Shown in pieces: positions 1 through 64,000 of a stretch of 64,000 bases of DNA. How positions within the stretch are numbered: position 1 is the first letter of the stretch; every line of letters starts with the position of its first letter. The DNA lies in assembly GCA_050258655.1 (NCBI GenBank), contig JBLMZF010000106.1, positions 2,669 through 66,668 of the forward strand, in the 5' to 3' direction. The DNA is from Deltaproteobacteria bacterium. Its GTDB lineage: Bacteria > Omnitrophota > Gorgyraeia > Gygaellales > Profunditerraquicolaceae. The notes beneath the pieces were generated by a model, which was given only the letters and a program-made list of their open reading frames with translations, did no database searches and was not told where the DNA came from. The position numbers and the translations under genes were made by a program.

Positions 1-561
1 CCGGCCCTTCCTTCTTTTCCTTGATAAGGAACAGGAACAGCACGCCGAGCACCGCGGGTATCAGGGAGATCAGGAATATCTCGCGCACCGGGTCCTTGAG
101 CCCGATGACAAGCACGTACGCCAGGATCACGCCGAGGACCGCCCCGGTGCTGTCCAGGGCGCGGTGAAGGCCGTAGGCGGCGCCCCTTTTCCCCTCGGGG
201 GCGCTGTCGGCGATGATCGCGTCGCGGGGAGCGGTACGCACCCCTTTGCCGAAACGGTCGATCACGCGGCCGATCAGGACCGCGTGCCAGTTCACCGCGG
301 TGTACAGGAAGATTTTTCCCAGAGCTGAGGCGGAATAACCGCCTATGGTGAACGGAAGACGCTTGCGGATCCTGTCGGACCAGTAGCCTGAGAAAACCTT
401 CATCAGGCTGGCGAGGGATTCCGCGATGCCTTCGATCAATCCCAGTATCGCGGGGCTGGCGCCCAGGGTGGTGACGAGGAAGACCGGCAGTATCGGGTAG
501 ATCATCTCGCTGGAGATGTCGGTCAGGAGACTGGTGATGCCGAGCAGGATGATGTTGAGCA
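1..561 (-). CDS. MFS-type transporter, partial (runs off window start; N-terminal ~187 aa present)
   Basis: Minus-strand ATG at 559-561 translates to MLNIILLGITSLLTDISSEMIYPILPVFLVTTLGASPAILG... with several hydrophobic helices and a GRVIDRFGKGVRTAPRDAIIAD loop resembling MFS motif A. It is not in the ORF track because it lacks a stop inside the window. Confidence 0.6.
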
Positions 562-624
562 TTGCGCTCCAGCGCAACACCTGCGCGTATTCCGATCGCG
601 CAGGGTGCCACTGTCCGATTAAAG

Positions 625-2141
625 CTAGATCCTGTCGAAGAAATAGAAAATAGAGCCGAGCAGCACTATCAGCCAGCAAAAAGCGAGGAAGTAATCCCCG
701 TAAAGACCATAGACGGTGGGTGAGTGGTCCGTCTCGACCGCCACCGTCTCGGCCGACATGCCTTCGATGAACAGTTCCTTTCCTCCGGTATCGCGCACAA
801 TGCCTGAGATCCTGCCGGAACGGTCGATGAAACAGCTCACCCCCGTGTTCGCGCATCTGACCACCGGCACCCTGTTCTCCACCGCCCTGAACACCGCCGC
901 CTGACAATGCTGGTAGGTAGCCGGCGAATACCGGTACCAGGCGTCGTTGGTGATGTTGACCAGGAACGCGGCACCCTTGTTGACGAAGCGGCGCGCTATC
1001 TCAGGGAAGGTGTCCTCAAAACAGATCAGGCTGGAAAAAGGGACGCGGACCCCGTCCTTTCCCGTCACTGAGAAGACGGTAAAATCCTTCCCGCGCGCGA
1101 GTTCGCCTATGGGAGCCAGGGTCTCAAGGAACGTGAACACGTTACGCAGGGGGATGTACTCGCCGAAGGGGACAAGATGCGTCTTGTCATAGGTCGCGGT
1201 CACCTCGCCCGAAGGCATCAGGAGAAGCGCGCTGTTGTAGAACTTTTCGTCGCGGTGGGTGATAGCGCCGAGAAGAAGCGGGATCTTCCCGTCCTTTATC
1301 GCCGCTCTGGTCTGCGCGAAATACTCGGGGTCGTCCTCAAGGATCACCGGCAGGGCCGCTTCCGACCAGACAATCAGATCGGCGCCGCCCGAGACCGCCT
1401 CCTTCGAGAGCCGCAGGTGCGTCTCCATGATCTGTCTGCGCGCCTCGGGCAGCCATTTACGTTCATGCTCCACGTTCCCCTGTATGAGAGCGACCTTATA
1501 ACCGGCTCCGCGGGGACGCTCCGCCAACCGCATCGCGCCGTACCCGAGGCACAACGCCAGGACAAGCGCCGTAATGATCACCGATGCCGCCGACAGACGC
1601 TTCTCTCCGGCTATCTGGGATACGGCACCGTATACGCAGACATTGACCATCAGCACCAGGAACGACACTCCCCAGGCTCCGGTGATGTCGGCGAACTGGA
1701 TGACCGCCAGCTGCGATGTCTGTGTATAGGCGGCAAGCGCCCAGGGGAAACCGGTCATCAGGTGGCTGCGCAGGAACTCAAGAAGGACCCAGACGGAAGG
1801 TATGAAAAGAAGCTTGATGACGGAAAGACGGGTGCGCGTGGTGGAGAAGACGAGGCCGAAAACCGCGAAATACAGCGCAAGGTAAACGGCCATCCCGATC
1901 ATGCCGCCCAGCGTCACATGCATGAGCCAGTAGACCGTGGCTCCCCAGAAAAGGATCCCGGTGAGCATCGAAAGCAGGAAAGCCCGCCTCCTGGTCCTGC
2001 CCTGGATGGCGGCGAACCAGGGCACAAAGGCGACCCAGGCCAGGAACGGCCGGTCGGCATACGGGAAAGAAAGGAAAAGCAGGAAGGCCGAAAGCGCGCA
2101 CAGAGCTATTTCCAGGAAAGTACGGATTATGTCCCAGAGTC

Positions 2142-2157
<16 letters not shown>
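625..2157 (-). CDS. lnt: apolipoprotein N-acyltransferase
   Basis: 510 aa with an N-terminal polytopic membrane region followed by a CN-hydrolase-like domain (…VALIQGNVEHERKW…ICFEDTFPE…). Overlaps the secA stop by 16 nt. Confidence 0.85.
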
Positions 2158-5108
<2,951 letters not shown>

Positions 5109-5162
5109 TACCAGTTACTCCCTTCTATCCCACCGTTCCCGCTTCGTAAGCGGGAAGGGTCA

Positions 5163-6270
5163 TTATTTCTGTTTCATCCATTTCAGATAGGCCTCTATGA
5201 AACCGTCTATCTCCCCGTCAAGCACCGCCTGCGTGTTACCGGTCTCATAATCGGTGCGGTTGTCCTTCACCATCTGGTAGGGCTGCAGCACGTACGAACG
5301 GATCTGTGAACCCCACTCGATCTTCTTCTTCTCCGTCCCGACGGTCTTCTGCAGCTCCTCTTCCTTCTTGCGCTGCTCGTATTCGTATATCTTCGCCTTG
5401 AGGATCTTGAGCACGTTCTGCCTGTTCTGGTACTGCGAGCGCTCGTTCTGGCTCGACACCACGATCCCCGTCGGCTTATGGGTCATCCTGACCGCCGTAT
5501 CCGTCTTCTGCATGTGCTGGCCGCCCGGACCGGAAGCCCTGTATGTCTCGATGACCAGGTCCTTCTCCTCGATCTTGATCTCGCCGGTCTCCTCGATCTC
5601 GGGAAAAATGTCGACTGAGGCGAACGAGGTATGGCGGCGCTTGTTGGCGTCGAACGGCGAGATGCGCACCAGGCGGTGGACGCCGCGCTCAGACTTAAGG
5701 TACCCGAACGCGTAGGGGCCTTCGATAAGGATTGTGACGTTCTTGATGCCGGCCTCTTCGCCGTACAGGATGTCTATGGTCTTGACCCCGAAGCCCCTGC
5801 GTTCGGCCCAGCGCGTGTAAAGGCGCAGGAGCATCGAAGCCCAGTCGCAGGATTCCGTGCCGCCCGCTCCGGAGTTAATGCTCAGGTACGCGGAGTTCGG
5901 GTCGAACGGACCGTCAAGCAGCGTCCTGGACTCGATCGCCTCGACTTCCCCGACCAGCGCCGCCGAACTGCGGTCGAGGTCGGCCACCATATCCGGCTCC
6001 CCCTCGCCGGTGATAGCGGCTATCTCTTTAAGTTCTTCAAAACGCTTGTGCGCCTGTTCCCACGGCTCGACGACTGTCTTGAGGGATTTCAATTCCTTGA
6101 CGGTCCTGGAAGAGGATGCTTCATCGTTCCAGAACTCGGGGCTGGACATGAGGCCGGAAAGCTCGGCTATCTTGTGCTTCTTGCCCTCGATGTCAAAGAT
6201 ACCCTCGTAGGTTGCGCAGGATCTGCTCGATCGAGGAAAGGCGGACGTTGACGTCTTCGAGTAACGGCAT
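5163..6270 (-). CDS. prfB: peptide chain release factor 2, with programmed +1 ribosomal frameshift near 6195
   Basis: The downstream frame has the RF2-specific SPF motif and GGQ (…RISPFDANKRRHTSFASVD…GPGGQHMQKTDTAVRMTHKPTG…). The N-terminus MPLLEDVNVRLSSIEQILRNLRGYL ends at an in-frame TGA within CGAGGG TAT CTT TGA C. That is the canonical SD-like plus CUU UGA C shift site. A +1 shift continues as DIEGKKHKIAELSGLMSSPEFWND…. Confidence 0.9.
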
Positions 6271-6284
6271 AGGTATCCTTGGGT

Positions 6285-7358
6285 TTAGCGTTTCTTTATG
6301 CCCTTGAGGGCGAGAGAGAACTCGTCGGGGTTGTCGGAGAAGCTGGTCGCCTCTTCCACGCTGACCTTGCCCGCCTTGACGAGCCTGACCAGCGACTGGT
6401 CGAAGGAGTGCATACCGAACACTTCCGAATCCTCTATGAACTTGTTCATCTCCCAGATCTTGTTCTCCCTGATCAGCCTGCTTATCGTCGGGGAAAGCAG
6501 CATGACCTCGGACGCCGGGACGCGTTCGCTGCCGTCCTGAGTCGGGATAAGCCGCAGCGAGATCACGCCCTTGAGCAGCTGCGAGAGCTGGGAGCATACC
6601 TGGTTATGCTGGTGCGGGGGGAAGAAATTTATCATTCGCTCCGCGGTCTGGCAGGCGTTGACCGTATGCAGGGTGCTCAGCACGAGCACTCCCGTCTCGG
6701 CGGCCGTCAAAGCGGCCTGCATCGTCTCCATGTCGCGGATGTTCCCTATATAGATCACGTCGGGGCTCTGGAGCGTGAACGAACGCAGGGCGGCGGAATA
6801 GGAAGAAACGTCCTTGCCCAGCTCCCTCTGGTTGATGATGCAGTTCTTGTCCTGGAACGTGAACTCGATCGGCTCCTCGAGGGTGAAGATGTGCCTGTTG
6901 GCGTTGACGTTGATGTACTCGATCATGCTGGCGATCGTCGTCGATTTCCCCGAGCCCATCGTGCCTGTCAGCAGGATTATGCCGCGCCGCTCCATCGCCA
7001 GCTTCTTGAGCGTCTCGGCAGGCAGGCCGAGCTCTTCCATGGTCTTGATGAACGTCGGGACGTTACGGATGACTATCGAGGGGTAGTTGCGCTGGGTAAA
7101 GATGCTGACGCGGAAACGGTGCTTGAGTTCCTGGCTGTAGTAGGCGAACTCGATGTCCAGGCTCTTCTTGAAGAACTCCCTGAGCTCCTCGGAAAGGAGG
7201 CGCTGAAGGGCGAAATCCATATCCGTCAGGTTGACGATGTCGTCCCCGAGCTTGACTATCTGGCCGTTAAGGCGCATGCGGACGGTGCCACCGACCCTGA
7301 AAAAAAGGTCGGACGCGTTCTTTTCGACCATCGTCCGAAGGCAATCGAGTATCTCCAA
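6285..7358 (-). CDS. pilT: type IV pilus retraction ATPase PilT/PilU family
   Basis: 357 aa. Walker A LLTGTMGSGKSTT; PilT-like Asp box and His box region (…IFTLEEPIEF…VIYIGNIRDMET…STLHTVNA…). Confidence 0.85.
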   Translation of the reverse strand: MEILDCLRTMVEKNASDLFFRVGGTVRMRLNGQIVKLGDDIVNLTDMDFALQRLLSEELREFFKKSLDIEFAYYSQELKHRFRVSIFTQRNYPSIVIRNVPTFIKTMEELGLPAETLKKLAMERRGIILLTGTMGSGKSTTIASMIEYINVNANRHIFTLEEPIEFTFQDKNCIINQRELGKDVSSYSAALRSFTLQSPDVIYIGNIRDMETMQAALTAAETGVLVLSTLHTVNACQTAERMINFFPPHQHNQVCSQLSQLLKGVISLRLIPTQDGSERVPASEVMLLSPTISRLIRENKIWEMNKFIEDSEVFGMHSFDQSLVRLVKAGKVSVEEATSFSDNPDEFSLALKGIKKR

Positions 7359-7407
7359 TCTTCCTCCGCTGTTTTTTCGTAACCGATTGTGCTAATTATT
7401 ATACCAC

Positions 7408-8898
7408 TCAGCGGCGCTTTTCCGTAGTAAAAAATTTCATGCCTTTCCCGAGGAAAAGGCGCGTCTGAGCGTCCAGGGCGGGGGTCGATCCGAGGATGAT
7501 GATGATGACGGGAGCGATGATCCATTCCATGGCTATCAGCACGTTCTTGAGCCAGCTGACACCCTTCGGCCGGGGAGGCAGGATGGTGCGGCTCAGGAGC
7601 ACCCAGACGATACTGGTGCAGAGCGTCAGGTTGAGCAGAAACCCTGTGATACGAGGGAGGTTAAAGCCGATCGGCATCTGCCGGAAGAAGACCCCTCCCA
7701 GGAAGATCGGGAGGGGCGCGATGAAGACGATGATGACCGCCCAGCAGGCCCAGGTGACGTGGCTTTCGAACAGGTGGAACGAACGGCGGACCTTGAGACC
7801 CGCGGGGACACCCTCCTCCCTCAGGAAACGGCGCACCACGTAAGGGAAGTTCTCCACGCCCCAGGCCCACCTGCGCTTCTGCTTGTACTGGAGTCCGATC
7901 GTGCTCAGGACATCCCTGCCGTAAGCGGCGTCCATGGAAACGGTCGTGTACAGCGGGATGACGCGGTACTCGCCCTTATAATGGAGGAACGCTTTCCAGT
8001 AGATGACCGAATCGTCCGAGATCATGTCCACCGGCCAGTAGTCTATATCCACAAGGGTCTTGAAACTCATGCTGTGGCTGGAAAAAGTGACGAACTTCTC
8101 CAGCCTCATGCTCTCTATCATCTGTGAGAACGACGAGGACATCTCCACCACGCGCGCGAACGAAGGCGCGGTCCAGATGTTGTTGTTGTAGACCGGGATG
8201 GGCTGGTAGCTGGCCTGGTGCGGGTGGGGGTTGGTCAGGAAATGGTACGCCAGGCACCCGAAATATTCCGGATGACAGCAGGTGTCCGCGTCGAAGCAGG
8301 AGACGATCACCGACTCCAGCGGTATCTTCCTGCCCTCGATGAACTCCTTCGCGCGCTTGCCCGCCCAGGTGGCGTTGGCTCCCTTCATGCGCTCCTCGCC
8401 GGGGAGCCCGTCCGGATGGAACGTGGTGATATACCCGAAGAAGTCATGCTTGAATTCCTTCTCGAGCACTTCGGCGGTCTGCCGGGAAGGCTTGTGGCGC
8501 TCCTCGAACGACACGACGGCGATGATCCTGTTGAGCGGGTAATGGCTTTCCTTGAGCGCCTGCAGCGAAGGACGCAGTATCTCAAGCCCCTCCTTGTACA
8601 CGGGGAACAGCACCAGCTGATAGACCCCGTCGAACCCCTTGTGGCGCTCGGCCATCCTGAGCCAGTTCCTGTCCTTCTCTTTCTGCAGCCTCCTGTGGGC
8701 CATCAGCAGGAGGATGGTCAGGTAAAGGGTCCTGATGATCCAGTAGAACTCGAAGATGATGATCAGCACCGCGCTGACCACCGGCCTGAACACGGCCAGC
8801 ACGATCAGGGCGATGATGAAGAACCACGAGACTCCGCCCGGCACCATCTCGAGGAAGCGGAACACCCTGTCTTTCTGCGTCTTGACCAGTTCGCTCAT
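7408..8898 (-). CDS. integral-membrane family 2 glycosyltransferase
   Basis: 496 aa with N- and C-terminal TM bundles flanking a GT-A domain carrying a DxD (VIVSCFDADTCCHPEYF). The start overlaps the PEGA gene stop (ATGA). Confidence 0.7.
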   Translation of the reverse strand: MSELVKTQKDRVFRFLEMVPGGVSWFFIIALIVLAVFRPVVSAVLIIIFEFYWIIRTLYLTILLLMAHRRLQKEKDRNWLRMAERHKGFDGVYQLVLFPVYKEGLEILRPSLQALKESHYPLNRIIAVVSFEERHKPSRQTAEVLEKEFKHDFFGYITTFHPDGLPGEERMKGANATWAGKRAKEFIEGRKIPLESVIVSCFDADTCCHPEYFGCLAYHFLTNPHPHQASYQPIPVYNNNIWTAPSFARVVEMSSSFSQMIESMRLEKFVTFSSHSMSFKTLVDIDYWPVDMISDDSVIYWKAFLHYKGEYRVIPLYTTVSMDAAYGRDVLSTIGLQYKQKRRWAWGVENFPYVVRRFLREEGVPAGLKVRRSFHLFESHVTWACWAVIIVFIAPLPIFLGGVFFRQMPIGFNLPRITGFLLNLTLCTSIVWVLLSRTILPPRPKGVSWLKNVLIAMEWIIAPVIIIILGSTPALDAQTRLFLGKGMKFFTTEKRR

Positions 8899-9758
8899 TT
8901 GTCCTTGTCGTCCCCGAAATTCTTGCGCATAAAGTCGCGGAAAAGGTAAAGTTTGCGGCCGAGCTCCAGCCTGTACACGTTCTCGTACGGCCTGTTGTCC
9001 GCGCCCGACTGCGAATCCTGGAAATAGAGGATATCCCCGTCGCTCTCGTAGAACAGTTTCCTTGGGTCGGAGTTGAGCTTCATCAGCACGAAAGGCTGGG
9101 CTCCCGGGCGCGTCTCGAGCATACAGATCTCCCTCCCCCTCAGGACGACGATATGGTAGTTGTCGGAATACCAGAAGACCTCTTTGATCGGCCCTGACAG
9201 CTGAAGGACGAACGAACTGTTCTGCGGTGCGCCCGGCTCGAGGTCGACTATCCCCACCATTTCATCATTGTAATAAAGCACGCTTTTGCGGTCAGGCGAG
9301 ACCTTCCACTCTTTCGCTCCCCCGGGCAGGGGGAAGAACTCCGCTATCTTCTCCGGGCGCTCGCCGGAGAAATCGGAGCGGTAGAGGCTGTTCGAGTCGG
9401 AAGCGACGTAATAGATCTGCCTGTCCTCGTCGATCCAGAACCAGGAGATCTGCTCGCGGTTGACCTTCTGTACGTCGGGACGCAGCGGGAAGAGCAGTAT
9501 CTTTTCCAGGCGCGCCACCGAGCTCGCTTTCACCTCGACATCCTGGCTGTACGGGTAATACCCGGACAGTCTCAGCTCGACCTTGTAGTTCCCGGGCAGA
9601 AGCTCAGTGATGCCGCACGGTGTCTTTTCGTTGAGCGGCGCTCCGTTCAGGAAGACCCCCGCCCCCGCGGGCTGGCTTTTCAAAGAGATAAGACCCGTAC
9701 GGGTAAAGGTCCAGGTCGCGCGGTTGAACTTGTAACCGAGCGTGTAGGTGAGGATCAT
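8895..9758 (-). CDS. PEGA-domain / beta-propeller-like membrane-anchored protein
   Basis: TM anchor AVLYYFSAAVFFTGLPMIL, then a PEGA-like beta-sandwich (LPGNYKVELRLSGYYPYSQDVEVKASSVARL), then a repetitive beta-rich region. The start is ambiguous (ATG 9758 or GTG 9830). The long ORF-track N-terminus overlaps the MGMT-like gene in another frame and is probably not translated. Confidence 0.5.
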   Translation of the reverse strand: MILTYTLGYKFNRATWTFTRTGLISLKSQPAGAGVFLNGAPLNEKTPCGITELLPGNYKVELRLSGYYPYSQDVEVKASSVARLEKILLFPLRPDVQKVNREQISWFWIDEDRQIYYVASDSNSLYRSDFSGERPEKIAEFFPLPGGAKEWKVSPDRKSVLYYNDEMVGIVDLEPGAPQNSSFVLQLSGPIKEVFWYSDNYHIVVLRGREICMLETRPGAQPFVLMKLNSDPRKLFYESDGDILYFQDSQSGADNRPYENVYRLELGRKLYLFRDFMRKNFGDDKDK

Positions 9759-9808
9759 CGGCAGCCCGGTGAAGAACACCGCCGCGCTGAAATAATAGAG
9801 GACCGCCC

Positions 9809-10087
9809 TTATCTTTTGTTCTCTGACCACAGCCTGATCTCTCTTTCCATGGCAAGAAGCCGTCTCTTCTTCGCGCTCCCGCCGGCGAAACCCCCGAGCG
9901 AGCCGTCGCTTTTGACCACGCGGTGGCAGGGGACGAGCGGCGCGTACGGGTTGCGGTTGAGCGCGTTGCCGACGGCGCGGCAGGCGCGCGGCCTGCCGAT
10001 CCTGGCGGCGACCCATTGATAGCTTCTGGTCTCGCCGACCGGTATCTCCATCACCGCCTTATATACCTTCTTCTCGAACTCCGTCAT
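9809..10087 (-). CDS. minimal methylated-DNA-protein-cysteine methyltransferase (MGMT/Ogt C-terminal DNA-binding domain only)
   Basis: 92 aa. MGMT HTH plus active-site PCHRV motif (…YQWVAARIGRPRACRAVGNALNRNPYAPLVPCHRVV…). It lacks the N-terminal domain of canonical Ogt. Confidence 0.75.
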   Translation of the reverse strand: MTEFEKKVYKAVMEIPVGETRSYQWVAARIGRPRACRAVGNALNRNPYAPLVPCHRVVKSDGSLGGFAGGSAKKRRLLAMEREIRLWSENKR

Positions 10088-10101
10088 CTCTCCACCTTTT
10101 C

Positions 10102-10137
10102 AACTTCGTAAGTTGAAAATTTTCAACTTACGAAGTT
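10102..10137. repeat. perfect 36-bp palindrome (aacttcgtaagttgaaaa|ttttcaacttacgaagtt) with a nested hairpin ttttcaact-tcgta-agttgaaaa starting at 10097
   Basis: Read directly in the 59-bp gap between the uvrC-like stop and the MGMT-like start. The sequence is related to the REP arms at 17260 and 17981 and to a half-copy at 20837-20863. Confidence 0.8.
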
Positions 10138-10145
10138 ACCGTGGT

Positions 10146-11399
10146 TTATTTCTCGCCTAAGACCTTCTTCCGGTGCAATAAATGGTGGTACACGCGGGCG
10201 AAGCGATGGGCTTCGTCCCGGACACGGCGGACCAGATTGAGCCCGGGAGTGTCCTCGCGGAAACTCACCGGCTCTTCCCTGCCCGGCACGTAGATGTTTT
10301 CCTGTTCCTTGGCCAGGGCGATCATCGGTATATCCAGCCCCAGCGCTCGTATCTCTCCCAGCGCCGCCTCGAGGTGCTGGCGGCCGCCGTCTATCAGTAT
10401 CAGGTCCGGCATCTGCCGGTTCTCCACCTTGAGCCTGTAGTATCTGCGCCGGACCACCTCTCGGATCATCGCGTAGTCGTCGATCCTGTCCACGGTCTTG
10501 ATCCGGAACCGGCGGTAATTGTCCTTATCAGGGGAACCCTTCAGGAAGCTCACCATCGACCCGGTCGCTTCCTTACCGGAGATATTGGCGATGTCGAAGG
10601 CCTCGATGCGTATCGGAGGGCGGTCCATGCCGGCGATCTTGCGCAGCTCCTCGATACCATTGAGGTTCAGGAACTCATTGCCCCTGCTGACCGCGCTCAA
10701 CGCATGTATCTGGTCGCGGATCTTGGCGGCGTCCTCGAACCGCCGTTCCTTCGCGGCGAGGTTCATCTTCTCCGAAAGCCGGAAGGCCAGTTCATCATAC
10801 CGCGAATCGAGTACCAGCTGGATATCCTTGATTATCTCAGCGTATCGCTGTTTGGTCAACTTCCCTTTGCAGGGGCCGGGGCACAGCTTCAGCCGGAAAT
10901 AAAGGCACGGCTGCCTTGGCATCACGTTGCAGGAACGGAAACCGAAGATGCGGCGGATGACCTTGAGAGCCTGCCGCAGGAGATTGGCGCTGGTGTACGG
11001 CCCGTAATAGGTCGACCCGTCCTTCGTGTGGAGCTCGCCCTTCTGCTTCCGGCACACCATCACGACAGGGAAATCGTCGCCGGTGATGCGTATCATCGGG
11101 AAGGACTTGTCGTCCTTGAGGCTGATGTTGTACCTGGGCTGCTTTTCCTTGATCAGCGACGCTTCCCACAGCTGGGCCTGGAACTCTGTAGGTGAAAGGA
11201 TATACTCGAGGTCCTCGACCTGCGAGACCATCGCCTGGGTCTTCGAATTGAGGAATCTGCCGAAGTAGGAGGAAACCCGCTTCTTCAGGGACTTCGCCTT
11301 GCCGATATATATGATCTCCCCCTTCGCGTTCTTGAAAAGGTATACTCCGGGAGAATCCGGGAGAGCCTTGACCTTGTCTTTTACTTTTCCTGTGCTCAT
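10146..11399 (-). CDS. uvrC: excinuclease ABC subunit C homolog, short form (GIY-YIG plus UvrC endonuclease domains, no C-terminal HhH)
   Basis: N-terminal GIY-YIG (GVYLFKNAKGEIIYIGKAKSLKKRVSSYF). Central UVR-like region. RNase-H-like domain (RIEAFDIANISGKEATGSMVSF). Ends about 150 aa short of canonical UvrC. Probable start is MSTGKV at 11399. Confidence 0.8.
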   Translation of the reverse strand: MSTGKVKDKVKALPDSPGVYLFKNAKGEIIYIGKAKSLKKRVSSYFGRFLNSKTQAMVSQVEDLEYILSPTEFQAQLWEASLIKEKQPRYNISLKDDKSFPMIRITGDDFPVVMVCRKQKGELHTKDGSTYYGPYTSANLLRQALKVIRRIFGFRSCNVMPRQPCLYFRLKLCPGPCKGKLTKQRYAEIIKDIQLVLDSRYDELAFRLSEKMNLAAKERRFEDAAKIRDQIHALSAVSRGNEFLNLNGIEELRKIAGMDRPPIRIEAFDIANISGKEATGSMVSFLKGSPDKDNYRRFRIKTVDRIDDYAMIREVVRRRYYRLKVENRQMPDLILIDGGRQHLEAALGEIRALGLDIPMIALAKEQENIYVPGREEPVSFREDTPGLNLVRRVRDEAHRFARVYHHLLHRKKVLGEK

Positions 11400-11404
11400 G
11401 ATCC

Positions 11405-13012
11405 TTATATCTCTTCTGGGACGGCGGTCTTTCTGGCCATCCATTCCCATATCCTGGCTACCGGCCCCACGCGCAGAGCGATACAGAACACCGCGTAGGA
11501 GGCCGCTCCCGCGCAGACCGGCACGATGATGCTCAGGGCACGTCCGGAGATCCCCGGCCCGAAGCCGCGCCCCAGCGCGAGCAGGCAGACGGCTCCCATC
11601 CCGGCGCTGGCAGCGATGACCTTGGTGATATACTCGGCCATGCCTGCCAGGTCGACGCCTCCTATCCTGCTCTTGAGGGCCTGGAGCGATACCGCGAAGG
11701 TGACGATGCCTGAGATCGATGTCGCCAGAGCGAGTCCCCCGATCTTAAGCGGGTATATCAGCAGCGCGTTGAAGACGATGTTGAGCACCAGCGTCAGGAC
11801 CGAGATCTTCGTCGGAGTAACCGTATCCTTGATCGCGAAAAAGGCGCAGTTGACGACCTTGGTGGCGCCGTAGGCGAAGAGCCCGATGCTGTAGAAAAAG
11901 AGCGCGCTGGCGGTCATATCGACCGCGTAGGCATCGAACTTCCCTCCCCTGAACAAAGCGGAGATCATCGGCTTCGAGAGCACCATGAAGGCGACCGAAG
12001 CCGGTATCATCACGAACAGCACCGACCTCAGCCCGAACCCTACTGTCTTGCGCAGCTTCGACCTGTCCTCTTCGATCGCCTGTGTGGACATGACCGGCAG
12101 GATCGCCTGCGAAAGCGAGTTGCTGAAGATGCCCAGCGGGAACTGGATCAGGCGGTACGAGAAATAGAGCGCGGCGACACCGCCGGTACCGACGATGAAG
12201 ACCAGCGAACCGAAGATCGTGTCCACGAAATTGTTGAGCTGGTAGATCGCGGTGCTGAACAGGCGCGGGGTCAACAGGCGCAAGATGCGTTTCAGGTCGG
12301 GATGGCCGAACCCCTTGAGCGAAAAACGGAACCGGTACCCTTTGGAATACAGCACCGGCACCTGGACGGCCAGCTGAAGCACGCCGCCGATCAGCACGCC
12401 CGAGGCAAGGCCCTTTATGCCTTCTCCCCAGACCAGGGCGCAGACGATGATCGCGATGTTAAGCAGGCAGGGGGCGAACGCGGGCACCGCGAAATGGCGC
12501 AGAGAGTTCAGCACGCCCATGAAGTAAGCGGTCAGCCCGATCAGCAGGATGTACGGGAAGATGAGCCGGTTGAGCTTTACCGTGGTCAGGAACTGCTGGG
12601 CGTCCGCGCTGAAACCGGGGGCGACCAGGCGCACCAGGACCGGCGAGAGCAGTATGCCCAGAAGCGTGATGGCCGACAGCACGACCAGGATAAAGTTCAT
12701 CCCGGCGTTGACCAGCTCCCAGAATTCCTCTTTCCGGCCCCGGCCCGTATACTCGCTGAATACGGGGACGAACGCGGCGTTCGAGGCCCCTTCCCCGATC
12801 ATGTCCCTGAAAAGGTTGGGGATCTTGAAGGCGATAACGAACGCCTGGGCGTAGACATAGACGCCGAAAAGCCGGGCGATGACTATGTCCCTGACGAAGC
12901 CCAGCAGGCGCGAGCAGAGGGTCGCAAGGCCGATCACTCCCGCCGACTTTGCCACCTGCCTGTGCCCGCCGCCCCCCTGCCGGGGGACGTTGCCGGATTT
13001 ATCTATTGACAT
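11405..13012 (-). CDS. murJ: lipid II flippase MurJ (MviN)
   Basis: 535 aa polytopic protein. N-terminal signature LGFVRDIVIARLFGVYVYAQAFVIAFKIPNLFRDMIGEGASNAAFVPVFSEY. Confidence 0.9.
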   Translation of the reverse strand: MSIDKSGNVPRQGGGGHRQVAKSAGVIGLATLCSRLLGFVRDIVIARLFGVYVYAQAFVIAFKIPNLFRDMIGEGASNAAFVPVFSEYTGRGRKEEFWELVNAGMNFILVVLSAITLLGILLSPVLVRLVAPGFSADAQQFLTTVKLNRLIFPYILLIGLTAYFMGVLNSLRHFAVPAFAPCLLNIAIIVCALVWGEGIKGLASGVLIGGVLQLAVQVPVLYSKGYRFRFSLKGFGHPDLKRILRLLTPRLFSTAIYQLNNFVDTIFGSLVFIVGTGGVAALYFSYRLIQFPLGIFSNSLSQAILPVMSTQAIEEDRSKLRKTVGFGLRSVLFVMIPASVAFMVLSKPMISALFRGGKFDAYAVDMTASALFFYSIGLFAYGATKVVNCAFFAIKDTVTPTKISVLTLVLNIVFNALLIYPLKIGGLALATSISGIVTFAVSLQALKSRIGGVDLAGMAEYITKVIAASAGMGAVCLLALGRGFGPGISGRALSIIVPVCAGAASYAVFCIALRVGPVARIWEWMARKTAVPEEI

Positions 13013-13084
13013 GGTTTTTAGATGATGCTATAAATAAATGGAATTACACGAGTTTTTCTACACACCATTCAAGGAGCCACTACA

Positions 13085-13348
13085 ATGCCTAAACGTAAAG
13101 CAGCAGTCAAACAAGAGCGCAAGGACAGGAAACGCCACGCGCATAACCTCAAGATAAAGACCGAGCTCAAGAAAGCCGTCAAGAAGTTCCAGCAGCTCAT
13201 TGTCGCCAAGAACGCCGCTGAAGCGAAGACCGTTCTGACCAAGGTCTTCTCCCTGCTCGACAAGGCCGCCAAGAAGAACGTGATCCACAAGAACAAGGCC
13301 AGCCGCGACAAGAGCAGGTTCTCAAGCAGGCTTGCGAAGGCTGCATAA
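13085..13348 (+). CDS. rpsT: 30S ribosomal protein S20
   Basis: 87 aa, MPKRKAAVKQERKDRKRHAHNLKIKTELKKAVKKF… is typical S20. SD aaggag 6 nt upstream. Confidence 0.95.
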   Translation: MPKRKAAVKQERKDRKRHAHNLKIKTELKKAVKKFQQLIVAKNAAEAKTVLTKVFSLLDKAAKKNVIHKNKASRDKSRFSSRLAKAA

Positions 13349-13966
13349 ACCGATTATCAGACGTTCCAAGACGAGGGCAGGCTTAAGCCTGCCCGTCTTG
13401 ATTTCCAGGTCACTCTTAAGCAGCAGCCCCATCCTCCGCTCCAGTTCCCGCGGATCGGCCACCCGCTTTTCCCAGGAAGCCCTTAAGCCCCCCAGCAGGC
13501 GTTCCGGCTTTTCACCTTCAAAAAGAAGCCTGTTCAGTATGGCCAGGCTTTCGCGGGCATCCCGCGCCTCTATCGTCCTGGCCAGGTCGAACACCGTCAG
13601 CTGCCTTTCCTCCCGGAAATAGCTTGTCCGGCAGCATTTCTTCAGCCCCTCCAGGAAACTGTCTTTGGGCAGGTTGCGCTCCACTTCGAGGACCAGCACC
13701 AGCCGTTCAGGAGGCGTGCGCACGAACGAGCCGAGGAAAGCCTTTGCGTCCTCCTTGAGCTCGTGGGCGTTCCTGATCACCACCATCCTGTTGCCCTGGC
13801 CGGCGGGGAAGAAAAGGAGAAGTTCCTGGAGTTTTTTGAGGCTGGTGTCCTTGCCGTAGACGGTGTCAAGATCGAACGCGGAGGACCGGGGAAGGGATTC
13901 TTTCTTGAGCTTATCCAGCGCTGCGTCGCGCGACGCGCTGTCTTGGCCGATGAACAGGTACACCAT
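13322..13966 (-). CDS. holA: DNA polymerase III delta subunit-like (short)
   Basis: MVYLFIGQDSASRDAALDKLKK… N-terminus is typical of HolA. Conserved lptE-holA adjacency. Only 214 aa. The 3' end overlaps rpsT convergently by 27 nt. Confidence 0.55.
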   Translation of the reverse strand: MVYLFIGQDSASRDAALDKLKKESLPRSSAFDLDTVYGKDTSLKKLQELLLFFPAGQGNRMVVIRNAHELKEDAKAFLGSFVRTPPERLVLVLEVERNLPKDSFLEGLKKCCRTSYFREERQLTVFDLARTIEARDARESLAILNRLLFEGEKPERLLGGLRASWEKRVADPRELERRMGLLLKSDLEIKTGRLKPALVLERLIIGLCSLRKPA

Positions 13967-13981
13967 AGGCGGGGATGTGCG

Positions 13982-14524
13982 CTACCACTGTTCGACTGTC
14001 CGCTCGACGATTCGGCGGCTCAGGTCGTCGATGGCGTTGCTGATGGTCGTGGATTCCTGTCCGGCCGAGGGACCCGTGACGAAATATGTGGCGTACCCGG
14101 TATAGCTGGGTTCGTCCCAGATGGTGGTCCCCTTGGCGGCGTCGACCAGTTTGATATGCACGACCACGTTGACGCGGTATTCCTGCACGTTGTTGCCGGC
14201 ATCGTACCGCAGCGGGTCCTTGCGGAAATCAACCAGCTCTCCGGTAAGCAGCAGGTCGGCGGCGTCCTTGTCCTCCACCGGCTTGAGATTCCCGTCGATC
14301 AGGTATCTGCGCATCACGGTATTGGTGACATCGGTCTCGATCAGAGGACGGTAGGTGCGGTAATTGAACCCGTTGTCAGATTCGCGGGTGATATCGATCT
14401 TGTTCTGGAAAGGCGTGATGTAGATGGTATGATATTTCCCGGCGATCATCGAGCGGGTGGTGTAACCGCATCCCGATGAGAAGAATGCCAGCACCGCGAA
14501 TATCGAAAGGAGTATGGGTCTCAC
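13982..14524 (-). CDS. lptE: LPS-assembly lipoprotein LptE-like
   Basis: Signal peptide with lipobox FFSSGC. About 180 aa, beta-rich. Position immediately upstream of holA is as in the E. coli leuS-lptE-holA arrangement. Confidence 0.65.
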   Translation of the reverse strand: MRPILLSIFAVLAFFSSGCGYTTRSMIAGKYHTIYITPFQNKIDITRESDNGFNYRTYRPLIETDVTNTVMRRYLIDGNLKPVEDKDAADLLLTGELVDFRKDPLRYDAGNNVQEYRVNVVVHIKLVDAAKGTTIWDEPSYTGYATYFVTGPSAGQESTTISNAIDDLSRRIVERTVEQW

Positions 14525-15465
14525 TTCTTCTTCCCGTCCATTATGCGCAGGCGCTCCGCGGCCCTGGCCGCCCAGATGCTGTCCGGAACGTCCTTCATGA
14601 TGCCCTCGTAATAAAGCCTGGCCGGATCGGACTGCTTCTGCTTCTCGTAGAACCGCGCCGCGTTAAAGTCGCTTTCCGCCTCTTTGTCCTTGAGCCTGCC
14701 GATGTTCTTTTCGGCTTCTCTGGAAAGAGCGGCATCAGGATTGGACTTGACGAAATCCTCGAACTTCTCCTTGGCTTCCTTCGTGGCGCCCTGGTCGTAA
14801 TCCGACCCCTTGGAGAGCGCCGCCTTGGTCTCGGCGAGCTGGAACTTCGCCGGCTTGACCCATTCGCTTTCAGGATAATTGGAGACGACCTTGCCGAACG
14901 CGTCTTCCGCCTCGTTCAGGCGGCTCAAGCCCTTGAGCACCAGGCCGAGCCTGTACTGGGCCTTTGCGGCCAGAGGGCCGTAGGGGGCGTTGTCCACGAT
15001 CTTGCCGAATATCTCGATGGCCGGGTTCTCAACGGGAAGGGACATGCCCAGCGCCTTGCGCTTAGCCCCGTTCATGAACTCCTCCCCGATGGCGAATTCA
15101 CGCTCATTGATCTGGCCGATGCGCTCGGAGAAAGGATATTTCTCGACGACGACCTGATACGCCTTGTAGGCCTCGAACGGATTGCCGAGTTTCTCCTCGA
15201 CCTGGCCGAGGAAGAACTGGCTTTCCGCCGCCTCGGTGGACTTCGGGTAGGCCTTCAGGATCTTCCTGAACTCGCGCTTGGCGTCATCGTATTTGCCCGC
15301 GTCGAAAAGGGCCTTGGCTTCATTGAACTGCTCTTTAGGGCTGGATTTGACGCCATCCCTGGGGTTGACCCACTTGCCGGTCTTGGGAGTCCAGATCCAG
15401 TAAGGGTAAGCGGTGCCTGTGGAAAGGGCAAAAAAGACTATAAAGGGTATGAATATCTTTTTCAT
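14521..15465 (-). CDS. TPR-repeat periplasmic protein (BamD/YfiO-like candidate)
   Basis: Signal peptide MKKIFIPFIVFFALSTGTA followed by multiple TPR-like helical repeats (…AKALFDAGKYDDAKREFRKILKAYP…). The ORF-track N-terminal 65 aa extension was rejected; start set at MKKIF (15465). Confidence 0.55.
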   Translation of the reverse strand: MKKIFIPFIVFFALSTGTAYPYWIWTPKTGKWVNPRDGVKSSPKEQFNEAKALFDAGKYDDAKREFRKILKAYPKSTEAAESQFFLGQVEEKLGNPFEAYKAYQVVVEKYPFSERIGQINEREFAIGEEFMNGAKRKALGMSLPVENPAIEIFGKIVDNAPYGPLAAKAQYRLGLVLKGLSRLNEAEDAFGKVVSNYPESEWVKPAKFQLAETKAALSKGSDYDQGATKEAKEKFEDFVKSNPDAALSREAEKNIGRLKDKEAESDFNAARFYEKQKQSDPARLYYEGIMKDVPDSIWAARAAERLRIMDGKKK

Positions 15466-15499
15466 AATATGATTAAGGTACCATAGACCGGTAGGTTTG

Positions 15500-16891
15500 T
15501 CAACGGGCGGGAAGGGAAAAAAACCCGAGCCGAAAGCTTGCCAGATGGACAAGGACGGCGGTGGAATGATCGACGGTGACAGCGATGAGGCCGGCGCAGG
15601 CAGGCAGGGCCAGCTCGGCCAGCAGGAGACAGAAACCGCAGAGCGTGATGAAGCCGGCAAGCGGCACTACCAGCAGGTTCGTAAGTATTGCTCCAGGGGT
15701 AAAAATACGGAAATAATAGGCGATGAGACCGGAGGTCATCAGCCACGCCGAGAAGGAAACGAGCAGACCGTCCGCGATATACCGGAAAAGGCCGGCAAGA
15801 CGCTCTATCCCCAGTCCTGTCTTCAAATGAGGATAGACGACGATCAATCCGAACACGCTGACGTAGGAGAGCTGAAACCCTGCGTCGAACAAAAGACGCG
15901 GGTTTATCATCAGCATCACGCACAGCGACAGGGCGAAGGCGTTCTGTATATCCCCTTCCCTGTGAAAGAGATATGCGCCTGATAGAATGACTGCCATTAT
16001 CCCCGCCCGCACAACGGGCTCGGAAGCGCCGGTCAGCAGACAATAGGCGAAGATCCCCGGGACCAGGAAGAAAAAACGCAGGCGCCGGGGCACGCGCAAA
16101 AGGCGCAGAAGGATAAGCAGCACGAAAACCACAATGCCGACATTGAACCCGCTGACCACCAGGATATGGATCGTACCCGTCTCGATCATCGCTCTCGTGA
16201 TGAGCGGAGAGACATCATCCTTCTCGCCGAGAAGCATCGCCTGCATCATGGCCGCGCACTGAGGCGAGAGCCGGTCACTCAGGGTCAGCGACAGACGATG
16301 ACGGAGCTTAAGCAGCAGGGATCCGATCCGGCCGCTGTCTTTTTTGACGAGCTCGATCGACCAGGGACGGCATTCGAGGATTCGGGAAATGCCGTGACGT
16401 TCCAGGTGATCGGAGTAATTCCTCATCATGAACGGAAAAGCCGCTCGGCAGGAGATAAACTCTCCCGAGGAAAGGAGCTGGTCACCGCAGGAATAAGGAA
16501 CGTCGGCCTTGACGATGAGCAGAAGCTTACCGTGCGCCGGGCTCGCCTTCCTGCCAGCGGATATCTGGTCAACGTCGAGCAGCATCCGCGTCGAGCCGCG
16601 AACCCGTTCTGGTTCGCCTGCCACCGTCCCCAGTACCGTTATATGTGCCGGCCAGGGGCGGTCGGAGACCGCGGAGACGGAGCGGACCTGACAAGCCGAA
16701 GCCCAGCAGCAGCCTACGGAAAATGAAAGAAGCGGTAAAAGCGCCGCCGGGAAGGAACGGCCGCGGAGTAGCCAGGAGGCCGCTGAAAGCGCCGAGGCGC
16801 AGAAAAAGAGAACGACGAACGGAAGCCGGACATAAAACGCGAAACCGATCCCGGCGCAGAAAAATCCGGACAGGATAAGCAGCGGGCTCAT
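15500..16891 (-). CDS. comEC: ComEC/Rec2 DNA internalization channel (membrane domain only, no metallo-beta-lactamase domain)
   Basis: 463 aa polytopic. DUF4131-like N-terminus plus the ComEC competence domain (…HILVVSGFNVGIVVFVLL…GLIAYYF…). Confidence 0.8.
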   Translation of the reverse strand: MSPLLILSGFFCAGIGFAFYVRLPFVVLFFCASALSAASWLLRGRSFPAALLPLLSFSVGCCWASACQVRSVSAVSDRPWPAHITVLGTVAGEPERVRGSTRMLLDVDQISAGRKASPAHGKLLLIVKADVPYSCGDQLLSSGEFISCRAAFPFMMRNYSDHLERHGISRILECRPWSIELVKKDSGRIGSLLLKLRHRLSLTLSDRLSPQCAAMMQAMLLGEKDDVSPLITRAMIETGTIHILVVSGFNVGIVVFVLLILLRLLRVPRRLRFFFLVPGIFAYCLLTGASEPVVRAGIMAVILSGAYLFHREGDIQNAFALSLCVMLMINPRLLFDAGFQLSYVSVFGLIVVYPHLKTGLGIERLAGLFRYIADGLLVSFSAWLMTSGLIAYYFRIFTPGAILTNLLVVPLAGFITLCGFCLLLAELALPACAGLIAVTVDHSTAVLVHLASFRLGFFSLPAR

Positions 16892-16900
16892 ATCCTCGTC

Positions 16901-17227
16901 TTACCTGACGCAGACCCAATCTCTGACCCTGCCCACCAGCGATGACCGCATACCTTTGACTTTCGAAAGCTCGGCGACATCCGAGAACCCGTTGTTGTCC
17001 TCGCGATATTGGATGATCCTGCGCGCCAGTCCGTCCCCGATACCCGGGAGGCTTTTGAGAGCCTCCGTATCCGCTTTGTTCAGGTCGATCCTTCCCAGGT
17101 CGCGGAGGAATTCGCGCCTTTCCAGCGGCGGGATCATTTTCGCCGCGCACTCGATCGCCGCCCCCGCGCCGCTTACCGCCAGCAAAAACACCACCACCTG
17201 CCTCTCCTGCTTCGTCAGCTCAAGCAT
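16901..17227 (-). CDS. comEA: competence protein ComEA (HhH DNA-binding)
   Basis: TM anchor plus C-terminal helix-hairpin-helix pair: IDLNKADTEALKSLPGIGDGLARRIIQYREDNNGFSDVAELSKVKGM. Start taken at MLELTKQ (17227). The longer ORF-track start would run through the REP hairpin. Confidence 0.8.
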   Translation of the reverse strand: MLELTKQERQVVVFLLAVSGAGAAIECAAKMIPPLERREFLRDLGRIDLNKADTEALKSLPGIGDGLARRIIQYREDNNGFSDVAELSKVKGMRSSLVGRVRDWVCVR

Positions 17228-17256
17228 ATCGCCTCCCTTCCCCACCGCTTCGCGGT

Positions 17257-17285
17257 GCGCTTGCGTAGGTTCCAACCTACGCAAG
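17257..17285. repeat. REP-like hairpin, left copy (gcg-cttgcgtaggtt-cc-aacctacgcaag)
   Basis: 12-bp perfect stem with a 2-nt loop. Exact reverse complement of the right copy at 17978-18006, so the two are in inverted orientation flanking the RAYT gene. Confidence 0.85.
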
Positions 17286-17287
17286 TA

Positions 17288-17908
17288 TTATGGTTCTATA
17301 ACTAGATGTTTAATGGTTGCGAGTTCTCGTTGATAATCTATGCGCGAATTGACAAAATCAGCATATTTTTCTGAAGCAATATCGATAAACTCTTTAAATT
17401 CGCAGATTCCCGATTCTTCTCCCAGATATTCTTTAAACGAAGAATACTTCCACTCTTCAGGAGCATTAACCAGATAGGCCGTTACCGGATTAAGGTGGAT
17501 ATATCTGGTTAGATGAAGTAAATACTCCTCATTTTCAATCAGTTTTCTCTTAAACCTTCCTTCCCAAAGAGGACCTTTGCGCTTGACTCTCGCATTGAAA
17601 TAATGCGTGTAACCATTTAACACTTTGTTCATATAAAGTGAGATGCCATTCTCTTGCAATTGCTTTAATATTAGATGAATGTGCGTGCTCATCAGACAAA
17701 AAGCTATTATCTGCACAAGAGCGGATCGCGGTTGGCGGATCGGAGAAGTAATTGAATTTCTCGTTTTTGCATTAGGATCTTTGTAGAATTGGAGGGCCTC
17801 AAGCATTCGAATGTAATCTCTTTCTGAATTAAAGATTACATAGTCAGAAATGCTTTTGCTGTAAACATGATAGATACTACCTTCGACTAAGGGATCGTTC
17901 GCCATCAC
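17288..17908 (-). CDS. REP-associated tyrosine transposase (RAYT; IS200/IS605-like TnpA, Y1 HUH family)
   Basis: 206 aa. YHVYSKSISDYVIFNS beta-strand region, HUH motif HIHLIL, and a C-terminal Tyr-containing helix (RYIHLNPVTAYLV). The gene and its flanks are visibly AT-richer than their surroundings. Flanked by inverted REPs. Confidence 0.8.
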   Translation of the reverse strand: MMANDPLVEGSIYHVYSKSISDYVIFNSERDYIRMLEALQFYKDPNAKTRNSITSPIRQPRSALVQIIAFCLMSTHIHLILKQLQENGISLYMNKVLNGYTHYFNARVKRKGPLWEGRFKRKLIENEEYLLHLTRYIHLNPVTAYLVNAPEEWKYSSFKEYLGEESGICEFKEFIDIASEKYADFVNSRIDYQRELATIKHLVIEP

Positions 17909-17977
17909 CTAAATAGACAGCGAAAAATAGGAAGTCTAACAGCTTTTTTTAAGGATTTGGGGTTGAATTGGCTTATT

Positions 17978-18006
17978 GCGCTTGCGTAGGTTGGAACCTA
18001 CGCAAG
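17978..18006. repeat. REP-like hairpin, right copy (gcg-cttgcgtaggtt-gg-aacctacgcaag)
   Basis: Inverted partner of 17257-17285. Lies 16 nt downstream of the leuS stop. Confidence 0.85.
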
Positions 18007-18021
18007 CGGCGAAGCGGGGAA

Positions 18022-20439
18022 TTAGACGACGATGGTGACGAGTTTGCCGGGGATGACGATGAATTTCCTGATCTCTTTGCCGTCGAGCCAGGGCTTGGCT
18101 TTTTCGTCAGAAAGAACGGCGGCGCGGATCTCGGGCTCGCCCGCGGCCGCGGGGACTTCCACGCGCGAGCGGACTTTGCCGTTGATCTGGATCACGTAGG
18201 TGATAACGTTCTCGACCAGCATCGCCGGGTCATACTTCGGCCACGGCGCTTTGGCGATGTCGCCCTTATGGCAGGTCATCTCCCAGAGCTCCTCGCACAT
18301 GTGCGGCGTGATCGGCGAAAGCAGCTGAACGAGCGTCGATAAGATCTCGCGGTCAGCCCCGTACTGGTAGATGGCGTTGACGAACTCCATCATCGAGGCG
18401 ATGGCGGTGTTGAACTTGAAGTTCTCCAGGTCGTCGGTGACCTTCTTGACGGTCTTGTGCATCACCTTGAGCAGTGCCGGGTCGGACTTCTCTTTAAGGT
18501 TGTCCTGGATCCTCCAGACGCGGTTGAGGAACTTGAACGCGCCCTCGATACCGCGGTCATCCCACTCGAGCTCTGTCTCGGGCGGAGCGGCGAAGAGGAT
18601 GAACAGCCTCATGCTGTCGGCGCCGTATTTATCGATGATGGAATCGGGGTCGACGATGTTGCCCTTTGATTTAGACATGACCTCGCCGTCCTTGAGCACC
18701 ATGCCCTGCGTCAGCAGGCGCTTGAACGGCTCGTCGAAATCGACCATACCGAGGTCTTTGAAGAACTTGGTGAAGAAGCGCGAATAGAGAAGATGGAGGA
18801 TCGCGTGCTCGATGCCGCCGATATACTGATCGACCGGCATCCAGTACTTCGCTTCCTGCATGTCAAAAGGAGCCTGCGCGTCTTTCGGCGAACAATACCT
18901 GAGAAAATACCAGGAAGAGTCGAAGAACGTGGCCATGGTATCGGTCTCGCGCCGCGCCTTGCCGCCGCACTTCGGGCACTTCGTCTCGACGAATTCCTTG
19001 ACCTTGCCTAACGGGCTTCCGCCCTCTCCGGTGAAAGGCGCGTCCGCCGGCAGCTTGACCGGCAGTTCCTTGTACGGCACCGGCACGACCCCGCATTGAG
19101 GGCAGTAGACCATCGGGATGGGCGTGCCCCAGTATCTCTGACGGGAAATCAGCCAGTCGCGCAGGCGCCAATGGGTCTGGATCTTCCCGATCCCGGTCTT
19201 CTCCATCCACTCGGCGATCGCGGCCTTGGCCTTGACGTTGGGCATGCCGTCGAACTGCTTCGAATTCACCTCTTCGCCCTCGCCCTCGAACGCCTCGGTC
19301 ATCTCCGCCGCATCGAGCTTCGCGCCCTCAGGCTGGATGACCACGCGCATCGGCAGGCCGTGCTCTTTGGCGAACAGGAAATCACGCTGGTCATGGGTCG
19401 GGACGGCCATGATCGCCCCGGTCCCGTACTCCATCAGCACGTAATCGGCGGTCCAGATCGGCACCTCTTCCCCATTGACCGGGTTGACGGCATGCGCCCC
19501 GGTAAAAATACCTTCCTTCTTCACTCCTCCGGCACGGTCGACCTTGCTCTCTTCCGAGACGCGCTGGATGAAATCGGACACTTCCCTCTCGCGCGGCGTG
19601 CCTTTGACCAGCTCGGCGACAAGCGGATGCTCGGGAGCGAGAACGACATAGGTAGCTCCAAAGATAGTGTCCGGCCTGGTGGTAAATACCGGAATAACGC
19701 GGTCCGTACCCTTGAGCTTGAAATATATCTCCACACCCTGGCTCTTGCCGATCCAGTTGGTCTGCATCGCCACGACCCTCTCCGGCCACTGCGAAAGCTG
19801 GGAGAGATCATCCAGGAGGCGTTCCTTGTAATCAGTGATCTTCAGGTACCACTGCTCGAGCTCCTTCTGCTCGACCTGCGCGTGGCAGCGCCAGCAGCCG
19901 CCCTCGATGACCTCTTCATTGGCCAGCGTAGTCTGGCACGACGGGCACCAGTTGACCGACGATCCCTTCTTGTAGGCGAGACCGCGCTCGTACATCTTGA
20001 GGAATATCCACTGGTTCCAGGCGTAATAATCGGCGTCGCAGGTCGACACCTCGCGGTCCCAGTCGTAGGAGAAACCCATCTTCCTGAGCTCGACCTCCAT
20101 GTCGCGGATGCATTTATGTGTCCAGGCGTCAGGCTTGGTCTTGTTCTTGATCGCGGCGTTCTCGGCGGGCTGGCCGAACGCGTCGAAGCCCATCGGGTGC
20201 AAGACCTCGAAACCGCGGTTCCATTTATAGCGGCTGTAGACGTCGCCGATGGTGTAGTTGCGCACATGGCCCATGTGGATCTTGCCCGACGGGTACGGGA
20301 ACATCTCCAGGCAGTAGAACTTAGGGCGGGGGCCCACACCGGCACCTCCACTTGTGCCGGGTGGGACGGCCCTGAACGTTCCAAATTTCTGCCAGTGCGC
20401 ACGCCACTTCTCTTCTATCCGTTTGAAATCGTATTCCAT
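18022..20439 (-). CDS. leuS: leucine--tRNA ligase
   Basis: 805 aa. HIGH-type motif ([15 protein letters not shown]) and KMSKS (VMSKSKGN). CP1 editing domain present. Confidence 0.97.
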
Positions 20440-20441
20440 AT

Positions 20442-20840
20442 TTATGCTTTCATCCTCAGCGGCATAAGCGAGATCATCGTCTGTATGCCTTCAAGCACAT
20501 GCTCCATGCCGCACGGCTTGGTCAGGTAATGGTCAGCCTCGAGTTCATAGCACTTCTTCGTCGCTTCCAGCTCCTGCCGGGCGCTGACGATTATCACCGG
20601 CCGCCAGCGGTCGTTGTATTTCTCTCTGACGGTCTTAAGGACGTCGAATCCGTTGCATCCGGGAAGGTTGAGGTCCAGCAGGAGGATATCCGGGTTCTCG
20701 GAAGCCATCTTCGCGATCGCCTCCTCCCCGTCGACGGCTGTGACCACGCCGTACCCTTCGCGCATGAGCTTGCGCTGGAGCGCTTCTCTTACGTCCGGTT
20801 CGTCGTCGACCACCAGTATCTTATATGTCATGATCATCAA
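20442..20840 (-). CDS. single-domain response regulator (CheY-like receiver)
   Basis: 132 aa. [15 protein letters not shown]…[19 protein letters not shown]…TKPC.. Conserved Asp pocket and Lys. No output domain. Confidence 0.8.
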
Positions 20841-20863
20841 CCTACGAAGTTGAAAAGGTTAAC
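20837..20863. repeat. half-copy of the ttttcaact…agttgaaaa palindrome family (caacctacgaagttgaaaaggttaacc)
   Basis: 14/15 identity to one arm of the 10102-10137 palindrome, followed by the ggttaacc mini-palindrome. Sits between the nfo start and the response-regulator stop. Confidence 0.6.
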
Positions 20864-21713
20864 CGGTCTTTTCTTCGACGATCCCGCGGACCGTCTTCAA
20901 ATTCTTCTTATCTGCGGTCGCCGGCTCCTTGGGCGTCTCAAGGATGAACGGCTTGCCGCTGAACCGCGGGTCCTTAAGAAGCAGCCTGAAACCGTTGAGA
21001 CCGATATTACCTTTACCTATATGGGTATGGATATCGTAGTGGCTGCCGAGCCCGCTGGCGCAGTCGTTCAGATGCACCAGCCCGAGCCGCTCGAACCCCA
21101 CCTGTTCCTCGATCTGGCCGGCCAACCGGTCAAAACCTTCCCTCGTCGCCAGGTCGTACCCGGCGGCGTAGGCGTGGCAGGTGTCGAGACAGACACCGAC
21201 CCTTTCCTTCTGCTCCACCCTGGCGATGATCTTGCGGTGGTGCATGAACTTATACCCGAGCCAGGAGCCCGAGCCAGCGGTGTTCTCAAGCAGCAGTTTG
21301 ACCTTGCAGTCCCGCGTCTTCTCGAGGATGCGGTTGAGCGCCTTAGACACCCGCTGAAAGCCGAAGTTCTCGCCTTTTTTCTTGTGGCTGCCGGAATGAA
21401 GCACCATGTACTCGACGCCCAGCGCCTCAGCTTCCTTGATGTCCTCGATCACGGCGCGGATCGAGCCGTAAAAAAGCTTGCCTTCAGGCGAAGCGAGGTT
21501 GACCAGGTACGGCACGTGCACGAACACAGCGCGGATGCCCGCCGCCTTCCTGCGCTTCCTGAATTCCTCGATATCCGCTGCCTGGATCTTTGTCTTTCGC
21601 CATTGGCGGGGATCGCGGGAGAAGATCTGCATCACGTTGCAGCCGAGCTTCTCGGCCCTCGTGACCGCTTCATACACATGCCCGGCGATCGAGACATGCA
21701 CTCCCAGCAGCAC
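20859..21713 (-). CDS. nfo: endonuclease IV (AP endonuclease, TIM barrel)
   Basis: 284 aa. MLLGVHVSIAG… LENTAGSGSWLG…CLDTCHAYAAGYD… are typical Nfo metal-binding motifs. Confidence 0.9.
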   Translation of the reverse strand: MLLGVHVSIAGHVYEAVTRAEKLGCNVMQIFSRDPRQWRKTKIQAADIEEFRKRRKAAGIRAVFVHVPYLVNLASPEGKLFYGSIRAVIEDIKEAEALGVEYMVLHSGSHKKKGENFGFQRVSKALNRILEKTRDCKVKLLLENTAGSGSWLGYKFMHHRKIIARVEQKERVGVCLDTCHAYAAGYDLATREGFDRLAGQIEEQVGFERLGLVHLNDCASGLGSHYDIHTHIGKGNIGLNGFRLLLKDPRFSGKPFILETPKEPATADKKNLKTVRGIVEEKTG

Positions 21714-22300
21714 TAGGCTACGCCTCCTGAGAGGGAAAGGAGCTTATTGAGCGCCCATTCCACTTTCTCGGGCCCCAGGTCCTGCTCAAGCGGGCCTGCG
21801 GGTTTCCCCAGCCAGAGACCCTGCTTGTTCATCAGGAACGATTCAAAACCCTGGGCGAAAAGTTCCTTGAGCGTGTTCTTTGCGGAGGGATTAAGGAAAT
21901 TGACGGCCATCATCGGCCGGTCGGAATAGATGATGAACTGGCTGTCGAAAAAGGGGTCGTTGATGCGGGCCTGGCGGACGATGGAGATCTCTCCCAGGGG
22001 ACCGCGCGCCCCCTGCTTATAGACGCGCAGCATGAAAGAGGCCGGTCTACACAACCGGAAGACCAGCAGCGCGGGAGAACTCTTCCCCCCGCCGGCCATA
22101 TGGACCGAGAAATCGATGTCGCGGAACTTTCCCCGCATCGAATCCGCCAGAAGCCCGGCCTTGCCCTTATATTTAAGAGCAAGGGCCTTGAAGAACTTGC
22201 GCGCGGGGTCCTGAAAGATATGCAGGATAACCACCAGTATGGCCAGGCACAGGAAGACGACGAGGACGACGCCTACCTGTAGTATGAGCGGATCATTCAT
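21713..22300 (-). CDS. hypothetical membrane-anchored protein
   Basis: 195 aa with a single N-terminal TM (LILQVGVVLVVFLCLAILVVILHIF). No recognisable motif. Coding likelihood rests on length and codon usage only. Confidence 0.45.
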   Translation of the reverse strand: MNDPLILQVGVVLVVFLCLAILVVILHIFQDPARKFFKALALKYKGKAGLLADSMRGKFRDIDFSVHMAGGGKSSPALLVFRLCRPASFMLRVYKQGARGPLGEISIVRQARINDPFFDSQFIIYSDRPMMAVNFLNPSAKNTLKELFAQGFESFLMNKQGLWLGKPAGPLEQDLGPEKVEWALNKLLSLSGGVA

Positions 22301-22361
22301 GTGGGTCCAGAGTTACCGGAGGGAGGACAAGGGCACATGCCGTGCCCGTTACGGGGAAATT

Positions 22362-22437
<76 letters not shown>

Positions 22438-22454
22438 ATGAGATCTTTTCGCCG

Positions 22455-22856
22455 CTATCCTGTCTGGTCCAGGTACTTAGAAAGAAGCTGCCAGGTGCGG
22501 CTTCCGATGACCCCGTCGGGAGTGAGGCCGTTGGCGGACTGGAACTTCTTGATGGCATCCTTCGTCTTTGAGCCTATCTGGCCGTCGATGGTGCCCTGAT
22601 AATAGCCCGCCTTCTTGAGCGCAAGCTGTATTTCCTTGCCGTTTGGCATCCGGACTTCCTTCTTCCCGGATATCGCCAGCTGCTGGCGCAGTGCGGCATT
22701 CTCATCCTGCGACTGCTTGAGCTGGGTCTCCAGCGCGGTTATCCTGTCCTGCAGCTGCTGTGAATCAGGTTTCGGTGCCCCGGTGGGGGCGGTCGTCGCA
22801 CATCCTGACAGAGCCAGGACAAGTAAGGAAATCAACGCATATTGCCTCAATCCCAT
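22455..22856 (-). CDS. lipoprotein with coiled-coil and peptidoglycan-binding (PG_binding_1-like) domain
   Basis: Lipobox LALSGC. Coiled-coil QQLQDRITALETQLKQSQDENAALRQQL. C-terminal …GYYQGTIDGQIGSKTKDAIKKFQSANGLTPDGVIGSRTW is typical of the PG-binding domain. Confidence 0.7.
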   Translation of the reverse strand: MGLRQYALISLLVLALSGCATTAPTGAPKPDSQQLQDRITALETQLKQSQDENAALRQQLAISGKKEVRMPNGKEIQLALKKAGYYQGTIDGQIGSKTKDAIKKFQSANGLTPDGVIGSRTWQLLSKYLDQTG

Positions 22857-22907
22857 TTCTTCCCTCCGTTTGGAAATTTTGATTTATTATAGCCTATATT
22901 TAGTGAA

Positions 22908-22936
22908 TTGACAAACAGGTTTTTCAAAGGTATAGT
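22908..22936 (+). promoter_or_regulatory. sigma70-like promoter for tRNA-Leu (TTGACA-N17-TATAGT)
   Basis: TTGACA at 22908-22913, 17-nt spacer, TATAGT at 22931-22936. It lies in an AT-rich tract about 120 nt upstream of the tRNA-Leu 5' end. Confidence 0.6.
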
Positions 22937-23054
22937 TTAAATAATTCCTTTGCCGCACGCGAGTGCGGCGTCCGCTTTGCCGTACCTAGCGGTACGGCCA
23001 GTTCTTCGCCGCCCCCGGCGCTTAATTGGAATAGCGCCGGGACGGCTTCCGTAA

Positions 23055-23137
23055 GCCGGGGTGTCGGAATGGCAGACGAGTCGGTCTCAAAAACCGATGT
23101 CCGAAAGGGCGTGAGGGTTCAACTCCCTCCCCCGGCA
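23055..23137 (+). tRNA. tRNA-Leu (anticodon CAA), type II with long variable arm
   Basis: GCCGGGGTGTCGGAATGGCAGACGAGTCGGTCTCAAAAACCGATGTCCGAAAGGGCGTGAGGGTTCAACTCCCTCCCCCGGCA. Acceptor 7 bp. 3-bp D stem. Anticodon stem TCGGT/ACCGA with loop CT-CAA-AA. Long variable arm. T-loop GTTCAAC. CCA not encoded. Confidence 0.85.
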
Positions 23138-23200
23138 TGAATTTTCCCTCTATTACTGTCAGAAAATCACCCCCGCCAATTGCGAGGAGATCCTAAAAGG

Positions 23201-23317
23201 ATCGACGACGCGCGTAATTGGCGGGGTAAATTTTCCCCGCAAGAAATCGACGAAGCGCTTAACTGACGGGGTATTTATTTCGCTTGGCCCTCGACGAAGC
23301 GCTTCTTTTATTTCGCC
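23201..23317. repeat. imperfect tandem direct repeat of about 44 bp, 2.7 copies (atcgacgaMgcgcKt…acggggta…tttcgc)
   Basis: Copies at 23201-23240, 23245-23283 and 23290-23317. The last runs into the 3' end of the SGNH hydrolase gene. Preceded by the palindrome gatcctaaaaggatc (23189-23203). Confidence 0.6.
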
Positions 23318-23982
23318 TGTTTTTCCTGCTTGACGGCCGCGGCCCTGGCCTTGCGGAGCATCGCGTTCTGGTTCAGGTAGGGTATGATGCCCCGGTAGAT
23401 GCGGTAGGCGATGATCTTGTAGCCTTTACCGTTGGGATGGATCGGGTCGCTCTTGAGATCGGGATTGGTGATGATGCCGTCGAGCAGGTGCGGGATGAGG
23501 ATCACGCCGTACTTCCTGCTCATCTTCCTGAACTCCGCCCCGTACTGCTCCATGAAAAAACTGGTGCTGATATCCGCCAGCGCCACCATCACGCCTTGCT
23601 TCTGCAGGACCTGGATCATCTGTTCGACATTGGCGAAAGTCTCTGCCGAAGGCGTCTTGCCGAGGAAATCGTTCCCCCCGAACTCGATGATCACGATCAA
23701 CGGGTCGCGTTCGAGGACATCCGTCTTCAGCCTCTTGAGGGCTTCGCCGGTCGTGTCGCTGTTTATGCCGGCGTTGATGACATGCAGCCTGGTCATCGAT
23801 GCCAGCAGCGACGGGTAATCCATTCCCGGCCCGGAACCTTTGCCGTGAGTGATGCTGTCACCGAAGCAAATGATGTTGTTCCCCTGCGACTCAAGGTTGG
23901 CGATGTTGCTTTTCGTGCAGCCCCCGATCAGGGAAAAAGCGGTAACGGCGGCGATTATGGGAAGGACGATCTTTTTCATCAC
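23308..23982 (-). CDS. SGNH/GDSL hydrolase lipoprotein (TesA-like esterase)
   Basis: Lipobox LIGGC. GDSL block NIICFGDSITHGKG. Block III GGNDF. C-terminal DPIHPN catalytic His region. Confidence 0.8.
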   Translation of the reverse strand: MMKKIVLPIIAAVTAFSLIGGCTKSNIANLESQGNNIICFGDSITHGKGSGPGMDYPSLLASMTRLHVINAGINSDTTGEALKRLKTDVLERDPLIVIIEFGGNDFLGKTPSAETFANVEQMIQVLQKQGVMVALADISTSFFMEQYGAEFRKMSRKYGVILIPHLLDGIITNPDLKSDPIHPNGKGYKIIAYRIYRGIIPYLNQNAMLRKARAAAVKQEKQAK

Positions 23983-23989
23983 TCGTATA

Positions 23990-25057
23990 CTATAATCTCA
24001 AATCCCCGTCTATGCCAGATTTTTTTTCGTATCGCAGCCTCAGCTGGCCGCACGCCGCGTCGATATCCTGGCCGCGCGGGGTCCTCACCGTGACCTGGAC
24101 CCCGGCATTCTCCAGATCATCCCTGAACGCCGCCACTTTTTTCCGGTCAGGGGCTTTCCACTGTTGTCCCAGCGCTTTGTCCAGGACCGGATTGAACGGT
24201 ATCAGGTTGACCTTGCTGATGAACCCCCGCATCAAAGCGGTCAATTTTTTCGCGTCGTCGGCACCGGCGTTAAGCCCTTCGATGAGGATGTACTCGAACG
24301 TCACCTGCCGTTTGGTCTTCTCCGCGTACTCCTGACAGACCGGGATAAGCTCACCCAGAGGATACCGCTTGTTCACCGGCATTATCTTGTCCCTCGTCTT
24401 ATCGTCTGCGGCATGGAGCGAGATGGAAAGCTCGATCTGCAGGCCCTCTTCCGCCAGCTTCTTTATCCCAGGGACGATCCCGCATGTCGAAATGGTTATC
24501 CTGCGGGCGCCGATGCCGAAAGCGTCCGGCGAATTGATCAGCCTGACCGCGTCCATCACGTTGTCATAATTGTCCAGCGGCTCGCCGGTACCCATGAAGA
24601 CCACGTGCGAGACGTCCTTGTCTTTCCCGCAGTCCTTTACCAGCAGGAGCTCCCCGGCCATCTCGCCGGCCGAAAGGTCCCGCCTGTAGCCCAGCTTCCC
24701 GCTGGCGCAGAAAACGCAGGCATATTTGCACCCTGCCTGACTGGAGATGCAGGCGGTCATCCGCTTCTCCGTCGGTATCGCGACCGCTTCAATGAACGCA
24801 CCCTCGCCGAGCCTGATAAGGAGCTTTTGCGTACCGTCCTTCGACCGCTGGACCGTCTCCACTCCCAGCCCGGTGACCCGGAACTTCTCCTTGAGCTGCT
24901 GCCGCAGGAATGCTGGAAGATCGCTCATCCCGTCGAAATCGAGCGCACCCTTCTTGTAGATCCAGGAAAAGACCTGCCGCGCGCGGAACGCCGGCTGCCC
25001 CAGGTCCTTGAACGTCCGCTCCAGTTCCTTGAGTCCCAGTCCGACTATGTCTTTCAT
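23990..25057 (-). CDS. rlmN: 23S rRNA/tRNA adenine-C2 methyltransferase RlmN (radical SAM)
   Basis: 355 aa. Radical-SAM cluster motif SQAGCKYACVFCASG (Cx3Cx2C). RlmN-type N- and C-terminal regions. Confidence 0.9.
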   Translation of the reverse strand: MKDIVGLGLKELERTFKDLGQPAFRARQVFSWIYKKGALDFDGMSDLPAFLRQQLKEKFRVTGLGVETVQRSKDGTQKLLIRLGEGAFIEAVAIPTEKRMTACISSQAGCKYACVFCASGKLGYRRDLSAGEMAGELLLVKDCGKDKDVSHVVFMGTGEPLDNYDNVMDAVRLINSPDAFGIGARRITISTCGIVPGIKKLAEEGLQIELSISLHAADDKTRDKIMPVNKRYPLGELIPVCQEYAEKTKRQVTFEYILIEGLNAGADDAKKLTALMRGFISKVNLIPFNPVLDKALGQQWKAPDRKKVAAFRDDLENAGVQVTVRTPRGQDIDAACGQLRLRYEKKSGIDGDLRL

Positions 25058-26373
25058 TGCTCCTTCTCCCCGCGGACATCCTGGGCCGCGCCGATAAAAG
25101 GATTGAAACCGAGGACGCTGTAGAAAAGGTCCCGGCTCGATATCTCCTCCGCCTTGCGCACTTCCTTTATCTTCGTCAGGAGGAACCCGGCCACGAGGAA
25201 GCGCAGCGTACCGGCGATAAGGAAAAGGCTGAGCAGCTTGTAGCCGAACAGCGGCGGCATAAAGCCGACCGCGCAGCCTCCGGAGATAGCTCCCAGGAAC
25301 GTGGCGATGCCGGCGAAGACGTTAAAGTAGGCGATACAGCGCGTGCGCTTGCCCGCTGTGACCGCGTCATAGATGAAGTTGCTTACGCAGAGGTTGAAGC
25401 CGGCCCAGGCGAAGCCGGAGAGCACCTGCGCGAAAAGCAGGAACGCGGGATGCCGGTTGAGGACCCAGAGTATCGGGAGGCTGGCGATGAAGAACGAGGT
25501 GAACCTGATGATGCGCAGGTTCCCCACCTTGTCGGCGAACCTCCCCCACCGGTTGATCGTGGCGATGCTGGTCACTGTCACGGAGGCATTGAGGAAGAAG
25601 TACGTGAGGTAGTTGAACTTGAGGTCGCGCAGCATGAAGACCGAGAAGAACGGCGCCGCGAAGTTGACCGCGAAATGGAAGCAGGCGATGAAGACGACGA
25701 ACTTGGCGTAGTTGGAATGGCGGAAGCGCGCCAGGAAACGGTACATGCTGAAATAGTTCTCGTGCTTGACCACGTATTTCGGCTCGTACATCCGGTTCAG
25801 GAAGAACCAGGAGACCACGCGCGAGAGGAACGCCACCGACAGGATGATCCCGAACGCCAGCTGCTGGCGGCCATGGAGGGAGAAAAGGATCGCGCCCGAG
25901 ACGAACGAGAAGGTGATCGTGACGACGTTCATGACCCGCGAACGCCAGCCGAAATACCTGCCGCGCATCCCGGTCGGCACGTACTCCGAAATAAGGCTCG
26001 ACCAGGCGGGAGTGGCCAGGGCGGAAAAACCGTTGAACAGGGCGACAAAGACTATCAACGCGGTGACGCCGTCGCCGGGGAAAAGGTACGGGATCAGCAT
26101 CATCGGCAGGAGCATCAGCGCCTGCAGGTAGACGAACCCGACCACCATCTTCTTGCGGCTCTTCACCCGCTCGGTGATGTCAGGCGCCTTGAGCTGCACG
26201 ATCGAGGAGACCAGGCTTGTCGCCGCGGTCAGGTACCCGATCTGTTGTGTCGACGCCTTAAGCCACAGGGCGTACGGCGTGACATAGTCCGCGATCAGGC
26301 CATTCATGATGGAACAGAAAAACCCGTCCCAGAAAGACGCCCGCAGGCTGTTCTTGATCCTGTTCGTTTTCAT
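25054..26373 (-). CDS. MFS transporter
   Basis: 439 aa, about 12 predicted TM helices. Internal duplication typical of MFS. Confidence 0.8.
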   Translation of the reverse strand: MKTNRIKNSLRASFWDGFFCSIMNGLIADYVTPYALWLKASTQQIGYLTAATSLVSSIVQLKAPDITERVKSRKKMVVGFVYLQALMLLPMMLIPYLFPGDGVTALIVFVALFNGFSALATPAWSSLISEYVPTGMRGRYFGWRSRVMNVVTITFSFVSGAILFSLHGRQQLAFGIILSVAFLSRVVSWFFLNRMYEPKYVVKHENYFSMYRFLARFRHSNYAKFVVFIACFHFAVNFAAPFFSVFMLRDLKFNYLTYFFLNASVTVTSIATINRWGRFADKVGNLRIIRFTSFFIASLPILWVLNRHPAFLLFAQVLSGFAWAGFNLCVSNFIYDAVTAGKRTRCIAYFNVFAGIATFLGAISGGCAVGFMPPLFGYKLLSLFLIAGTLRFLVAGFLLTKIKEVRKAEEISSRDLFYSVLGFNPFIGAAQDVRGEKEQ

Positions 26374-26398
26374 AGGGGGAACAAAAACCTATTTCGGG

Positions 26399-27022
26399 TT
26401 ATTTTTTACGGAGACAGCGTTTAAGCTCGCGATCGAGCGCGTCGAGCCCCTGCCGGTTGAAAAGCCGGGCAAGGGCGAACACCCGCACCGCTTCCTCGAG
26501 GATCTCCACCCGCTCCAGCGCCTGGCCGAGCGTGGCGGCTTTCGAGAAGACGCCATGGTTGCGGATCACGGTAAGAGGGTTGCGCCGAAGGGCTTCGATG
26601 ACCGGCTTCGGGTCGGTCACGGTCAGGCTCTTCTGCCTGACGACCGGCACGTCGCCCAGATAATACCGCGATTCGAAGGTCAGGTAGCGCAGCCGCGGGT
26701 AAAGGCAGAAATACGCGTTGATGAACGACGGGTGGCAGTGGACGACGGCCCCGGTATCCGGGAACGAAAGATAGATAAGACGATGGAGCGGGGATTCGGA
26801 GCTCGGTTTCCGCGGGCCCGCGGTCTTGCCCGAGGCCAGGTCGATGATAACGATATCGGAAGGAGAAAGTTTTCCCAGCCTGCTGCCCGTCGCGGTGATC
26901 AGGGCCCGCTTACTGTCCAGCCGGCAGCTCAGATTGCCGGCTGCGGCCGTCACCAGCCCCATGCCGGCAAGCTTCTTCCCGGTGGCGATGATACCTTTGA
27001 TGAGTCGTTCCCTGTCGGGCAT
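26399..27022 (-). CDS. class II aldolase/adducin-family protein
   Basis: 207 aa. GLVTAAAGNLSCR… metal-binding His cluster (…VVHCHPSF…RNHGVF…) is typical of the fuculose-phosphate aldolase / MTRu-1-P dehydratase fold. Confidence 0.8.
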   Translation of the reverse strand: MPDRERLIKGIIATGKKLAGMGLVTAAAGNLSCRLDSKRALITATGSRLGKLSPSDIVIIDLASGKTAGPRKPSSESPLHRLIYLSFPDTGAVVHCHPSFINAYFCLYPRLRYLTFESRYYLGDVPVVRQKSLTVTDPKPVIEALRRNPLTVIRNHGVFSKAATLGQALERVEILEEAVRVFALARLFNRQGLDALDRELKRCLRKK

Positions 27023-27025
27023 GCG

Positions 27026-27289
27026 TTAGAAGCAGGCGTTGACGAGCTTTGTCTTGACTCCCTTGATCTTGTTCAACGACGCCGCCAGTTTCTTGTGCTG
27101 GCGCGTGTCACCGACGAGCTCGAGGACGATCAGCCCCGCGTTGGAGCATTTGCTGCCGGCATCGTGGAGACCCAGGCGCGTCCTGATGACGCAGCCGAAA
27201 TCAGTGAAGACCGACTGAACGCAGGTGGCAGTATCGCGCCTTTTAGGCTGCAGAACCAGCAAGATCGCCTTGCACGTGATCCCGTCCAT
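27026..27289 (-). CDS. small NikR-C-like regulatory domain protein (TM1266-type putative iron-only hydrogenase system regulator family)
   Basis: 87 aa. The pattern AILLVLQ…GLIVLELVGDT…LAASLNKIKGVKTKLV matches my memory of that family's conserved blocks. I cannot confirm this without a search. Confidence 0.5.
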   Translation of the reverse strand: MDGITCKAILLVLQPKRRDTATCVQSVFTDFGCVIRTRLGLHDAGSKCSNAGLIVLELVGDTRQHKKLAASLNKIKGVKTKLVNACF

Positions 27290-27427
27290 ACCTTCTCCTT
27301 TTTTTGGGGGAGGTCAGGTTTATTATAGCAGAATAGCAAAGCCGAATCTATAGGTAATCCTGGTGACGGGTTCCCTCGGGACACTCCTGAAGGAATGTCC
27401 CTCGTTAACCCGTCCCCGGTACGTCCC

Positions 27428-28423
27428 TCAATGACCCGTCCCCTCCACGCCGCGCTGCGGCTGCAGCGTACAGAATTCCTCTACGAGCGCGACCATCTCG
27501 TCGCGCTTCTTGATATGGCTGACCTTCTCGCGGACAGGGCGCACACCGCGGAAACCCCTGGTGTACCAGCCGAAGAACTTGCGGAAAAGGATGACCGCCG
27601 TCTTTTCACCGTAGAAATCCGCGGTCGCGTCGAGGTGCTCGACCATCACCCTGCCGATCTCATGGGCATCGGGCCGGGGAGGAACGGGCTCGCCTTTGAA
27701 ATGCGCGTCCAGTTCCCTGAAGATCCAGGGATTCCCCAGCGAACCCCGCGCGACCGTCACTCCGTCGCATCCCGTCTCGTCGAACATCTTTTTCGCCAGT
27801 TCAGGCGAGAAGATATCCCCGCTTCCGATCACCGGTATGGACAGGGCCTTCTTCACGTCGCGGATGACCGTGTAATCGACTTTCCCGGCGTACAGCTGCA
27901 TCTTCGTCCTGCCGTGGATGAACACCGCTTTGACCCCGGCCTCCTGGCAGCGCAGCGCGACCTCGCGCGCGTTCACCGAGTCCTTGTCCCAGCCGGCGCG
28001 TATCTTCACCGTCACCGGAAGCTTCGTGTTCTTCACGACCAGCTTGAGCAGGCGCTGGAGCTTGACCGGGTCCTTGAGCAGGCTCGAGCCTTCCCCCCTG
28101 CGCGTCACCTTCTTTTCCGGGCAGGCGGCGTTGAAATCGAGCAGGTCGAAATCGTAGCGGCTCAGCACATCCAGCCCGCGCTCGATGAACGCCGGTTCGC
28201 ATCCCAGTATCTGCACGCCCAGCGGCCGGTCCTTACCCTCGGACTGGAGCATACCTTTGGTCTTGCGGCTCTTATGGCTCAGGCAGCGCACGTTGATCAT
28301 CTCGACGAACGCGAACGGACAGCCGAAACGGCGGTTGAGCAGCCGGTAAGGCAGGTCGGTTATGCCGGCCAGCGGAGCGAGCATGAAACGGGAATCCAGT
28401 TTTAGCGGTCCAATTTTCAGCAT
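27428..28423 (-). CDS. dusB: tRNA-dihydrouridine synthase (DusB-like)
   Basis: 331 aa TIM-barrel flavoenzyme: MLAPLAGITDLPYR…GVQILG…DLLDFNAACP…VTVKIRAGWD…HGRTK…IGSGDI…. Confidence 0.85.
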   Translation of the reverse strand: MLKIGPLKLDSRFMLAPLAGITDLPYRLLNRRFGCPFAFVEMINVRCLSHKSRKTKGMLQSEGKDRPLGVQILGCEPAFIERGLDVLSRYDFDLLDFNAACPEKKVTRRGEGSSLLKDPVKLQRLLKLVVKNTKLPVTVKIRAGWDKDSVNAREVALRCQEAGVKAVFIHGRTKMQLYAGKVDYTVIRDVKKALSIPVIGSGDIFSPELAKKMFDETGCDGVTVARGSLGNPWIFRELDAHFKGEPVPPRPDAHEIGRVMVEHLDATADFYGEKTAVILFRKFFGWYTRGFRGVRPVREKVSHIKKRDEMVALVEEFCTLQPQRGVEGTGH

Positions 28424-28454
28424 GTGGCAGGAAAGGTCCGGGGAAAGGATGGAA

Positions 28455-29408
28455 TTACTGCTCCAGGAAGACTCCCATCTTCCGGAATTTCTCGTATCTG
28501 AGTTTCAGCAGGTCCTCAGGCTTGAGCACCGTAAGGTCCTTGAGCCCGCGCTTGAGCGCGTCCCTGATCGCTTCGGCGGCCTTTTGGGGTTCGCGGTGGG
28601 CGCCTCCCATCGGCTCGGGGATCACCTCGTCGATGATCCCCAGCTTGAGCAGGTCCTGCCCGGTGAGCTTGAGCACTTCGGCGGCGGTGGATGCCTTGGC
28701 ACTGCTTTTCCAGAGGATCGCCGCGCACCCTTCAGGCGAGATGACGGAATAATAAGAGTTCTCCATGACCATGACACGGTCGGTCACGCCGATACCCAAC
28801 GCGCCGCCAGACCCGCCTTCGCCGATCACGGTGGCGATCATCGGGACGGATACGGCCATCATCTCGCGGAGGTTGAACGCGATCGCCTGCGCTTGGCCGC
28901 GCTCCTCGGCCCCGATGCCGGGATAGGCGCCGGGCGTATCGATGAAGATGATAACGGGAAGGCTGAACTTCTCGGCCATCTGCATCAGCCTGAGCGCCTT
29001 GCGGTATCCCTCGGGATGGGCGCACCCGAAATTCCTGCTCAGGTTATCCTTGAGGTCCCGCCCCTTCTGGTGGCCCATCACCACGACCTTGCGGTCGCCG
29101 AACATCGCCAGGCCGCCGATCAGCGCCTTGTCGTCGGAATAGAGCCTGTCGCCGTGCAGCTCGGTGAAATCGGTGAAGAGCATGCGGATGTAATCGAGCG
29201 TGTACGGCCGCTGGGGATGGCGCGCGATCTGCACGCGCTGCCAGGGCGTCAGCCGCGAATAGATCTCCTTCTTGAGCGCATCAAGCTTGTCCTCGAGCCT
29301 CTTCACTTCGGTGGAAAGGTCGATCTTCTTATCGGCCGTGAAGCTTTTGAGCTCCTCTATCTTCTTCTCAAGCTCTATGATGGGTTTTTCGAAATCGAGA
29401 CCAGCCAT
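28455..29408 (-). CDS. accA: acetyl-CoA carboxylase carboxyltransferase alpha subunit
   Basis: 317 aa. [20 protein letters not shown]…[15 protein letters not shown]…[11 protein letters not shown]… is canonical AccA. Confidence 0.95.
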
Positions 29409-29441
29409 TAGGCGTTATCCATTCCTTATATTTTCGGCAGT

Positions 29442-30245
29442 TTAGTTGACGATAGTGACTTCGGTGCCCTGAGGGACGATCGAGTAAAGCTCCTCCACGT
29501 CCCTGTTCGACATGCGCACGCAGCCGGCCGTGGCCTGTTTCCCCAGGCTGTCCGGAAGCGTCGTGCCGTGGATGCCATACCCCTCCTTGTCGAAACCCAT
29601 CCAACGGGTGCCGAGGATGTTCTCGGGGCTGGACGCGGGGATGGCCTTATTGTCCTTGTACCAGGTGGGGTTGGTGATCTTCTCGATGATCCTGAACGTG
29701 CCCACGGGCGTGCAGTTGTCGTGGCCCGTGGCGACGGTATAGGTCTTCATCACTTCCTCGTCGCACTTGAGCAGCAGCGTGTTCTCGGACTTGTCTACGA
29801 GGATCGTGAAGGGCGCGTTCCACACCTTGAGCCTCATGCCCGGATAGATGCGGTCGGCGGAGACGTTGTTGGCTTTGCGGATCAGCTCCACGGTCGTCTT
29901 ATGGTCGCGCGCTATCTTCTCAAGGGAATCCCCGGCCATGACAACGTACTCGATGCTCCTGGGGGTCATGATCGGCGAGAAAAGGAGCTCTATATTGAGC
30001 TGTTCAGCCTTACGCTGCCACTGGATCACGTCCCTGTTATTAGGCTGGTCGGAGACAAGCTTCTGATACGCGGCCTTTGCCGCCAGCAGCTTGCCCTGGG
30101 CCTCGAGCCCCGCCGCTTCCGCCGCCGGGCCGGTCACCGGCGCCCGGGAAGGAGCCGAGCCGTGCGCGCCGAGCAAAAGGCGCAGGATGACAGCGAAAAG
30201 GATACCGCATACCGCGGCGATGATGATAAAGTTCTTCTTGTTCAC
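29442..30245 (-). CDS. LysM-domain L,D-transpeptidase (YkuD family)
   Basis: TM/signal anchor. LysM (YVVMAGDSLEKIARDHKTTVELIRKANNV…). YkuD catalytic region with HGT…AGCVRMSN. Confidence 0.8.
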   Translation of the reverse strand: MNKKNFIIIAAVCGILFAVILRLLLGAHGSAPSRAPVTGPAAEAAGLEAQGKLLAAKAAYQKLVSDQPNNRDVIQWQRKAEQLNIELLFSPIMTPRSIEYVVMAGDSLEKIARDHKTTVELIRKANNVSADRIYPGMRLKVWNAPFTILVDKSENTLLLKCDEEVMKTYTVATGHDNCTPVGTFRIIEKITNPTWYKDNKAIPASSPENILGTRWMGFDKEGYGIHGTTLPDSLGKQATAGCVRMSNRDVEELYSIVPQGTEVTIVN

Positions 30246-30260
30246 GGATGTCTCCTCGGC

Positions 30261-30707
30261 CTACTGTGCGACGATAGCGATAGCAACCCCGAGCACGAAA
30301 CCGGCAATGACCTCGATCGGCGTGTGCCCGATAAGCTCCCTGAGCCGGCCTTCCTTGATCTTACCCTGCCAGTAAATGTCGTCCATGATGCGGTTGAGTA
30401 TCTGGGCCTGGCGCCCGGACGCCCTCCTGACCCCCTGCGCGTCGAACATGACCACGATCGCGAAGGACGCGGCCAGCGCGAAATGGACGCTGTCGAAACC
30501 GTAACTGAGGCCTATCGCGGTGGCAAGGCAGCTGGCGCCGGCGGTGTGGCTTGAAGGCATGCCGCCTGTCCCCACAAACCAGCGGAAATCGAACCGCCTC
30601 TGCCTGATCACGCCGATGATCACTTTGATCGTCTGCGCGATGACCCAGGCGGAAAGCGTGGTGATGAATATCTTGTTGTGATACAGCTCGGTGAGTATGT
30701 CTCTCAT
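30261..30707 (-). CDS. divergent PAP2-family membrane protein (YuiD/DUF212-like)
   Basis: 148 aa, 4 TM. GGMPSSHTAGASCLATAIG and …GHTPIEVIAGFVLG… blocks. Confidence 0.7.
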   Translation of the reverse strand: MRDILTELYHNKIFITTLSAWVIAQTIKVIIGVIRQRRFDFRWFVGTGGMPSSHTAGASCLATAIGLSYGFDSVHFALAASFAIVVMFDAQGVRRASGRQAQILNRIMDDIYWQGKIKEGRLRELIGHTPIEVIAGFVLGVAIAIVAQ

Positions 30708-30710
30708 TGA

Positions 30711-31334
30711 TTATTCAGCAGGAGCGGGGAGAGGAACGACTTCTATCTTTATCCTGGTCGGAAAAGTGGTCTTGCCGTCCTTGATCATGTACCCGCCGTT
30801 GCCCAGCACGAGGTGTTCCTGCTCGAGCCGCTGGGTGATCTCATGGCGCGCGCCTCCCAGCTTGCGTTTGAGGTCGTGGATCGCCTTTTTGAGCTCGATC
30901 AGCGAACTGAGCCTGGCCGCGAGAAGCTCTTTCTCCTTCACGGCGGCGTCCGTCTGGCCGCGGAGCTCCCCTGCCTGACGGACCAGCGCGGCGTTCTCCG
31001 CCTTCGCCAGCGAGATCTGGTTGTTCAGGTCCTCGACCGTGGTCTGGGCGGCCTGCAGGTCGGCTTTGAGCTTGAGAAGATCCTCCTGGCTTACCTTCAG
31101 CTGCTGCTGGAGACCGGCATTCTCTTCAGTAAGCGCTTTTTCCTTTATCCGGCTGCTCTCAAGGTCATGGCTCAGAGCGGCTTTCTCGCCTCTAAGCGCA
31201 GTCACCTGTTCATCGGCCAGCTTGACCTGCCCCTGCAGGTCGAATTTCTCCTGCAAGGAGGAAAAGTACTTGTAGCCGCTGAAAATAGTGATGCCGGACA
31301 AAAGCGCTATAAATGCCGGTTTTAGTGCTTTCAT
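30711..31334 (-). CDS. membrane-anchored coiled-coil protein, unknown function
   Basis: N-terminal TM (FIALLSGITIFSGY) followed by about 150 aa of heptad-rich, Q/L/K/E-rich sequence. Confidence 0.5.
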   Translation of the reverse strand: MKALKPAFIALLSGITIFSGYKYFSSLQEKFDLQGQVKLADEQVTALRGEKAALSHDLESSRIKEKALTEENAGLQQQLKVSQEDLLKLKADLQAAQTTVEDLNNQISLAKAENAALVRQAGELRGQTDAAVKEKELLAARLSSLIELKKAIHDLKRKLGGARHEITQRLEQEHLVLGNGGYMIKDGKTTFPTRIKIEVVPLPAPAE

Positions 31335-31486
31335 ATGGATTCCTTTCCTGCATAATTATAGCGATGCGAGTAATAAAAAGCAAGATTTTTCCAAAAAAGC
31401 GTTAGATTCGAATTTCCCGCCTGTCTATTATAGGTAAGGAACGGTTTGCACACGTGTGCATGTTCCGAACGGCAAAAGGAGCTCTT

Positions 31487-33010
31487 ATGCTTGCGAAAAC
31501 ACTTGGGGCTGGCCTGGCCGGCATCGAAGCCTGTCCAGTAGAGATCGAAGTCGATGTGACAAAAGGACTTCCGGCGTTTAACATCGCCGGGCTGGTGGAT
31601 ACCGCGGTAAAAGAAAGCCGCGTGCGGGTCAAGACCGCGATAAAGAACTCGGGTTACAAATGGCCGAACGAACGCATAACCGTGAACCTGGCGCCCAGCA
31701 GTATAAAGAAAGAAGGGGCCGGATTCGACCTGGCCATCGCTCTCGCGCTGCTTGCGGCAAGCGAGCAACTGGGTCAGGAACACCTGCGCCGGTTCTGCAT
31801 CCTGGGGGAGCTTTCCCTCGACGGTATGGTCCGGCCGGTGCGCGGTATCCTGCCTGTCTGTCTGGGGATGAAGCGGCGCCGGGTGGAAGCCATCATCGTG
31901 GCCGAACAGAACGCCGGGGAAGCGGCGATGGTGGAAGGCATCAGGGTCTTCCCTGTCCGGTCGCTCGCCCAGGCCGTGCAACTGGTCAGCGAGCCGGGAC
32001 TCGTCGCGCCTTATGTCATCGATCGGGAAACTGTTTTCAATGGGGAACCGGATTACGCGATAGACTTCTCGGAAGTGAGCGGGCAGCACTCAGCGAAGCG
32101 CGCGGTCGAAGTAGCCGCCGCGGGCAACCATAATCTGCTTCTGATCGGACCGCCGGGAAGCGGCAAGACCATGCTTGCCCGGCGCATCCCCACGATCCTC
32201 CCTTCCCTGAATGTTGAAGAAGCTTTGGAGACCACCAAGATCCATTCGGCGGCGGGACTGCTCAGGCAAAAAGAAGCGGTCATAACCCGGCACCCCTTCC
32301 GTTCGCCGCACCACACGATATCATACTCCTCCCTCATCGGAGGCGGCCCCTCCCCGCAGCCGGGAGAGATAAGCCTGGCGCACAACGGAGTCCTTTTCCT
32401 CGACGAGCTGCCGGAATTCCACAGGGACGCGCTGGAAGCACTCCGCCAGCCGCTGGAAGAAGGATCCATCCGCATCACCCGTTCGCACCGGTCGCATCTT
32501 TTCCCCGCCTCGTTCATGCTTGTCTGTTCGATGAACCCCTGCCCCTGCGGTTTTCTGGGGGACGCGCGCAGGGCGTGCCGCTGCAACCAGGGAAAGATCG
32601 CCGCTTACATGGGCAAGGTCTCGGGCCCGCTGCTCGACCGCATCGACATCCACGTCGAGCTTCCCGCAGTCCCTTATAAGGAACTGGCGGACCCGCAGGG
32701 AGCCGAGCCCTCCGCGATGATACGGCAACGGGTGGCGCAGGCCAGGGCCGTGCAGAAGGAGCGGTTCAGGGAGAAAGGGATAAGCTGCAACGCGGCGATG
32801 ACGCGCCGGATGATCAGGGAGTTCTGCCGGCCGGACGAGGAAGGGCAGAAACTGCTGAAGATGGCGGTGACCGAACTGGGACTGTCGGCGAGGGCGTACG
32901 ACAAGGTCCTCAAGATCTCGCGCACTGTCGCCGACCTGGCAGGGACGCAGGAGATCAGGCCCGACCATATCGCCGAGGCCGTCCAGTACCGCAGCCTGGA
33001 CAAGACGTGA
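31487..33010 (+). CDS. comM: Mg-chelatase-like AAA+ ATPase YifB/ComM
   Basis: MLAKTLGAGLAGIEACPVEIEVDV… Lon-protease-like N-domain. AAA+ Walker A (LLIGPPGSGKTMLARR). Walker B (GVLFLDELPEF). C-terminal Mg-chelatase domain. SD aaaggag 6 nt upstream of ATG 31487. Confidence 0.9.
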   Translation: MLAKTLGAGLAGIEACPVEIEVDVTKGLPAFNIAGLVDTAVKESRVRVKTAIKNSGYKWPNERITVNLAPSSIKKEGAGFDLAIALALLAASEQLGQEHLRRFCILGELSLDGMVRPVRGILPVCLGMKRRRVEAIIVAEQNAGEAAMVEGIRVFPVRSLAQAVQLVSEPGLVAPYVIDRETVFNGEPDYAIDFSEVSGQHSAKRAVEVAAAGNHNLLLIGPPGSGKTMLARRIPTILPSLNVEEALETTKIHSAAGLLRQKEAVITRHPFRSPHHTISYSSLIGGGPSPQPGEISLAHNGVLFLDELPEFHRDALEALRQPLEEGSIRITRSHRSHLFPASFMLVCSMNPCPCGFLGDARRACRCNQGKIAAYMGKVSGPLLDRIDIHVELPAVPYKELADPQGAEPSAMIRQRVAQARAVQKERFREKGISCNAAMTRRMIREFCRPDEEGQKLLKMAVTELGLSARAYDKVLKISRTVADLAGTQEIRPDHIAEAVQYRSLDKT

Positions 33011-33019
33011 GAGAGGTTG

Positions 33020-34690
33020 TCAGGTGGACGGGGAGACCTTGATGACATGCTGCTCGCCGACCACGCAGAGCTGCTCGACCCTGAAATCCGTCCCGGCTAT
33101 TTCCTTCATCTGACGGGCGCCGGAAGACCGGAGGACGCAGTAAGTGATTCCCTGGCGGACAAGGAAGGCCCTGACCGCCGGGGGATCGGCGGGCGAAAGG
33201 TAGGTGACGGGATGCGGGCTGAAAAATGTGCCGGTGTCGAAGAACGCCGTATCGAGGCCGCTGAAATAGCTCACTCCCCTGACAAAAGGTTTCGAGCAAA
33301 GGACTGTTCCGCGCGCGCCGTTGGCGTTGAGGCATTTCCCTGCCTCCCTGCTCGAGGCAAGCCTGTCGACATCCCTCGATGCGAAAGGCAGGGCAAGGAT
33401 GATGATCAGGTTGAAACCGGCCAGCGCGTAAGCCGCCTTGGAGAGCTTGTCCCTCCTGATAAAGGAGAAGAATATCCATGCGAACACACCCGTGGCCAGT
33501 ATCAGGATATACGCGGGCGTGGCCGAAGACAGATATCCCGAGAAGACGGTAATGCCCGCCACCAGGACGACCGGGATGACCGCGCAGACGGCCAGGGTGA
33601 TCAGGAAACAGTTTTTAAGCAACCGGGAAGAAGCGTTTCCGGAGATAAAGTCCGCGGTTACGACCGCCAGCGCGGGAAAAAGCGGCAGGATATACGTCGT
33701 CAGCTTGGAATGCGCGAACTGGAAAGCCGCCAGAACGGTGATGATCCAGCAGGCGCAGAAGAGCGTGAACGGTTTCGCTTCCCCGATCCTTTTGAACAGA
33801 CGGCCGAGCGCGGCCGCGGTGAAAGCGCTCCAGGGGAACATGCAGCCGATCATGGTCAGAGGATAAAAATACCATCTGTCATTCGACCTGTGCTCGGCGT
33901 AGATCAGACGGCGGTAATGGTCATTGTAGAAGAATTCGCGGATAAAGGCGTCGCCGTGACGGCCGATGATGAAGGCGTACCAGGGGACGCTGATCGCGGC
34001 GCAGAGGGCCAGCCCGGCCGCGAATACGGGATCGAGCAGGAACCCGGGCATCCTCATCAGGAGGACGAAAGCGAGCGCGGCCGCGAACGGTATCGCGGCG
34101 CCCAACGGTCCTTTTGTCAGGACGGCAAGCCCGGAAAAGACGAAGAAAAGCAGGATCCCGGGCCTTTTGCGTTCAGGACAGGCATAGGCCCAGTAGAACG
34201 CTGTCAGGGAAAGCGCGATGAATACCGTGAAGAACATGTCGGTGAAGACCGTCCTGGCCAGCGCCATGTAGAAGATCGCGGACATGCAGACAAGGGCCGA
34301 GAGGAAAGCTTTCCGTTCATCCCTGAATCCCAGCAGTCCCAGGAAATATACGCCCAGAACACCCGCCGTCGCGAACAGCGCGCAGAAGAAACGCGCCCCG
34401 AACGCGTTGACGCCGAAAAGGAGATACCCGATCCGGATCAGCCAGTACGTCAGAATAGGCTTTTCGAACTGCGGCTGGCCGAACATGTACGGCGTCATCC
34501 AGCTGTTGCCCGCCGCCATCTCTTTCGCCGTCTGGGCGTAAAAGACCTCATCGGGATTGGTCAGGTCGAAACTCCCCAGCGAGATGAAGAAGAAAAGTCC
34601 CGCAAGCGCGAGCAGGGTCATGATCCGGGATGTTGTCCTGTTGTCTCTCATTTTTTCTCCCCTTCCAGCAGCTGCGATATAGTCACGCAT
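33020..34690 (-). CDS. ArnT/PMT-family GT-C glycosyltransferase (GT39/GT83-like, undecaprenyl-phosphate sugar transferase type)
   Basis: 556 aa polytopic. First periplasmic loop carries the DE motif (NPDEVFYAQTAKEM) characteristic of ArnT/PMT_2. The exact start is uncertain. The annotated start overlaps the upstream deacetylase gene by about 40 nt. Confidence 0.75.
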   Translation of the reverse strand: MRDYIAAAGRGEKMRDNRTTSRIMTLLALAGLFFFISLGSFDLTNPDEVFYAQTAKEMAAGNSWMTPYMFGQPQFEKPILTYWLIRIGYLLFGVNAFGARFFCALFATAGVLGVYFLGLLGFRDERKAFLSALVCMSAIFYMALARTVFTDMFFTVFIALSLTAFYWAYACPERKRPGILLFFVFSGLAVLTKGPLGAAIPFAAALAFVLLMRMPGFLLDPVFAAGLALCAAISVPWYAFIIGRHGDAFIREFFYNDHYRRLIYAEHRSNDRWYFYPLTMIGCMFPWSAFTAAALGRLFKRIGEAKPFTLFCACWIITVLAAFQFAHSKLTTYILPLFPALAVVTADFISGNASSRLLKNCFLITLAVCAVIPVVLVAGITVFSGYLSSATPAYILILATGVFAWIFFSFIRRDKLSKAAYALAGFNLIIILALPFASRDVDRLASSREAGKCLNANGARGTVLCSKPFVRGVSYFSGLDTAFFDTGTFFSPHPVTYLSPADPPAVRAFLVRQGITYCVLRSSGARQMKEIAGTDFRVEQLCVVGEQHVIKVSPST

Positions 34691-35388
34691 TCGTATCCCT
34701 GCGCCTTGAGCTGTTCGACCAGCCTCGGGATGGTCTTCACCGTCTCGCTGCGGTCCCCGCCTTCCGCGGAGAACACTCCTCCGCTGTCATGGAACAGGAT
34801 GATATCTCCCGGTCTGACACGGTCCAGGATGTACTTAATGATGAACCGGTCGTCAAAAGTGACCCAATCCTTGGAACTGAGGTCCCAGAGAACGACGGAA
34901 TAACCCATGTCGCGTATCTTTTCTTTCTCGTTCTTGGAAAGCCAGGCCTTGGGAGGCCGGAAGTACTTCGGCTTCTCCCCCGCCGCAGCGACTATCGACC
35001 TCTCCGCGCGGCTTATCTCGTCTTCAAGCTGGTCGGCCGGCCGCCAGAGCATCATCGCGTGGCTATAGCTGTGGTTGCCGATCTCGTGGCCCTCCGCGGC
35101 GACCCGCCGCGCTATATCCGGATACCGCTCCACGTGCCTTCCGATCATGAAGAATGTCGCCTTCACGCCCGCCTTCTTAAGCTCATCAAGGATCAGGGGC
35201 GTCCAAACGGGCGAGGGACCGTCATCGAAAGTAAGCGCGACCATCTTACGGCTGCCGGTACCGCGGTATATAGTTCCCTTGCGGACCAGGACAGCCTGGT
35301 CGAAAAAGACGGTGACGGCGACGAAAATAACAGCCGCGCAGAGAATACCTGTCAAAACGGATAAAAGAGGATAGAAATACTTTTTCAT
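34648..35388 (-). CDS. polysaccharide deacetylase family protein (NodB homology; ArnD-like)
   Basis: TM anchor then NodB motifs: TFDDGP (motif 1), HSYSH (motif 2), and a later His/Asp block (…ILFHD…). Start taken at MKKYF (35388). Confidence 0.8.
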   Translation of the reverse strand: MKKYFYPLLSVLTGILCAAVIFVAVTVFFDQAVLVRKGTIYRGTGSRKMVALTFDDGPSPVWTPLILDELKKAGVKATFFMIGRHVERYPDIARRVAAEGHEIGNHSYSHAMMLWRPADQLEDEISRAERSIVAAAGEKPKYFRPPKAWLSKNEKEKIRDMGYSVVLWDLSSKDWVTFDDRFIIKYILDRVRPGDIILFHDSGGVFSAEGGDRSETVKTIPRLVEQLKAQGYECVTISQLLEGEKK

Positions 35389-35556
35389 TCTGGCTTTCAA
35401 AAGGATCGCCTTTAGGGGGGTAGAGACCATTATAGCAAAAAACCCGGGAAATAAATAGGGACAGAAACTATTTGTCAACGCGTTGTTGAAAAACGGTTTC
35501 TGTCCCTATTTTTTGCCCTGTTTGTTTACCTGTGGTTCCCGGGTGAATCCCGAAAC

Positions 35557-36030
35557 CTATGCAGTCTTTTTCCGCCTGAAGCCAGCCATACCGAGGAGAC
35601 CGCTGCCCAGCAGCAGAAGTGTCGCGGGTTCGGGTATGGGACTGCTGATATCATTGAAGATCCAGTGCGGGTCAGTCCTCGGTCCGATGTCGGATGTCGT
35701 GAATATGAGCTGCTGGTCAGTGAACCAGAGGGACTCGGGCACATCCGTCGAGTATGTCTTCCAGTCCGGATACGTGCCGCCTGTCTCAGTCACCGTGCCG
35801 ATAAGCACCCCGTTCGCGGTCCTGACTGTCAGCATATCGCCGGCAGAGCCCGCGGGCGGATCCATCGCGTTGATCTCCTGGTAATTGAAATTCAGCGTTT
35901 TGCCGAGCTCCATGGACTTGGTGAAATCCTGCCGGGATGTCGTCCAGCCTTCCCAGGGAAGGGCCCAGGCTGCTTCCGTGCTCAGGACGACCGCCGTCGC
36001 GAGCAGAAGCAGTGAAACGAGTTTTTTCAT
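35557..36030 (-). CDS. PEP-CTERM sorting-signal secreted protein
   Basis: Signal peptide MKKLVSLLLLATAVVLSTEAAWA. C-terminus IPEPATLLLLGSGLLGMAGFRRKKTA is a PEP motif plus TM plus basic tail, the exosortase recognition tag. Confidence 0.75.
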   Translation of the reverse strand: MKKLVSLLLLATAVVLSTEAAWALPWEGWTTSRQDFTKSMELGKTLNFNYQEINAMDPPAGSAGDMLTVRTANGVLIGTVTETGGTYPDWKTYSTDVPESLWFTDQQLIFTTSDIGPRTDPHWIFNDISSPIPEPATLLLLGSGLLGMAGFRRKKTA

Positions 36031-36169
36031 TGCCCACCTCCTTTCATTTCATTAAAACAACTCTCCCGTTTATGTAAAAGCATTATCCGTACCAAAACAC
36101 GCTGAAGCGGCAGATGCGCCGCCGGAGGGCTGGGGAGACTCCGCTTGTCCTTATTTGTAATCATGATGT

Positions 36170-36206
36170 TGAAAAAAGAAGAGCGGCGGGATACCGCCGC
36201 TCTTAC
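36170..36206 (-). terminator. rho-independent terminator downstream of the DUF1328 gene
   Basis: Minus-strand stem agagcggcgg / ccgccgctct with a 5-nt loop, followed by cttcttttttc. Confidence 0.6.
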
Positions 36207-36229
36207 CGTTGGAAAAAGACGATGGGTCT

Positions 36230-36397
36230 TTAGATCTGCCGCGGCCTCCTGCCCATGATCAGGCTGACGATGAAAAGTATGAGGAAGATGAAGAACAGGA
36301 CTTTCGCGATGTCCATCGAGGTGCCCGCTATGTTCGTGAAGCCGAACAGGGCCGCGACGATAGAAACGATCAGGAAAATAATTGACCAGGTAAGCAT
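36230..36397 (-). CDS. small membrane protein, UPF0391/DUF1328 family
   Basis: 55 aa, [55 protein letters not shown]. Two-TM hairpin with the family-typical LFGFxxIAG…AKxLFF pattern. It is below the 60-aa cutoff of the ORF track. Confidence 0.65.
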
Positions 36398-36467
36398 ACA
36401 CGCTCCTTTCTTTATAAAAGTTTTGCTTTTCCCTCTTTATTTACTATACTCTCGAAGGGCAGCTCCC

Positions 36468-38501
36468 TCAATCGGCCGGCGCCCCTTTGTACTGATCTTT
36501 TTCCGCCGCTCTGCCGTCACTCTTCGACAGGCAGCGCAGGAGCTCCGCGACGCTCCACGCCTGCGCGACGCAGCCGCGCGCCGCGAACGGAGTCTCCGCG
36601 TCGAAGATCTCGCTGATCGACCCGATGCAGCCGTCGTCCAGGTGCGAAGAGAACCCCCGCAGGAACCGGGCGCCGTCCGAATCGCCGTGCACCTTGCGCC
36701 AGGCGTCGAAAAAAGGACCGATGAGCCAGGCCCATACCGTGCCTTCGTGGTATGCGGCATCGCGGGAACGGATATCGCCGTAATACTTCGGCTTGAAGTC
36801 GGCGGATTCCCTGGAAAGCGAGCGCAGCCCTACCGGTGTCAGCAGCCTTTGTTCCGCTTTTTCCAGCACGCTTTCCCACCGCTCTCTGTCCAGGACCGGA
36901 TGCGTGAGGCTGATCGCCAGGAGCTGGTTGGGCCGGAAGGAAGTGTCATCACCCCATTCTCCGTCGACGATGTCGTACAGGTACCCTCCCTTTTCGTACC
37001 AGAACCTCCGGTTGAACGCTTCGCGGCACCGTTCGGCCTGCTCTTTCAGAGAGTGCGCCGCATCCCTGCCGCGCTCCTCCTCGACCCAGCCTGAGAGAAG
37101 GCGCAGCGCGTTGTACCAGAGGGCGTTTATCTCAACGGCCTTGCCCCTCCTCGGCGTCACGACCCACTCGCCCACCTTCGCGTCCATCCATGTCAGCGCC
37201 ACCCCCCGGTCCCCCTGCCGCACGAGACCGTCGTGCGGGTCCACTCCGATGTTGAAAAGGGTACCCTGCGTGTAATTTTCGACGATATCGAGCAGGCGGG
37301 GAAGCATGAACCGCAGCAGACCACGCTCCCCTGTGTAGGCCAGGTAACGCTCTATCGCGTGGAAGAACCAGAGCGTCGCGTCGGCGGTGTTGTAGACAGC
37401 CTGGGCGTTGCCTTCCGGGAAACGATTGGGGATCAGACCGTTGTTGATGTGATGCGCGAAGGTGCGCAGGATCCAGGCCGCCTCGGCGTGGCGGCCCGTC
37501 ACCAGTGCCAGCCCTTCGAGGCTGATCATCGTGTCGCGTCCCCAGTCGGTGAACCAGTGGTAACCCGCGATGACCGTGCGCACCTCTCCGCCATATGCGT
37601 TCGCGCGCGCCAGGTCCTGCGTCCGTCCGGCGGGCGTCACGATGAACTGGTCCGCCGCCAGGACAAGCTGGCGCAGGGGACCGTCAGGAGGAGCTTCAGC
37701 TATCGACAGCAGGACCTGCCTCCGCTCGTTCTCGGCGGACAGCGCATCCTGCGGTTTGAGCGACAGGAGGAGTTCCCATTCTTCTGTCGAAGCGGCGAAG
37801 GCGGCCGGCGTATCCGGCGAAAGGCTGGCCGAGAAATAACCGGGGCTCCAGAGACCGCCCCGCGAGGTGTAGCCGAGGGTCTCTTCGGTCCTGTAGAGCA
37901 GCTCGTCGACGATAAGCCTTTTGCAGACGAAAGCCCGGTCACGGCCGTACAGGAGCATCCTGAGCCGGGGAAGATAGGCGCGCTCCGAGACTTCGTACCT
38001 GTCCTCTGTCACGGTCAGCAGATAATCCTTGCGCAGGGGCGTGTCGACAGGCTCCTCGTGCCGCCGGAAATTGATCGCCGGCCTCAGCCGCAGTTCCACC
38101 GGTACTTCCCCTGCGACCATCCGGTAAAGCACGAAGACCGTGTTCTGTTTGTACGGGCAGAAGACGCGCTTCTCGATCACCGCCCGCCCCGTCTCATAGC
38201 GCCAGACGGGAAGCCCAAGCTCAAGACGGAAATCGCTGCACCGGCAGCAGTCCTTCTGCGGCCCGCAATCCGAGCGTTCCTCGCCGCCGAGCGACAGGCA
38301 CGCCCCGCCGGTGACCGCTTCTTCATACAGGTGATTGAGCATCACCCTGCGGCCCTGCGCGGGAAGATCGGCGATCAGCAGCCCGTGATAGCGCCTGGTG
38401 ATCACTCCGGCAACAGTACCCGAGGCATATCCCCCGAGCCCGTTGGTCACCAGCCACTCCTTCGTCAGCAGAGCTTCCTGTGAGCAGTCGAGGATACCCA
38501 T
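36468..38501 (-). CDS. amylo-alpha-1,6-glucosidase / glycogen debranching enzyme (GDE_N plus GDE_C six-hairpin glycosidase)
   Basis: 677 aa. N-terminal WLVTNGLGGYASGTVAGVITRRYHGLL is typical of the archaeal/bacterial GDE N-domain. C-terminal (alpha/alpha)6 region with …HWFTDWGRDTMISL…. Confidence 0.85.
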   Translation of the reverse strand: MGILDCSQEALLTKEWLVTNGLGGYASGTVAGVITRRYHGLLIADLPAQGRRVMLNHLYEEAVTGGACLSLGGEERSDCGPQKDCCRCSDFRLELGLPVWRYETGRAVIEKRVFCPYKQNTVFVLYRMVAGEVPVELRLRPAINFRRHEEPVDTPLRKDYLLTVTEDRYEVSERAYLPRLRMLLYGRDRAFVCKRLIVDELLYRTEETLGYTSRGGLWSPGYFSASLSPDTPAAFAASTEEWELLLSLKPQDALSAENERRQVLLSIAEAPPDGPLRQLVLAADQFIVTPAGRTQDLARANAYGGEVRTVIAGYHWFTDWGRDTMISLEGLALVTGRHAEAAWILRTFAHHINNGLIPNRFPEGNAQAVYNTADATLWFFHAIERYLAYTGERGLLRFMLPRLLDIVENYTQGTLFNIGVDPHDGLVRQGDRGVALTWMDAKVGEWVVTPRRGKAVEINALWYNALRLLSGWVEEERGRDAAHSLKEQAERCREAFNRRFWYEKGGYLYDIVDGEWGDDTSFRPNQLLAISLTHPVLDRERWESVLEKAEQRLLTPVGLRSLSRESADFKPKYYGDIRSRDAAYHEGTVWAWLIGPFFDAWRKVHGDSDGARFLRGFSSHLDDGCIGSISEIFDAETPFAARGCVAQAWSVAELLRCLSKSDGRAAEKDQYKGAPAD

Positions 38502-41030
38502 CTACCTGTCCTTGTACAATCCGTCAAGTTTTGTCAGGCTGGGCAAAAGGTCCACGCCTTTGCCCAGCACTCCCCTCTCCCAGGCATTTCCCCGCGCCTG
38601 CATGCGCTCGGGCATGGTGCGGATGGTGAACTGCGCGGGATCGAGTTTCCGGGTCACCTCGTTCCAGGCAAGCGGACACGAAACGGTAGCCTTTTCCTTC
38701 GGCCGGACGGAATACGGAGCGGCCATCGTCTTTCCTTTCCCGTTTTGCAGGAAGTCGAGATAGACTTTGCCCTCGCGGGCATGGGGCATACGTTTGACAC
38801 TGGTGATCGCCGGGATCAGCGAGTTGACGTACCTGTTGACCAGTTCGGCAAAGGTGCGCGCCTGGTCATAGGTGTAACGGGCGGCAAGCGGCACATACAC
38901 ATGCATTCCTTTCGCGCCTGAGGTCTTGCAGTACGAAGGGCAGCCGATCTTCTCCAGGACCTCATGCGTCACCAGCACAGCCTCGACGACGTCCGCGAAC
39001 GATGCCAAATGCGGGTCGAAATCGAGCACCAGATAATCGGGGTAATCAGGTCTCTGTATCCGGGAATTCCACGGGTTTATCTCGATGCACCCGAGGTTTA
39101 CCATGTACAGGAGCGACGCCTCGTCCTGGCAGACCATGTACGAGACCGGCTCCTCTCCCGGCTCGCGAACGGTATACGTCTTTACCCAGTCCGGGACGAT
39201 ATCGCCCACGTTCTTGTGGAAAAAGCTCTTCCCGTGGATCCCGTTCGGGAAACGGTGGAGGGATTCGGGCCTGCCGGTAAGGAACGGCAGGATCCGGGAG
39301 GCAGCCGTCCGGTAATACTCGATCAGGTCGAGCTTGGTGTAGCCTTCGTCCGGCCAGAACACCTTGCTCAGGTTGGTGAGTTTCACCTCTCTGCCGCTCA
39401 CCGCGACGGTCTCTTCGTTCTCCTTTTTCTCAACGGGAAGAAACCGGCGGACGGGCGCGGCCTGCGGCGCCTCCCGCCTGACTTCCGACGGAGCCTTGTC
39501 AGAGCGGAGCCCCAGGAACACGGGATGGCGCATCAGACCTTCCTGCGTCCATTCGGTGAAACGCACTTCACAGACCAGCCGCGGCTCGACCCAGGCCGCA
39601 TCACGCGCCGACTCAAGGTTCCTGAACGGGGAGCGCTGACGCTCAAGCGGCTGGAGCCTCCGGAACAGCGAATCGAGTTCACGGTCGCTGAAGCCGCCCC
39701 CGCTGTGACCGATATAGACGAACCCGCCTTTTTCGTCATAGAGCCCCAAGAGCAGAGAACCGAAACGCGTGCGCCCGCCTTTGGGCGCGGTGAACCCCCC
39801 GATGACAGCCTCCTGTCGTTTCTCGGCCTTGACCTTCTGCCAGGTCCGGGTCCTCCTGCCTTCCTCGTACACGCTTGAGCCGTCCTTGGCAAGCATTCCC
39901 TCGACACCGTTCTCGACCACGAACCGGAACAGCTCAAGCCCTTTGTCCTCGATATGGGAGCTGAACCGTATATCTGTGACCAGAGGCGACAGGAATCTCT
40001 CGAGCAGCTCTTTGCGGCGGCGCAGGGGAAGGGAACGCAGGTCGTATCCGGCCAGAAAAAGCAGGTCGAACACGTAATACACAAGTATCCCCCTGCCCGT
40101 GCGGATGTAGTTCTGAAGAAGCTGGAAATCCGCCCGGCCTTTCTGATCGACCGCTACGATCTCTCCGTCGATCACCGCTGACGCAGAGAAACGGGAGAGT
40201 GAACGGAAAACGGGCTCGAACTGACGGCTGAAATCCTGGCCGTTGCGCGAGTAAAGGCGCGTTCCCTGCGGTCCTGTCTGGGCGATAGCGCGGTAACCGT
40301 CCCATTTTATCTCGAAAAGCCATCCCTGCCTGTCGAACGGCTCGTCGACAAGTGTGGCAAGCATGGGACGGACAATATGCGGGATGGAAGCGCGCGGGAC
40401 GCCGCCGGCCTCAAGCGGGGAAAGGTCCGGGGCGGGTATCCCGACGGGGCGGGAAGCGGTGCCGCCTGCGATCTCGCGCAGGTCGCGGCCGGAAAGGACA
40501 GACCTGTCCTCGCGGGTGATGTCGGACCCCGAAGCGGTATCGTCGTCCTTCTTGAACAGGAGCCAGGCGTTCTCGCCTCTTGACGGCATGCGCACGAGGT
40601 AGAATTCGCCCTTGAGCTTATGCCCTTCGAGCACGAACGCGACCCTGCCGTCGCGTATCTGGCGCTCGATCTCCTCACCGGGATCACCGTCGCCGTGGGC
40701 GGGCCTGTACGTCCCCCGGTCCCACACCATCACCGTACCGGCCCCGTAATTACCCTCGGGGATGGTCCCCTCGAACCCGGCGTAATCGAGCGGGTGGTCC
40801 TCAACCATCATCGCCAGCCGTTTAACACGGGGATCAAGGGAAGGCCCTTTCGGCACCGCCCAGCTCTTCAGGGCGCCGCCCGCCTCGATCCTCAGATCGT
40901 AATGCAGGTGCGACGCGCGGTGCTTCTGCACGACGAACGCGAGAGGTGCCCGTTTCTCTTCTGTCTTTCGGGGAGCTGGCTCGGGGGTACGGGACAGATC
41001 CCTCTTGCGCAGGTATTCCCTGAGGGCCAT
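38502..41030 (-). CDS. ligD: multidomain ATP-dependent DNA ligase LigD (phosphoesterase-ligase-polymerase)
   Basis: 842 aa. N-terminal 3'-phosphoesterase (FVVQKHRASHLHYDLRIE…WAVPKGPS). Central ligase with adenylation Lys (FEIKWDGYR). C-terminal LigD primase-polymerase domain. Confidence 0.9.
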   Translation of the reverse strand: MALREYLRKRDLSRTPEPAPRKTEEKRAPLAFVVQKHRASHLHYDLRIEAGGALKSWAVPKGPSLDPRVKRLAMMVEDHPLDYAGFEGTIPEGNYGAGTVMVWDRGTYRPAHGDGDPGEEIERQIRDGRVAFVLEGHKLKGEFYLVRMPSRGENAWLLFKKDDDTASGSDITREDRSVLSGRDLREIAGGTASRPVGIPAPDLSPLEAGGVPRASIPHIVRPMLATLVDEPFDRQGWLFEIKWDGYRAIAQTGPQGTRLYSRNGQDFSRQFEPVFRSLSRFSASAVIDGEIVAVDQKGRADFQLLQNYIRTGRGILVYYVFDLLFLAGYDLRSLPLRRRKELLERFLSPLVTDIRFSSHIEDKGLELFRFVVENGVEGMLAKDGSSVYEEGRRTRTWQKVKAEKRQEAVIGGFTAPKGGRTRFGSLLLGLYDEKGGFVYIGHSGGGFSDRELDSLFRRLQPLERQRSPFRNLESARDAAWVEPRLVCEVRFTEWTQEGLMRHPVFLGLRSDKAPSEVRREAPQAAPVRRFLPVEKKENEETVAVSGREVKLTNLSKVFWPDEGYTKLDLIEYYRTAASRILPFLTGRPESLHRFPNGIHGKSFFHKNVGDIVPDWVKTYTVREPGEEPVSYMVCQDEASLLYMVNLGCIEINPWNSRIQRPDYPDYLVLDFDPHLASFADVVEAVLVTHEVLEKIGCPSYCKTSGAKGMHVYVPLAARYTYDQARTFAELVNRYVNSLIPAITSVKRMPHAREGKVYLDFLQNGKGKTMAAPYSVRPKEKATVSCPLAWNEVTRKLDPAQFTIRTMPERMQARGNAWERGVLGKGVDLLPSLTKLDGLYKDR

Positions 41031-41035
41031 GCGGA

Positions 41036-41902
41036 TCAGGAACCGTCTATGGGACGCATTGTCCCGGGTTTGCGGACCGCCTTCCAGGGCGTACGGATCC
41101 CTTCCTCCTCAGCGAACCCCTGCATGATGTCCCCCGTCACGGTCCCTTCGAAATTTATGGTACGTTCGCGCGCGGCGTATTCAAGCGAGATGGTGAAAAG
41201 GATCTTATCGGCCTCGACCCGCAGCGACACCGCCTTCCCCTGGGCGGGAAACGCCGCCAGCGAGGCAGTGCCCTTCTGGAAGACCTGGTCCACCTTCATC
41301 GAATACCTCTGGCGGCCGCCCTGCCATACCCAGGTCCCCGACACATTGGACGGCACGATCCAGTAATACACCCTGCTGTCGCCGAGACGGGCCTGTCCAT
41401 CGGGCTTCCATTCCCCGAGATCGAAATCCCGGGCGACAAGCCGCGTGCCCGGCTTGAGCTCGGCAAGAAGCTTCGGCCTTATCGCCGCCGACTGACGGGG
41501 AAGGAGATAGAGTGAGACGACGCTGGCCGAGGAAAGGGGGACGGAACCGAGGTCCGTCTCGATGAATTCGACACGGTCGGAGACTCCGGCTTTCCGGGCG
41601 TTCTGCCTTCCCTGCTCGAGACGGATGTGGTCGGTATCTATACCGACTCCCCGGCATCCGAACTCGCTCGCGCCGGTGATAGCCACCCTGCCGTCGCCGC
41701 AGCCCAGGTCATAGAGGACATCGCCTTTGCCCACGCCGGCCATCTTCAGCATCAGCCTCGCCACCGATAGAGAATAGGCCTCTGCCGCTTCGGCCGGGGT
41801 CAACATCTCCTCGTCGTCTTCCAGATTCCCCGGATCTTCCTGGGCAAAGCAGGCAAAGGGCAGGACGGCGACGGCCAGGGCCGCGATGATGTAGGGTCGC
41901 AT
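41036..41902 (-). CDS. class I SAM-dependent methyltransferase with cleavable-type N-terminal signal peptide
   Basis: MRPYIIAALAVAVLPFACFAQ signal. Motif I VLYDLGCGDGRV. Post-I acidic (GIDTD) and motif II/III. C-terminal about 100 aa beta-rich extension. Confidence 0.7.
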   Translation of the reverse strand: MRPYIIAALAVAVLPFACFAQEDPGNLEDDEEMLTPAEAAEAYSLSVARLMLKMAGVGKGDVLYDLGCGDGRVAITGASEFGCRGVGIDTDHIRLEQGRQNARKAGVSDRVEFIETDLGSVPLSSASVVSLYLLPRQSAAIRPKLLAELKPGTRLVARDFDLGEWKPDGQARLGDSRVYYWIVPSNVSGTWVWQGGRQRYSMKVDQVFQKGTASLAAFPAQGKAVSLRVEADKILFTISLEYAARERTINFEGTVTGDIMQGFAEEEGIRTPWKAVRKPGTMRPIDGS

Positions 41903-41934
41903 GTGTTTTCCGTTTTTGAGGTGATCGCGCGTTT

Positions 41935-42399
41935 TCAGGCAGTGCGCTCTATATCCTTCAGCGCCTCTTCGAGGTAAAGGATATGCTGTTTTTCTTCGCC
42001 CCGCCCGTTATCAACGAGGAACCGCGCCTTGAGGGAAAGGTCTTGCCGGGCGGCCTCATCGTACGCGTGGCTCGCCAGCGTCTCGTTCCTCAAAAGAAGC
42101 CGCAGGATACCGGCGTCCCCGGAGCCCGGTGATCGCGACTCGAACTCCTCGGTGTCGAAATCCTTCTCACTTGAAGGACAACGGGCGGGGGCATTGGCGC
42201 CGAGGTCCACTATCAGGTTCGAGAGCTGCTGGAAATGGACCGCGTGCTCGCTCCGGTACGACTGGAGCCTGTCCTTTATCACCGGCTCGCTCAGCTCCCT
42301 GATAGCCTGGTCGTACGCGTCGATGGTATCAAGGTCGGTCTGGGCAAGTTCGGTCAGCCTTTTTGCCATCTCGAGGTCAGCCATCATGTCCTTTCCCAC
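41935..42399 (-). CDS. ferritin-like four-helix-bundle protein (DUF2383/PA2169-like)
   Basis: 154 aa. Helical, with paired acidic/His positions (…DAYDQAIREL…EHAVHFQQL…ASHAYDEAAR…EKQHILYLEEAL). Confidence 0.55.
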   Translation of the reverse strand: MGKDMMADLEMAKRLTELAQTDLDTIDAYDQAIRELSEPVIKDRLQSYRSEHAVHFQQLSNLIVDLGANAPARCPSSEKDFDTEEFESRSPGSGDAGILRLLLRNETLASHAYDEAARQDLSLKARFLVDNGRGEEKQHILYLEEALKDIERTA

Positions 42400-42420
42400 C
42401 GGCCGCCGCGGGGCCGCGGC

Positions 42421-43632
42421 CTACGGTGAAGTCAGTTCCACTTTTATCCACCCCGCCTGCCTGTGGTCGAACGATTCGTACGCCTGCACCGCGTCCCTGA
42501 GCGGCTCTACGTTCGTCAGCACCTTCGTTGGGTCGATGATCCCTTCTTCGATAAGCTCGATCAGAAGCGGGACGTATTTGCGGTGATTGCAGTTCCCCAT
42601 CTTGATGGTCAGGTTCTTGTTCATCGCCATCCCGATCGGGAACCAGCGCACCGATTGAGGGTAGACGCCGATTATTGAAAGAGTGCCGGCCTTGTCGACC
42701 GCCTCCACCTCCCATTGCAGGGCCTGCGTCGGAGCGTCCCCCGGCCGCCAGCTTTCGCCCTGCACGTTGGTACGCGGGGCTATCTGGCTCAGCTCCTGGC
42801 GGAACCACTGCTCTTCGACACGTTCAGTCCCTGCCGCCGGTCCGGAATGGGGCAGCTGGGCATCGACACCTACCGCGTCGATGACCCTGTCCGCCCCGAT
42901 CCCTCCGGTGAGGCCGAGGATCGCCTTGACCGGGTCCTCGCGGGAAAAGTCGACCGTTTCAGCGCCCTGGGCTTTCGCCATTTCCAGACGCGACGGGATC
43001 TGGTCGACAGCTATCACCCTTCCCGCGTTGAGGAGACTGGCGCTGGCGATCGCGAACTGGCCGACGGGGCCGCACCCGAAAACAACGACTATGTCGCCTG
43101 CCTTTATCTCGGCGTTATCCGCCCCGAAATACCCCGCCGGGAAAATATCTGAGAGGAACACTCCCTGCTCGTCGGTGATACTGTCGGGCAACTTGACCAG
43201 GCCGACGTTCGCGAACGGGACCCTCACCTTCTCCGCCTGCAGGCCGTTGAACGGACCGCTGTCGGCGGGGCCGCCGAAGAAGGCGGTCCCGGCGCGCCTG
43301 CCATGAGGATTGGCGTTGTCGCACTGGGAGAAATATCCCGCGCGGCAGTAAGAACAGTACCCGCAGGCGATCGAGGACATTATCACCACCCGATCGCCGA
43401 CGTTCAGGTTGCGCACACTGTCCCCCAGCTGCTCGATTATCCCCACTCCCTCGTGGCCGAGCACCGTGCCGGGACGCATGCCTGTCAACGTGCCCCGGAT
43501 CATGTGCAGATCGGTCCCGCAGATGGCGCTTGAGGTTACGCGCACGACGGCGTCTGTCGGAGACTCGATATGGGGGTCGGGGACGTCCTCGACGCTGATG
43601 GAACCGATGCCCTTGAAAACGACGGCTTTCAT
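42421..43632 (-). CDS. zinc-dependent alcohol dehydrogenase, glutathione-independent formaldehyde dehydrogenase (FdhA)-like
   Basis: MKAVVFKG…ICGTDLHMIRG…GHEGVGIIE… catalytic Zn site. Structural Zn Cys cluster (CGYCSYCRAGYFSQC). Rossmann VVVFGCGPVG. Roughly 100-aa insertion typical of FdhA. Confidence 0.85.
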   Translation of the reverse strand: MKAVVFKGIGSISVEDVPDPHIESPTDAVVRVTSSAICGTDLHMIRGTLTGMRPGTVLGHEGVGIIEQLGDSVRNLNVGDRVVIMSSIACGYCSYCRAGYFSQCDNANPHGRRAGTAFFGGPADSGPFNGLQAEKVRVPFANVGLVKLPDSITDEQGVFLSDIFPAGYFGADNAEIKAGDIVVVFGCGPVGQFAIASASLLNAGRVIAVDQIPSRLEMAKAQGAETVDFSREDPVKAILGLTGGIGADRVIDAVGVDAQLPHSGPAAGTERVEEQWFRQELSQIAPRTNVQGESWRPGDAPTQALQWEVEAVDKAGTLSIIGVYPQSVRWFPIGMAMNKNLTIKMGNCNHRKYVPLLIELIEEGIIDPTKVLTNVEPLRDAVQAYESFDHRQAGWIKVELTSP

Positions 43633-43643
43633 CGCTCCTCCGT

Positions 43644-44462
43644 TCAGGTTGCCTGTACAGGCAGTTTGACCCTTCCGACCGAGGCTCCCCACATGGAGAA
43701 CAACGCGGTCAGGACCATCAACACGAACCCGGAGAGGCCTGCCGCGGCCGCCGCTTTCGCCGCCGCCGCCGCTCCCTGTTCGATATTGCGGGCGGTGGTG
43801 ATCAGATTGTTGACGGTCGACTCGGCCTGCTGGCGGTCCATGTTGTTGCGGCTCTGGAGCGCGTTGATCGCGGATTCCTTGTCCTGAGGCGTCAGTGAAT
43901 CCGGCCCCTGCTGGGCCATCTTCTGTACCATTGAACCGACTTCAGGAGGCACGGTCGGAGCAGGAGCTCCCATTCCCGCCTGCGTGCTCGACTGCGGCCC
44001 CTGCTGCTGTTTGTTCATACCGAGCATCTGCTGCGCCTGCGAACCCATCTGCTGCTTCTGCTGCGGGCTCATCTGGCTTATCTGACTTGTGCCCGCGCCG
44101 AGCGCGCTGCTCATCAGCGAGAACGTCCCGCCGAGGAGCGAACCGACCGTCGACGTCAGGAGCGTCAGCGTTACCAGGGACGTGAAACCCCAGACGACAA
44201 AACCATGGAGCGCTGCCGAAGAACCCAGCAACACCGGCGACAGCTTGCCCGCCACCCAGCCGCCGGCGAAAAACGCGATCAGGCTCGTCACGAGCAGCCA
44301 GATCAGCGATCCGATACCGACTCCCTGGGCCGTCTGCGTCCCGGCCATACCGAGCGTGCCTATGCCCAGCCCGATACCGAGAAGGGAAAGCGTGATCTGC
44401 ACCGCGATCACCGTTACGAATCCTGCGAATATCGCTCCCCACGAGGCCTTTGTAACGGCCAT
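43644..44462 (-). CDS. hypothetical membrane protein with Q/M-rich low-complexity linker
   Basis: Four predicted TM helices at the N-terminus. A Gln/Met-rich segment (QMSPQQKQQMGSQAQQMLGMNKQQQGPQ). C-terminal TM. No known motif. Confidence 0.45.
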   Translation of the reverse strand: MAVTKASWGAIFAGFVTVIAVQITLSLLGIGLGIGTLGMAGTQTAQGVGIGSLIWLLVTSLIAFFAGGWVAGKLSPVLLGSSAALHGFVVWGFTSLVTLTLLTSTVGSLLGGTFSLMSSALGAGTSQISQMSPQQKQQMGSQAQQMLGMNKQQQGPQSSTQAGMGAPAPTVPPEVGSMVQKMAQQGPDSLTPQDKESAINALQSRNNMDRQQAESTVNNLITTARNIEQGAAAAAKAAAAAGLSGFVLMVLTALFSMWGASVGRVKLPVQAT

Positions 44463-44527
44463 ATGGCCTGTTTCGGTCCGTTCAACCATTGTAGGCTCCT
44501 TTCCTTATGAAAACTGCCTTGCGCCCA

Positions 44528-45304
44528 TTACCCCGCATGGGCATATTCAAGGCTTTCCTTCAACTTCGAAAGCAGGTCCGGCACCTTGGTAGGGGGCACC
44601 TCCTCGGGCCTGACGTGCTTTTCCTTCCCGTGCACCTTTGCCTCGATGACACCCTTGAGGGTCTCGGTGTACGTGTCCTTGAAGCTTTCAGGCCGGAAAC
44701 GGCCGGACAGCTGTTCGACCAGCCTCAACGCCAGCTCCAGCTCTTTCTCCGGCACCTTCTCGCCTTCAGGAGGAAGGTCGAGCGGCCGCGCGTCGCGGAT
44801 CTGTGATTCAAAACGCATCCGGTCGAGCACCAGCACCGGCCCTTCGGCCTTGAGCAGGGCCAGGTGCTCTTTCTGCCGGAGCACGAATTTCGCCACGCCT
44901 ACTTTGCGCGAGCGCCTCAGCGCCTCGCGCAGGAGCGCGTACGCCTTCTTGACCTGATGCGCCGGCTCGACATAGAACGGTTTCTCGAGGAGCTTTATAT
45001 CGATCTCATCCTCTCGGATGAACTCAAGCACCTCGATCGTCTCGGTCTTCTTCGCCCGGGCCTTCTGGAAATCATCGGCCTCCACGACGACATACCGGCC
45101 CTTCTCGTACTCGTACCCCTTGACTATGTCCCTGTAGGGCACTTCTTCCCCGGTCGCCTCGCAGATACGGGCGTACCGGATCGGGCTCATATCCTTCTTG
45201 TGCAGCATGTCAAAGTCGAGGCCCGTCTCATCGGAAGCTGAATACAGCTTAACCGGAATGTTGACCAGGCCAAAGCTGATCATTCCCGTCCAAAGGGACC
45301 TCAT
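44528..45304 (-). CDS. ku: NHEJ DNA end-binding protein Ku
   Basis: 258 aa. MRSLWTGMISFGLVNIPVKLYSA… is the hallmark bacterial Ku N-terminus. Ku core beta-barrel. Basic C-terminal tail. Confidence 0.9.
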   Translation of the reverse strand: MRSLWTGMISFGLVNIPVKLYSASDETGLDFDMLHKKDMSPIRYARICEATGEEVPYRDIVKGYEYEKGRYVVVEADDFQKARAKKTETIEVLEFIREDEIDIKLLEKPFYVEPAHQVKKAYALLREALRRSRKVGVAKFVLRQKEHLALLKAEGPVLVLDRMRFESQIRDARPLDLPPEGEKVPEKELELALRLVEQLSGRFRPESFKDTYTETLKGVIEAKVHGKEKHVRPEEVPPTKVPDLLSKLKESLEYAHAG

Positions 45305-45307
45305 CGG

Positions 45308-45739
45308 CTACGTGCGGCACGAACCGATCCCCCGGGAGAGCATGGCCAGCGAGAACGCTCCCAGCGCGAGACCGAAATCCCTGGCCGCGATATCATAGTA
45401 GCCGGGGATAGAAAGAAGATTGATGACAATGGCCAGCTCCCACAACCCGACGATCGTCCCGCCGACCGAAGGGGCCAGCGCGACCAGCAGGCCCGCGACG
45501 ATCTCGATGACGCCGACGACGTGCATGAACGAGGTGGCGCCGCCCGGGAACGCTGAAGCGACAGCCGGGTTGAGGTACACGTTCCAGTTGACGAGGAAAT
45601 GGAAGAACTTATCGAGCCCGGCGACGATGGGTATGACAGTGAAACCGAAACGCAGAAGCCGCTGCGCGTTAATGATCCCCTTCGTCAGGAAGACCCTGTT
45701 GACGGGGGGAGCCGCCCTAGTTTCCGATACAGTCGCCAT
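45308..45739 (-). CDS. DoxX-family membrane protein
   Basis: 143 aa, 4 TM, DoxX-like (…RLLRFGFTVIPIVAGLDKFFHF…). 4-nt gap to ku. Confidence 0.65.
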   Translation of the reverse strand: MATVSETRAAPPVNRVFLTKGIINAQRLLRFGFTVIPIVAGLDKFFHFLVNWNVYLNPAVASAFPGGATSFMHVVGVIEIVAGLLVALAPSVGGTIVGLWELAIVINLLSIPGYYDIAARDFGLALGAFSLAMLSRGIGSCRT

Positions 45740-45778
45740 ACCAACCTCCTGTTTTTCTTTTCATTCTATATGTTCGTC

Positions 45779-47047
45779 TCACGTACCGTAATCTCCAGCC
45801 TCCCCTTTTTTCTGATGTTTCTCCCCGATTGACTCAGCGGTCGAGGGAGGCAGATACGTCTGACCGCGCCGCTCGAGGGCGGCCAGCACGGCTTCGTGCG
45901 TCATGCGGGATGGAGGCAGGGCCGGCCTGTAGCCTGAGACCGCCAGGCTGCCGGAAACGACCTTCTCGATCATCCCGGCGTCCATCAGTTCCCTGGCGAG
46001 AGGCGAAAAGAACAGGCGGGGGATCCTGAGGGACGAGCAGATATGGTCGGCGGTCGGCGGGATACGGCCTTCGACGAAAGCGCGCGTTATCTCGCCCGCG
46101 ATGGCAAGCGCGAGTTTCTTACGCAGGCACAGGCTTGTCGAAGGGAAGGACGGGAAGAAACCGTAGGTCTCCCTGTTCGCTATCGAGAAGGCGAGCTCCC
46201 CTCCGAACAGGGCGATGGTCCAGCTCATCTGAAGCCAGATCAGGAACAGAGGCAGGGCAGCGAAGCTGCCGTAGACGGCGCCGTAGTCGGCCACGCCGAT
46301 CTGGAGAGTGATGTAGAACCACTGCGCGGCCTGGAACAGGATTCCCGCCGCCACTCCGGCGACGGCCCCGGCGTAAAAAGGCACCTTGGTGTTCGGCATG
46401 AACAGGTAGAGGAACGTGAACAGGCACCAGTTCGCGGCGAACGGCACCAGCTGCAGCAGCCAGGCCAGCGTAGTGCTTATGGGCGGCAGGAACGAAACGC
46501 GCTGTGCGGCTGAGCTCAACTGGGCGGTGATCAGAACAGTAGCCCCCTGAGAGACCGCGAGCAGTACCGTCCCGACGAACACCACGGACAGGTAATCCGC
46601 CATCTGCCGCGCGACCCCCCTGCCCTGCCGGACGTCCCAGATAGTGTTGAACGCCTGTTCGATCGAGGAGAGAAGCCCGACGATGGCCAGAAAAAAGGAC
46701 GCGACGCCGACACCCGCGATCAGGCCGCCGCGCGAGTTCTCGAGCGCGGAAGCGGAAAACTTGAGCAGGAACTCAACGAACTGCCGCTGCCATTCCACCT
46801 GGGTCGAAAGAGCGGCCTGCAGCAGGCGCGTGAGACCGAAGCCTTTGGCGATGCCGAAGATAGTCGCCAGCAGGGGTACGATCGAAAGCAGGGTGTAGAA
46901 CGTCAGGGTCGATGCCCACAGAGCGCAGTTGTCGTCGATGAAGCTTTTGACGGCGATAGCGGCAACGCGGACAGCGGTAAAGGCCTTACCGCCCCGGCCA
47001 CCCCCCCGCATCAGTCGGCTGTAAACGGCTTTCAGGTATGAGATCAT
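45779..47047 (-). CDS. YihY/BrkB-family inner membrane protein with C-terminal soluble extension
   Basis: 422 aa. YihY signature region (…WASTLTFYTLLSIVPLLATIFGIA…), six TM, then about a 120-aa C-terminal domain. Confidence 0.75.
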   Translation of the reverse strand: MISYLKAVYSRLMRGGGRGGKAFTAVRVAAIAVKSFIDDNCALWASTLTFYTLLSIVPLLATIFGIAKGFGLTRLLQAALSTQVEWQRQFVEFLLKFSASALENSRGGLIAGVGVASFFLAIVGLLSSIEQAFNTIWDVRQGRGVARQMADYLSVVFVGTVLLAVSQGATVLITAQLSSAAQRVSFLPPISTTLAWLLQLVPFAANWCLFTFLYLFMPNTKVPFYAGAVAGVAAGILFQAAQWFYITLQIGVADYGAVYGSFAALPLFLIWLQMSWTIALFGGELAFSIANRETYGFFPSFPSTSLCLRKKLALAIAGEITRAFVEGRIPPTADHICSSLRIPRLFFSPLARELMDAGMIEKVVSGSLAVSGYRPALPPSRMTHEAVLAALERRGQTYLPPSTAESIGEKHQKKGEAGDYGT

Positions 47048-48879
47048 TTCTGGCGCACCTGCCTGAAGAAAAAAGCCGTCTCAGCGGGCACGCACACGTC
47101 TTTCAGGCCAAGGGGATGTACTCTCCCCTGTCCGCCGAAACACCTGTCGTCGCTTGAGAACACGAGCCGCCAGACGTTGCGCCTTCCGGGAGCCAGCAAG
47201 GGTTCAGACAGTGGGACATATCTCAGTCCGCTCCCTCCGTAATTGACCATCAGCAGCCTGTCCCCCTGCGCCCCGCCGTCGTATCTGATCACGAACGACG
47301 AGGGGCCCAGGACCGCTCCCTGGAGCGAATCCCTCGATTGCCTGGCTACGACCGGGTCTTTTTTCCTCAGCCCGATGATCCTCCTGTGGAAACGGAGAAT
47401 GGCTTTCCCCCTGAGGCCGGGACCGATATGGGCCCTGCGAAAGGTGGATGCGTCGCACGGATGCGGGATAAGTCCGAGCTTACCCGGCCGCGCGTACGTC
47501 GGGAACTGCGCGATGAAGGCCTTCCTGCCCTCGTATATCTTCTCAGCCAGACGCGGTATGTCCGCGAAAAATGGGAACGGCGCCGTCTCCCCCCATTCCT
47601 GCCCCATGAACAACAGCGGCGTGCAGGGAGAAAGCATCATGAAGGTCATCAGGGCGCGGTACAGGCCGGGGCTGATGAGGTCGGCGATCCGTCCGGCCTC
47701 GGGATGGTTCGCGATCTGATCGTGGTTCTGCAGGTAGACCACGAACGATGCCCCGGGTTCCCGAGTCACGGGCGTACCTCTTTTCTTACCCTGCCAGAAA
47801 TAATACTGCCCCTGGAAAAGGAACCCCTTCTTCGCGGCCGAAAGCAGCTCCTGCGGCGAGCCGCGGTAATCCTGGAAATATGCTTCGCGGAACCCGGTCG
47901 CGGCCACGCGGACCGAATGGTGGAAATCATCGGCCCACATCGCGTCGAAACCGAGCCCTCCGTCCCCGCTCCCGGCAAGGCAGCGCGTATCCTGGGGTTC
48001 GTTCTCGGCGAAAAAAAGCACTCCTCTTGCGCCCGCGGCTTTTCTGCCGGCGTCCGTTATGTCTGAGAGGATGTGGCAGGGACTTCTGTCATGGATATCC
48101 TGGGTCGCGTCCACACGCAGACCGTCAAGGTGGTATTCGCGGATCCAGGATACGGCATTGCCGGTGAAAAAATCCCTGACGCCGGCCGATTGCGGTCCGT
48201 CGAAATTGAGCGCGTTGCCCCAGTCTGTGCGAAGAGAAGAAAAATAGGAGTCGCTGAACCTGCGCAGGAAACAGCCTTCGGCGCCCATGTGGTTATAGAC
48301 GACATCAAGGACGACGCCGATACCCAGGGAATGGGCGGTGTCGACAAAACGCCGGAGATCGTCGGGACAGCCGTAATTGCGGGAAGGGGCGTAAATAGCG
48401 ACGCCGTCGTAACCCCAGTTCCATCTGCCGCTGAACTCGTTGACCGGCATCAGTTCGACAGCGGTCACGCCCAGCGCGCGCAGGGCGACCAGCCGCCGCC
48501 GCGCGGAGGCGAAGGTCCCCTGGGGAGTGAACGTCCCGATATGCAGCTCATACAGCACCTGGCCGCGCAGGGACAATCCCTTCCAGCCGGCATCATGCCA
48601 CCGGTAGGCCTCGGGATCTATGACCATTGACGGCCCGAAAGGCCCTTCGGGCTGAAAGCGTGAACAGGGGTCAGCGTAGACTTTATTACCGTCAAGCCTC
48701 AGCAGGTAAAGGTCGCCGGCGCGGATACGGGGGGCACGTCCATGGAAATACCCTCCCTTGCCCCTGGCAAGGGAAAGGACAAGCGTCCTTCCATCCCCGG
48801 CCATCACGTCCACGCGCCTGCTTTTAGGCGACCATACCCTGAACGCCGTACCTTGACGGGACGGCACCGCTCCCAGCAT
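47044..48879 (-). CDS. treZ: malto-oligosyltrehalose trehalohydrolase (GH13)
   Basis: 611 aa. N-terminal CBM48-like. GH13 catalytic regions (VVLDVVYNHMG, GLRVDATQDI, FFAENEPQD, FDAMWADDFHH). Confidence 0.9.
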   Translation of the reverse strand: MLGAVPSRQGTAFRVWSPKSRRVDVMAGDGRTLVLSLARGKGGYFHGRAPRIRAGDLYLLRLDGNKVYADPCSRFQPEGPFGPSMVIDPEAYRWHDAGWKGLSLRGQVLYELHIGTFTPQGTFASARRRLVALRALGVTAVELMPVNEFSGRWNWGYDGVAIYAPSRNYGCPDDLRRFVDTAHSLGIGVVLDVVYNHMGAEGCFLRRFSDSYFSSLRTDWGNALNFDGPQSAGVRDFFTGNAVSWIREYHLDGLRVDATQDIHDRSPCHILSDITDAGRKAAGARGVLFFAENEPQDTRCLAGSGDGGLGFDAMWADDFHHSVRVAATGFREAYFQDYRGSPQELLSAAKKGFLFQGQYYFWQGKKRGTPVTREPGASFVVYLQNHDQIANHPEAGRIADLISPGLYRALMTFMMLSPCTPLLFMGQEWGETAPFPFFADIPRLAEKIYEGRKAFIAQFPTYARPGKLGLIPHPCDASTFRRAHIGPGLRGKAILRFHRRIIGLRKKDPVVARQSRDSLQGAVLGPSSFVIRYDGGAQGDRLLMVNYGGSGLRYVPLSEPLLAPGRRNVWRLVFSSDDRCFGGQGRVHPLGLKDVCVPAETAFFFRQVRQK

Positions 48880-48930
48880 CGCTTGCCTTATATTTTAAGG
48901 AAGGCGGCGACAACCCCGCCGCTTAACGGT

Positions 48931-49161
48931 CTATGTGCGCTGTTTCCTGCCGATCAGGTAACCGAGGCCGAGACCAGCCGCGGCGATGCTGCCTACGACC
49001 AGCATCGGGTGATCATTGATCATCGTCTTGCTCTGGGATACGATCGTGTCCCTCAGGTCGCTGTATCTTTCGGTGATCAGTTTGGAGATCTCGTTCTTCT
49101 TCTCTTTTGCAGCCGTGTTCAGAAGGTTAAGGGCCTCATCGATCCTGGATTCGCCTTCCAT
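48931..49161 (-). CDS. DUF883 (ElaB/YqjD-like) membrane-anchored protein
   Basis: 76 aa. Helical N-region plus C-terminal TM with GLGLGYLIGRKQR, typical of the ElaB/YqjD/YgaM family. Confidence 0.6.
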   Translation of the reverse strand: MEGESRIDEALNLLNTAAKEKKNEISKLITERYSDLRDTIVSQSKTMINDHPMLVVGSIAAAGLGLGYLIGRKQRT

Positions 49162-49259
49162 TTCGTGCTCCTTCCATAACCGGGGGGTTACCCGTTTTCC
49201 ATACTTCTCATGCTACACTACGCCCTCCCCCCCGTAAACTCCGGAAGCTCACCTTTTTT

Positions 49260-49287
49260 TTGACTTTTCCCCACGGGGGACTATAAT
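49260..49287 (+). promoter_or_regulatory. near-consensus sigma70 promoter (TTGACT-N16-TATAAT) for the XRE-cupin regulator / acyl-CoA synthetase unit
   Basis: TTGACT at 49260-49265 and TATAAT at 49282-49287. SD aaggaggg lies 6 nt before ATG 49326. Confidence 0.7.
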
Positions 49288-49325
49288 GGGTCGTGGAATT
49301 TATCGCCCACAAGGAGGGTGTACTC

Positions 49326-49880
49326 ATGTCAGAAAAGCTCAAACAGATCGGGCAGAGGATGCGCGACTTGCGGGAGATCGCCGGCCTCTCCATAGAAGCG
49401 ATGGGACAGCAGTTCAAGGTCCCCCCCGCGCTGTACGCGAAGTACGAAGCCGGGGAAACGGATATCCCCGTCAGTTTCCTGGTCGAAGTCGCCCAGCATT
49501 TCAACGTGGAACTCACCGCTCTCCTGACCGGCGGCGACCCCCATCTTCATTCGTACTGCCTTGTCCGCAAGGATAAGGGACTTACCACCAAACGCCGGAA
49601 GGAATACAAATACCAGGACCTGGCGTTCAACTTCGTCCACAAGAAAGCGGAAGCCTTCCTGGTATCCGTCGACCCTAAACCGGCCAGGACCGCGGTGCAT
49701 TATTACGCGCACCCGGGACAGGAGTTCAATTACGTCATCAAGGGGACCCTGAAAATCCTGCTGGACGGCCATGAGGTGATGCTCTCGGAAGGAGATTCCC
49801 TCTACTTCGATGCGGGCATCAAGCACGCCATGCGGGCAGTAGGCCAGAAGCCCGCCAAATTCCTGGCAGTCATACTGTAA
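49326..49880 (+). CDS. XRE-family HTH transcriptional regulator with C-terminal cupin sensor domain
   Basis: HTH_XRE (LKQIGQRMRDLREIAGLSIEAMGQQFKV). Cupin motifs (HYYAHPGQEFNYVIKG…GDSLYFDAGIKH). Start set at MSEKLKQ because of the SD and promoter spacing. Confidence 0.8.
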   Translation: MSEKLKQIGQRMRDLREIAGLSIEAMGQQFKVPPALYAKYEAGETDIPVSFLVEVAQHFNVELTALLTGGDPHLHSYCLVRKDKGLTTKRRKEYKYQDLAFNFVHKKAEAFLVSVDPKPARTAVHYYAHPGQEFNYVIKGTLKILLDGHEVMLSEGDSLYFDAGIKHAMRAVGQKPAKFLAVIL

Positions 49881-49919
49881 TCTTCAACCCGCCTTACCGG
49901 GTAACAAAAGGAAGCCGCC

Positions 49920-51584
49920 ATGCTCACGAAATTCGCACGGGACAGTTACTCTTCCTACGAGGAATTCTGTCAGCACTGCAGGATCAAGGTGCCAGACCCG
50001 TTCAATTTCGCTTTCGACGTCGCCGACTCGCTCGCAGAGTCCTCGCCTGAAAAGCCGGCGATGGTCTGGTGCGACGACAAGGGAAAGTCCGCGCGTTTCA
50101 CCTTCGCCGAGATGAAGAAGCGCAGCGACCAGACGGCCAATTTCCTCACCGCGCTCGGGATCAAGAAAGGCGACCCGGTGATGCTTATCCTCAAGCGCCG
50201 GTATGAATACTGGTTCTTCCTCCTGGCGCTGCACAAGATCGGGGCCATCGCGATACCTGCCACCCATCTCCTCAAGGCCAAGGACGTGATCTACCGGAAC
50301 AATGCCGCAGGGATCAAGATGATCGTCGCCGTCGACGAACCGGCGCTGCTTGACCAGATAGACATAGCGGCGAAGGAATCGCGCACGCTCGAACACCGGG
50401 TGACGGTCGGGGGGGCGTATAAGGACTGGGTCGATTACCACACCGAGGTCGGTAAGTACACGGACGTGTTCACGAAACCGAGAGGCAAGGCCGCGACGAA
50501 GAACAGCGACATCATGCTCCTCTATTTCACCTCTGGAACAACGGGCATGCCGAAGATGGTCCAGCATAATTTCACCTACCCGCTCGGCCATATCCTGACC
50601 GCCAAATTCTGGCAGAACGTCCGGGAGAACGGCCTTCACCTGACCGTCGCGGACACGGGCTGGGCAAAAGCGGCTTGGGGAAAGATCTACGGCCAATGGC
50701 TGGCGGGCAGCGCGATATTCGTCTACGACTACGATAAGTTCGTGCCGAAAGACCTTCTCGATGTCATCTGCAAGTATGGGGTGACCACCTTCTGCGCGCC
50801 ACCCACCGTCTTCCGGTACCTGATCAAGGAAGACCTGACTAAATACGACTTCAGCAAGCTCAAATACTGCGTGACCGCGGGAGAGCCCCTGAACCCGGAA
50901 GTGTACAACCAGTGGCTCAAGCTCACCGGCCACAGGCTGATGGAAGGATACGGCCAGACCGAATGCATCGTGGCCCTCGCCACTTACCCCTGGCTTGAGC
51001 CGAAACCGGGATCGATGGGAAAACCCTCGCCGGGCTACGATATCGACATCGTCAACGAGAAAGGCGAGCCCTGCGGGATAGGCGAGGAAGGACAGATCGT
51101 CATCCATACCGAAAAAGGCGCGCCGATAGGGATGTTCGACGGGTACTACCGGGACAAACGGCTGACCTCTAAGGTCTGGCACGACGGTGTCTATTATACC
51201 GGTGACATGGCCTGGAAGGACGAGGACGGCTATTTCTGGTTCGTGGGCCGCGCCGACGACCTGATCAAGAGCTCGGGCTACCGCATCGGGCCTTTTGAAG
51301 TGGAAAGCGCCCTGCTCGAGCACCCGGCGGTGCTTGAATGCGCTATCACGGCCGTCCCTGACCCGGACAGGGGCCAGATCGTGAAAGCGACGATCGTGCT
51401 CTCCAAGGCATATGCCGGCAAGGGAGGCGACGAGCTGGTCAAAGAGCTCCAGGAGCATGTCAAGAGGGTCACGGCCCCCTACAAATATCCCCGGATCATC
51501 GAGTTCGTGACCGAGCTCCCCAAGACCATAAGCGGCAAGATCCGCAGGGTCGAGATCAGGGATAAGGACGAAAAGTCCGAATAA
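49920..51584 (+). CDS. AMP-forming acyl-CoA synthetase (medium-chain/ACSM-like)
   Basis: 554 aa. AMP-binding signature [15 protein letters not shown]. Hinge and A8 motif ([38 protein letters not shown]). A10 Lys (ISGKIRR). Confidence 0.9.
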
Positions 51585-51586
51585 TC

Positions 51587-51640
51587 AAAACGGGGTCAGA
51601 ATTATTTTCCCGGAAAATAATTCTGACCCCGTTTTTCTTT
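51587..51640. terminator. bidirectional rho-independent terminator (perfect roughly 48-bp palindrome)
   Basis: aaaacggggtcagaattattttcc cg gaaaataattctgaccccgtttt followed by tcttt. Sits between the convergent acyl-CoA synthetase and response-regulator genes. A- and T-runs on both sides. Confidence 0.85.
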
Positions 51641-51649
51641 CGCGTTCGC

Positions 51650-52036
51650 CTATTTTAAAGAATGCTTCAATATCGTATCTATCTTCTCTACCAGCTCCGT
51701 CGGGTTCACCGGCTTGGCCAGGTAGTAGTGCTTTCCGACGCTCTCCCCGCTCTCCTCGGCCTTTTTCATCAGGGCGGTTATGAACAGGATCGGGATGTCC
51801 TTGGTCCTGTCATTCTCAGCAAGCGCGCTGGCGACATCACCCCCATCCATCCCGGGCATGTTCACGTCAAGCAGGATGAGATCCGGCGGCTCCTTCCTGG
51901 CCAGCGCCAGCCCTTCCTTCGAGTCCGTCGTCGCGGATGCCTCAAACCTTCCCGTCCGCTGCAGCATTGACCGGGTATACCGGCAGATGTCCTCTTCGTC
52001 ATCGATGATCAGAATCCTCGCGCACCGCTGTTCCAT
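51650..52036 (-). CDS. single-domain response regulator (CheY-like receiver)
   Basis: ARILIIDDEEDI…DLILLDVNMPGMDGGDV…KPV. Start at MEQRCA (52036) with SD gaggagg. Confidence 0.8.
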   Translation of the reverse strand: MEQRCARILIIDDEEDICRYTRSMLQRTGRFEASATTDSKEGLALARKEPPDLILLDVNMPGMDGGDVASALAENDRTKDIPILFITALMKKAEESGESVGKHYYLAKPVNPTELVEKIDTILKHSLK

Positions 52037-52158
52037 AAAGACCTCCTCGCGTAGGCAGAAGCCTTTGCCGCATTCCCCTAGATTATATATCAGAAAAAGG
52101 GAGGGCAAAACAAAAAACCCGCTTTCCGCGGGACCGATGCTCCTGTTGCCTGCCTTTT

Positions 52159-52524
52159 TCAGCCTGCGCGCCTTGTCCCTGTCATCAACTGGGCGACGGC
52201 CATCAACTCGGGTTTATCGAGCAGGATGCCGATGCGATACCTGTTGTTGGCCACCTTCTGGCACCAGACGACCTTGCCCGCAGTGACCAGCTCATCGCGC
52301 GTGCAGGGGAATTTGAGGTAGATGTCGACCTGGGATGCGGGCTTGAACCATTCGCTCGAGACCATCCCGAGCCCCTGTGCGCTGATGTCCATGGTGATGC
52401 CCATCTTCTCCTGCTGCTTCTCAAGGCAGCGCAGCAGGACCTCGGCCTTTATACGCGCGAACAGGCGCCTGTCTTCAGCACTTCTTTCATCCAGTTTCTT
52501 CTCTTCGCGGGAGAAAAAAAGCAT
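52159..52524 (-). CDS. PilZ-domain c-di-GMP-binding protein
   Basis: RxxxR (EDRRLFARI) and D/NxSxxG (MDISAQGLGM) PilZ motifs. Start at MLFFSRE (52524). Confidence 0.7.
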   Translation of the reverse strand: MLFFSREEKKLDERSAEDRRLFARIKAEVLLRCLEKQQEKMGITMDISAQGLGMVSSEWFKPASQVDIYLKFPCTRDELVTAGKVVWCQKVANNRYRIGILLDKPELMAVAQLMTGTRRAG

Positions 52525-52681
52525 TGTTGTCCTCTTTGTCTTTTCCTGTCGAATAATTATGCCTTCCCGCGGCACTCTTTTCAAGAGTGAAAGACAAAAA
52601 ATGCGAAAGCGTTTTCAATGATCAAGCCGATTTACAACATGATGGGAACAAAGAGGTTTGGAACGGGCGGGAAAAGCCTTT

Positions 52682-53071
52682 TCAGGAACCTGAAGTCCTT
52701 TTTATGAAGGAAAGAATCTCTCTCTTATCGTCTTCGTCGAGCTGCTTGAACAGGATACCGATCCTGTACTCGCTGCCGCTTAAAGGCATGTTGTACCGCA
52801 CTTCGCCGGTGATCTCTATCGGTCCGTAGAAGCTGACGTCGTCCTTCTCGAGCGTGAAAAGGGTGAACTTTATCTGCAGCAGGGAGCCGCGGGGGATATC
52901 CAGGCCGGTCAGGAACGAGATCCCGCCCTCGCTCAGGTCGAGCATCGTGGCCCGTGTATCCTTATTGCCTATGGTCAGGCGGACTTTCGCGGGACGGTCT
53001 ATGCGGTAAACAACGGAGAGGTTCACGCGGAGACGCTTATGTCTCCTGTTCTCCCTGCCTTTATCCATCAT
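52682..53071 (-). CDS. PilZ-domain c-di-GMP-binding protein
   Basis: RRHKRLRV (RxxxR) and LDLSEGGISF (DxSxxG) motifs. 129 aa. Confidence 0.7.
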   Translation of the reverse strand: MMDKGRENRRHKRLRVNLSVVYRIDRPAKVRLTIGNKDTRATMLDLSEGGISFLTGLDIPRGSLLQIKFTLFTLEKDDVSFYGPIEITGEVRYNMPLSGSEYRIGILFKQLDEDDKREILSFIKRTSGS

Positions 53072-53499
53072 TGGGCCTTTGTTTCCTTTGAATCCTTCAG
53101 AAGCTTCTCTACCTGTTTCTTGGACATCGTGGAGAGGTTCTTTTCCAGCTGGCTGACCTGCTCGTTCTTCCTGTCGAGCTCCTCACGGGCGGCCGCGATG
53201 TCTTTTTCCCATTTTTCGAGCTGGCCGGAGACCTGGCGGAGCTCGTTCTTCATCCCCGCGAGGTTCCGGGCCGTTTCAGCGGCCTGTTTCCGGTCCTCAC
53301 GCTCCACGTTGAAGGCGAAAACGAGGCTTGCCGCGGCGATGATCGCCAGCCACAGCGCGCTCGTCTTCCAGAACATCAGCTTGCGGATGAGTTCTGCATG
53401 CCGGGTCCGGTACTGGATGACCAGCTGCTTGTAGTCCGCCAGCGCGTACACAAGATTGGTCGCCTGCCGTTCTTTCGGGTCTTTTTTCTGTTCTTCCAT
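53068..53499 (-). CDS. membrane-anchored coiled-coil protein, unknown function
   Basis: Single TM (ALWLAIIAAASLVFAF) then heptad-rich region. Start codon overlaps the PilZ stop (ATGA-type coupling). Confidence 0.5.
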   Translation of the reverse strand: MEEQKKDPKERQATNLVYALADYKQLVIQYRTRHAELIRKLMFWKTSALWLAIIAAASLVFAFNVEREDRKQAAETARNLAGMKNELRQVSGQLEKWEKDIAAAREELDRKNEQVSQLEKNLSTMSKKQVEKLLKDSKETKAQ

Positions 53500-53508
53500 A
53501 TGCTCCCC

Positions 53509-54066
53509 TTAACCCTTCATCAGCGCCAGCGTCTCGGAACGGGTCTTCTCGTTCTCCTTGAACACCCCGCGCACCGCCGAAGTGACCGTTCTGGTCCCCG
53601 GCTTCTTGACGCCGCGCATCGACATGCACATATGTTCCGCCTCGATGACCACCATGCAACCCTGCGGCTTGAGCTTTGCCATGATCATGTCCGCCACCTG
53701 CGTCGTAAGCCGTTCCTGTACCTGGGGGCGGCGGGACAGAAGATCGACGACGCGGGCAAGCTTGCTGAGACCCGTCACCCTTCCCTGTCTGGGGATATAG
53801 GCGACGTGGGCCGTCCCGATGAACGGCAACAGATGATGCTCGCACATGCTGTACAGGGGTATGCCTTTCAGGAGGATGATCTCGTCGTGCTTCTGGTCGA
53901 GGATGACCTCGAGCTCTTTCGAAGGGTCACGGCCGAGCCCGGCGAATATCTCCTCGTACATCTCGGCCACGCGGCGCGGGGTCTCGAGCAGATCGGTCCT
54001 GCGGGGGTCCTCGCCGATCGCCTCGAGCAACATGCGCACGGCTTTTTCTATCTTTTTGCTGTCCAT
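53509..54066 (-). CDS. folE: GTP cyclohydrolase I
   Basis: 185 aa. …[10 protein letters not shown]…[10 protein letters not shown]…[12 protein letters not shown]… is canonical FolE. Confidence 0.95.
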
Positions 54067-55452
54067 CTATTTTCCTATGCAGAAACCGGAGAATATCCTT
54101 TCAAGAAGATCCCCGGTAAAATCCTTCCCCTGGAGCCGGTCAAGAAGCCCGCACGCGTCCTTCAGGTTCTGCGCCAGGCACTCCGGCAGCAATTCATTAT
54201 CCCGATAATTGCGGGTCTCATCAATGATTTTTTTTATTTTTTTGAGGGTCTGAATATGCCTGATGTTGCTGACGGCCGCGTCGGAACCCGAGACGCCCGC
54301 GCAGCCGCAGCGGTCCGCTATCGCCTCTTCCAGGCTGCCGATGCCGGTACCCTTTTTGGCCGAAAGCGCGATCGCCCCGGGGAACCGTCCCCTGACCGTC
54401 TCGGCGGTCCGCGCGACGGTCCTGCGGTCGGACTTGTTCACCACCGCGATGGGCCGGCGCGGGGAAAGCTTGCGCATCAGGAGCGCGTCTCGGCGGTCGA
54501 GCCCCGAACTGCCGTCGAAGACAAGGATGACCAGGTCCGCGCTCTCGATGCTCTGCGCCGTCTTCCTCATCGCCTTCTTCTCGACCAGGTCCCTCGGCTC
54601 GAGTATCCCCGCGGTATCGATGATCCTGACCGGGATGCCGCGGATGTCGATCACCTCTTCGACGGTATCCCTCGTGGTCCCCGCGACGGGAGTCACGATC
54701 GACCGCTCCTGTCGCAGGAGCGCGTTGAGCAGGGATGACTTGCCCGCGTTGGGCTTGCCGCAGATGACGGCGCGGACACCCTCCCGGTATGCCTTCCCGC
54801 GCGCGCTCCCTTCAAGCAGGGCAGCGATCATCCCGGAGGCTTCATCGAGGCCGGAGCGAACACGGGCGGGTTCGGATCGTGCCTCGCCGGGAAAATCTAT
54901 CTCCGCCTCGAGCGGGGCCAGGCAGGCAAGCAGGACCGACCTTATCCTGTCGAGTTCCCGGGATAGACCTCCCTTGAGCTGGCCGAGGCTGACCCTGAGC
55001 GCCGCATCGGTCTTGGCGCGGATGATATCGAGGACCGCTTCGGCCTGCGCCAGGTCGATCCTTCCGTTCAGAAAAGCCCTTTTGGTGAACTCGCCCGGTT
55101 CCGCGAGCCTGCAGCCGTTGGCCAGCACCAGTTCAAGCACCGCCCGCATCGCCACAGGTCCCCCGTGGCAGCTTATCTCCACCACATCCTCTCTGGTGTA
55201 ACTTTTAGGCGCACGCATCACGGTCAGCAGCGCTTCATCGACGGTCTCCTGCCCTGACGGCGACCTGCGCACCACCCACCCGTATCTGGCGGTGAAGCCT
55301 TTGGATGCCGAAGGGGCGCGGCCGGAAGCCGGGACAAAAACAGCATCGGCGACCGCAAGCGCCCGGGGTCCGCTGACGCGGATGATGCCTATCCCCGATT
55401 CGCCCGGAGAAGTGGCCATGGCGGCTATCGTCCCGTTCGTATCATCTACCAT
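54067..55452 (-). CDS. mnmE: tRNA modification GTPase MnmE
   Basis: 461 aa. N-terminal THF-binding domain. G-domain (VVICGKPNAGKSSLLNAL, DTAG). C-terminal CIGK. Confidence 0.9.
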   Translation of the reverse strand: MVDDTNGTIAAMATSPGESGIGIIRVSGPRALAVADAVFVPASGRAPSASKGFTARYGWVVRRSPSGQETVDEALLTVMRAPKSYTREDVVEISCHGGPVAMRAVLELVLANGCRLAEPGEFTKRAFLNGRIDLAQAEAVLDIIRAKTDAALRVSLGQLKGGLSRELDRIRSVLLACLAPLEAEIDFPGEARSEPARVRSGLDEASGMIAALLEGSARGKAYREGVRAVICGKPNAGKSSLLNALLRQERSIVTPVAGTTRDTVEEVIDIRGIPVRIIDTAGILEPRDLVEKKAMRKTAQSIESADLVILVFDGSSGLDRRDALLMRKLSPRRPIAVVNKSDRRTVARTAETVRGRFPGAIALSAKKGTGIGSLEEAIADRCGCAGVSGSDAAVSNIRHIQTLKKIKKIIDETRNYRDNELLPECLAQNLKDACGLLDRLQGKDFTGDLLERIFSGFCIGK

Positions 55453-56740
55453 ATCGATCTTTCAATCTCTGCCGCGCTTCACCGACGAGGAATATCGAGC
55501 CCGTGACACAGCATACCCTCTCTTTCCCTTCATCCTCCGCCATCTCCAGAGCGCTGTCGATATCCTGACTTATCCTCACCCGGACCCCCGGGGCAGCCGC
55601 CCTGATGCGCTCTGCGAGCCTTTTGGGGAGAAACGCGCGGGGATTGTCCGCCGCCGTGACGATGAACCTGTCCGCGACGCGCACGAGCTGCCGGCAGATG
55701 GCGCCCAGATCCTTGTCTTTTGACACACCGAGGATAAAGGTTATCTTCTTCCCGGGGTAACTCTCTGTAAGCGTCCTGCACAACGCCCGGGCGGAATCTC
55801 CGTTATGCGCGCCGTCGAGCACGAACCTGCCTGCCGCCTCGAAACGGCCGGGCCAGCGCGTCCCCGCCAGCCCCTGCGCTACCGCCGTCCGCTCCAGCTT
55901 TACACCAAGGGCAGGGGCCGCGGCCGCGCAAAGCGCGGCGGCGCAGGCCGCGTTGACCGACTGATGCGCTCCCCGCAGGGGTATGGGGATCCCTTCCAGG
56001 TCCTTAAGAGAACGGTCCCTCCCGATAAGACAGAGACGCGACCTGCGGGCATAACAGATTTTCTCGATCACCCTCAGCGCGCCGGCCTTCTGAGGAGCGG
56101 AAACGACGGGAATGCGGGGCTTGATGATGCCTGCCTTTTCCCGCGCGATCGCCGCCAGCGTCCTGCCGAGTTTCTGGGTATGGTCAAGGCTGATGGAAGT
56201 GATACAGCAGGCGGCGGGAACGACGACATTGGTGGCGTCCAACCTCCCCCCCAACCCTGTTTCGAGCACAGCGCAGTCGACCTTCTTTGAACGGAAATAG
56301 ACGAACGCGAGGGCCGTGTAGACTTCGAAAAAAGAAAGCGGACCGTAAGGGGACGACGCGCAGAAACGCTCGATGGATGGTTTTAAGCCGGCCACCAGAC
56401 GCGCCAGCTCTTCCCTGCCGATCATCCCTTCGAAATCAGCAGGGCGCGATCCGGGCTCGAGGATGCGTATCCGTTCGCGGACATCGCACAGGTGCGGGGA
56501 CGTGTACAGGCCTACCCGCAGGCCCGCGCTTCGCAGGATATTAGCGCAGAACAGGCAGACCGAACCTTTCCCTTTTGTGCCGGCCACGTGGACGCTCTTG
56601 AAAGCGTCCTGCGGATCGCCGATCGCGGCGAGGAACGAACCGATCCTCTCCAGCCTGAAGGAACGCTTATAAGGATAGGTTGCCCGTTTCTCGTAATTGA
56701 CGAACGAGTCGAGATAGCGTGCGGTCTCCCTGGGATCCAT
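55442..56740 (-). CDS. folC: bifunctional folylpolyglutamate synthase / dihydrofolate synthase
   Basis: 432 aa. P-loop HVAGTKGKGS. Mur-ligase middle and C domains. Confidence 0.9.
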   Translation of the reverse strand: MDPRETARYLDSFVNYEKRATYPYKRSFRLERIGSFLAAIGDPQDAFKSVHVAGTKGKGSVCLFCANILRSAGLRVGLYTSPHLCDVRERIRILEPGSRPADFEGMIGREELARLVAGLKPSIERFCASSPYGPLSFFEVYTALAFVYFRSKKVDCAVLETGLGGRLDATNVVVPAACCITSISLDHTQKLGRTLAAIAREKAGIIKPRIPVVSAPQKAGALRVIEKICYARRSRLCLIGRDRSLKDLEGIPIPLRGAHQSVNAACAAALCAAAAPALGVKLERTAVAQGLAGTRWPGRFEAAGRFVLDGAHNGDSARALCRTLTESYPGKKITFILGVSKDKDLGAICRQLVRVADRFIVTAADNPRAFLPKRLAERIRAAAPGVRVRISQDIDSALEMAEDEGKERVCCVTGSIFLVGEARQRLKDRYGR

Positions 56741-56751
56741 CGGGAAGGGTA

Positions 56752-58320
56752 TTAATGCCGGAAGTGGCGCATGCCGGTGAAGACCATCGGGATCTTGTAC
56801 TTGTCGGCGACCTTGATGATCTTCTCGTCGGCGATGGAGCCTCCGGGCTGGATGATAGCGGTGACTCCCATCCTGGCCGCCTGCATGACAGCGTCCTCTT
56901 TAGGGAAGAACGCGTCGGAGGCCAGAACGGAACCCTTGGCAAGCCCGTGCGATTTCCTGCCGCTCAGATGGACCGAATCGACGCGGGACATCTGCCCGGC
57001 ACCGATACCGACCGTCTTCGTCCCCTTCGTCAGGATGATCGCGTTGGACTTGACGTGCTTGGCGATCTTCCAGCCGAACAGGAGCGACTGCATCTGCTGT
57101 TTGGTCGGTTTCTTCTTCGTCACCACCTTGAGGGCTTTTTCGTCGAGAAGCTGATTGTCCTCGTCCTGCACGAGCAGACCTCCGGCGACACGCTTGAGGT
57201 CGAGCTGGCAGGATCGGCCGCCGAGCTCCGGGAGCTCGAGCAGGCGGACGTTCTTCTTGGCCTTGAGCATCTCCAGCGCCGCGGGCTCGAAACCGGGGCA
57301 TATCACGCACTCCAGGAAGCCGCTGGCGTTGATCGCCTTGGCAAGGACCGTGTCGACCTTCCGGTTGATCCCGACGATGCCGCCGAAAGCCGAAAGCTGA
57401 TCGCACTTCCAGGCCTCTTTGTATGCCTTGAGGAGGTTTTTATTCTCCGCGGCGCCACAGGGGTTGTTGTGCTTGATGAAAACAACCGCCGGGTCGGTGA
57501 ATTCCTTGATGATGTTGACCGCCGCGTTGAGGTCGAGGATATTGTTAAAGGAAAGCTCCTTGCCCCAGAGCTGCTTTATCGCGGCAAGCCCCTGACCGCC
57601 GGCCTGCGCGTAGAAGGCGGCCTTCTGGTGCGGGTTCTCACCGTAACGCAGGGACTGTATCTTCTTGAACGAAAACGAAAGCTGGTCCGGGAAAGCAGCG
57701 TCTCCGGCGCAAGCGGAAGCGCCGGGATGCACCGCTGTGCCAAGGAAACGGTTGATCGCGGCGTCATACCGCGATGTCCTGCCGTAGACCTCGACGCCGT
57801 AACGGGTGGAAAGCTCGGGACGGAAAGAGCCGTTGTTCTTCCTGAGCTCCGCGATGACTTCCGTGTACTGGGAAGGATCGCTGACCACGAGTACGGAACG
57901 GCTGTTCTTGGCCGCTGAGCGCAGCATCGAAGGCCCGCCGATATCGATGTTCTCGATCGCTTCCGCAAGGCTGACGCCGGGCTTGCTGATCGTCTTCTCG
58001 AACGGGTAGAGGTTGACCACCACCATGTCGATCAGGCCGATCCCGTGCTTCTCCACGGTCTTCATGTGCTCGGGATTTTCGCGCAGGGACAGGAGGCCGC
58101 CATGGACCTTCGGGTGCAGGGTCTTGACCCTGCCGTCGAGCATCTCGGGGAAGCCGGTGTACTCGGACACTTCCGTAACCTTGACACCGTTCTCGGACAG
58201 TATCTTCGCCGTGCCGCCCGTGGAAAGTATCTGGACGCCGAAAGAAGCCAGCGTCTTGCCCAGCTCAACGATGCCCGTCTTGTCGGATACGCTCACCAGC
58301 GCGCGCTTGACCTTGATCAT
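56752..58320 (-). CDS. purH: bifunctional AICAR transformylase / IMP cyclohydrolase
   Basis: 522 aa. MIKVKRALVSVSDKTGIVELGK…TGGTAK… MGS-like N-domain plus AICARFT C-domain. Confidence 0.95.
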   Translation of the reverse strand: MIKVKRALVSVSDKTGIVELGKTLASFGVQILSTGGTAKILSENGVKVTEVSEYTGFPEMLDGRVKTLHPKVHGGLLSLRENPEHMKTVEKHGIGLIDMVVVNLYPFEKTISKPGVSLAEAIENIDIGGPSMLRSAAKNSRSVLVVSDPSQYTEVIAELRKNNGSFRPELSTRYGVEVYGRTSRYDAAINRFLGTAVHPGASACAGDAAFPDQLSFSFKKIQSLRYGENPHQKAAFYAQAGGQGLAAIKQLWGKELSFNNILDLNAAVNIIKEFTDPAVVFIKHNNPCGAAENKNLLKAYKEAWKCDQLSAFGGIVGINRKVDTVLAKAINASGFLECVICPGFEPAALEMLKAKKNVRLLELPELGGRSCQLDLKRVAGGLLVQDEDNQLLDEKALKVVTKKKPTKQQMQSLLFGWKIAKHVKSNAIILTKGTKTVGIGAGQMSRVDSVHLSGRKSHGLAKGSVLASDAFFPKEDAVMQAARMGVTAIIQPGGSIADEKIIKVADKYKIPMVFTGMRHFRH

Positions 58321-58334
58321 GTGCTGTCTCTCCT

Positions 58335-59042
58335 TTATCCCTTATTGGTCCGGATCACCAGATAATCCCCGTCCTGCACGACGTAATCCTTCATCTCCAA
58401 TTTCATATGGTTGGCGGCTTTAGCCTTGGAAAGGCTTCCGTCGGCGATGAGGTCCTTGTAGTGGATAACCTCGGCGCGGATGAAGCCCTGCTGGATGGCG
58501 GTATGGATGGCGCCGGCCGCTTCGTAGGCCGTAGCCCCGCTTTTGACCGACCAGGCGTGCGAATCCTTGTCCCCGGCGGTGAAAAAGCTGATGTAGCCGG
58601 AGCGGTAATATGCGTTGAAGAAAAGCGTCTTTTTGTCCTCGATCTCCTGCGGCGTCGCCAGAAGGACGGGCTTTATCGTCAGCAGGGTCGCCCCTTCGAT
58701 CATCTTCTGCTCCTCGGGCGTCAGGGTCAGCTCCGAGAGGAACTTCTCCTTCTCAAGCTGCTCCTTGAACCTCCCGAGCAGGACCTTTTCCTCCGGGCTC
58801 TGGCTGCGCTCAAGCCTCGTCTCCACGAACTCCATGTCCTTGATGACCAGGTCCAGCTTGGACGATTCAGGACAGGCTATGACATCCGCCTCCACCAGCC
58901 GCTCCTCTTCAGCGAGGACCTCAGCCTGGATATACACCTTCTTGGCCGAATTGAACATCGTCTTGAGTTCGTCGACGCGCTTGTCGACGATATCCTGCTT
59001 CCCGGAAGTGATGCCTTCGATACCGAAAATGCCTATCTTCAC
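58335..59042 (-). CDS. YchF-like protein retaining coiled-coil and C-terminal TGS/DUF933 domains but with a shortened, degenerate G-domain
   Basis: The C-terminus FFTAGDKDSHAWSVKSGATAYEAAGAIHTAIQQGFIRAEVIHYKDLI…KDYVVQDGDYLV aligns with the YchF C-terminal domain. The N-terminus MKIGIFGIEGITSGKQD replaces the canonical GIVGLPNVGKST P-loop. 235 aa versus about 363 for YchF. Confidence 0.7.
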   Translation of the reverse strand: MKIGIFGIEGITSGKQDIVDKRVDELKTMFNSAKKVYIQAEVLAEEERLVEADVIACPESSKLDLVIKDMEFVETRLERSQSPEEKVLLGRFKEQLEKEKFLSELTLTPEEQKMIEGATLLTIKPVLLATPQEIEDKKTLFFNAYYRSGYISFFTAGDKDSHAWSVKSGATAYEAAGAIHTAIQQGFIRAEVIHYKDLIADGSLSKAKAANHMKLEMKDYVVQDGDYLVIRTNKG

Positions 59043-59098
59043 TTTGACTCCTTAGTTAGATTGCTTCGGAAAAAATACGGTAGAGCCTCGCAATGACG

Positions 59099-61039
59099 TT
59101 ACTCTTCCGCTTCGCCCGCGTGCTGCGCCTGGTACTTGGCGATGATCGGCTGCGCGATCTTGGCGGGCACCTGTTCGTAATGCGCGAAATGCATCGTGAA
59201 AGAACCCTTGCCCTGGGTCATCGAACGCAGGTCGCTGGCGTAGGTGAACATCTCGGAGAGCGGCACATGCGCCTTGACCACCTGCAGCTTGCCCTTGGCC
59301 TCCATGCCCATCGGCCTGCCGCGGCGCTGATTGAGGTCGCCGGATACCTGACCAAGGAATTCCTCGGTCACCAGGACGTCCACATCCATGATCGGCTCAA
59401 GCAGGACAGGGCCCGCGAGGGCGACCGCTTTCTTGAGCGCCAGAGAACCCGCGCGCTGAAATGCGGCATCCGAGGAATCGACGTCATGGTAAGAACCGTC
59501 GTAAAGGCTGACCTTGATGTCGACCATCGGGTAGCCCGCGAACACGCCGCGGGTCATCGTGTTGATGATGCCCTTCTCGACCGAGGGGATAAAGTTCCTC
59601 GGGATGGCTCCCCCGACGACATTGTCCTCGAACTCGAAGCCCTTGCCGTGCTCCAGGGGCCAGATCTCGATCCAGCAGTCGCCGTACTGCCCGCGGCCGC
59701 CGGACTGCCTCTTGTACTTGCCCTGGACCTTGATGCCGCCCTTCGAGATCGTCTCCTTATACGGGACCTTCGGGGTGCCCAGTTCGACGTCGACGTTGAA
59801 GCGCTTCTTGAGCCTGCCGATCATCACGTGCAGGTGCAGGTCGCCCAGGCCGGAGATGACCATCTCCTTGGTCTCGGGGTCGACCTTCTCGCGGAACGTC
59901 GGGTCCTCGGCGACAAGCTTCTGCAGCGCCTGGGTGATCTTCTCCTCGTCCTGCCGCGTCTTCGGCTTGACCGAAGCGGACATCATCGACTCGGGGAAGG
60001 CGATGGGCTTGAAGAGAGCCTTCGAGCCGGCCGCGCCGATCGTGTCGTTGGTCTTGGTCTCCTTGAGCTTCGGGATCGCGATGATATCGCCGCAGGAAGC
60101 GCCTTCCTGGACGCGCTGTTCCTTCCCCTGGAGGAGCATGATCTGGCCGAACCGCTCGTTCGTCTGCTGAGACACATTAAAGAACGACGTGTTCGTGGCA
60201 AGCCTGCCCGAAAGGACCTTGACCAGGCTCAACTGGCCCACATAGGGATCGAATATGCTTTTGAAGACGAAGCCGGTGAACGGCGAGGCGTCGGAAGCCG
60301 TCACTTCCCCCTGCCCCATCTGCATGTGGCAGAATTCGAGCGGAGAAGCGAGGTCATCCTTTACCGCCTTGAGCAGCTCGTCGATGCCTTTGTCCGCCGT
60401 CGCCGAACCGAACAGGATCGGGAACACCTTGCCCGCGTCGACCGCTTTCGGAAGGGCTTCCCTTATCTCTTCGGAAGTGAGCGTGCCTTCGGTAAGATAC
60501 TTCTCGGTGAGCTTGTCGTCGCTTTCGGCCACCGCCTCAGCCAGTTCGTCAAGGGAGCCGCTGGCGAGCACGACAGCGTTCTTGGAAAGGTTCTTCTTTA
60601 TGTCGGAGAGGACCTTTTCCCGGTCGAAGTCTTCCTTATCGATCTTGTTGACGAAGATGATCCGGGGCATCTTCGCCTCCTCGAGCAGTTCCCAGGCCTT
60701 TTCTGTCCCGATCTCGACACCCTGCCCCCCGTCGACGACGACGATCGCGTTGTCGGCGGCGCGGATCGAGGAAAGCACCTCGCCGTAGAAATCGGCGAAA
60801 CCGGGAGTGTCGACGATCTGGATGCGCGTGTGGTCATACTCGCAGAACATGAAGCTCGCGTTGATGGAAGACTTGCGCTCGACCTCGTCGAAATTGTAAT
60901 CGCTGACCGTATTCCCCTCTGCGGTGGTCCCCTTACGGGTGGTCGCACCGCATTTAAAAAGCATCGCTTCGCAAAGGCTTGTCTTGCCGACCTGGGCATG
61001 ACCGAGCAGGATAACGCTTCTTTTGTCCTTTACTTCCAT
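59099..61039 (-). CDS. elongation factor G-like GTPase (EF-G paralog)
   Basis: All five EF-G domains present. G1 GHAQVGKTS, G3 VDTPGFADF, G4 VNKIDKED. Domain IV loop region …HDVDSS…. Start at MEVKDKRSVILLG (61039). The ORF-track N-terminal extension was rejected. Confidence 0.85.
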   Translation of the reverse strand: MEVKDKRSVILLGHAQVGKTSLCEAMLFKCGATTRKGTTAEGNTVSDYNFDEVERKSSINASFMFCEYDHTRIQIVDTPGFADFYGEVLSSIRAADNAIVVVDGGQGVEIGTEKAWELLEEAKMPRIIFVNKIDKEDFDREKVLSDIKKNLSKNAVVLASGSLDELAEAVAESDDKLTEKYLTEGTLTSEEIREALPKAVDAGKVFPILFGSATADKGIDELLKAVKDDLASPLEFCHMQMGQGEVTASDASPFTGFVFKSIFDPYVGQLSLVKVLSGRLATNTSFFNVSQQTNERFGQIMLLQGKEQRVQEGASCGDIIAIPKLKETKTNDTIGAAGSKALFKPIAFPESMMSASVKPKTRQDEEKITQALQKLVAEDPTFREKVDPETKEMVISGLGDLHLHVMIGRLKKRFNVDVELGTPKVPYKETISKGGIKVQGKYKRQSGGRGQYGDCWIEIWPLEHGKGFEFEDNVVGGAIPRNFIPSVEKGIINTMTRGVFAGYPMVDIKVSLYDGSYHDVDSSDAAFQRAGSLALKKAVALAGPVLLEPIMDVDVLVTEEFLGQVSGDLNQRRGRPMGMEAKGKLQVVKAHVPLSEMFTYASDLRSMTQGKGSFTMHFAHYEQVPAKIAQPIIAKYQAQHAGEAEE

Positions 61040-61236
61040 CACGATCTCCTTTTGGTTTCCGTGGCGGTTTCCAAAGAAAAGATTGACGTCAGGCGAGGAA
61101 AGCTTTTTGTGGGATTGGTTCCAAAGGCAATTATAAAGAACGGAGCAAAGAAGCAATTTTAATTATACGACGGAAGGATATGTGCGGCAAGTGTTTTTCT
61201 GCCTGCTAAAACGACGGGAAGGGTCCCTGGAAGGGA

Positions 61237-64000
61237 TTACTGCAGGGCGGCGGTCTCGAGGCCCAGAACGACCTTCAGGGTCTCGATAATGTCTTTGGAA
61301 GAACGGGTGCCGTTCTCCTCTTCCAGCCTGAGGATATAGGCGATGCGGGTCCTGGCCCGGGCTATTGCGGCAGGGGCAGCGGGTACATGCTCACGGCAGT
61401 CGCCCAGGTAGCCCTTGACACTATCTTCGCTGGGCATCATCCCCGCGACAAGCATATTGTCGAACCGGAAGTCGACGCCGCCGGCGGCGTCCTCCCCTCC
61501 GTCCTTCGCGAGCTTCGGGCTCAATCTCGTGTAGTCCTGATGCACAACCGCGTAACCGCCTGCGGCTTCCATCTTCGCCAGGAACTTCTCCCACGGCATC
61601 TTGTAAAGCGCGACCAGGAGCCCGAAGCCGGGTCTCTGAGGGTCGATGGCCTGCTCGCCCGGGTCTTTACCGGTCGTCCGCTCGATATGCTTCCGGTACG
61701 CCTGCTGTCTAAACAGCATTGCCTTGGGGGTCGCCCGGGACTTGCCCGAATCACGCATCATCTCGACTAACTCCCGGCTGTCGGTCTTATTCACTACCTC
61801 CTTGAACTGCTCTTCTGGAATCGAATCTATGACCAGCGACCAGTCAGTCGGTTCATATATATGACCGTAGTCCAGAATGATCACTTTCTTCAGCATTCCC
61901 AGTTCCGGTTTATTCTGATAAGCCTGAGTGACATGGGCAAGTAACAGAGGATTATTATAGACTGCGTACTTGATGCTGCGGGCGAGCTGATATTCCGCAT
62001 CTGAGCCTATAGCGCTTATCCACGAGACGATAAGATCATCCAATTCAGAAAAGCCGATCCTAATGCTATTAGAGGATTCAAGCGAATCGGCTAAAGCTTC
62101 GGCAAGATCATCCTTAACAGGAATCTTGTTTGTCTCTTTTATGCCTGAAATAACCTGCCCGTACAGAGCAGGATTACCACTGATGGCATACTTCAGAATA
62201 TTGGTCGTTGTCAAACCATTAAAGGCATGGACAAGTATATCCATTTCTTCAGGAGTGACCTTAATGTGCAGGTATCCGTTGCTTGCATAACGAAGGAGAA
62301 CTTCGATAGCCTCTGTAAGCGCAGTTATAACAGCTTCGTTCCTGGTTTCTTTTAAAGCCGTGACCATCAATTTATACACTTCCTCGTTATTCTTGACGGC
62401 ATCGATCGCATTGATAAAGACCCACTGTAGATTTCCCCAGGCAAACTCGCCTTTCGCAGCGTCAAGCGCGGCAATAAGAGTATGCAGATCGTCGGAAGAC
62501 AACCTTAGATCATACTTTTTCCCGCGGGCGGCCTTGAAAGCGTCGATTAAGACTTCGGCCAGCACGTCACGGACACTGTCCTCTGTCGTTACTTTCAAAG
62601 CGGCGATGACCTGGCCGTACAATTCCGGGCTGTTAAGCAGCATGTTATTAATATCCTCTTTTAACTGCCGCGGAATCCCGTACCGAGATACCCGTCTGAG
62701 CGCTTCTAATTTTTCTTTTAATGACTGTTCTTCCCCACCGTCCTTAGCGGCCCACGCGCTCAATCTTGTAGGCTCCTTGTGCACGACTTCATATCCTCCC
62801 GAGGCCTCCATCTTCGCCAGAAACTTCTCCCAGGGCATTTTGTAGAGCGCGACAAGGAGGGAAAATCCTTCTTTCTTTGGATCGATGGGCTGTTCTCCGG
62901 GATCCTCGCCGCCAGCCCGCTTGATCGACTCCCTGTACGCGATCTGTTTCATGGCCATGGCCTTGCTTGTCACCTGGCCATTGTCTACGGCAAAGAACAT
63001 ATCCCTGTAACCATCTTCATCTCCCTTAATAAGGGCATGAAGAGCATCCGAGGGGATCGACGACAGGACGAGCGACCAGTCTGTCCGGCTGTTAATGCCA
63101 AGATATTCGTGCGGATAGAGGCCGTTTTGTCTGCATCTTTCAAATGCCGAGCCGAACAAAGGCTGCAAGCGGGGCCATTCACGTTTGCCCAAAGAGCTCC
63201 TTACAGCGGATACCAGGGTGAGATCATTCCACAAGGCTTCCTGGATACTCTCTTCGAAACGATCGATAGCCCATTTAGAATCCGTTACTCCTTGCGGTAT
63301 AGTAAAGAGCGCGTCAATGAGGGCGCCGAATTCCTCCTGGGCCAAAACGATCGGCCGCCCGTCTTCTCTGGAAAACTTCAGGGAAGTGACTAATGTCCTC
63401 GCGAACATCCCCCGCCAGGTAACGGTCCCGGCACCCTTGATCTCGGCAAAGAAACGTCCCATCATCTGCGGATTCTTCCTGAGCGCTCCCTCGACGCACA
63501 TTTCATAATCCCAGAGCTCTTCGTCATGCCTTTCGTAGGCGCTCCTCATAAGCGCGATATAGAAATCGAACTCTTCCGGCGTCCCCCTGAGGATCCGCGT
63601 GGCGCGGGACGTCCTCAACGCATAACCGAGAGCATACACAAGCGCGCGCGATTCTTCTTCTCCGGCGACCCGCAAGGCCGCGACGACCTGTTTATACAAG
63701 GCCGGGTTTACATGGAGAGTGTAGGTGATTTCCTGTTTAAGATGGTACTTTTCTTCTTTTGAAGAAGCCAGCTTGAGCGCCTCGATCTTCCCTGCGAGAT
63801 AAGACGTATTGTAGATATCCTTCTTCGACCTTCTCCCGCCGTCCTTCGCGATCTTCGGGCTCAGCCTTGTGTAATCAGCGTGTACCGCCGCGTATCCGCC
63901 ACAGGCTTCTATCTTCGCCAGGAACTTCTCCCACGGCATCTTGTAGAGCGCGACCAGGAGCGAGAAACCGGGTTTCTGCGGGTCGATAGGCTGCTCGCCG
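61237..64000 (-). CDS. giant modular repeat protein of unknown function (C-terminal >900 aa in window; ORF continues beyond window end)
   Basis: No stop reading 5' of 63939 to the window edge. Contains at least 3 to 4 tandem modules of about 400 aa, with near-identical junctions GFxLLVALYKMPWEKFLAKMEAxGGYxVVHxDYTRLSPKxAKDGGE and divergent cores. No signal peptide or TM seen in the part present. Unique C-terminal tail of about 90 aa. Confidence 0.7.
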   Translation of the reverse strand, partial: GEQPIDPQKPGFSLLVALYKMPWEKFLAKIEACGGYAAVHADYTRLSPKIAKDGGRRSKKDIYNTSYLAGKIEALKLASSKEEKYHLKQEITYTLHVNPALYKQVVAALRVAGEEESRALVYALGYALRTSRATRILRGTPEEFDFYIALMRSAYERHDEELWDYEMCVEGALRKNPQMMGRFFAEIKGAGTVTWRGMFARTLVTSLKFSREDGRPIVLAQEEFGALIDALFTIPQGVTDSKWAIDRFEESIQEALWNDLTLVSAVRSSLGKREWPRLQPLFGSAFERCRQNGLYPHEYLGINSRTDWSLVLSSIPSDALHALIKGDEDGYRDMFFAVDNGQVTSKAMAMKQIAYRESIKRAGGEDPGEQPIDPKKEGFSLLVALYKMPWEKFLAKMEASGGYEVVHKEPTRLSAWAAKDGGEEQSLKEKLEALRRVSRYGIPRQLKEDINNMLLNSPELYGQVIAALKVTTEDSVRDVLAEVLIDAFKAARGKKYDLRLSSDDLHTLIAALDAAKGEFAWGNLQWVFINAIDAVKNNEEVYKLMVTALKETRNEAVITALTEAIEVLLRYASNGYLHIKVTPEEMDILVHAFNGLTTTNILKYAISGNPALYGQVISGIKETNKIPVKDDLAEALADSLESSNSIRIGFSELDDLIVSWISAIGSDAEYQLARSIKYAVYNNPLLLAHVTQAYQNKPELGMLKKVIILDYGHIYEPTDWSLVIDSIPEEQFKEVVNKTDSRELVEMMRDSGKSRATPKAMLFRQQAYRKHIERTTGKDPGEQAIDPQRPGFGLLVALYKMPWEKFLAKMEAAGGYAVVHQDYTRLSPKLAKDGGEDAAGGVDFRFDNMLVAGMMPSEDSVKGYLGDCREHVPAAPAAIARARTRIAYILRLEEENGTRSSKDIIETLKVVLGLETAALQ
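61500..61700. repeat. conserved module-junction repeat copy (intragenic, about 1.2 kb period)
   Basis: cgccaggaacttctcccacggcatcttgtaaagcgcgaccaggagcccgaagccgggtctctgagggtcgatggcctgctcgcccgg at 61573 onward matches the copies near 62813 and 63916 at about 80-90 percent nucleotide identity. Confidence 0.8.
62740..62960. repeat. conserved module-junction repeat copy (intragenic)
   Basis: cgccagaaacttctcccagggcattttgtagagcgcgacaaggag… is homologous to the 61573 and 63916 copies. Confidence 0.8.
63830..64000. repeat. conserved module-junction repeat copy (intragenic, truncated by window end)
   Basis: cgccaggaacttctcccacggcatcttgtagagcgcgaccaggagcgagaaaccgggtttctgcgggtcgataggctgctcgcc is nearly identical to the copy at 61573. 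Confidence 0.8.

Follow-up and report, generated by a model that had tools for sequence, protein, structure and literature searches.

The window, i.e., the whole 64-kb stretch of DNA that was analysed, carries a compact unit between leuS and comEA, in which one gene for a RAYT-like protein lies between two palindromes. All genes of the locus are co-directional: the unit is directly followed by comEA and then by comEC (15500–16891). The features are listed below in the order of their coordinates.

16901–17227, minus strand: comEA, 108 aa from ATG 17227, with the Shine-Dalgarno sequence GGAGG at about 17232–17236
17243–17257, minus strand: mini-hairpin CACCGC-GAA-GCGGTG with an intact GCGAAGC motif, at the outer side of the downstream palindrome
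17260–17285: gene-distal palindrome CTTGCGTAGGTT-CC-AACCTACGCAAG, 12-bp stem, loop CC on the plus strand, in the intercistronic region of the RAYT gene and comEA, 2 nt past the RAYT stop
17286–17980: AT-rich patch bounded by the two palindromes
17288–17908, minus strand: RAYT-like (class-2 TnpA-Y1) ORF, TAA stop at 17288–17290
17910–17943, minus strand: host-type promoter-like motif, consisting of an A-tract, GTTAGA (17935–17940), 17 nt and TCTATT (17912–17917)
17979–18008 (core 17981–18006): gene-proximal (upstream) palindrome CTTGCGTAGGTT-GG-AACCTACGCAAG, loop GG on the plus strand, between the leuS stop (18022) and the promoter-like motif
18007–18019, plus strand: degenerate inverted copy of the mini-hairpin, CGGCGAAGCGGGG, at the outer side of the upstream palindrome
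18022–20439, minus strand: leuS, co-directional upstream neighbour and host marker

The ORF specifies 206 aa if GTG 17908 is taken as the start codon and 205 aa if ATG 17905 is; the latter is the start used across the homologous family and yields the length of the deposited protein. Its sequence includes YHVY, STHIHLIL and HLTRYIHLNP, which places the HuH motif at H76-I-H78 (preceded by T: T-H-I-H), the W motif at W115-E116 and the catalytic Tyr at Y136, within YIHLNP; an SS tail motif is also present. Among 26 homologues with 51–62% identity to the window protein, Y13, H14, H76, H78 and Y136-x-H-L-N-P (N140-P141) are invariant, W115 and E116 are kept in at least 90%, and the C-terminal tail is conserved (C169, Y182, F185, Q193). 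Y-x-x-x-N-P is the signature of class-2 TnpA-Y1 proteins (PMC6006769).

A first-pass annotation of this DNA had taken the ORF for a Y1 HUH enzyme of the RAYT/TnpA-REP class, to be checked by profile searches and by alignment of the HUH and Tyr residues. The class is supported by Pfam, NCBIfam, PDB, the conserved residues and the fold, and the ORF is of full length with all invariant residues retained. The profile searches were divided: Pfam Y1_Tnp (PF01797) matches residues 65–138 with 29.2 bits, above its gathering threshold of 23, whereas the sole NCBIfam match, REP_Tyr_transpos (NF047646; 61.9 bits, E = 5.9e-17), stays under the curated cutoff of 80 bits of this equivalog model for the E. 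coli-type RAYT. The sole PDB sequence match is 4ER8, in which HMH and YIYINP align to the HuH and Tyr motifs. With the AlphaFold model (pLDDT 87.6), the top Foldseek match in PDB is again 4er8_A (E = 6.3e-8, TM 0.75 on the target), and the IS608 and ISDra2 TnpA proteins are significant fold matches ranked behind it. Neither an HTH nor a DnaA_C-like C-terminal domain was found by Pfam search. Sequence and modelled fold place the ORF product among the class-2 TnpA-Y1 (RAYT-like) proteins; its gene occurs in one copy in the window (tblastn).

The two flanking hairpins of 26 nt are indeed exact reverse complements, as was first noticed, and the identity extends over 28 nt (17258–17285 and 17981–18008); the gcg said to precede each of them is part of TGCG, found before both palindromes on the plus strand. 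The stem of the gene-proximal copy, situated some 70–100 nt ahead of the RAYT start codon, gains a CG/CG extension and reaches 14 bp. When the window was shuffled 100 times, no matching pair arose. As single-stranded DNA, the 51-nt segments with the palindromes have folding energies between −16.3 and −20.3 kcal/mol (z-scores from −5.6 to −7.2 in comparison with shuffles). The mini-hairpin at 17243–17257 lies just 5′ of the comEA Shine-Dalgarno sequence and is present in the minimum-free-energy fold. Read directly from the sequence, 18007–18019 corresponds to the segment 17240–17259, inverted and with two indels; since a GCGAAGC motif thus occurs outside each palindrome, the inverted repeat continues outward, with indels, and its outer ends are CCCC/GGGG. 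No Rfam family was matched in 16800–18400.

The homologous family comprises 2,382 proteins (E ≤ 0.001), many from Omnitrophota and Patescibacteria; the closest relative, P0003, is 64% identical to the window protein. Every family locus contains one gene, and no locus of up to 20 kb has two. A hairpin recurs on both gene flanks (within about 100 nt upstream and 40 nt downstream) in 67 of 78 family loci, with exact matches between flanks of 13–45 nt against a maximum of 9–13 nt in shuffled controls, and its sequence varies with the protein lineage. The proteins L099 and L102, which are 83% identical, have the hairpin core CACCGCGTAGGT in common, and the distant protein L004 carries a different hairpin, ACACCTCCGAGGTGT. 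Such lineage-specific pairs identify the two window palindromes as the flanking cognate sites of the enzyme, as had been proposed. The orientation of the pairs is mixed (38 direct, 29 inverted) and thus not wholly in line with either the canonical inverted REPtron or the IS200 layout.

The usual small hairpin unit of the family consists of (A/C)ACC, the loop GCGTA and GGT(G/T): the stem top (A/C)ACC / GGT(G/T) is the family design, the loop [T/G]CGTA occurs in a recurrent subset of loci, and other loops include TCCGA and GTC. This small unit is linked to the window palindrome by the L102 hairpin, CACCGCGTAGGTT-gac-AACCTACGCGGTG. To judge by its sequence, the 26-nt window palindrome reads as an inverted doublet of the small unit, by which the conserved GCGTAGG motif comes to lie inside the stem. 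The protein and hairpin pairs across the family provide a ready set for the study of recognition specificity. Almost all characterised RAYT/REP systems are, to our knowledge, from Proteobacteria and Cyanobacteria; text searches of an open-access library gave no paper linking RAYTs with Omnitrophota or Patescibacteria, which is a weak negative.

The palindromes could also be ordinary terminators of leuS and the ORF, or stem-loops that stabilise their mRNAs, and have nothing to do with the enzyme, the ORF being a stray or decaying transposase gene. Both hairpins are located at 3′ ends of co-directional genes, and the one call of the terminator scan is at 17259–17286, though on the plus strand, which is non-coding and not transcribed here; furthermore, two other Omnitrophota genomes have similar GCGTAGGTT..AACCTACGC hairpins at the 3′ ends of genes that have no RAYT in their vicinity. 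However, the transcribed minus strand has no T-tract after either hairpin, the copies are identical over a length that no shuffle yields, the same lineage-specific hairpin stands on both sides of the gene in most family loci (67/78), and the ORF is of full length, with every invariant residue kept. We consider this explanation very improbable.

The first-pass annotation held, moreover, that the system probably seeds dispersed REP palindromes. This was not borne out: besides the two flanking copies, no palindrome with up to three mismatches occurs in the 64 kb, and searches for diverged or half-site copies (CACCGCGWAGSGGTG, GCGTAGGTT) and for direct-repeat families without bias recovered those two alone in the window. 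The 18-base core GCGTAGGTTNNAACCTACGC gave 11 single hits in unrelated taxa among 185,579 species genomes (the source genome not being one of them), by our estimate about what chance would give, and the exact 26-mer had no match in the JGI metagenomes. Within the available 64 kb, the palindrome has not spread beyond the flanks of its gene. The E. coli genome includes some 590 REPs in 4.6 Mb, a density that predicts about 8 copies per 64 kb; the window is too short to exclude a modest population genome-wide. In the family, copies more than 400 nt away from the gene exist in four of the 22 loci of at least 12 kb, and L075 has 12 dispersed intergenic hairpin copies in 20 kb, with conserved extended flanks. 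Two of the core hits come from Omnitrophota, where ACTGCGTAGGTTnnAACCTACGCAGT stands at the 3′ ends of genes; the roughly 2 kb inspected around each of these two sites contain no RAYT-like ORF of 80 aa or more.

We propose that the locus harbours a REPtron-like unit, in which an intact single-copy gene for a class-2 Y1 HUH single-strand DNA nuclease/transferase is bracketed by its cognate palindromes, a reading to which we give a probability of about 0.7. By homology with TnpA-REP of E. coli and TnpA of IS608, the enzyme would bind the palindromes when these are extruded as hairpins on single-stranded DNA, with H76 and H78 holding the metal ion and Y136 forming the 5′-phosphotyrosine link; the nuclease activity, like the co-transcription with comEA discussed below, is a prediction.

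Among the closest known systems is the E. coli REPtron, i.e., TnpA-REP/RAYT (yafM; PDB 4ER8; subclass 2.2, Bertels Group 2) with its flanking REPs. The window unit shares with it the Y1 HUH fold, TnpA-REP being the best match in sequence and in fold, the HuH, W, Y-x-x-x-N-P and SS tail motifs, the arrangement of one gene between inverted cognate palindromes, and a chromosomal position among housekeeping genes. However, the two proteins are only 18% identical in the structural alignment, the NCBIfam score is below the equivalog cutoff (61.9 against 80 bits), and the window protein is about 40 aa longer, with its conserved C-terminal tail. E. coli REPs are imperfect hairpins with an unpaired 5′ GTAG, whereas the window stems are perfect over 12–14 bp, and no dispersed REP population was found in the 64 kb of the window. 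There, GTAG (17265–17268) and CTAC are within the 12-bp stem and TGCG is 5′ of the foot, so that the unpaired 5′ GT[AG]G at the hairpin foot of the canonical REP is absent from both palindromes. Of the “textbook REP-RAYT-REP” arrangement first described for this locus, the bracketing by cognate palindromes stands, but the buried GTAG and the NCBIfam score depart from the textbook. The unit belongs to the already known REP-associated transposase kind, of which it is a fairly ordinary member.

Its protein also has features of subclass 2.1 (TIRYT, Bertels Group 1): W[EQ], Y[IV]HLNP and SS motifs, more than 200 aa and a C-terminal extension, together with a low copy number and flanking repeats that are few or not abundant. 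The unit might accordingly be a TIRtron, a TIRYT-type Y1 gene with self-complementary terminal inverted repeats (TIRs) in place of true REPs. WE, Y[IV]HLNP, the SS tail and a length of 205–230 aa are nearest to subclass 2.1 (Table 1 in PMC6006769), the perfect inverted pair of 28 nt reaching a CCCC/GGGG end recalls the TIR motif GGGGWSAS, and some TIRs are described as self-complementary and of low copy number. Against this, the HuH context is T-H-I-H rather than NH[VYF]H (N precedes HuH in subclass 2.1), and the HTH or DnaA_C-like tails frequent in that subclass have no counterpart in the Pfam search. Moreover, subclass 2.1 is reported to lack REP-like hairpins, whereas these are the rule in the family of the window protein, the flanks of which are short hairpins, often in direct orientation, instead of long TIRs, and some members of which have dispersed hairpin populations. 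A TIRtron thus appears unlikely.

Atypical and “double-foot” REPs (the latter of subclass 2.4) have been described, and the double-foot REP was explained as an inverted REP dimer that has lost its centre by deletion (PMC6006769). Like these long palindromes, both ends of which carry GT[AG]G and its complement, the window palindrome can be seen as a collapsed inverted doublet; however, GT[AG]G is at the feet of the double-foot REP, whereas GTAG is inside the stem in the window. The window protein also differs from that of subclass 2.4, which is characterised by NH[IFV]H, WQ, YIxNNP and REP insertions inside the gene.

The patch between the palindromes has a GC content of 36–44% as compared to about 60% in the flanks, and the claim that it is AT-rich is substantiated: no other 600-nt stretch of the window has so low a GC content (38% against 59%). 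GC3 of the ORF is 0.36, as compared to 0.70–0.82 (about 0.76) in the neighbouring genes, and it is below that of the neighbours in 33 of 37 family loci. This strong bias is consistent with a horizontally exchanged cassette that has not ameliorated; low GC3 could alternatively be maintained by selection.

Comparison of the comEA-leuS region in relatives, as the first-pass annotation had advised, uncovered both states of the site. At least seven related Omnitrophota-like lineages have the synteny leuS-RAYT-comEA-comEC, with the slot occupied; in one relative, L105, the site is empty, leuS and comEA being 85 nt apart, in agreement with the idea that the unit was inserted between the two genes. 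An empty site would also be expected of an autonomous IS200-like insertion sequence with subterminal hairpins, recently transposed into the leuS-comEA spacer. IS200 measures about 0.75 kb, and the unit matches this size; it is AT-rich with respect to the host, has a hairpin at each end, and its protein has the fold of the IS608 and ISDra2 transposases, which perform the same single-stranded hairpin chemistry in similarly compact elements. In IS200/IS605 elements, however, the TnpA protein (subclass 1.1) features Y[IV]ENQ, and the elements occur in high copy number, with copies about 99% identical and frequently paired with tnpB (PMC6006769). The window protein has the class-2 motif YIHLNP (Y..NP where theirs is Y...Q) and is closer to 4ER8 in both sequence and fold. 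Its unit has no tnpB neighbour, is single-copy in the 64 kb, in a conserved chromosomal slot, its end sequence being absent elsewhere in the public collections searched, and its palindromes are inverted relative to each other. The same slot is filled in those diverged lineages, two copies never share a locus of up to 20 kb, and the two palindromes enclose not the ORF alone but also the host-type promoter ahead of it. A recent IS200-like insertion is improbable on these grounds, and the gene is better annotated as a RAYT-like nuclease than as an active IS.

The slot also bears on the question of strictly vertical RAYT inheritance: as it is occupied in several lineages, empty in one and has had its cassette swapped in another case, it constitutes a clean natural experiment. 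The L004 and L099 hosts are close (four-fold site identity of 78% in comEC, n = 230, and 82% in comEA, n = 44), whereas their RAYTs, 56% identical in protein, are saturated at four-fold sites (26%, n = 31); between L099 and L102, cassette and host are congruent. From these sequences, we infer that in the L004/L099 pair the cassette was replaced, at least once, by an anciently diverged one with different hairpins. One triad (L004, L099, L102) is informative here, with 31–49 four-fold sites in the RAYT gene; most genome pairs are uninformative in synonymous-site tests because the host genes are saturated. The epithet “domesticated”, given to the system at first, agrees with the slot conserved in at least seven lineages, but the anciently diverged cassettes of the close pair make purely vertical descent too simple an account.

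One might go further and regard the ORF with its cognate hairpins as a site-bound exchangeable cassette in the 5′ leader of comEA-comEC, the DNA-uptake operon, driven by a host promoter and replaced in situ, rather than a vertically frozen domesticated gene. The deeply diverged replacements would come from related genomes, in a manner reminiscent of integrons except that a Y1 HUH enzyme would drive it, perhaps on single-stranded DNA taken up in transformation. If so, the persistent AT-richness would be a signature of continual exchange. We hold this view to be speculative and rather doubtful.

The promoter-like motif is invariant upstream of the RAYT gene in six lineages, and it also occurs upstream of comEA in L105, where the site is empty, and upstream of an unrelated gene of the window (31401–31429); a scan with the sigma-70 consensus called no promoter on the coding strand, this motif included. 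Four nt separate the end of the −10-like TATTTA from ATG 17905, a spacing suggestive of a RAYT mRNA with a very short leader or none. Since the ORF and the downstream palindrome sit between the host-type promoter and the comEA ribosome-binding site, a RAYT-comEA-comEC transcript probably begins with the RAYT cistron. The intercistronic hairpin has no T-tract and could modulate downstream expression.

The long comEA ORF (TTG 17284) crosses the left palindrome, and the warning that the predicted longer start would read through a hairpin was justified: the comEA orthologues back ATG 17227, which is preceded by GGGAGG, and the comEA start should be annotated at 17227. LeuS is 73–84% identical to Omnitrophota LeuS, and the MAG is to be annotated as Omnitrophota-like, not deltaproteobacterial. 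A family-wide functional link to comEA was considered and rejected, as the downstream neighbours in 46 other family loci are diverse housekeeping genes, with RecA, topoisomerase, GTP cyclohydrolase and XerC-like integrases amongst the neighbours; the link to comEA is, therefore, specific to the clade of the window.

The RAYT-like ORF lies between leuS and comEA in an AT-rich patch (36-44% GC, against 59% for the window), which is the lowest-GC stretch of the entire window; leuS, the ORF, comEA and comEC are all on the minus strand. The features concerned are:

17243-17257: intact mini-hairpin, CACCGC-GAA-GCGGTG
17260-17285: palindrome CTTGCGTAGGTT-CC-AACCTACGCAAG, read directly from the sequence
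17288-17908, minus strand: RAYT-like ORF, 206 aa from GTG, 205 aa from ATG 17905
17912-17940, minus strand: motif (A-tract, GTTAGA, N17, TCTATT) upstream of the RAYT gene
17981-18006: palindrome CTTGCGTAGGTT-GG-AACCTACGCAAG, read directly from the sequence
18007-18019: degenerate copy of the mini-hairpin
31401-31429, plus strand: motif (A-tract, GTTAGA, N17, TCTATT) upstream of an unrelated gene

Direct reading confirmed the ORF between two inverted hairpins described in the first-pass annotation: the palindromes are mutual reverse complements across 28 nt, both are preceded by TGCG, and each has one copy of a GCGAAGC-containing mini-hairpin on its outer side. They are the only copies in the 64-kb window (search at ≤3 mismatches; 0 of 100 shuffles yield any), where no further half-sites occur either. 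The 51-nt segments bearing them have, as single-stranded DNA, folding energies of -16.3 to -20.3 kcal/mol (z-scores -5.6 to -7.2). The long comEA ORF (TTG 17284) runs across one palindrome, and the warning that this start is over-long was borne out: the lengths (107-111 aa) and N-termini (M-x-x-x-T-x-Q-E-R) of the orthologues place the true start at ATG 17227, behind GGGAGG.

In the suggested profile searches, the ORF product scores above the cutoff with Pfam Y1_Tnp (29.2 bits, cutoff 23) and below it with the RAYT equivalog REP_Tyr_transpos (61.9 bits, cutoff 80), its sole NCBIfam match. The sole PDB sequence match is 4ER8, the structure of E. coli TnpA-REP in complex with a REP hairpin; STHIHL is aligned with PEHMHC and YIHLNPV with YIYINPV. 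4ER8 is also the best match of the AlphaFold model (pLDDT 87.6; E 6e-8), followed by the IS608, ISDra2 and IS200 transposases. The HUH and Tyr residues claimed earlier are present: in an alignment of 26 homologues, 51-62% identical to the window protein, Y13, H14, H76, H78, Y136, H138, N140, P141, S156 and S157 are invariant, as are C-terminal residues including C169, Y182, F185 and Q193, with W115 and E116 retained in at least 90% of the sequences. Y-x-x-x-N-P is the signature of class 2 (TnpA-REP-like) proteins, IS200 having Y[IV]ENQ (PMC6006769). Among the subclasses, 2.1 and 2.2 come nearest to the combination of WE, YIHLNP and SS, the T-H-I-H context of the HUH motif being an exact fit to neither. 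The candidate placements are subclass 2.1 (TIRYT), subclass 2.2 and a new subclass. An IS200 identity of the unit was rejected on its wrong Tyr motif, its single copy in the 64 kb and its conserved slot.

We took 80 metagenomic loci with RAYT homologues (loci have L-numbers below), analysed 78 and compared 200 nt on each side of the gene. The same 13-45-nt sequence flanks the gene on both sides in 67 of the 78 (shuffled controls, maximum 9-13 nt). This shared sequence is a hairpin, typically located 20-100 nt ahead of the start codon and 0-40 nt past the stop, with the copies in direct (38 loci) or inverted (29) orientation. It varies by locus around a recurring design, in which (A/C)ACC at the end of the stem and GGT(G/T) enclose a short loop, in many cases [T/G]CGTA or the complement of this. 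Similar proteins have a common hairpin and dissimilar ones do not: L099 and L102, whose proteins are 83% identical, have the common core CACCGCGTAGGT, and the distant L004 has a different hairpin, ACACCTCCGAGGTGT. The sequence CACCGCGTAGGTT-gac-AACCTACGCGGTG in L102 strongly suggests that the window palindrome arose by collapse of an inverted doublet of the small family unit, analogous to the "double-foot" REPs, which have been explained as central deletions of inverted dimers (PMC6006769).

REPtrons comprise a RAYT and its cognate flanking palindromes (PMC3733652, PMC6006769, PMC5581495); the unit shares their protein-level and architectural criteria and, by analogy, would work like one. It falls short of the "textbook" REP-RAYT-REP arrangement first proposed: the window palindrome is without the unpaired GTAG foot of the canonical REP, and the protein stays under the NCBIfam equivalog cutoff. 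A limited text search found no paper joining RAYTs with Omnitrophota or Patescibacteria.

As to dispersal, the 26-mer is absent from the JGI metagenomes, and the 18-base core has one match each in 11 unrelated species genomes of a collection without the source genome, which we estimate to be chance level. Only four of the 22 family loci of at least 12 kb have copies at a distance above 400 nt from the gene. Dispersal within this protein family is best, and convincingly, illustrated by L075, where about 12 copies, most of them intergenic and with conserved extended flanks, lie in 20 kb. Since such loci carry dispersed copies, the family is REP-competent; the window's 64 kb shows no spread and is too short to exclude a modest population. 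The dense REP-like family of L075 (3900-11800) reads CCCCAAAAACCA-TACACC-[TCGTA/TACGA/TCCGA]-GGTGTA-AGTAAACTGATA, and the same hairpin also flanks that genome's RAYT homologue. The independent assemblies of L099 (1-35) and L102 (1-30) both break off exactly within the REPs clustered ahead of the RAYT gene, as would be expected if the REPs were repeated elsewhere in the genome or the cassette were polymorphic in the population. In each of two different Omnitrophota MAGs, a single ACTGCGTAGGTTnnAACCTACGCAGT palindrome lies just past a gene 3′ end (L013 7558-7587; L017 2625-2654) and has no RAYT-like ORF nearby. Either these are orphan relatives of the window palindrome, or they may be terminator-like hairpins that arose by convergence.

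NCBI lists the source MAG as "Deltaproteobacteria bacterium" (MGE5308739/40). Omnitrophota sequences share 73-84% identity with its LeuS, and all named source organisms among the best LeuS matches are Omnitrophota; the host is Omnitrophota-like and the label probably wrong. The best protein matches of the ORF (54-64% identity) all occupy the slot leuS-(flavodoxin)-RAYT-comEA-comEC, namely on the contig of the closest relative protein, P0003, and in L004/L020, L019, L099, L102 and L103. Comparing the relatives' leuS-comEA spacers, as had been proposed, found the cassette in several and not in L105 (LeuS 74-75% identity), an empty site with leuS and comEA 85 nt apart. In another 46 loci of the family, RAYT is followed by housekeeping genes of various kinds; we therefore rejected the comEA association as a family trait and consider it specific to this clade. 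A flavodoxin/FMN-reductase gene overlapping the leuS stop lies between leuS and the RAYT slot in some relatives (L004 9267-9872; L104 6400-6999) and is absent from the window, P0003's contig and L103, which marks the leuS-downstream spacer as a site of recurrent gene gain and loss.

Six lineages share the motif A-tract...GTTAGAtTt-N14-GTCTATT unchanged upstream of the RAYT gene, and it is equally invariant upstream of comEA in L105; the GTTAGA/TCTATT motif also precedes a number of genes in further Omnitrophota-like loci (L032, L035, L074, L093, L096). It departs from TTGACA/TATAAT and was not called in a sigma-70 consensus scan; it probably represents the promoter type usual in this lineage. 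If it is read as the host promoter, the ORF and the palindrome downstream of it separate the comEA promoter from the comEA ribosome-binding site. The -10-like element in the window ends 4 nt before ATG 17905, so the mRNA may be leaderless; relatives have a 15-25-nt leader with a Shine-Dalgarno sequence. The RAYT-gene ribosome-binding region resembles that of comEA in L019 (9960-10000, 10650-10690; REP+CAAAGGGGAGgtaATG vs REP+CAAAGGGGGAatgaATG) and L103 (6545-6570, 7262-7290; AAAAGGAGGGaCTATG vs AAAAGGAGGG-CTATG). This short direct duplication around the ORF could be an insertion scar or purine-rich Shine-Dalgarno similarity.

Only the triad L004, L099 and L102 is close enough for a test at synonymous (four-fold) sites.

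Identity of host genes and RAYT within the triad
L004 vs L099, comEC: protein 81%, four-fold sites 78% (n=230)
L004 vs L099, comEA: protein 89%, four-fold sites 82% (n=44)
L004 vs L099, RAYT: protein 56%, four-fold sites 26% (n=31; composition-only baseline about 27%, our estimate)
L099 vs L102, comEC: protein 75%, four-fold sites 62% (n=184)
L099 vs L102, comEA: protein 82%, four-fold sites 75% (n=40)
L099 vs L102, RAYT: protein 83%, four-fold sites 55% (n=49)

RAYT conservation equals that of the host genes in the L099/L102 pair. Between L004 and L099, the hairpins of the RAYTs differ too, and homology picks up again at the comEA ribosome-binding site. The host tree, ((L004, L099), L102), conflicts with the cassette tree, ((L099, L102), L004), which argues that a deeply diverged cassette has replaced the resident one in situ at least once. 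RAYT GC3 is lower than that of the neighbours in 33 of 37 loci (median difference -0.09), the window being the extreme (0.36 vs 0.76). This is consistent with exchange, though it could also reflect selection in favour of AT-rich codons. The interest lies in a putatively exchangeable cassette in a fixed slot of the leader of a competence operon, and in the AT bias seen across the family. Elsewhere in the window, a 165-249-nt segment occurs three times between 61490 and 63999; its copies, which show 70-84% identity and lie about 1.1-1.2 kb apart, look like tandem paralogous genes and coincide with the second-lowest-GC stretch (0.44-0.48 around 61700-62200).

Follow-up and report, generated by a model that had tools for sequence, protein, structure and literature searches.

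An operon-like unit in an Omnitrophota genome interleaves end-joining repair and trehalose/glycogen genes with a putative envelope-protein backbone

Why are ku and ligD, the two genes for non-homologous end joining (NHEJ), separated by four unrelated genes within what looks like an operon? The locus lies in a 64,000-nucleotide stretch of an Omnitrophota contig (hereafter the window, to which all coordinates refer). An earlier note on this DNA had listed ten tightly packed minus-strand genes and taken the separation as a sign of functional coupling between double-strand-break repair, aldehyde detoxification, iron or oxidant handling, and compatible-solute or glycogen metabolism. As a whole, that interpretation was partly supported. 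All ten genes were found at the positions and on the strand given, and in theme their content fits stationary-phase or general-stress regulons; the coupling was not supported.

The ten genes proved to be part of a larger minus-strand unit of 12 genes spanning ~13 kb. In transcription order, these are the genes for an ElaB-like protein, treZ, yihY, a DoxX-like gene, ku, a Q-rich membrane protein, a Zn-dependent alcohol dehydrogenase (Zn-ADH), a DUF2383 protein, an exported methyltransferase (MTase), ligD, a glycogen debranching enzyme (GDE) and a DUF1328 protein. All gaps between them are ≤70 nt. A promoter of the sigma-70 family was predicted at 49210..49238 (minus strand; −35 TTTACG at 49238-49233, 17-nt spacer, −10 TAGCAT at 49215-49210). 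On alignment with the corresponding locus of the relative L175, both hexamers and their spacing were conserved and the spacer sequence was not. The match is generic, with no EcfG-type or other stress-sigma motif recognised at this promoter. The single strong terminator of the unit closes it at 36179..36204 (minus strand; 11-bp stem, 8 of its pairs G-C, plus a U-tract; −25.8 kcal/mol, z = −7.5 versus shuffles). No strong intergenic terminators were found inside the unit: a hairpin between elaB and treZ was not significant (z = −0.3). A weak promoter-like site lies ahead of the DUF1328 gene (36471-36443). Given the conserved promoter, the lack of strong internal terminators and the one strong terminator at the end, it is plausible that the 12 genes form one transcription unit, in line with the operon appearance remarked on earlier. 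The arrangement was reproduced by three independent Logan assemblies (L172-L174) at 99.5-100% amino-acid identity, which excludes an assembly artefact. The divergent neighbours are genes for an XRE-HTH/cupin regulator (49326..49880, plus strand, Pfam matches; promoter TTGACT-16-TATAAT at 49260-49287) and, after it, an acyl-CoA synthetase (49920-51584). Both have orthologues (76% and 75% identical, respectively) arranged alike in L175.

Co-directionality and small gaps, to which the earlier note had drawn attention, are real features of the island but general ones here, and they do not exceed chance. About 50 of the 53 genes in the whole window lie on the minus strand, and the median gap is 32 nt in the island versus 33 nt elsewhere (Mann–Whitney p = 0.34). 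The unrelated housekeeping genes folE-mnmE-folC-purH-ychF-fusA are packed equally tightly. Because such packing is genome-wide and extends to housekeeping genes, an operon-like layout says little about a common function.

Gene calls were judged by curated model cut-offs (TIGR/Pfam), which those for treZ, YihY/BrkB, ku, ligD, GDE, DUF2383, the MTase and the Zn-ADH pass. ku (44528..45304, minus strand) matched TIGR02772 (300 bits, cut-off 150); in a search of 185,579 species genomes, its best relative was 53% identical, and the best relatives (≤53% identity) were spread across unrelated phyla. ligD (38502..41030, minus strand) encodes a three-domain ligase in PE-Lig-Pol order, scoring above cut-off for the whole-protein model as well as each of the three domain models (TIGR02776, TIGR02777, TIGR02778 and TIGR02779) and carrying the motifs KWDG, HYD and DFD; a 100%-identical NCBI protein is titled 'MAG: DNA ligase D [Deltaproteobacteria bacterium]'. 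The two genes lie 3.5 kb apart. In treZ (47044..48879, minus strand), encoding malto-oligosyltrehalose trehalohydrolase (TIGR02402, 550 bits versus 539), GH13 regions I-IV are intact (DVVYNH, GLRVDA, ENE, NHD). The archaeal-type GDE gene (GDE_N and GDE_C; 36468..38501, minus strand; TIGR01561, 390 bits versus 364; PF06202, 413 bits) begins directly behind the ligD stop codon. Neither TreY nor TreS nor GlgX, the partners proposed for a check, was found in the 64-kb window, which leaves the local trehalose route incomplete. The Zn-ADH gene (42421..43632, minus strand) encodes 403 aa from its ATG, with the open reading frame reaching further to a GTG at 43692. The protein has ADH_N and ADH_zinc_N domains and intact Zn and NAD motifs, and its nearest solved structure is the Thermus alcohol dehydrogenase 4CPD. 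Its earlier designation as FdhA-like is weaker than it seemed: the FdhA equivalog model gave 185 bits versus 637. Catalytic motifs were likewise intact in the MTase. The 143-aa multi-pass membrane protein preceding Ku (45308..45739, minus strand), whose gene ends 3 nt upstream of ku, is only weakly DoxX-like (PF07681, 19 bits versus 23.6, E = 0.002) and showed no significant similarity to the bona fide DoxX adjoining ku elsewhere (hhalign probability 30%).

The remaining six genes encode mostly small or membrane-associated proteins. The first gene of the operon (48931..49161, minus strand), which had been placed merely upstream of it, encodes a 76-aa tail-anchored protein. Its ElaB/DUF883 label is weak (DUF883_C, 15.6 bits versus 27), the match being restricted to the C-terminal glycine zipper; a 69%-identical orthologue occupies the equivalent position in L175. 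The YihY/BrkB-family membrane protein (45779..47047, minus strand; 422 aa with a C-terminal extension; PF03631, 160 bits) is encoded with a 4-nt overlap with the treZ stop codon and has a 41%-identical L175 orthologue. The Q-rich membrane protein (43644..44489, minus strand; 281 aa) contains a linker rich in Gln and Met. It has no Pfam match and is labelled 'TIGR04086 family' or 'PhnA-like' in some sources; its orthologues in L175 and L181 are 57% and 61% identical, and its distant homologues stand alone. The DUF2383 ferritin-like four-helix-bundle protein (41935..42399, minus strand; PF09537, 35 bits versus 30.8) is 50% identical to its L175 orthologue. The class I SAM methyltransferase (41036..41902, minus strand; Pfam and NCBIfam matches; SAM motif DLGCGDG; L175 orthologue 51% identical) combines an aKMT-like core with a ~100-aa C-terminal domain; among solved structures, 5BXY and the aKMT entries 5FA8 and 5JWJ come closest to it. 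A signal-peptide-like N-terminus, common to all inspected homologues, predicts that it acts outside the cytoplasm. Between the GDE gene and the strong terminator, a gene overlooked earlier (36230..36397, minus strand; open reading frame with ribosome-binding site) encodes a 55-aa DUF1328 (YtjA-like) membrane protein (PF07043, 61.6 bits); L175 has a member of this family directly after its MTase. DUF883, DUF1328, DUF2383 and YihY presumably have stress roles, to judge by annotation and general background.

Comparison with relatives separated these genes from the rest. The L175 locus consists of ElaB-yihY-membrane protein-DUF2383-MTase-DUF1328 only, in the same order as in the window, with no ku, ligD, treZ, ADH, GDE or DoxX-like gene; its neighbours, a divergent cupin-HTH/acyl-CoA synthetase pair and a PEP-CTERM gene, are also those of the unit described here. 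The relative L181 keeps the order ku-membrane protein-ADH (72%, 61% and 80% identity, respectively). In a tree of the membrane protein, two groupings emerged, L181 plus L175 (bootstrap 83.5%) and the window plus P0242 (98%), which places the composite arrangement on both sides of the clade; it is probably ancestral. Of the synteny that the earlier note proposed to check, the ku-membrane protein-ADH junctions are thus kept in L181. None of the four intervening families (membrane protein, ADH, DUF2383, MTase) occurred at the 80 closest Ku loci, and neither ku nor ligD occurred at the 80 closest ADH loci. Homologues of the Zn-ADH, 60-71% identical, were found across phyla with no ku or ligD nearby. 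The usual adjacency of ku and ligD was confirmed in each of the five nearest LigD contexts and each of the six closest Ku loci. Since L175 keeps the backbone and the 80 Ku loci lack all four families, the 'intervening' genes are read as a separable backbone and not as NHEJ accessories. No stress family dominated among the immediate ku neighbours at the 80 loci; trehalose/alpha-glucan genes lay near ku at ~4-5 of them, a marginal excess of ~3-fold over expectation by a rough estimate.

Judged from sequence, the unit comprises two separable layers: a backbone of small envelope proteins of stress type (ElaB/DUF883-like, YihY/BrkB, Q-rich membrane protein, DUF2383, exported methyltransferase-like, DUF1328) and passengers at four positions (treZ; DoxX-like and ku; Zn-ADH; ligD and GDE). 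The account we lean towards, with a little more confidence than doubt, is that of a co-transcribed and co-regulated stationary-phase or stress unit in which passengers are interleaved with this backbone. Its working principle would be co-regulation rather than physical or biochemical coupling. End-joining repair requires no sister chromosome. One promoter would supply it together with an aldehyde/alcohol oxidoreductase, with membrane and oxidant-handling proteins, and with enzymes that mobilise alpha-glucan stores, perhaps for trehalose synthesis. Induction may occur when growth stops, in stationary phase, starvation or desiccation. We infer co-transcription, inducing condition and sigma factor alike.

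A less likely alternative is neutral gene order, whereby a compact, strongly strand-biased chromosome packs unrelated genes head to tail and any read-through co-transcription has no adaptive meaning. The strand bias, the indistinguishable gaps, the equally tight housekeeping cluster, the empty Ku and ADH surveys and the persistence of the L175 backbone without passengers all agree with it. What speaks against it is that two junctions, ku to membrane protein and membrane protein to ADH, persist in L181 with the proteins 61-80% identical, that the gene content is thematically coherent, that similar neighbourhoods of NHEJ, trehalose/glycogen and ferritin-like genes have separate origins in at least four further lineages, and that a comparable Pseudomonas neighbourhood is co-induced (PMC3224232).

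Two further readings are disfavoured. It seems improbable that the membrane protein, ADH, DUF2383 and MTase serve as end-joining accessories that might, for instance, modify or protect Ku, LigD or DNA ends. The four genes do fill the interval from ku to ligD, spaced 5-38 nt apart, and the MTase core resembles archaeal chromatin protein-lysine methyltransferases. However, the four families are also missing from the five nearest LigD contexts, L175 retains three of the four without ku or ligD at the locus, the MTase and its inspected homologues begin with signal-peptide-like sequences, and two other backbone proteins are integral to the membrane. Direct biochemical coupling of NHEJ to its neighbours is unsupported. 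More improbable still is a horizontally acquired mobile or anti-phage defence island with NHEJ as cargo. The scattered phyla of the best Ku relatives would fit such an origin, and a mycobacterial study reportedly tied NHEJ to anti-phage defence. Yet a search for integrase, transposase, flanking tRNA and flanking direct repeats returned none, GC content and GC3 match those of the surrounding chromosome, core housekeeping genes lie on either side and keep their synteny in L175, and PADLOC matches were generic and at domain level only.

Linkage of NHEJ to trehalose/alpha-glucan genes has recurred independently elsewhere, in Vicinamibacteria (L013; glgX-treS/pep2-treZ-DUF892-DUF2934-ku-ligD), Acidobacteriota (L060; glgX-ku-ligD), Chthoniobacteraceae (L068; treS, then YihY, then ku-ligD) and Syntrophaceae (L161; ku-ligD, then treZ-GH57-amylase). 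As at the present locus, sugar genes neighbour the NHEJ genes on the same strand, here next to ku-ligD; L013 has a ferritin-like stress protein between treZ and ku (DUF892, YciE/YciF-type), and L068 has a YihY/BrkB gene nearby. Unlike at the present locus, all four keep ku next to ligD, the sugar genes differ (glgX, treS/pep2) or form fuller sets, and the membrane-protein backbone is missing.

That a composite locus of this kind had not been described before was too strong a claim. Pseudomonas aeruginosa PA2134-PA2192 is a QS/RpoS-regulated cluster co-induced under stress (PMC3224232), in which Ku (PA2150) and LigD (PA2138) are 11 genes apart (PMC12413089). It includes trehalose and glycogen operons (PA2151-53, PA2160-65, glgP; PMC3224232, PMC12413089) and the Zn-dependent alcohol dehydrogenase PA2158 (PMC3224232; identities from PMC12413089). 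The likeness to the present locus lies in ku and ligD sharing a neighbourhood without being adjacent, in the trehalose/glycogen and Zn-ADH genes and in many small hypothetical proteins, the non-NHEJ genes being likened by description only. The cluster runs to ~60 genes, divided among several operons and both strands, whereas the present locus is a single 12-gene operon. [quoted passage not shown] These systems likewise place NHEJ in a stress or dormancy regulon, with end joining stimulated in non-growing or stressed cells, but by means of promoter motifs that separate loci have in common, whereas the present locus would use one operon. The canonical ku-ligD operon encodes the same proteins, Ku and a LigD whose three domains follow the Pseudomonas-type PE-Lig-Pol order, but has the two genes adjacent rather than set apart by four others. 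The locus represents a known pattern in a local form and not a new system.

All ten genes that the earlier note had listed between positions 48879 and 36468 were found on the minus strand. Together with an ElaB-like gene at the start and a DUF1328 gene at the end they form a unit of 12 genes, encoding, in order, an ElaB-like protein, TreZ, YihY, a DoxX-like protein, Ku, a Q-rich membrane protein, a Zn-dependent alcohol dehydrogenase (ADH), a DUF2383 ferritin-like protein, a class I SAM methyltransferase, LigD, a glycogen debranching enzyme (GDE) and a DUF1328 protein. The Ku protein scored 300.4 bits against the bacterial Ku equivalog TIGR02772 (cut-off 150) and 161 bits against PF02735. LigD, with the domain order phosphoesterase–ligase–polymerase, exceeded the cut-offs of all four LigD models (TIGR02776, 546 versus 373; TIGR02779, 293 versus 228; TIGR02778, 250 versus 215; TIGR02777, 210 versus 144), and its catalytic motifs KWDG (242), DFD (670) and HYD (43) were intact. 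Models and motifs thus identify the bacterial NHEJ set of Ku and three-domain LigD, predicted to carry out end joining. The best LigD match after a 100%-identical protein from the NCBI MAG shared only 54–56% identity, which indicates that the lineage is poorly sampled. Four others (3.5 kb) separate the two genes here, whereas in the nearest relatives ku and ligD lie side by side; adjacency is the usual arrangement of ku and ligD, but not an obligatory one.

Assignments for the remaining genes varied in strength. TreZ barely passed its threshold (TIGR02402, 550.1 bits versus a cut-off of 538.8), with GH13 regions I–IV intact; no TreY, TreS or GlgX was detected among the genes of the 64-kb window. 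The GDE is of the archaeal type (TIGR01561, 390 versus 364). Family calls for the YihY/BrkB, DUF2383, methyltransferase and ADH proteins exceeded curated cut-offs, and sequence inspection found the catalytic motifs of TreZ, ADH and methyltransferase intact, including the Zn and NAD sites of the ADH and the SAM motif DLGCGDG of the methyltransferase. Three labels in the earlier note fared less well. The ADH had been called FdhA-like, but it failed the FdhA equivalog (TIGR02819, 184.6 bits versus a cut-off of 637), and its nearest solved structure was the Thermus ADH 4CPD, ahead of formaldehyde dehydrogenase 1KOL. The protein named DoxX missed the Pfam gathering score (19 bits versus 23.6) and showed no significant similarity to the genuine DoxX proteins found beside ku in other phyla (hhalign probability 30%). 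For the DUF883/ElaB assignment, only DUF883_C, the C-terminal glycine zipper, was matched (15.6 bits versus 27); the size of the protein and its C-terminal Gly-zipper anchor agree with that family. The DUF1328 (YtjA-like) membrane protein gene (36230–36397, minus strand; 55 aa, 61.6 bits, good ribosome-binding site), overlooked in the earlier note, is masked by a spurious 124-aa ORF (36027–36401).

Two of the families deserve separate mention. The ADH subfamily is unusually conserved, at 60–71% identity across distant phyla. On plasmids of Burkholderia multivorans and Deinococcus aetherius (L169 and L170), homologues at about 64% identity precede a gene for a 'four-helix bundle copper-binding protein' (L169, 13209–13559; L170, 13445–13873). 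These pairs echo the ADH–DUF2383 pair of the window, but their four-helix bundle is of another family. The methyltransferase (41036–41902, minus strand) belongs to a family of proteins of about 300 aa with thousands of matches at 37–51% identity in many phyla (homologues P0122–P0240). The family combines a signal-peptide-like N-terminus, seen in every homologue inspected, with a small aKMT-like/5BXY-like class I SAM core and, towards the C-terminus, a further conserved domain of about 100 aa. The enzyme is thus apparently exported, which is odd for a SAM-dependent methyltransferase because SAM is cytoplasmic.

The unit has the anatomy of a single operon: one strand, short gaps (−4 to 70 nt), a promoter at its start and a terminator only at its end. 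Upstream of the ElaB-like gene, a −35 element TTTACG (49238–49233) and a −10 element TAGCAT (49215–49210) lie 17 nt apart; both hexamers are kept in the related contig L175, whereas the spacer between them has diverged. When the region was checked for stress-sigma (RpoS/EcfG) promoters, the conserved part amounted to this generic pair only. The sole strong intrinsic terminator of the region (36204–36179, −25.8 kcal/mol, z = −7.5) closes the unit just after the DUF1328 gene, which has a weak promoter-like site upstream of it. No significant intergenic hairpin was found within the unit, and a hairpin between the ElaB-like gene and treZ was rejected as an attenuator (z = −0.3). A divergent TTGACT/TATAAT promoter is predicted to drive an XRE-HTH/cupin regulator gene together with one for an acyl-CoA synthetase.

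The shared orientation and tiny gaps emphasized in the earlier note are real but not special to the island. About 50 of the 53 genes in the window are on the minus strand, and the median same-strand gap was 32 nt inside the island versus 33 nt outside (Mann–Whitney p = 0.34). PilZ genes, folE, mnmE, folC, purH, ychF and fusA, which are functionally unrelated, are packed just as tightly. Given this window-wide strand bias and spacing, the anatomy is compatible with an operon, yet alone it is weak evidence of shared function.

Core chromosomal genes make up the rest of the window, among them secA, prfB, leuS, murJ, uvrC, lnt, comEC, rlmN, dus and accA. A mobile or defence island, which would account for repair genes among unrelated neighbours by acquisition as a block, is unlikely: no integrase or transposase, flanking tRNA, flanking or direct repeats or Rfam element was found at the locus, a PADLOC search gave no defence-system signature, and GC and GC3 revealed no compositional shift of the island, its NHEJ, sugar and ADH genes being indistinguishable from the backbone genes described below. 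Several features were noted elsewhere in the window. An imperfect inverted repeat (35437–35527; 43-nt arms, 81% complementary, 5-nt loop) occupies the gap between the genes for a PEP-CTERM protein and a polysaccharide deacetylase. A 900-aa ORF (61237–63939, minus strand) without a Pfam match, with a GC3 of 0.63 that is below its neighbours, falls in the lowest-GC part of the window (0.515). YchF (58335–59042, minus strand; 235 aa) appears N-terminally short, its detected domains being the C-terminal YchF/TGS ones only, and UvrC (10146–11450, minus strand; 434 aa) is also short; frameshifts, MAG assembly errors or wrongly chosen start codons may lie behind this. Three stretches of 0.7–1.3 kb (14525–15499, 17285–18021 and 20440–21712) contain no convincing ORF, although genes are packed tightly elsewhere in the window, the single candidate being a plus-strand ORF of 405 aa (20499–21716) with a low GC3 (0.61).

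The conservation of the arrangement was assessed in fetched loci. Three independent Logan assemblies (L172–L174) repeat the order yihY–DoxX-like–ku–membrane protein–ADH–DUF2383–methyltransferase–ligD at 99.5–100% amino acid identity, so the gene order is not an assembly artefact. In the 80 Ku loci closest to the window among 185,579 species genomes (identity at most 53%), none of the four genes that separate ku from ligD here occurred within 10 kb of Ku, and neither did the DoxX-like or the GDE gene; a more sensitive search placed a YihY-family homologue near Ku in one locus (L068). ligD directly follows ku in the six closest Ku loci and again in each of the five nearest LigD contexts, which come from Syntrophaceae, Geobacter sp. 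DSM 9736, Syntrophorhabdales and two metagenome contigs. Neither ku nor ligD was present in the 80 closest metagenome ADH loci (60–71% identity) or three annotated plasmid ADH contexts, and for the Q-rich membrane protein, distant homologues (34–38% identity) are monocistronic. The exact arrangement is therefore confined to this lineage: synteny of ku and ligD with the intervening genes, to which the earlier note had looked for support, was not found beyond it in the 80 Ku loci and five LigD contexts.

Two relatives were informative. The 19.4-kb contig L175, whose flanking genes are 75–76% identical to those of the window, has the same order and orientation: divergent acyl-CoA synthetase and cupin-HTH genes, then the ElaB-like (69% identity), YihY (41%), membrane protein (57%), DUF2383 (50%), methyltransferase (51%) and DUF1328 genes, and then the PEP-CTERM protein gene (58%). 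The genes treZ, ku and ligD and those for the DoxX-like protein, ADH and GDE are all absent from this contig. The genes that seem to intervene between ku and ligD are therefore part of a conserved backbone, relative to which the NHEJ, sugar and ADH genes represent four separate indels. In the other relative (L181, a 1968-bp contig), the junctions of ku (C-terminus, 72%), membrane protein (61%) and ADH (80%) are the same as in the window. A neighbour-joining tree of the membrane protein grouped the window with its homologue P0242 (98% bootstrap) and L181 with L175 (83.5%), which places the composite state on both sides of a small clade. On this one gene and these short contigs, the most parsimonious course would be that the composite is ancestral and was lost secondarily in L175.

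The theme of NHEJ genes beside trehalose or alpha-glucan genes recurred in four unrelated lineages among the fetched Ku and LigD loci: Vicinamibacteria (L013; glgX–treS/pep2–treZ–DUF892–DUF2934–ku–ligD on one strand), Acidobacteriota (L060; glgX–ku–ligD), Chthoniobacteraceae (L068; treS/pep2, then YihY/BrkB, then ku–ligD) and Syntrophaceae (L161; ku–ligD, then treZ–GH57–amylase). Its frequency, about 4–5 of 80 Ku loci, is marginal, at roughly threefold over expectation by a rough estimate. In the Vicinamibacteria MAG, the DUF892 and DUF2934 genes lie between treZ and ku (8743–9837, plus strand); DUF892 is the YciE/YciF ferritin-like family, and the run matches, by convergence, the way the window combines trehalose, ferritin-like and NHEJ genes. 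A Pfam census of immediate Ku neighbours revealed no dominant family, stress-related or other (LytB 12, MFS 6, DoxX 4, cold-shock domain 3), and all-against-all clustering of ORFs around Ku yielded mostly lineage-specific synteny and antisense shadow ORFs. Ten of the 80 loci have a genuine DoxX gene on the strand of ku, about 0.1–3.5 kb downstream of it, and each of these contigs is labelled Verrucomicrobiota (L011, L021, L024, L027, L031, L047, L055, L056, L062 and L066; Udaeobacter and Chthoniobacterales); this may be a conserved Ku–DoxX link in the phylum or inherited synteny only. Two Syntrophorhabdales-type contigs among the nearest LigD contexts (L166 and L168) share an Smr–proC–PCMT run upstream of ku–ligD. 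PCMT, protein-L-isoaspartate O-methyltransferase, repairs protein damage in ageing and stationary-phase cells.

We lean, by a modest margin of belief, towards reading the unit as a lineage-specific stress or stationary-phase operon, in which the NHEJ and glucan-mobilising genes would be transcribed together with the backbone genes for small envelope proteins of stress type and linked to them by co-regulation, not by biochemical partnership. The earlier note had gone further, and this is where it parts from the evidence: a stress operon is partly supported, but functional coupling between end joining and the intervening proteins is not. L175 keeps the backbone without the NHEJ genes, the intervening families are absent from every other Ku/LigD locus examined, and one of the proteins is the apparently exported methyltransferase. 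A serious rival is that the gene order is neutral in a compact genome, as the equally tight packing of unrelated genes throughout the window would suggest; the unit nevertheless shares its content with a known stress cluster, combining NHEJ with compatible-solute and glycogen genes, an oxidoreductase and small stress-type proteins (PMC3224232). We regard neutral order as possible but rather doubtful. Very improbable, in our judgement, is a stronger version in which the backbone is a previously unrecognised dormancy envelope module that has become, in the clade, the platform from which NHEJ and glucan mobilisation must be expressed; end joining, release of energy reserves and envelope remodelling would then fire as one programmed unit when cells enter or leave dormancy, and the split placement of ku and ligD would set their relative dosage.

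If transcribed as predicted, the stress operon would be a compact natural case of NHEJ within a dormancy or stress programme, wired by operon membership rather than by shared promoter motifs, in a poorly sampled anaerobic lineage. The three states seen, composite (window and L181), backbone only (L175) and adjacent ku–ligD (all others sampled), make up a small natural experiment in the ways stress operons gain or lose repair genes. The comparison lends further weight to the view that NHEJ in bacteria is for cells that are not growing, and it opens no new mechanism.

Stress control of NHEJ is established in S. meliloti, where ku3–ku4 and ligD4 have RpoE2 (general stress) promoters and both heat and starvation stimulate end joining; EcfG-type boxes lie upstream of a ku gene in about 90% of ku-bearing alpha-proteobacteria, and ku of B. 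subtilis is under SigG control (PMC6379672). In Xanthomonas, isothiocyanate stress co-induces ligD, glycogen and trehalose genes and alcohol dehydrogenases (PMC8400333). The earlier note knew of no described composite locus of this kind, but P. aeruginosa, a model organism, already has one. Its Ku and LigD are PA2150 and PA2138 (PMC12413089), both within the QS/RpoS-regulated cluster PA2134–PA2192, which contains PA2150, the trehalose/glycogen operons PA2151–53 and PA2160–65, glgP and the Zn-dependent ADH PA2158, and whose members are co-induced under oxidative stress in a pppA–ppkA mutant (PMC3224232). This composite neighbourhood is thus already known, though not discussed from the NHEJ side. 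By the published descriptions, it resembles the unit in bringing together NHEJ, trehalose, glycogen and ADH genes, with unrelated genes separating ku from ligD.

Follow-up and report, generated by a model that had tools for sequence, protein, structure and literature searches.

A short YchF derivative without nucleotide-binding motifs, encoded beside an EF-G2-type elongation factor paralog in Candidatus Omnitrophota

YchF/OLA1 is among the few NTPases conserved in all life, and its molecular role is still debated, the proposals including ribosome splitting, leaderless mRNA translation, and stress regulation. The gene is near-universal and serves as a bac120 marker. RsfS, a ribosome silencing factor, binds uL14 near the YchF docking site and hinders subunit joining without nucleotide. 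As for YchF itself, the E. coli protein binds the interface side of the 50S subunit through uL14 and bL19, and the lysine tip of its helical hairpin contacts H62 of the 23S rRNA.

Among EF-G paralogs of the EF-G2 (EFG II) type, the T. thermophilus protein presumably has Tyr at the position of the catalytic His, in agreement with the DAPGY motif found in our G-domain comparison, and has been reported to keep ribosome-dependent GTPase activity. EF-G2 of M. smegmatis carries Tyr98 in place of His88 and is without ribosome-dependent GTPase activity; for a Bacteroides EF-G paralog, translocation without GTP hydrolysis is reported (Han et al. 2023, as cited in later papers). According to Margus et al. 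2011 (Table 1), EFG II has Gly16, Leu25, and Ser61 where EFG I has Ala, Thr, and Thr, respectively, and in domain II it has Gly333 and Lys/Arg352, compared with Ala and Gly in EFG I. In a survey of 590 genomes, every genome with EFG II had a further EF-G as well.

The window (the whole stretch of DNA that was analysed, 64 kb, from an uncultured Omnitrophota bacterium) holds a relative of each of these proteins side by side, and all features given below lie on its minus strand. The upstream gene (59099..61039) encodes an EF-G2-type paralog of the EFG II subfamily with 646 aa, assigned from Pfam and NCBIfam models and from EFG II residues. The downstream gene (58335..59042) encodes a short YchF of 235 aa, hereafter sYchF, which is a YchF derivative without nucleotide-binding motifs. 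NCBI gene calls match both exactly and name them "elongation factor G" (MGE5308782.1) and "DUF933 domain-containing protein" (MGE5308781.1). Together with the ORFs, these calls agree with the arrangement given in a preliminary description of this DNA, namely two adjacent co-directional genes with a repeat protein upstream and purH downstream. The pair follows a 900-aa repeat-protein gene, the distance from the EF-G2 stop to the sYchF start is ~56 nt, and sYchF ends 14 nt upstream of purH. The genes purH (56752-58320), folC (55442-56740), mnmE (54067-55452), and folE (53509-54066), identified from ORFs and Pfam, occupy 53509..58320, 3' of sYchF and in the same direction, with gaps of at most 14 nt. 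EF-G2, sYchF, purH, folC, mnmE, and folE probably form one transcription unit with EF-G2 and sYchF at its head. A consensus scan reports a sigma-70-like match, TTGCCG-17-TATAAT (61162..61190, 10 of 12 positions), in the DNA separating the repeat-protein gene from the EF-G2 start, and this pattern match is a candidate promoter. Rfam gave no match to a riboswitch (e.g., ZTP) or to any other RNA element ahead of the operon, and tblastn reported no paralogs of EF-G2, sYchF, or E. coli YchF inside the window.

Judged by its sequence, the EF-G-like gene is of the EFG II/EF-G2 type, i.e., of a known kind, and is not canonical fusA, which agrees with the earlier view of it as a paralog. All five EF-G Pfam domains are matched (GTP_EFTU, EF-G_D2, EFG_III, EFG_IV, and EFG_C). 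The best-covering NCBI subfamily model is NF009381 of the PRK12740 type (790 bits, cutoff 583). The canonical EF-G equivalog TIGR00484 gives 609 bits, which is below its cutoff of 659.4, and the named EF-G2 models are not reached either (538 vs 890 for NF009377 and 489 vs 1000 for NF058620). Five of the 6 published EFG II positions were read (all except 291), and each has the EFG II residue: Gly16 and Leu25 at the G1 motif/P-loop (GHAQVGKT followed by SL, 60980..61003, aligned to the Table 1 positions of Margus et al. 2011), Ser61 in switch I, and Gly333 and Lys352 in domain II, the last two taken from a hand-read S. aureus alignment in which they lie 19 residues apart (QGKEQ vs HANSR and PKLK vs VGLK). 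Switch I (G2) reads ERKSSI and not ERGITI, so that the RGITI consensus is absent, and the G3 motif reads DTPGFADF (60788..60811), with Phe81 (60797-60799) aligned to the catalytic His of the S. aureus and E. coli EF-G proteins (DTPGHVDF). This position is F or Y (DxPG[F/Y]) in 20 of 20 EF-G2 orthologs, and all 20 likewise have the G-domain signature (GHAQVGKTSL, ERKSSI). Of the five domains and the intact G1, G3, and G4 motifs first attributed to the protein, the domains are thus present, but G3 is altered, and so is G2. The G' subdomain (indel region III) has lost ~45–46 residues in comparison with E. coli, S. aureus, and the 692-position NCBIfam profile. Taken alone, the G domain is nearest to EF-G2 of T. 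thermophilus (1WDT) and B. thetaiotaomicron (7UVP). Domains II-V give 455 bits to S. aureus EF-G, and the domain IV tip loops (QSGGRGQYG and SYHDVDSS) are conserved, as are domains III and V. The G1 and G4 motifs suggest that the protein is able in principle to bind GTP; since T. thermophilus EF-G2 is reportedly active despite its Tyr, the missing His is no proof of GTPase loss.

Because domains II-V resemble canonical EF-G more closely than those of EFG II proteins usually do, there is some room for a role as the main translocase. Indeed, these domains, the NCBI name, and a 64-kb window with no other EF-G would all suit a fusA gene that has left the str operon and provides the organism with its sole EF-G. 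This reading is improbable, however, given the score under the TIGR00484 cutoff, the EFG II signature residues, the G' deletion, and the catalytic His missing in 20 of 20 orthologs, along with the invariable second EF-G in the 590-genome survey; moreover, the window comprises only ~64 kb of the genome. As for the surroundings, neither rpsL nor rpsG occurs in the window or in related loci, EF-G2 being flanked by the repeat protein and sYchF. A tuf match at the level of EF-Tu is likewise absent from the window and related loci, where the best tufA matches are 25–30% identical and fall mostly on the EF-G2 G domain, and a second EF-G was found neither in the window nor in any fetched related locus.

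As for sYchF, the Pfam model PF06071 (YchF C-terminal/TGS) matches residues 151–233 with an E value of 7.7e-29 and its full profile covered, which confirms the conserved helical and TGS/DUF933 C-terminal parts of the preliminary description together with the helical hairpin considered below. The YchF model TIGR00092, in contrast, gives 108 bits against a cutoff of 279. The predicted structure is confident (pLDDT 93) and YchF-like, with 227 of the 235 residues superposing on YchF. In a profile-profile alignment of the short family with full-length YchF (hhalign), residues 16–234 correspond to YchF 44–366, and the gaps fall exactly at the nucleotide-binding elements. Residues 1–58 (58869..59042) are a remnant of the G-domain sheet comprising strand 1, the D.R-motif hairpin, and strands 3 and 4, and both hhalign and a MAFFT alignment with E. 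coli YchF show it to be without P-loop, switch I, G3, and switch II. Residues 59–124 (58671..58868) form the helical hairpin, or YchF A-domain, with helices predicted at 59–79 and 83–97 and a tip that is ~10 aa shorter in the model and the alignments; both MAFFT and hhalign place this gap opposite E. coli KKAKGGDKDAK. Residues 150–235 (58338..58595), delimited by PF06071, are the TGS or YchF C-terminal domain and the best conserved part, with 32 of 85 columns invariant in the family and ~45% identity to E. coli YchF.

The total loss is ~128 aa (363 to 235) rather than the ~90 aa of G domain estimated earlier, and it includes the P-loop, helix 1, switch I, G3/switch II, the His114 loop, G4 (NxxE)-G5, and the lysine tip of the hairpin. 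The N-terminal segment GIFGIEGITSGKQD had been taken for a mis-spaced Walker A motif. In the profile-profile alignment, however, G14-K15 of this segment fall on G42-V43 of E. coli YchF, just before the conserved V.VPD.RL motif, and in the wider short family the GK at residues 14–15 is replaced by GTF, GIQ, EKK, or NK. The GxxxGKQ string is therefore rejected as a degenerate Walker A by MAFFT, by hhalign, and by its non-conservation in divergent members; the P-loop is deleted, not degenerate. Because the nucleotide-binding elements are deleted, sYchF cannot be an ATPase switch of the YchF type, and the earlier statement that the protein would probably be unable to bind or hydrolyse NTP canonically holds as far as motifs can tell. 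Leu105 of sYchF corresponds in the alignment to Leu181 of E. coli YchF, which contacts uL14. The lysine tip contacting H62 is deleted, and so the known ribosome-binding mode may not persist.

A protein without any of the family-defining motifs and far under the YchF model cutoff might be a decaying pseudogene or the product of a wrong start or frameshift, but the evidence makes this hardly credible. The start codon is GTG, with an AAGGAG ribosome-binding site 6 nt upstream (59048-59053), and direct reading of the sequence shows an in-frame TAA (59052-59054) that overlaps this site (59048..59054 in all). With the stop 12 nt upstream, the ribosome-binding site, and only ~56 nt of intergenic DNA, a longer N-terminus is excluded, and with it an upstream start that would restore a P-loop. 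More than 120 sYchF homologs have 228–252 aa and 59–83% identity, an exhaustive search groups proteins of 225–235 aa into ~30 clusters (50% identity), and length is constant over hundreds of sequences. Mean column identity in the family alignment is 75%, the N-terminal remnant included, and dN/dS is 0.04–0.10, which indicates purifying selection (0.02–0.17 for the segment of residues 1–58). All informative names among the clusters belong to Candidatus Omnitrophota, and the short form spans this phylum down to its most divergent member, which has 31% identity and comes from a closed genome (CP070684.1). Given the upstream stop and ribosome-binding site, the constant length, the dN/dS values, and the confident compact model, the pseudogene and artefact readings are refuted, and sYchF is neither a truncation nor a wrong start. 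A literature search for DUF933-only proteins or YchF without a P-loop returned nothing, and sYchF appears to be undescribed so far.

Gene neighbourhoods were counted in a scan of GTDB genomes with 12 closer sYchF sequences, which yielded 24 informative genomes. EF-G2 lies directly upstream of sYchF in 18 of the 24, with purH-folC-mnmE-folE downstream, and the link of sYchF to these four genes is about as frequent as its link to EF-G2. The pairing proposed in the preliminary description is thus common but not universal, as several lineages have sYchF without an adjacent EF-G2, beside ABC-F, KamA-like, or gltX genes. Since genes of folate and purine metabolism lie next to them, EF-G2 and sYchF may be adjacent through mere inherited order in a housekeeping block (KamA-like, EF-G2, sYchF, purH, folC, mnmE, folE) with no functional partnership, a possibility to which we give slightly less than an even chance. 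The block also contains a tRNA-modification gene, sYchF retains purH downstream in three loci where EF-G2 is absent, it stands in unrelated contexts in four others, and the KamA-like gene is tied to EF-G2 about as tightly. Conversely, the adjacency persists down to ~44% sYchF identity (two loci), the two genes are co-directional with short gaps, and in one clade ABC-F, another ribosome-associated ATPase, fills the upstream place of EF-G2. A specialised joint function, as suggested earlier, would be read from gene order only, although the idea of translation under stress or low energy fits the published Bacteroides and mycobacterial EF-G2 proteins.

On balance, we favour, with a fair degree of confidence, the explanation that both genes encode conserved Omnitrophota proteins derived from translation NTPases, an impaired EF-G2 and a nucleotide-independent, ribosome-associated sYchF. 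The EF-G2 protein combines canonical-like domains II-V, which would engage the ribosomal A site, with a G domain of EF-G2 signature. Judging from the EF-G2 proteins that have been characterised, it can most likely bind both the ribosome and GTP but hydrolyses GTP poorly or not at all, and it could assist a canonical EF-G either as a translocase that is slow and cheap or as a ribosome-holding factor. sYchF descends from YchF/OLA1 by five internal deletions that removed P-loop, switch I, G3/switch II, the His114 loop, and G4-G5, and in the model its five-stranded remnant still holds the helical hairpin and TGS domain in YchF-like geometry. Such a protein would be a constitutive, nucleotide-independent ribosome- or RNA-binding factor acting via TGS and hairpin, controlled by expression level and not by ATP.

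A stronger version of this explanation, with which it is not in contradiction, holds that Omnitrophota have no YchF homolog other than sYchF, and that the universal ychF was shortened in situ at the root of the phylum, which left no YchF ATPase; the arguments for and against it seem to us evenly balanced. The short form spans the phylum, and the conservation of its TGS domain relative to E. coli is about what is expected of an ortholog. Among the nearest full-length YchFs, those with names come from Wallbacteria, Muiribacteriota, Bacillota, and Coprothermobacter and none from Omnitrophota; an Omnitrophota origin of these proteins is rejected, as the named ones belong to other phyla and the two neighbourhoods inspected are unrelated. 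In ~0.54 Mb of fetched loci, nearly all of it Omnitrophota DNA, there is no canonical fusA, tuf, rpsG, rpsL, or YchF G domain, except for two full-length YchF loci that were fetched deliberately; these loci, however, span only ~20 kb per genome. Moreover, the usual origin of a pseudo-enzyme is a gene duplication after which an active copy persists alongside it. A survey of 30,000 genomes bears on both sides, as it reports unusually few ribosome biogenesis factors in Omnitrophota but also ychF in 99.4% of non-CPR genomes; its supplements do not list Omnitrophota for per-phylum presence of ychF. Taken further, Omnitrophota would be without any YchF ATPase and would have turned ychF into a nucleotide-free scaffold of TGS and hairpin, mostly co-transcribed with a hydrolysis-deficient EF-G2 and with purine and folate genes, the two proteins jointly forming an NTP-sparing translation module for very small, energy-limited cells. 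We put this forward only tentatively and consider it rather unlikely. If it were true, the conserved core role of YchF/OLA1 would need no ATP hydrolysis.

In either version, sYchF is a YchF variant that occurs naturally across the phylum, is held under strong purifying selection, and may serve as a ready-made separation-of-function mutant. It shows which part of YchF has been treated as indispensable in evolution and offers a simple protein for probing binding by TGS and hairpin. Since sYchF scores far under the TIGR00092 cutoff, genomes that carry it are expected to miss the ychF marker, which could affect marker-based estimates of completeness and phylogeny for Omnitrophota. The EF-G2 described here extends to one more lineage the growing list of EF-G paralogs that have no catalytic histidine. 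Within the pair, EF-G2 is of a known type and by analogy GTPase-impaired, and the conserved 235-residue sYchF appears to be the new part.

In comparison with the solved EF-G2 proteins (1WDT, M. smegmatis 9K0Z/9K10, and B. thetaiotaomicron 7UVP/8DMF), the protein of this locus shares the five domains, the GH..GKT.L P-loop, the switch I Ser, Gly333, Lys352, and the G' deletion, and like the Mycobacterium and Thermus (DAPGY) proteins it has an aromatic residue for the catalytic His. Its domains II-V, however, are much nearer to canonical EF-G (536 bits for S. aureus vs 409 for 1WDT). With canonical EF-G (fusA, TIGR00484) it has the domain IV tips and domains III and V in common, but it has no catalytic His, no RGITI, and a shorter G', lies away from rpsL, rpsG, and tuf, and scores under the model cutoff. 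As for sYchF, its fold and domain order are those of YchF/OLA1, the Obg-family ribosome-binding ATPase (1JAL, 2DBY, 2OHF, 5EE0, and 8KIE), i.e., a sheet core into which a helical hairpin is inserted, followed by a TGS domain at the C-terminus, and it keeps the D.R(L) hairpin motif, the E.RL helix, and the LT.KP strand. In contrast to YchF/OLA1, it is shorter by the ~128 aa given above, has lost the nucleotide motifs and the H62-binding lysine tip, and stays under the TIGR00092 cutoff. Finally, by analogy, a nucleotide-free YchF remnant could act passively like RsfS; the likeness to RsfS-type silencing factors lies in the proposed working only, as the fold is unrelated and the proteins are not homologs, and it is a guide for experiments, not for classification.

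The EF-G-like gene (59099-61039, minus strand, 646 aa) and the YchF-like gene (58335-59042, minus strand, 235 aa; hereafter sYchF) belong to a tight minus-strand gene row, which begins with a 900-aa repeat protein (61237-63939) and continues after sYchF with purH (56752-58320), folC, mnmE, and folE. NCBI agrees with both gene calls: exact-sequence look-up returns MGE5308782.1 ("elongation factor G") for the first and MGE5308781.1 ("DUF933 domain-containing protein") for the second, on one 67.5-kb MAG contig labelled Deltaproteobacteria. This label, "Deltaproteobacteria bacterium", is probably wrong for the source MAG, since it is chiefly MAGs titled Candidatus Omnitrophota that have close homologues of the two proteins and share the gene order; some relatives carry the labels Planctomycetales or Verrucomicrobia. 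A sigma-70-like promoter match lies 5′ of the EF-G-like gene (61162-61190, minus strand), no terminator-like site was found between the two genes, and the Rfam search reported no elements at this locus. Across the whole window, Rfam matches are limited to two tRNA genes (22365-22437, minus strand, and 23055-23137, plus strand). As for the repeat protein, it has no Pfam match and its exact sequence is absent from a collection of 15 billion proteins; within its gene, a 105-nt unit encoding the peptide MPWEKFLAK.EA.GGY..VH occurs three times (starting at 61495, 62734, and 63835) and a 249-nt unit twice.

The EF-G-like protein has all five EF-G domains, and its sequence supports the preliminary description, which took it for a paralog rather than fusA. 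It scores 609 bits against the canonical EF-G equivalog TIGR00484 (cutoff 659) and 790 bits against NF009381 (cutoff 583), which models a subfamily within the PRK12740 group. According to comparison with solved structures, domains II–V are very close to canonical ones, domain IV loops included (455 bits to S. aureus EF-G), while the G domain is far more diverged (80 bits) and, taken alone, is nearest to EF-G2 of T. thermophilus (1WDT) and B. thetaiotaomicron (7UVP), with a margin of a few bits. Among the signature positions that distinguish EFG II from EFG I (Margus et al. 2011), the protein has Gly16 and Leu25 (GHAQVGKTSL), Ser61 (ERKSSI in place of ERGITI), Gly333, and Lys352; a G′ deletion of ~46 aa is also present. 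The G1, G2, and G4 patterns are constant across 20 orthologs from related loci. G3, however, which had been described as intact along with G1 and G4, reads DTPGFADF and therefore has Phe81 in place of the catalytic histidine; the same position holds Phe or Tyr in all 20 orthologs and His in none. A His-to-Tyr change at this position has been described for M. smegmatis EF-G2, and translocation without GTP hydrolysis has been reported for a Bacteroides EF-G paralog (Han et al. 2023, as cited in later work). The EF-G part of the locus is a further member of the already known EF-G2 type, and we are confident that it is a paralog without the catalytic histidine. Neither the window nor ~0.54 Mb of DNA from related loci yielded a second EF-G. 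According to Margus et al. 2011, EFG II always has another EF-G beside it, and in all likelihood a canonical fusA exists in the genomes that carry this gene pair.

sYchF starts with GTG at 59042, with AAGGAG 6 nt upstream. An upstream start that restores a P-loop is excluded: an in-frame TAA lies 12 nt before the start and the EF-G stop is only ~56 nt away, which leaves no room for a G domain. A word-indexed search yields >120 homologues with 59–83% identity, almost all 232–236 aa long, named either "DUF933 domain-containing protein" (Candidatus Omnitrophota) or "ribosome-binding ATPase YchF" (JGI). When 1.84 billion representatives were searched exhaustively with a profile, proteins of this size (225–235 aa) formed ~30 clusters at 50% identity, interleaved with ordinary YchFs of 340–370 aa; a divergent member (31% identical) is encoded in the closed 1.28-Mb Omnitrophota genome CP070684.1. 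Mean column identity in the family alignment is 75%, with the highest conservation in the TGS domain (84%), and the N-terminal 58 residues (71%) match the helical part in conservation. Pairwise dN/dS equals 0.04–0.10 for the whole gene and 0.02–0.17 for the N-terminal remnant. Because of this conservation and low dN/dS, sYchF is a functional protein and not a decaying gene. Its score against TIGR00092 (108 bits, cutoff 279) explains the DUF933 name at NCBI. Several full-length YchFs of 339–364 aa from Muiribacteriota and Bacillota (P0155, and P0159 with its cluster) bear the same name, and another, P0150 (L037:10001-11059), has the unusual P-loop GYPQVGKTT; divergent YchF G domains may be commoner than annotation indicates.

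The short family was aligned to 19 full-length YchFs by profile–profile alignment and to E. coli YchF with MAFFT. Residues 16-234 correspond to YchF positions 44-366 (profile–profile probability 100%), and the total loss amounts to ~128 aa rather than the ~90 aa of G domain estimated previously. Strand 1 (KIGIFG) is retained, and only four residues stand for E. coli positions ~10-39, which comprise the P-loop GLPNVGKST, helix 1, and switch I. Next come G14-K15, which match E. coli G42-V43, where the conserved hairpin V.VPD.RL..L begins (DIVDKRVDEL in sYchF, with D20 and R22 invariant). This "GK" had been read as a mis-spaced, degenerate Walker A, a reading we reject, since the P-loop is deleted and divergent members have GTF, GIQ, EKK, or NK instead. 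The deletions also take G3/switch II, the His114-bearing loop, the entire G4-to-G5 segment (~52 aa), and, at the tip of the helical hairpin, ~10 residues. sYchF is thus left without canonical means of nucleotide binding or hydrolysis, which agrees with the preliminary description, and there is little doubt that it is a derivative of YchF, conserved in Omnitrophota, that has no nucleotide-binding elements.

A neighbourhood scan with one genome per GTDB species, queried with the family-specific N-terminal part of sYchF, returned 26 loci: 19 titled Omnitrophota, 1 Candidatus Undivivens, 1 without a phylum name, and 5 from MAGs labelled Planctomycetales or Verrucomicrobia. Upstream sequence was sufficient in 24 loci, and in 18 of them EF-G2 lies directly 5′ of sYchF, the pair usually being followed by purH-folC-mnmE-folE. 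One clade (L017, L020, and L021) has the same downstream genes and, instead of EF-G2, an ABC-F ATPase of 627–629 aa directly upstream (L017:2775-4664, L020:4805-6688, and L021:978-2867), with two ABC_tran domains, an ABC_tran_Xtn linker, and ABC_tran_CTD. The ABC-F family consists of factors that associate with the ribosome. In locus L030 a KamA-like radical-SAM gene directly precedes sYchF and dnaA lies downstream, and in CP070684.1 the upstream gene is gltX. Thus, the pair is conserved in a large Omnitrophota clade, yet not obligatory. The original observation of an EF-G paralog beside a YchF-like gene is real, with three details corrected and its interpretation partly supported.

In most loci, EF-G2 is directly preceded by a KamA-like gene (70–81% identical), accompanied by one or two genes for ATP-grasp ligases; such genes occupy L002:4676-7847, L004:4675-7860, and L030:2378-4622, and are present in most of L011-L035. 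The KamA-like product (394 aa) is a KamA/EpmB-like radical-SAM lysine-2,3-aminomutase, and the preceding ATP-grasp genes are D-Ala-D-Ala-ligase-like. The window lacks the KamA-like gene and has the 900-aa repeat protein in its place. Any connection with beta-lysine chemistry or EF-P-type modification would be guesswork. In L013 (JBAZJY010000002.1), the block is intact except for insertions of ~2.2 kb between sYchF and purH (10702-12883) and of ~2 kb separating folC from mnmE.

Regarding function, EF-G2 would bind the ribosome like EF-G with little or no GTP hydrolysis. sYchF might bind the ribosome or RNA via the TGS domain and hairpin without the need for a nucleotide, with its expression level instead of an ATP switch as the control, a proposal to which we give slightly less than an even chance. 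The rest of the block consists of folate, purine, and tRNA modification genes. From gene order, one may propose a joint "NTP-sparing" role in which the two proteins would be expressed together with the purine and folate genes; such a role would suit very small, energy-limited cells, which makes it attractive.

In the E. coli 50S–YchF structure, the ribosome is contacted chiefly via the helical domain: the hairpin tip reaches H62 with lysines 149, 152, 156, and 159, contacts with bL19 and uL14 come from helix 5 and the loop after it, and Leu181 touches Phe100 of uL14. YchF without the helical domain is functionally impaired. sYchF keeps the hairpin but lacks its tip (KKAKGGDKDAK in E. coli), and its Leu105 aligns with Leu181, so binding in the E. 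coli mode appears possible, though not assured. In a survey of 30,000 genomes, 99.4% of those outside the CPR and 97% of those within it carry ychF (K06942), a BAC120 marker, and ribosome biogenesis factors are unusually few in Omnitrophota; whether a canonical ychF also exists in these genomes is close to a coin toss. We found no literature on DUF933-only proteins or P-loop-less YchF. sYchF is apparently a new, so far undescribed variant of the universal YchF family, and it is this short form of a universal protein that constitutes the main interest of the locus.

Follow-up and report, generated by a model that had tools for sequence, protein, structure and literature searches.

An open reading frame in a bacterial contig as the probable tail of a giant, midasin-like AAA+/VWA gene of the Omnitrophota

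The open reading frame that runs off the edge of the 64,000-nucleotide stretch of DNA analysed here (the window) appears to be the C-terminal end of one ~6,455-aa gene, which short-read assembly has split over at least four contigs; the joins are drawn from exact protein overlaps. It is probable, albeit far from assured, that this gene codes for a single-chain AAA+/VWA machine carrying scaffold arms of array and junction modules. The window holds the last 14 % of the gene (residues ~5536–6455 of the reconstruction), comprising the last two and a half array and junction modules and a tail. An earlier note, made on the window alone, correctly held that the frame is open to the window edge and that the full gene is longer. 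It also saw the repeats, which are real, but its largest gap is the midasin-like AAA/VWA protein of ~6.5 kaa of which this frame is only the tail. Four separate annotations in one MAG, a 'hypothetical protein' and three 'partial' ones, would accordingly be pieces of a single gene.

The frame lies on the minus strand and is open from the window edge at 63999 to a stop codon at 61237–61239, giving 920 codons and a stop (61237–63999), and its translation is 100 % identical to P0001 (ACM3OC_06855), which NCBI annotates as a protein of 1179 aa. It begins with the C-terminal 54 residues of the fourth junction of the gene (63838–63999; P0001 residues 260–313, within an HMM envelope of P0001 184–313). 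There follow Core A, a 237-aa all-helical array of HEAT-like sub-repeats (63127–63837; residues 314–550), the complete fifth junction (62737–63126; residues 551–680), Core B, an all-helical array of 289 aa in roughly four units of ~70 aa (61870–62736; residues 681–969), the sixth and last junction (61498–61869; residues 970–1093) and a unique C-terminal tail of 86 aa (61240–61497), all on the minus strand. A short delimiter motif, AKDGG, is found in the sequence three times on the same strand, at 63835–63849, 62734–62748 and 61495–61509, the second falling at the transition from order to disorder in a model of the junction and the third being followed by the tail, with no solenoid array. Compared by sequence, the tail resembles neither the cores nor the N-terminal domain.

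This layout of conserved junctions and divergent cores is the one described in the earlier note, which was right, too, that the fragment belongs to no recognisable family. P0001 returned only sub-threshold noise from Pfam and NCBIfam (CppA_N, HEAT_SCC3-SA, ISLre2), and phmmer searches of P0001, P0003 and P0004 against PDB sequences yielded no meaningful match. Predictions of TM segments and of a signal peptide both came back empty for the window fragment, again as claimed. The description of the protein as cytoplasmic-looking is true of the fragment alone, however, since the reconstructed gene begins with a signal-peptide-like helix.

The junction is a block of ~125 residues, of which the window contains two complete copies and one cut by the edge. 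An invariant 16-mer, LLVALYKMPWEKFLAK, is encoded at 63913–63960, 62812–62859 and 61573–61620 (fragment residues 14, 381 and 794), at spacings of 1101 and 1239 nt. The second conserved block that had been reported before each copy, TDWSL..SIP..AM..Q.AY..DPGEQ.IDP, is present ahead of both complete in-window junctions. The repeat is far above chance (within-ORF blastn, E = 1e-17 to 1e-42), and each in-window junction scores 105–119 bits with the family HMM (114.9 bits for copy 5, 104.9 bits for copy 6). The recurring block of ~45 aa on which the earlier note was built is therefore real, but it has three copies in the window and not four: the copy placed at the 5' window edge is the same as that at protein position 1, and nothing resembling a junction is found at window positions 1–1000.

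At the DNA level, the identity of 80–90 % ascribed to the junctions proves to be 79–84 % and is confined to their last 107–165 nt; in the upstream half within-ORF blastn detects no DNA similarity between copies. The complete junctions J2 and J3 are 60 % identical overall in nucleotide sequence. Among the codons for identical residues of the invariant junction peptide, 24–48 % differ synonymously. For this reason the junction copies are preserved by purifying selection rather than by recent homogenisation, and the suggestion of recent duplication or ongoing homogenisation is unsupported, synonymous sites having diverged inside the invariant peptide itself.

Conserved junctions around divergent cores, with junction 3' DNA that is 79–84 % identical, might also suggest a polymorphic toxin or modular effector locus diversifying by recombination between its junctions, as the earlier note supposed. 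This reading is largely refuted and we consider it very improbable. Pfam, NCBIfam and PADLOC gave no match to models of toxins, immunity proteins, Rhs/LXG/PT-HINT or defence systems, and the window holds no silent or orphan cassettes or extra copies elsewhere. The gene downstream of the giant ORF is an EF-G homologue. Furthermore, the identical stretches are both short and synonymously different, and distant relatives keep this architecture within an ATPase/VWA protein.

Tandem modules could likewise arise from mis-assembly of a repeat, by expansion or chimerism, and contig breaks at the junction do occur in this family, with P0003, L001, L003 and L006 all starting inside one. The in-window copies nevertheless differ by 16–21 % even in their most conserved DNA, which, together with their unique cores, means that they cannot be collapsed or duplicated versions of one sequence. 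Moreover, the reading frame is intact throughout, and the same multi-copy layout is seen on 117-kb and 133-kb contigs of other samples. An assembly artefact is scarcely credible on this evidence. The junction repeat does, however, emerge as a recurrent cause of contig breaks, and short-read MAGs must therefore systematically under-report the family.

The pieces of the gene can be joined as follows. P0004, a 2845-aa 'VWA domain-containing protein, partial' of the same MAG, is encoded by an 8537-nt contig that is ORF from end to end, and its final residues are those that follow the start codon of P0001, with 22 of 22 identical (an overlap of 22–23 aa) and the string unique in both. In the same manner the last 32 residues of P0002 are the first 32 of P0003. 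All four align colinearly to P0005, which is complete at 6703 aa, and to P0016, and the reconstructed order is P0002–P0003–(gap)–P0004–P0001, the gap of ~255 aa lying at the site of the second Walker A in relatives. Reconstructed in this way, the gene would start with a signal-peptide-like N-terminus of Sec type, a leader of ~350 aa and one solenoid and junction module, and would continue through three midasin-like P-loop modules, an HExxH motif, a VWA domain with its MIDAS and five further solenoid and junction modules to the 86-aa tail. The N-terminal helix is the only hydrophobic helix of the reconstructed protein, which has no further TM segment. A signal-peptide-like N-terminus without a TM segment predicts export, which would be hard to square with an ATP-driven engine.

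It may be objected that P0001 is a stand-alone protein of 1179 aa with its own start codon, merely resembling the tail of the giant gene. NCBI labels P0002, P0003 and P0004 as partial but not P0001, so that a stop or frameshift a short way upstream in its contig is conceivable, and residue 1 of P0001 is M where P0004 has V. The latter difference is, however, that between GTG read as a start and as an internal codon. A perfect match to the end of a contig that is all ORF, in a string found once in each protein, also contrasts with the paralogous modules of the gene, which are only ~50–60 % identical even within the junction. P0005 and L002 carry post-VWA modules within the same ORF as the engine, while L006 and L007 present the same situation as here, their contigs starting inside a comparable tail. 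A separate gene is accordingly improbable, although less so than either toxin locus or artefact.

Evidence for the engine comes from P0003, P0004 and their relatives. The VWA domain of P0004 (aa 1306–1443) is matched with E = 1.3e-5 and 25.9 bits, against a Pfam cut-off of 23.8, and its MIDAS motif is intact (DVSGS at aa 1312). AAA_5 matches are found by Pfam in P0003, P0016 and P0020. The AAA lid of midasin (AAA_lid_7) is matched in P0016 (E = 1.1e-5, 26 bits, cut-off 22.7) and also in P0020, but not in P0003 or P0004, the fragments of this MAG. When profiles of the family were made for the three P-loop modules, midasin was in each case the top natural match in the PDB (E = 2e-5, ~1e-13 and 6e-13 for modules 1, 2 and 3). 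The runner-up among natural AAA+/P-loop proteins was EccA1 for module 1 (E = 4e-4), and the other two modules had none better than E >= 0.006. In 8 of 8 members the three Walker A motifs (exactly three in each), the HExxH and the DxSGS occur at fixed spacing. The HExxH, invariant as HE(L/F/I)GH in all eight, sits between the ATPase and VWA regions and its segment matched no peptidase family. Three P-loop modules and a VWA domain share one ORF in P0005, P0020, L001, L002 and L005. A profile of the whole engine (2822 positions) found no match in the PDB, though its sub-blocks do.

Three further blocks, between and before the P-loops, give the visual impression of degenerate AAA modules. This was not borne out: in alignments of 4 sequences, shallow enough for degenerate modules to escape notice, they have no match among the P-loop modules (hhalign probability < 3 %) or among PDB chains. 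Three AAA modules are demonstrated and a midasin-like ring of six is not claimed.

Midasin (Rea1/Mdn1) is a eukaryotic AAA+ mechanoenzyme of 60S ribosome biogenesis which strips assembly factors from nuclear pre-60S particles. The reconstructed protein shares with it several AAA_5-type modules in one chain, a VWA domain with MIDAS much further along, and great length with extended helical regions; the AAA-lid family is matched in relatives. Unlike midasin, it has three recognisable AAA modules in place of six in a tandem ring, an invariant HExxH module between the ATPase and VWA regions, and a VWA domain that is not C-terminal but followed by ~2,500 aa of modules. Its engine is flanked on both sides by solenoid and junction arrays, its N-terminus combines a signal-peptide-like segment with a phylum-specific leader, it has no known relation to ribosome assembly, and its host is a bacterium of the Omnitrophota. 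As the host is bacterial, midasin's pre-60S role cannot apply as such.

A second comparison is with the MoxR–VWA pairs (RavA–ViaA, NorQ–NorD, CbbQ–CbbO), in which an ATP-driven remodeller works with a metal-dependent substrate-binding domain (PMC7159879, PMC13036017). There too an AAA_5-clade ATPase is coupled to a VWA domain with a MIDAS, but the ATPase is a hexamer-forming protein of ~300 aa and the VWA domain resides on a separate protein, whereas here everything lies in one ~6.5-kaa chain. NorQ matches the module-2 profile with only E ~0.5, as against ~1e-13 for midasin. With tandem AAA_5 modules and a MIDAS in one chain, the engine appears, from its sequence, to be the closest to midasin found in a bacterium in this analysis. 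The origin of tandem-AAA chains from MoxR has been placed 'early in eukaryotic evolution' (PMC3495828). A bacterial tandem chain of three modules with midasin-specific similarity therefore bears on this question.

Cores A and B match each other repeatedly out of register (E down to 1e-7, 23–34 % identity), which would be the behaviour of helical sub-repeat arrays. The strong differences between modules that had been remarked upon are thus genuine, but the cores are divergent rather than unrelated. A single-sequence AlphaFold2 model of the whole of P0001 shows regular helices of 10–19 residues in the cores, albeit at low confidence (pLDDT 45), which made it unusable for a fold search. No HEAT or ARM profile was matched above threshold by the P0001 cores, the best being HEAT_SCC3-SA in Core B (E = 0.15, sub-threshold). 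In relatives the cores do exceed the Pfam cut-offs for HEAT, HEAT_2 and HEAT_EZ, with HEAT_EZ at 42.9 bits in P0010 and HEAT at 52.9 bits in P0013. The earlier note would have abandoned its view had the cores matched a known family such as HEAT or ARM; this is the case in those two relatives and not in P0001 itself. The cores share with HEAT/ARM solenoids an all-helical make-up, internal repetition and fast evolution, but here, unlike in those solenoids, each array ends in a discrete, conserved, non-HEAT domain.

That domain is the junction. Modelled by AlphaFold2 with the family alignment, junction copy 5 is all-alpha (pLDDT 89.2, pTM 0.84), with pLDDT falling from 81 to 49 across its final 20 residues, and the model suggests a domain that folds on its own and forms a cap where each helical array ends on its C-terminal side. 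A fold search with this model found no structural neighbour among the structures searched. Across the family the signature reads DW..(I/V)L / A(M/I)..KQ..Y / YK(L/M)PW..F / (F/V)H. The junction HMM gave 18 matches among 1.84 billion representative proteins, of which 3 were rejected on sequence inspection as probable false positives (P0014, FG-GAP-like; P0015 and P0017, both eukaryote-like). The junction is restricted to this protein family, whose members hold 48 copies, six of them in the present gene. As the full family alignment was too diverse for pattern design, a tighter subfamily was used; its pattern found two metagenome loci only and nothing among viral contigs. Junction patterns of this MAG, which lies outside the GTDB representatives, had no relative among genome contigs, and an exact 56-nt search of JGI metagenome contigs had no match. 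The earlier view of the junction as an undescribed domain is upheld. Confidently modelled, domain-sized and lacking any sequence or structural relative in the searches made, it recommends itself as a candidate new domain family.

It is attractive to consider how these parts might work together. In the machine that we propose, the single chain would act as an AAA+/VWA remodeller of the MoxR/midasin type, and partners or substrates would bind to, or be tethered by, its two long helical-array arms. With its cap, each array would remain a bead of its own, and the delimiters would be exposed. Constraint would fall on the helical repeat character of the cores alone, leaving them to drift or to adapt to different ligands.

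The delimiters bear most directly on an alternative. Every module boundary is marked by AKDGG, even the two that no junction precedes, which follow the leader domain and the VWA domain. The motif is near-invariant within one protein and lineage-specific between proteins (AKDGG, PKPEATDM, PPKPPATDM or PKPESPSM), and in the AlphaFold2 model it comes directly behind the final helix of the junction, where the chain is disordered. Delimiters are thus candidate cleavage or docking sites. If they were processing sites, a peptidase, most economically the HExxH of the same chain, would cut each module boundary, releasing solenoid and cap proteins and the engine, and the giant chain would be a precursor. 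The marking of all boundaries, the disordered setting, the invariance of HE(L/F/I)GH in 8/8 members and a near-constancy within proteins that varies between lineages, as expected of sites co-evolving with a single reader, all speak for such a polyprotein. Cleavage has also been raised in the literature on Omnitrophota giant proteins, as an open possibility with no cleavage points known. Against this, the HExxH segment is without a peptidase-family match, the delimiters of different lineages have no obvious chemistry in common apart from a D or S with M or a small residue after it, and a docking motif (an acidic ligand of the MIDAS, for instance) or a conserved linker would give the same pattern. 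A polyprotein is unlikely, but it is the alternative we take most seriously. Its specific form, in which the HExxH itself reads the delimiters and a ~19-kb gene yields a midasin-like AAA/VWA engine and six different solenoid and cap proteins by putative cleavage, is slightly more doubtful; if it is true, Omnitrophota long proteins would gain their first concrete points of cleavage.

Returning to the single-chain machine, its nearest company by phylum is the Omnitrophota long proteins (West-Roberts et al. 2023, bioRxiv 10.1101/2023.11.21.568195; 2026 preprint 10.64898/2026.06.07.730766), among whose common domains HEAT repeats and AAA_5 are listed. Like them, this gene has repeats without recent nucleotide tandems and a long ORF broken at MAG contig ends. 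At ~6,455 aa it is smaller than the proteins of at least 10 kaa, up to 147 kaa, on which those papers focus, and it lacks the multiple TM helices, dockerin, TSP3 and enzyme clusters that mark it off from their Archaeovorin and Dockerin types. Midasin, MoxR and VWA go unmentioned in both papers, which describe neither the junction domain nor the delimiter motif. The giant proteins have an N-terminal region without a known domain, and so does this one; the region proves here to be a shared leader, a domain of ~350 aa common to many Omnitrophota long proteins. The engine occurs in five GTDB species representatives, four of the five Omnitrophota, each with a giant ORF and several junctions. All named near relatives of the LeuRS encoded in the window are Omnitrophota, as is every named one of the 295 matches to the leader domain.

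The giant ORF lies on the minus strand, spanning 61237..63939 from its first ATG, and its frame, starting at 63999, is stop-free to 61237-61239 (920 codons) and open at the edge of the window. A six-frame motif search of the 64 kb located three LLVALYK/MPWEKF sites and two TDWSLV/DPGEQ sites, each of them within this frame and none outside it. The earlier note had placed a fourth junction, as the conserved block ending each module core is called, at the 5′ edge of the window; since there are only three LLVALYK/MPWEKF sites, all in one frame, this is the copy already counted at protein position 1. An invariant 16-mer, LLVALYKMPWEKFLAK, is encoded at each site (63913-63960, 62812-62859 and 61573-61620), giving module lengths of 1101 and 1239 nt.

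The junctions had been described as alike in DNA and hence as products of recent duplication or homogenisation. They are indeed similar (79-84 %, E = 1e-17 to 1e-42), but this likeness is confined to the last 107-165 nt of each copy. Nucleotide similarity between copies is undetectable in their upstream halves, and J2 and J3, the two complete junctions in the window, are 60 % identical overall. Among the 57 best-conserved codons, synonymous differences affect 24-48 % of those specifying identical amino acids, even within the invariant 16-mer. The peptide is therefore held by selection on the protein, and neither gene conversion nor recent copying is required.

Searched against 5.8 billion proteins, the fragment matched only three, all from one NCBI MAG (prefix ACM3OC_): P0001, the full annotation of the window ORF (1179 aa), and the partial proteins P0002 (1003 aa) and P0003 (1228 aa), the last with an AAA_5 match. 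The final 32 residues of P0002 are the first 32 of P0003, the break falling within a junction. An exhaustive scan of 1.84 billion representatives with a junction HMM yielded 18 proteins. Among them is a further piece from the same MAG, P0004 (NCBI MGE5309381.1, 'VWA domain-containing protein, partial', 2845 aa), encoded by an ORF running throughout its 8537-nt contig. P0004 ends in ...SAAQVDKIFKIFTFFFEKDRGYPGYQE and P0001 begins with MDKIFKIFTFFFEKDRGYPGYQE...; past the first position 22 of 22 residues are identical, the string being single-copy in each protein, and methionine in P0001 opposite valine in P0004 is what would be expected of a GTG codon called as a start. Beside this overlap a stand-alone gene of 1179 aa, which is how P0001 is annotated, is improbable. 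Colinearity links the four pieces to P0005, a complete relative of 6703 aa on a 117-kb ENA contig (P0003 aa 78-1228 with P0005 aa 2076-3231, 43 % identity; P0004 aa 1-1533 with P0005 aa 3487-5041, 38 % identity), the N-terminal domains of P0002 and of another relative, P0016, align with each other, and a gap of ~255 aa in the reconstruction coincides with the position of the relatives' second Walker A motif. Joined on the strength of overlapping protein ends and colinearity rather than of reads, the pieces would form a gene of about 6,455 aa, with residues ~5536-6455, or 14 %, in the window.

Contigs of the junction family often start inside a junction, at or near the YKxPW stretch (L001:1-100, L003:1-100 and L006:1-230 among loci of relatives, and the start of P0003), whilst those of L006 and L007 start within a C-terminal tail resembling that of the window. 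These are independent assemblies; assembly thus breaks repeatedly at the junction repeat, and counts of junction-bearing giant genes from short-read MAGs are probably too low. That the repeats are themselves an assembly artefact, as such breaks might suggest, is very improbable, and the repeat finding itself is genuine.

The cores between the in-window junctions (237 and 289 aa) diverge strongly, as had been observed, but are nonetheless related. The P0001 cores match one another out of register several times, with E down to 1e-7, and match those of a paralogous fragment down to 1.6e-9, a signature expected of arrays of short helical sub-repeats. The repeat units of these arrays differ between lineages, being HEAT repeats that pass Pfam cut-offs in the relatives P0010 and P0013, 'KNFGLD...IIEIAKLCA' in P0005 and P0007, and 'W(V/I)DEL...AAIE..ILT' in P0006, and all terminate in the same junction. 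The latter is therefore read as a domain in its own right, a cap or connector, and not as the site of recombination that had been proposed; a toxin or cassette system, which modules of this kind had called to mind, has hardly any likelihood. An iterated HMM detects 48 junction copies across the family: six in the reconstructed gene (one ahead of the central P-loop and VWA region, or engine, and five past the VWA domain), seven in P0005 (four before the engine, three after), eight in P0006, and six, three and six within the covered parts of giant ORFs at L002, L004 and L005. The signature comprises DW..(I/V)L, A(M/I)..KQ..Y, YK(L/M)PW..F and (F/V)H, the Y, W and F of YKxPWxxF being invariant. 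The earlier failure to place the junction in a known family holds, as it has no match in Pfam or NCBIfam and no sequence relative in the PDB, profile search included, and the domain is hitherto undescribed. An AlphaFold2 model from a 28-sequence alignment is compact and all-alpha, with nine helices (mean pLDDT 89.2, pTM 0.84).

The engine contains exactly three Walker A motifs, ~690-770 aa apart, in each of the eight members whose sequence spans the centre. An invariant HE(L/F/I)GH follows the third by ~455 aa, again in eight of eight (P0004 aa 1045; P0005 aa 4541; giant ORFs of L001-L005), in a segment without a Pfam match, and may be a zinc-peptidase-like site. A MIDAS-type DxSGS lies ~270 aa further on in every member extending that far. 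VWA scores above the Pfam cut-off in P0004 and a P0005 tile, and Pfam matches AAA_5 and the midasin AAA lid in the relatives P0016 and P0020. The best natural PDB match of the profiles of P-loop modules 1, 2 and 3 is midasin (Rea1/Mdn1; E = 2e-5, ~1e-13 and 6e-13); for module 2, NorQ (~0.5) and dynein (~0.4) fall far behind. The three modules are mutually homologous (hhalign probability 80-92 %), whilst the blocks between them match nothing in hhalign or PDB searches. Three AAA modules are therefore claimed, and not a ring of six.

AKDGG, the last residues of the junction in this MAG, is by its distribution not truly part of that domain, since it recurs at two places that lack a junction, ahead of the arrays that come first after the leader domain (P0002 aa 395) and after the VWA domain (P0004 aa 1527). 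The gene has eight motifs of this type, three of them in the window (63835-63849, 62734-62748 and 61495-61509, minus strand). A perfect 18-nt palindrome, seen as a self-inverted blastn match at ORF nt 2509-2526, lies inside the CDS at 61474-61491, just downstream, in gene sense, of the last AKDGG. Equivalent positions hold PKPEATDM in P0005, PPKPPATDM in P0010 and PKPESPSM in the relative P0009, and this delimiter sits where the AlphaFold2 junction model turns disordered. Its near-invariance within each protein and variability among lineages suggest co-evolution with one reader, for which the HExxH module (by cleavage) and the MIDAS site (by docking on a conserved acidic residue) are candidates. 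Cleavage would accord with a self-processing polyprotein, which is unlikely, though the least so of the alternatives.

As far as sequence can tell, the product is a single long chain in which a midasin-like AAA/VWA engine is flanked by two predicted solenoid-array arms, every array capped by the new domain and bounded by the delimiter. Tentatively, and at slightly less than an even chance, this chain may act as a single-chain remodelling machine of MoxR/midasin type, its arms serving as tethers or binding platforms. The protein belongs to known kinds, the long proteins of Omnitrophota and the MoxR/midasin-VWA machines, and is not categorically new. Papers on Omnitrophota giant proteins (10.1101/2023.11.21.568195; 10.64898/2026.06.07.730766) list HEAT and AAA_5 among frequent domains; neither mentions midasin, MoxR or VWA, or describes the junction domain or the delimiter. 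In every full-length member the chain opens with basic residues, a single hydrophobic helix and an AxA-like site (GFA/QV in P0002, VWA/SG in P0005, ASA/LG in P0009, AQA/VV in P0016; slash, site), a Sec-signal-peptide-like segment (P0002 aa 1-27; N-termini of P0005, P0006, P0009 and P0016), with no further hydrophobic segments. This N-terminus predicts export, whereas the engine requires ATP, a topological conflict. The ensuing leader domain (~350 aa, P0002 aa 30-395) has no Pfam family and 295 matches at E < 1e-5, every named one from Omnitrophota. It heads a wide variety of proteins, most of them truncated, among which are HEAT-repeat proteins, a phosphoglycerate-kinase fusion and ACM3OC_07380, a second gene of the same MAG, and it appears to be a common front module of the long proteins of this phylum.

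Of 185,579 GTDB species representatives, five carry the engine: four belong to Omnitrophota, Ca. Omnitrophus magneticus among them, and the fifth is labelled Planctomycetales; the junction occurs in two JGI metagenome loci and was not found in viral contigs. Every named near relative of the window's LeuRS (18022-20439; 72-75 % identity) is Candidatus Omnitrophota. With a giant-gene family specific to that phylum, this indicates that the NCBI label of the MAG, 'Deltaproteobacteria bacterium', is probably wrong. An EF-G homologue (59099-61156, minus strand) lies 80 nt past the giant gene; the intergenic stretch (61157-61236) contains a promoter-like site (61190..61162) and lacks a terminator-like hairpin. 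The other genes of the window are ordinary chromosomal ones (SecA, LeuRS, LigD, MurJ, Lnt, ComEC, PurH, MnmE, YchF). LigD (38502-41030, minus strand) has the three domains of bacterial NHEJ, phosphoesterase, ATP-dependent ligase and primase-polymerase, and two equally ordinary tRNA genes lie at 22365-22437 (minus strand) and 23055-23137 (plus strand).
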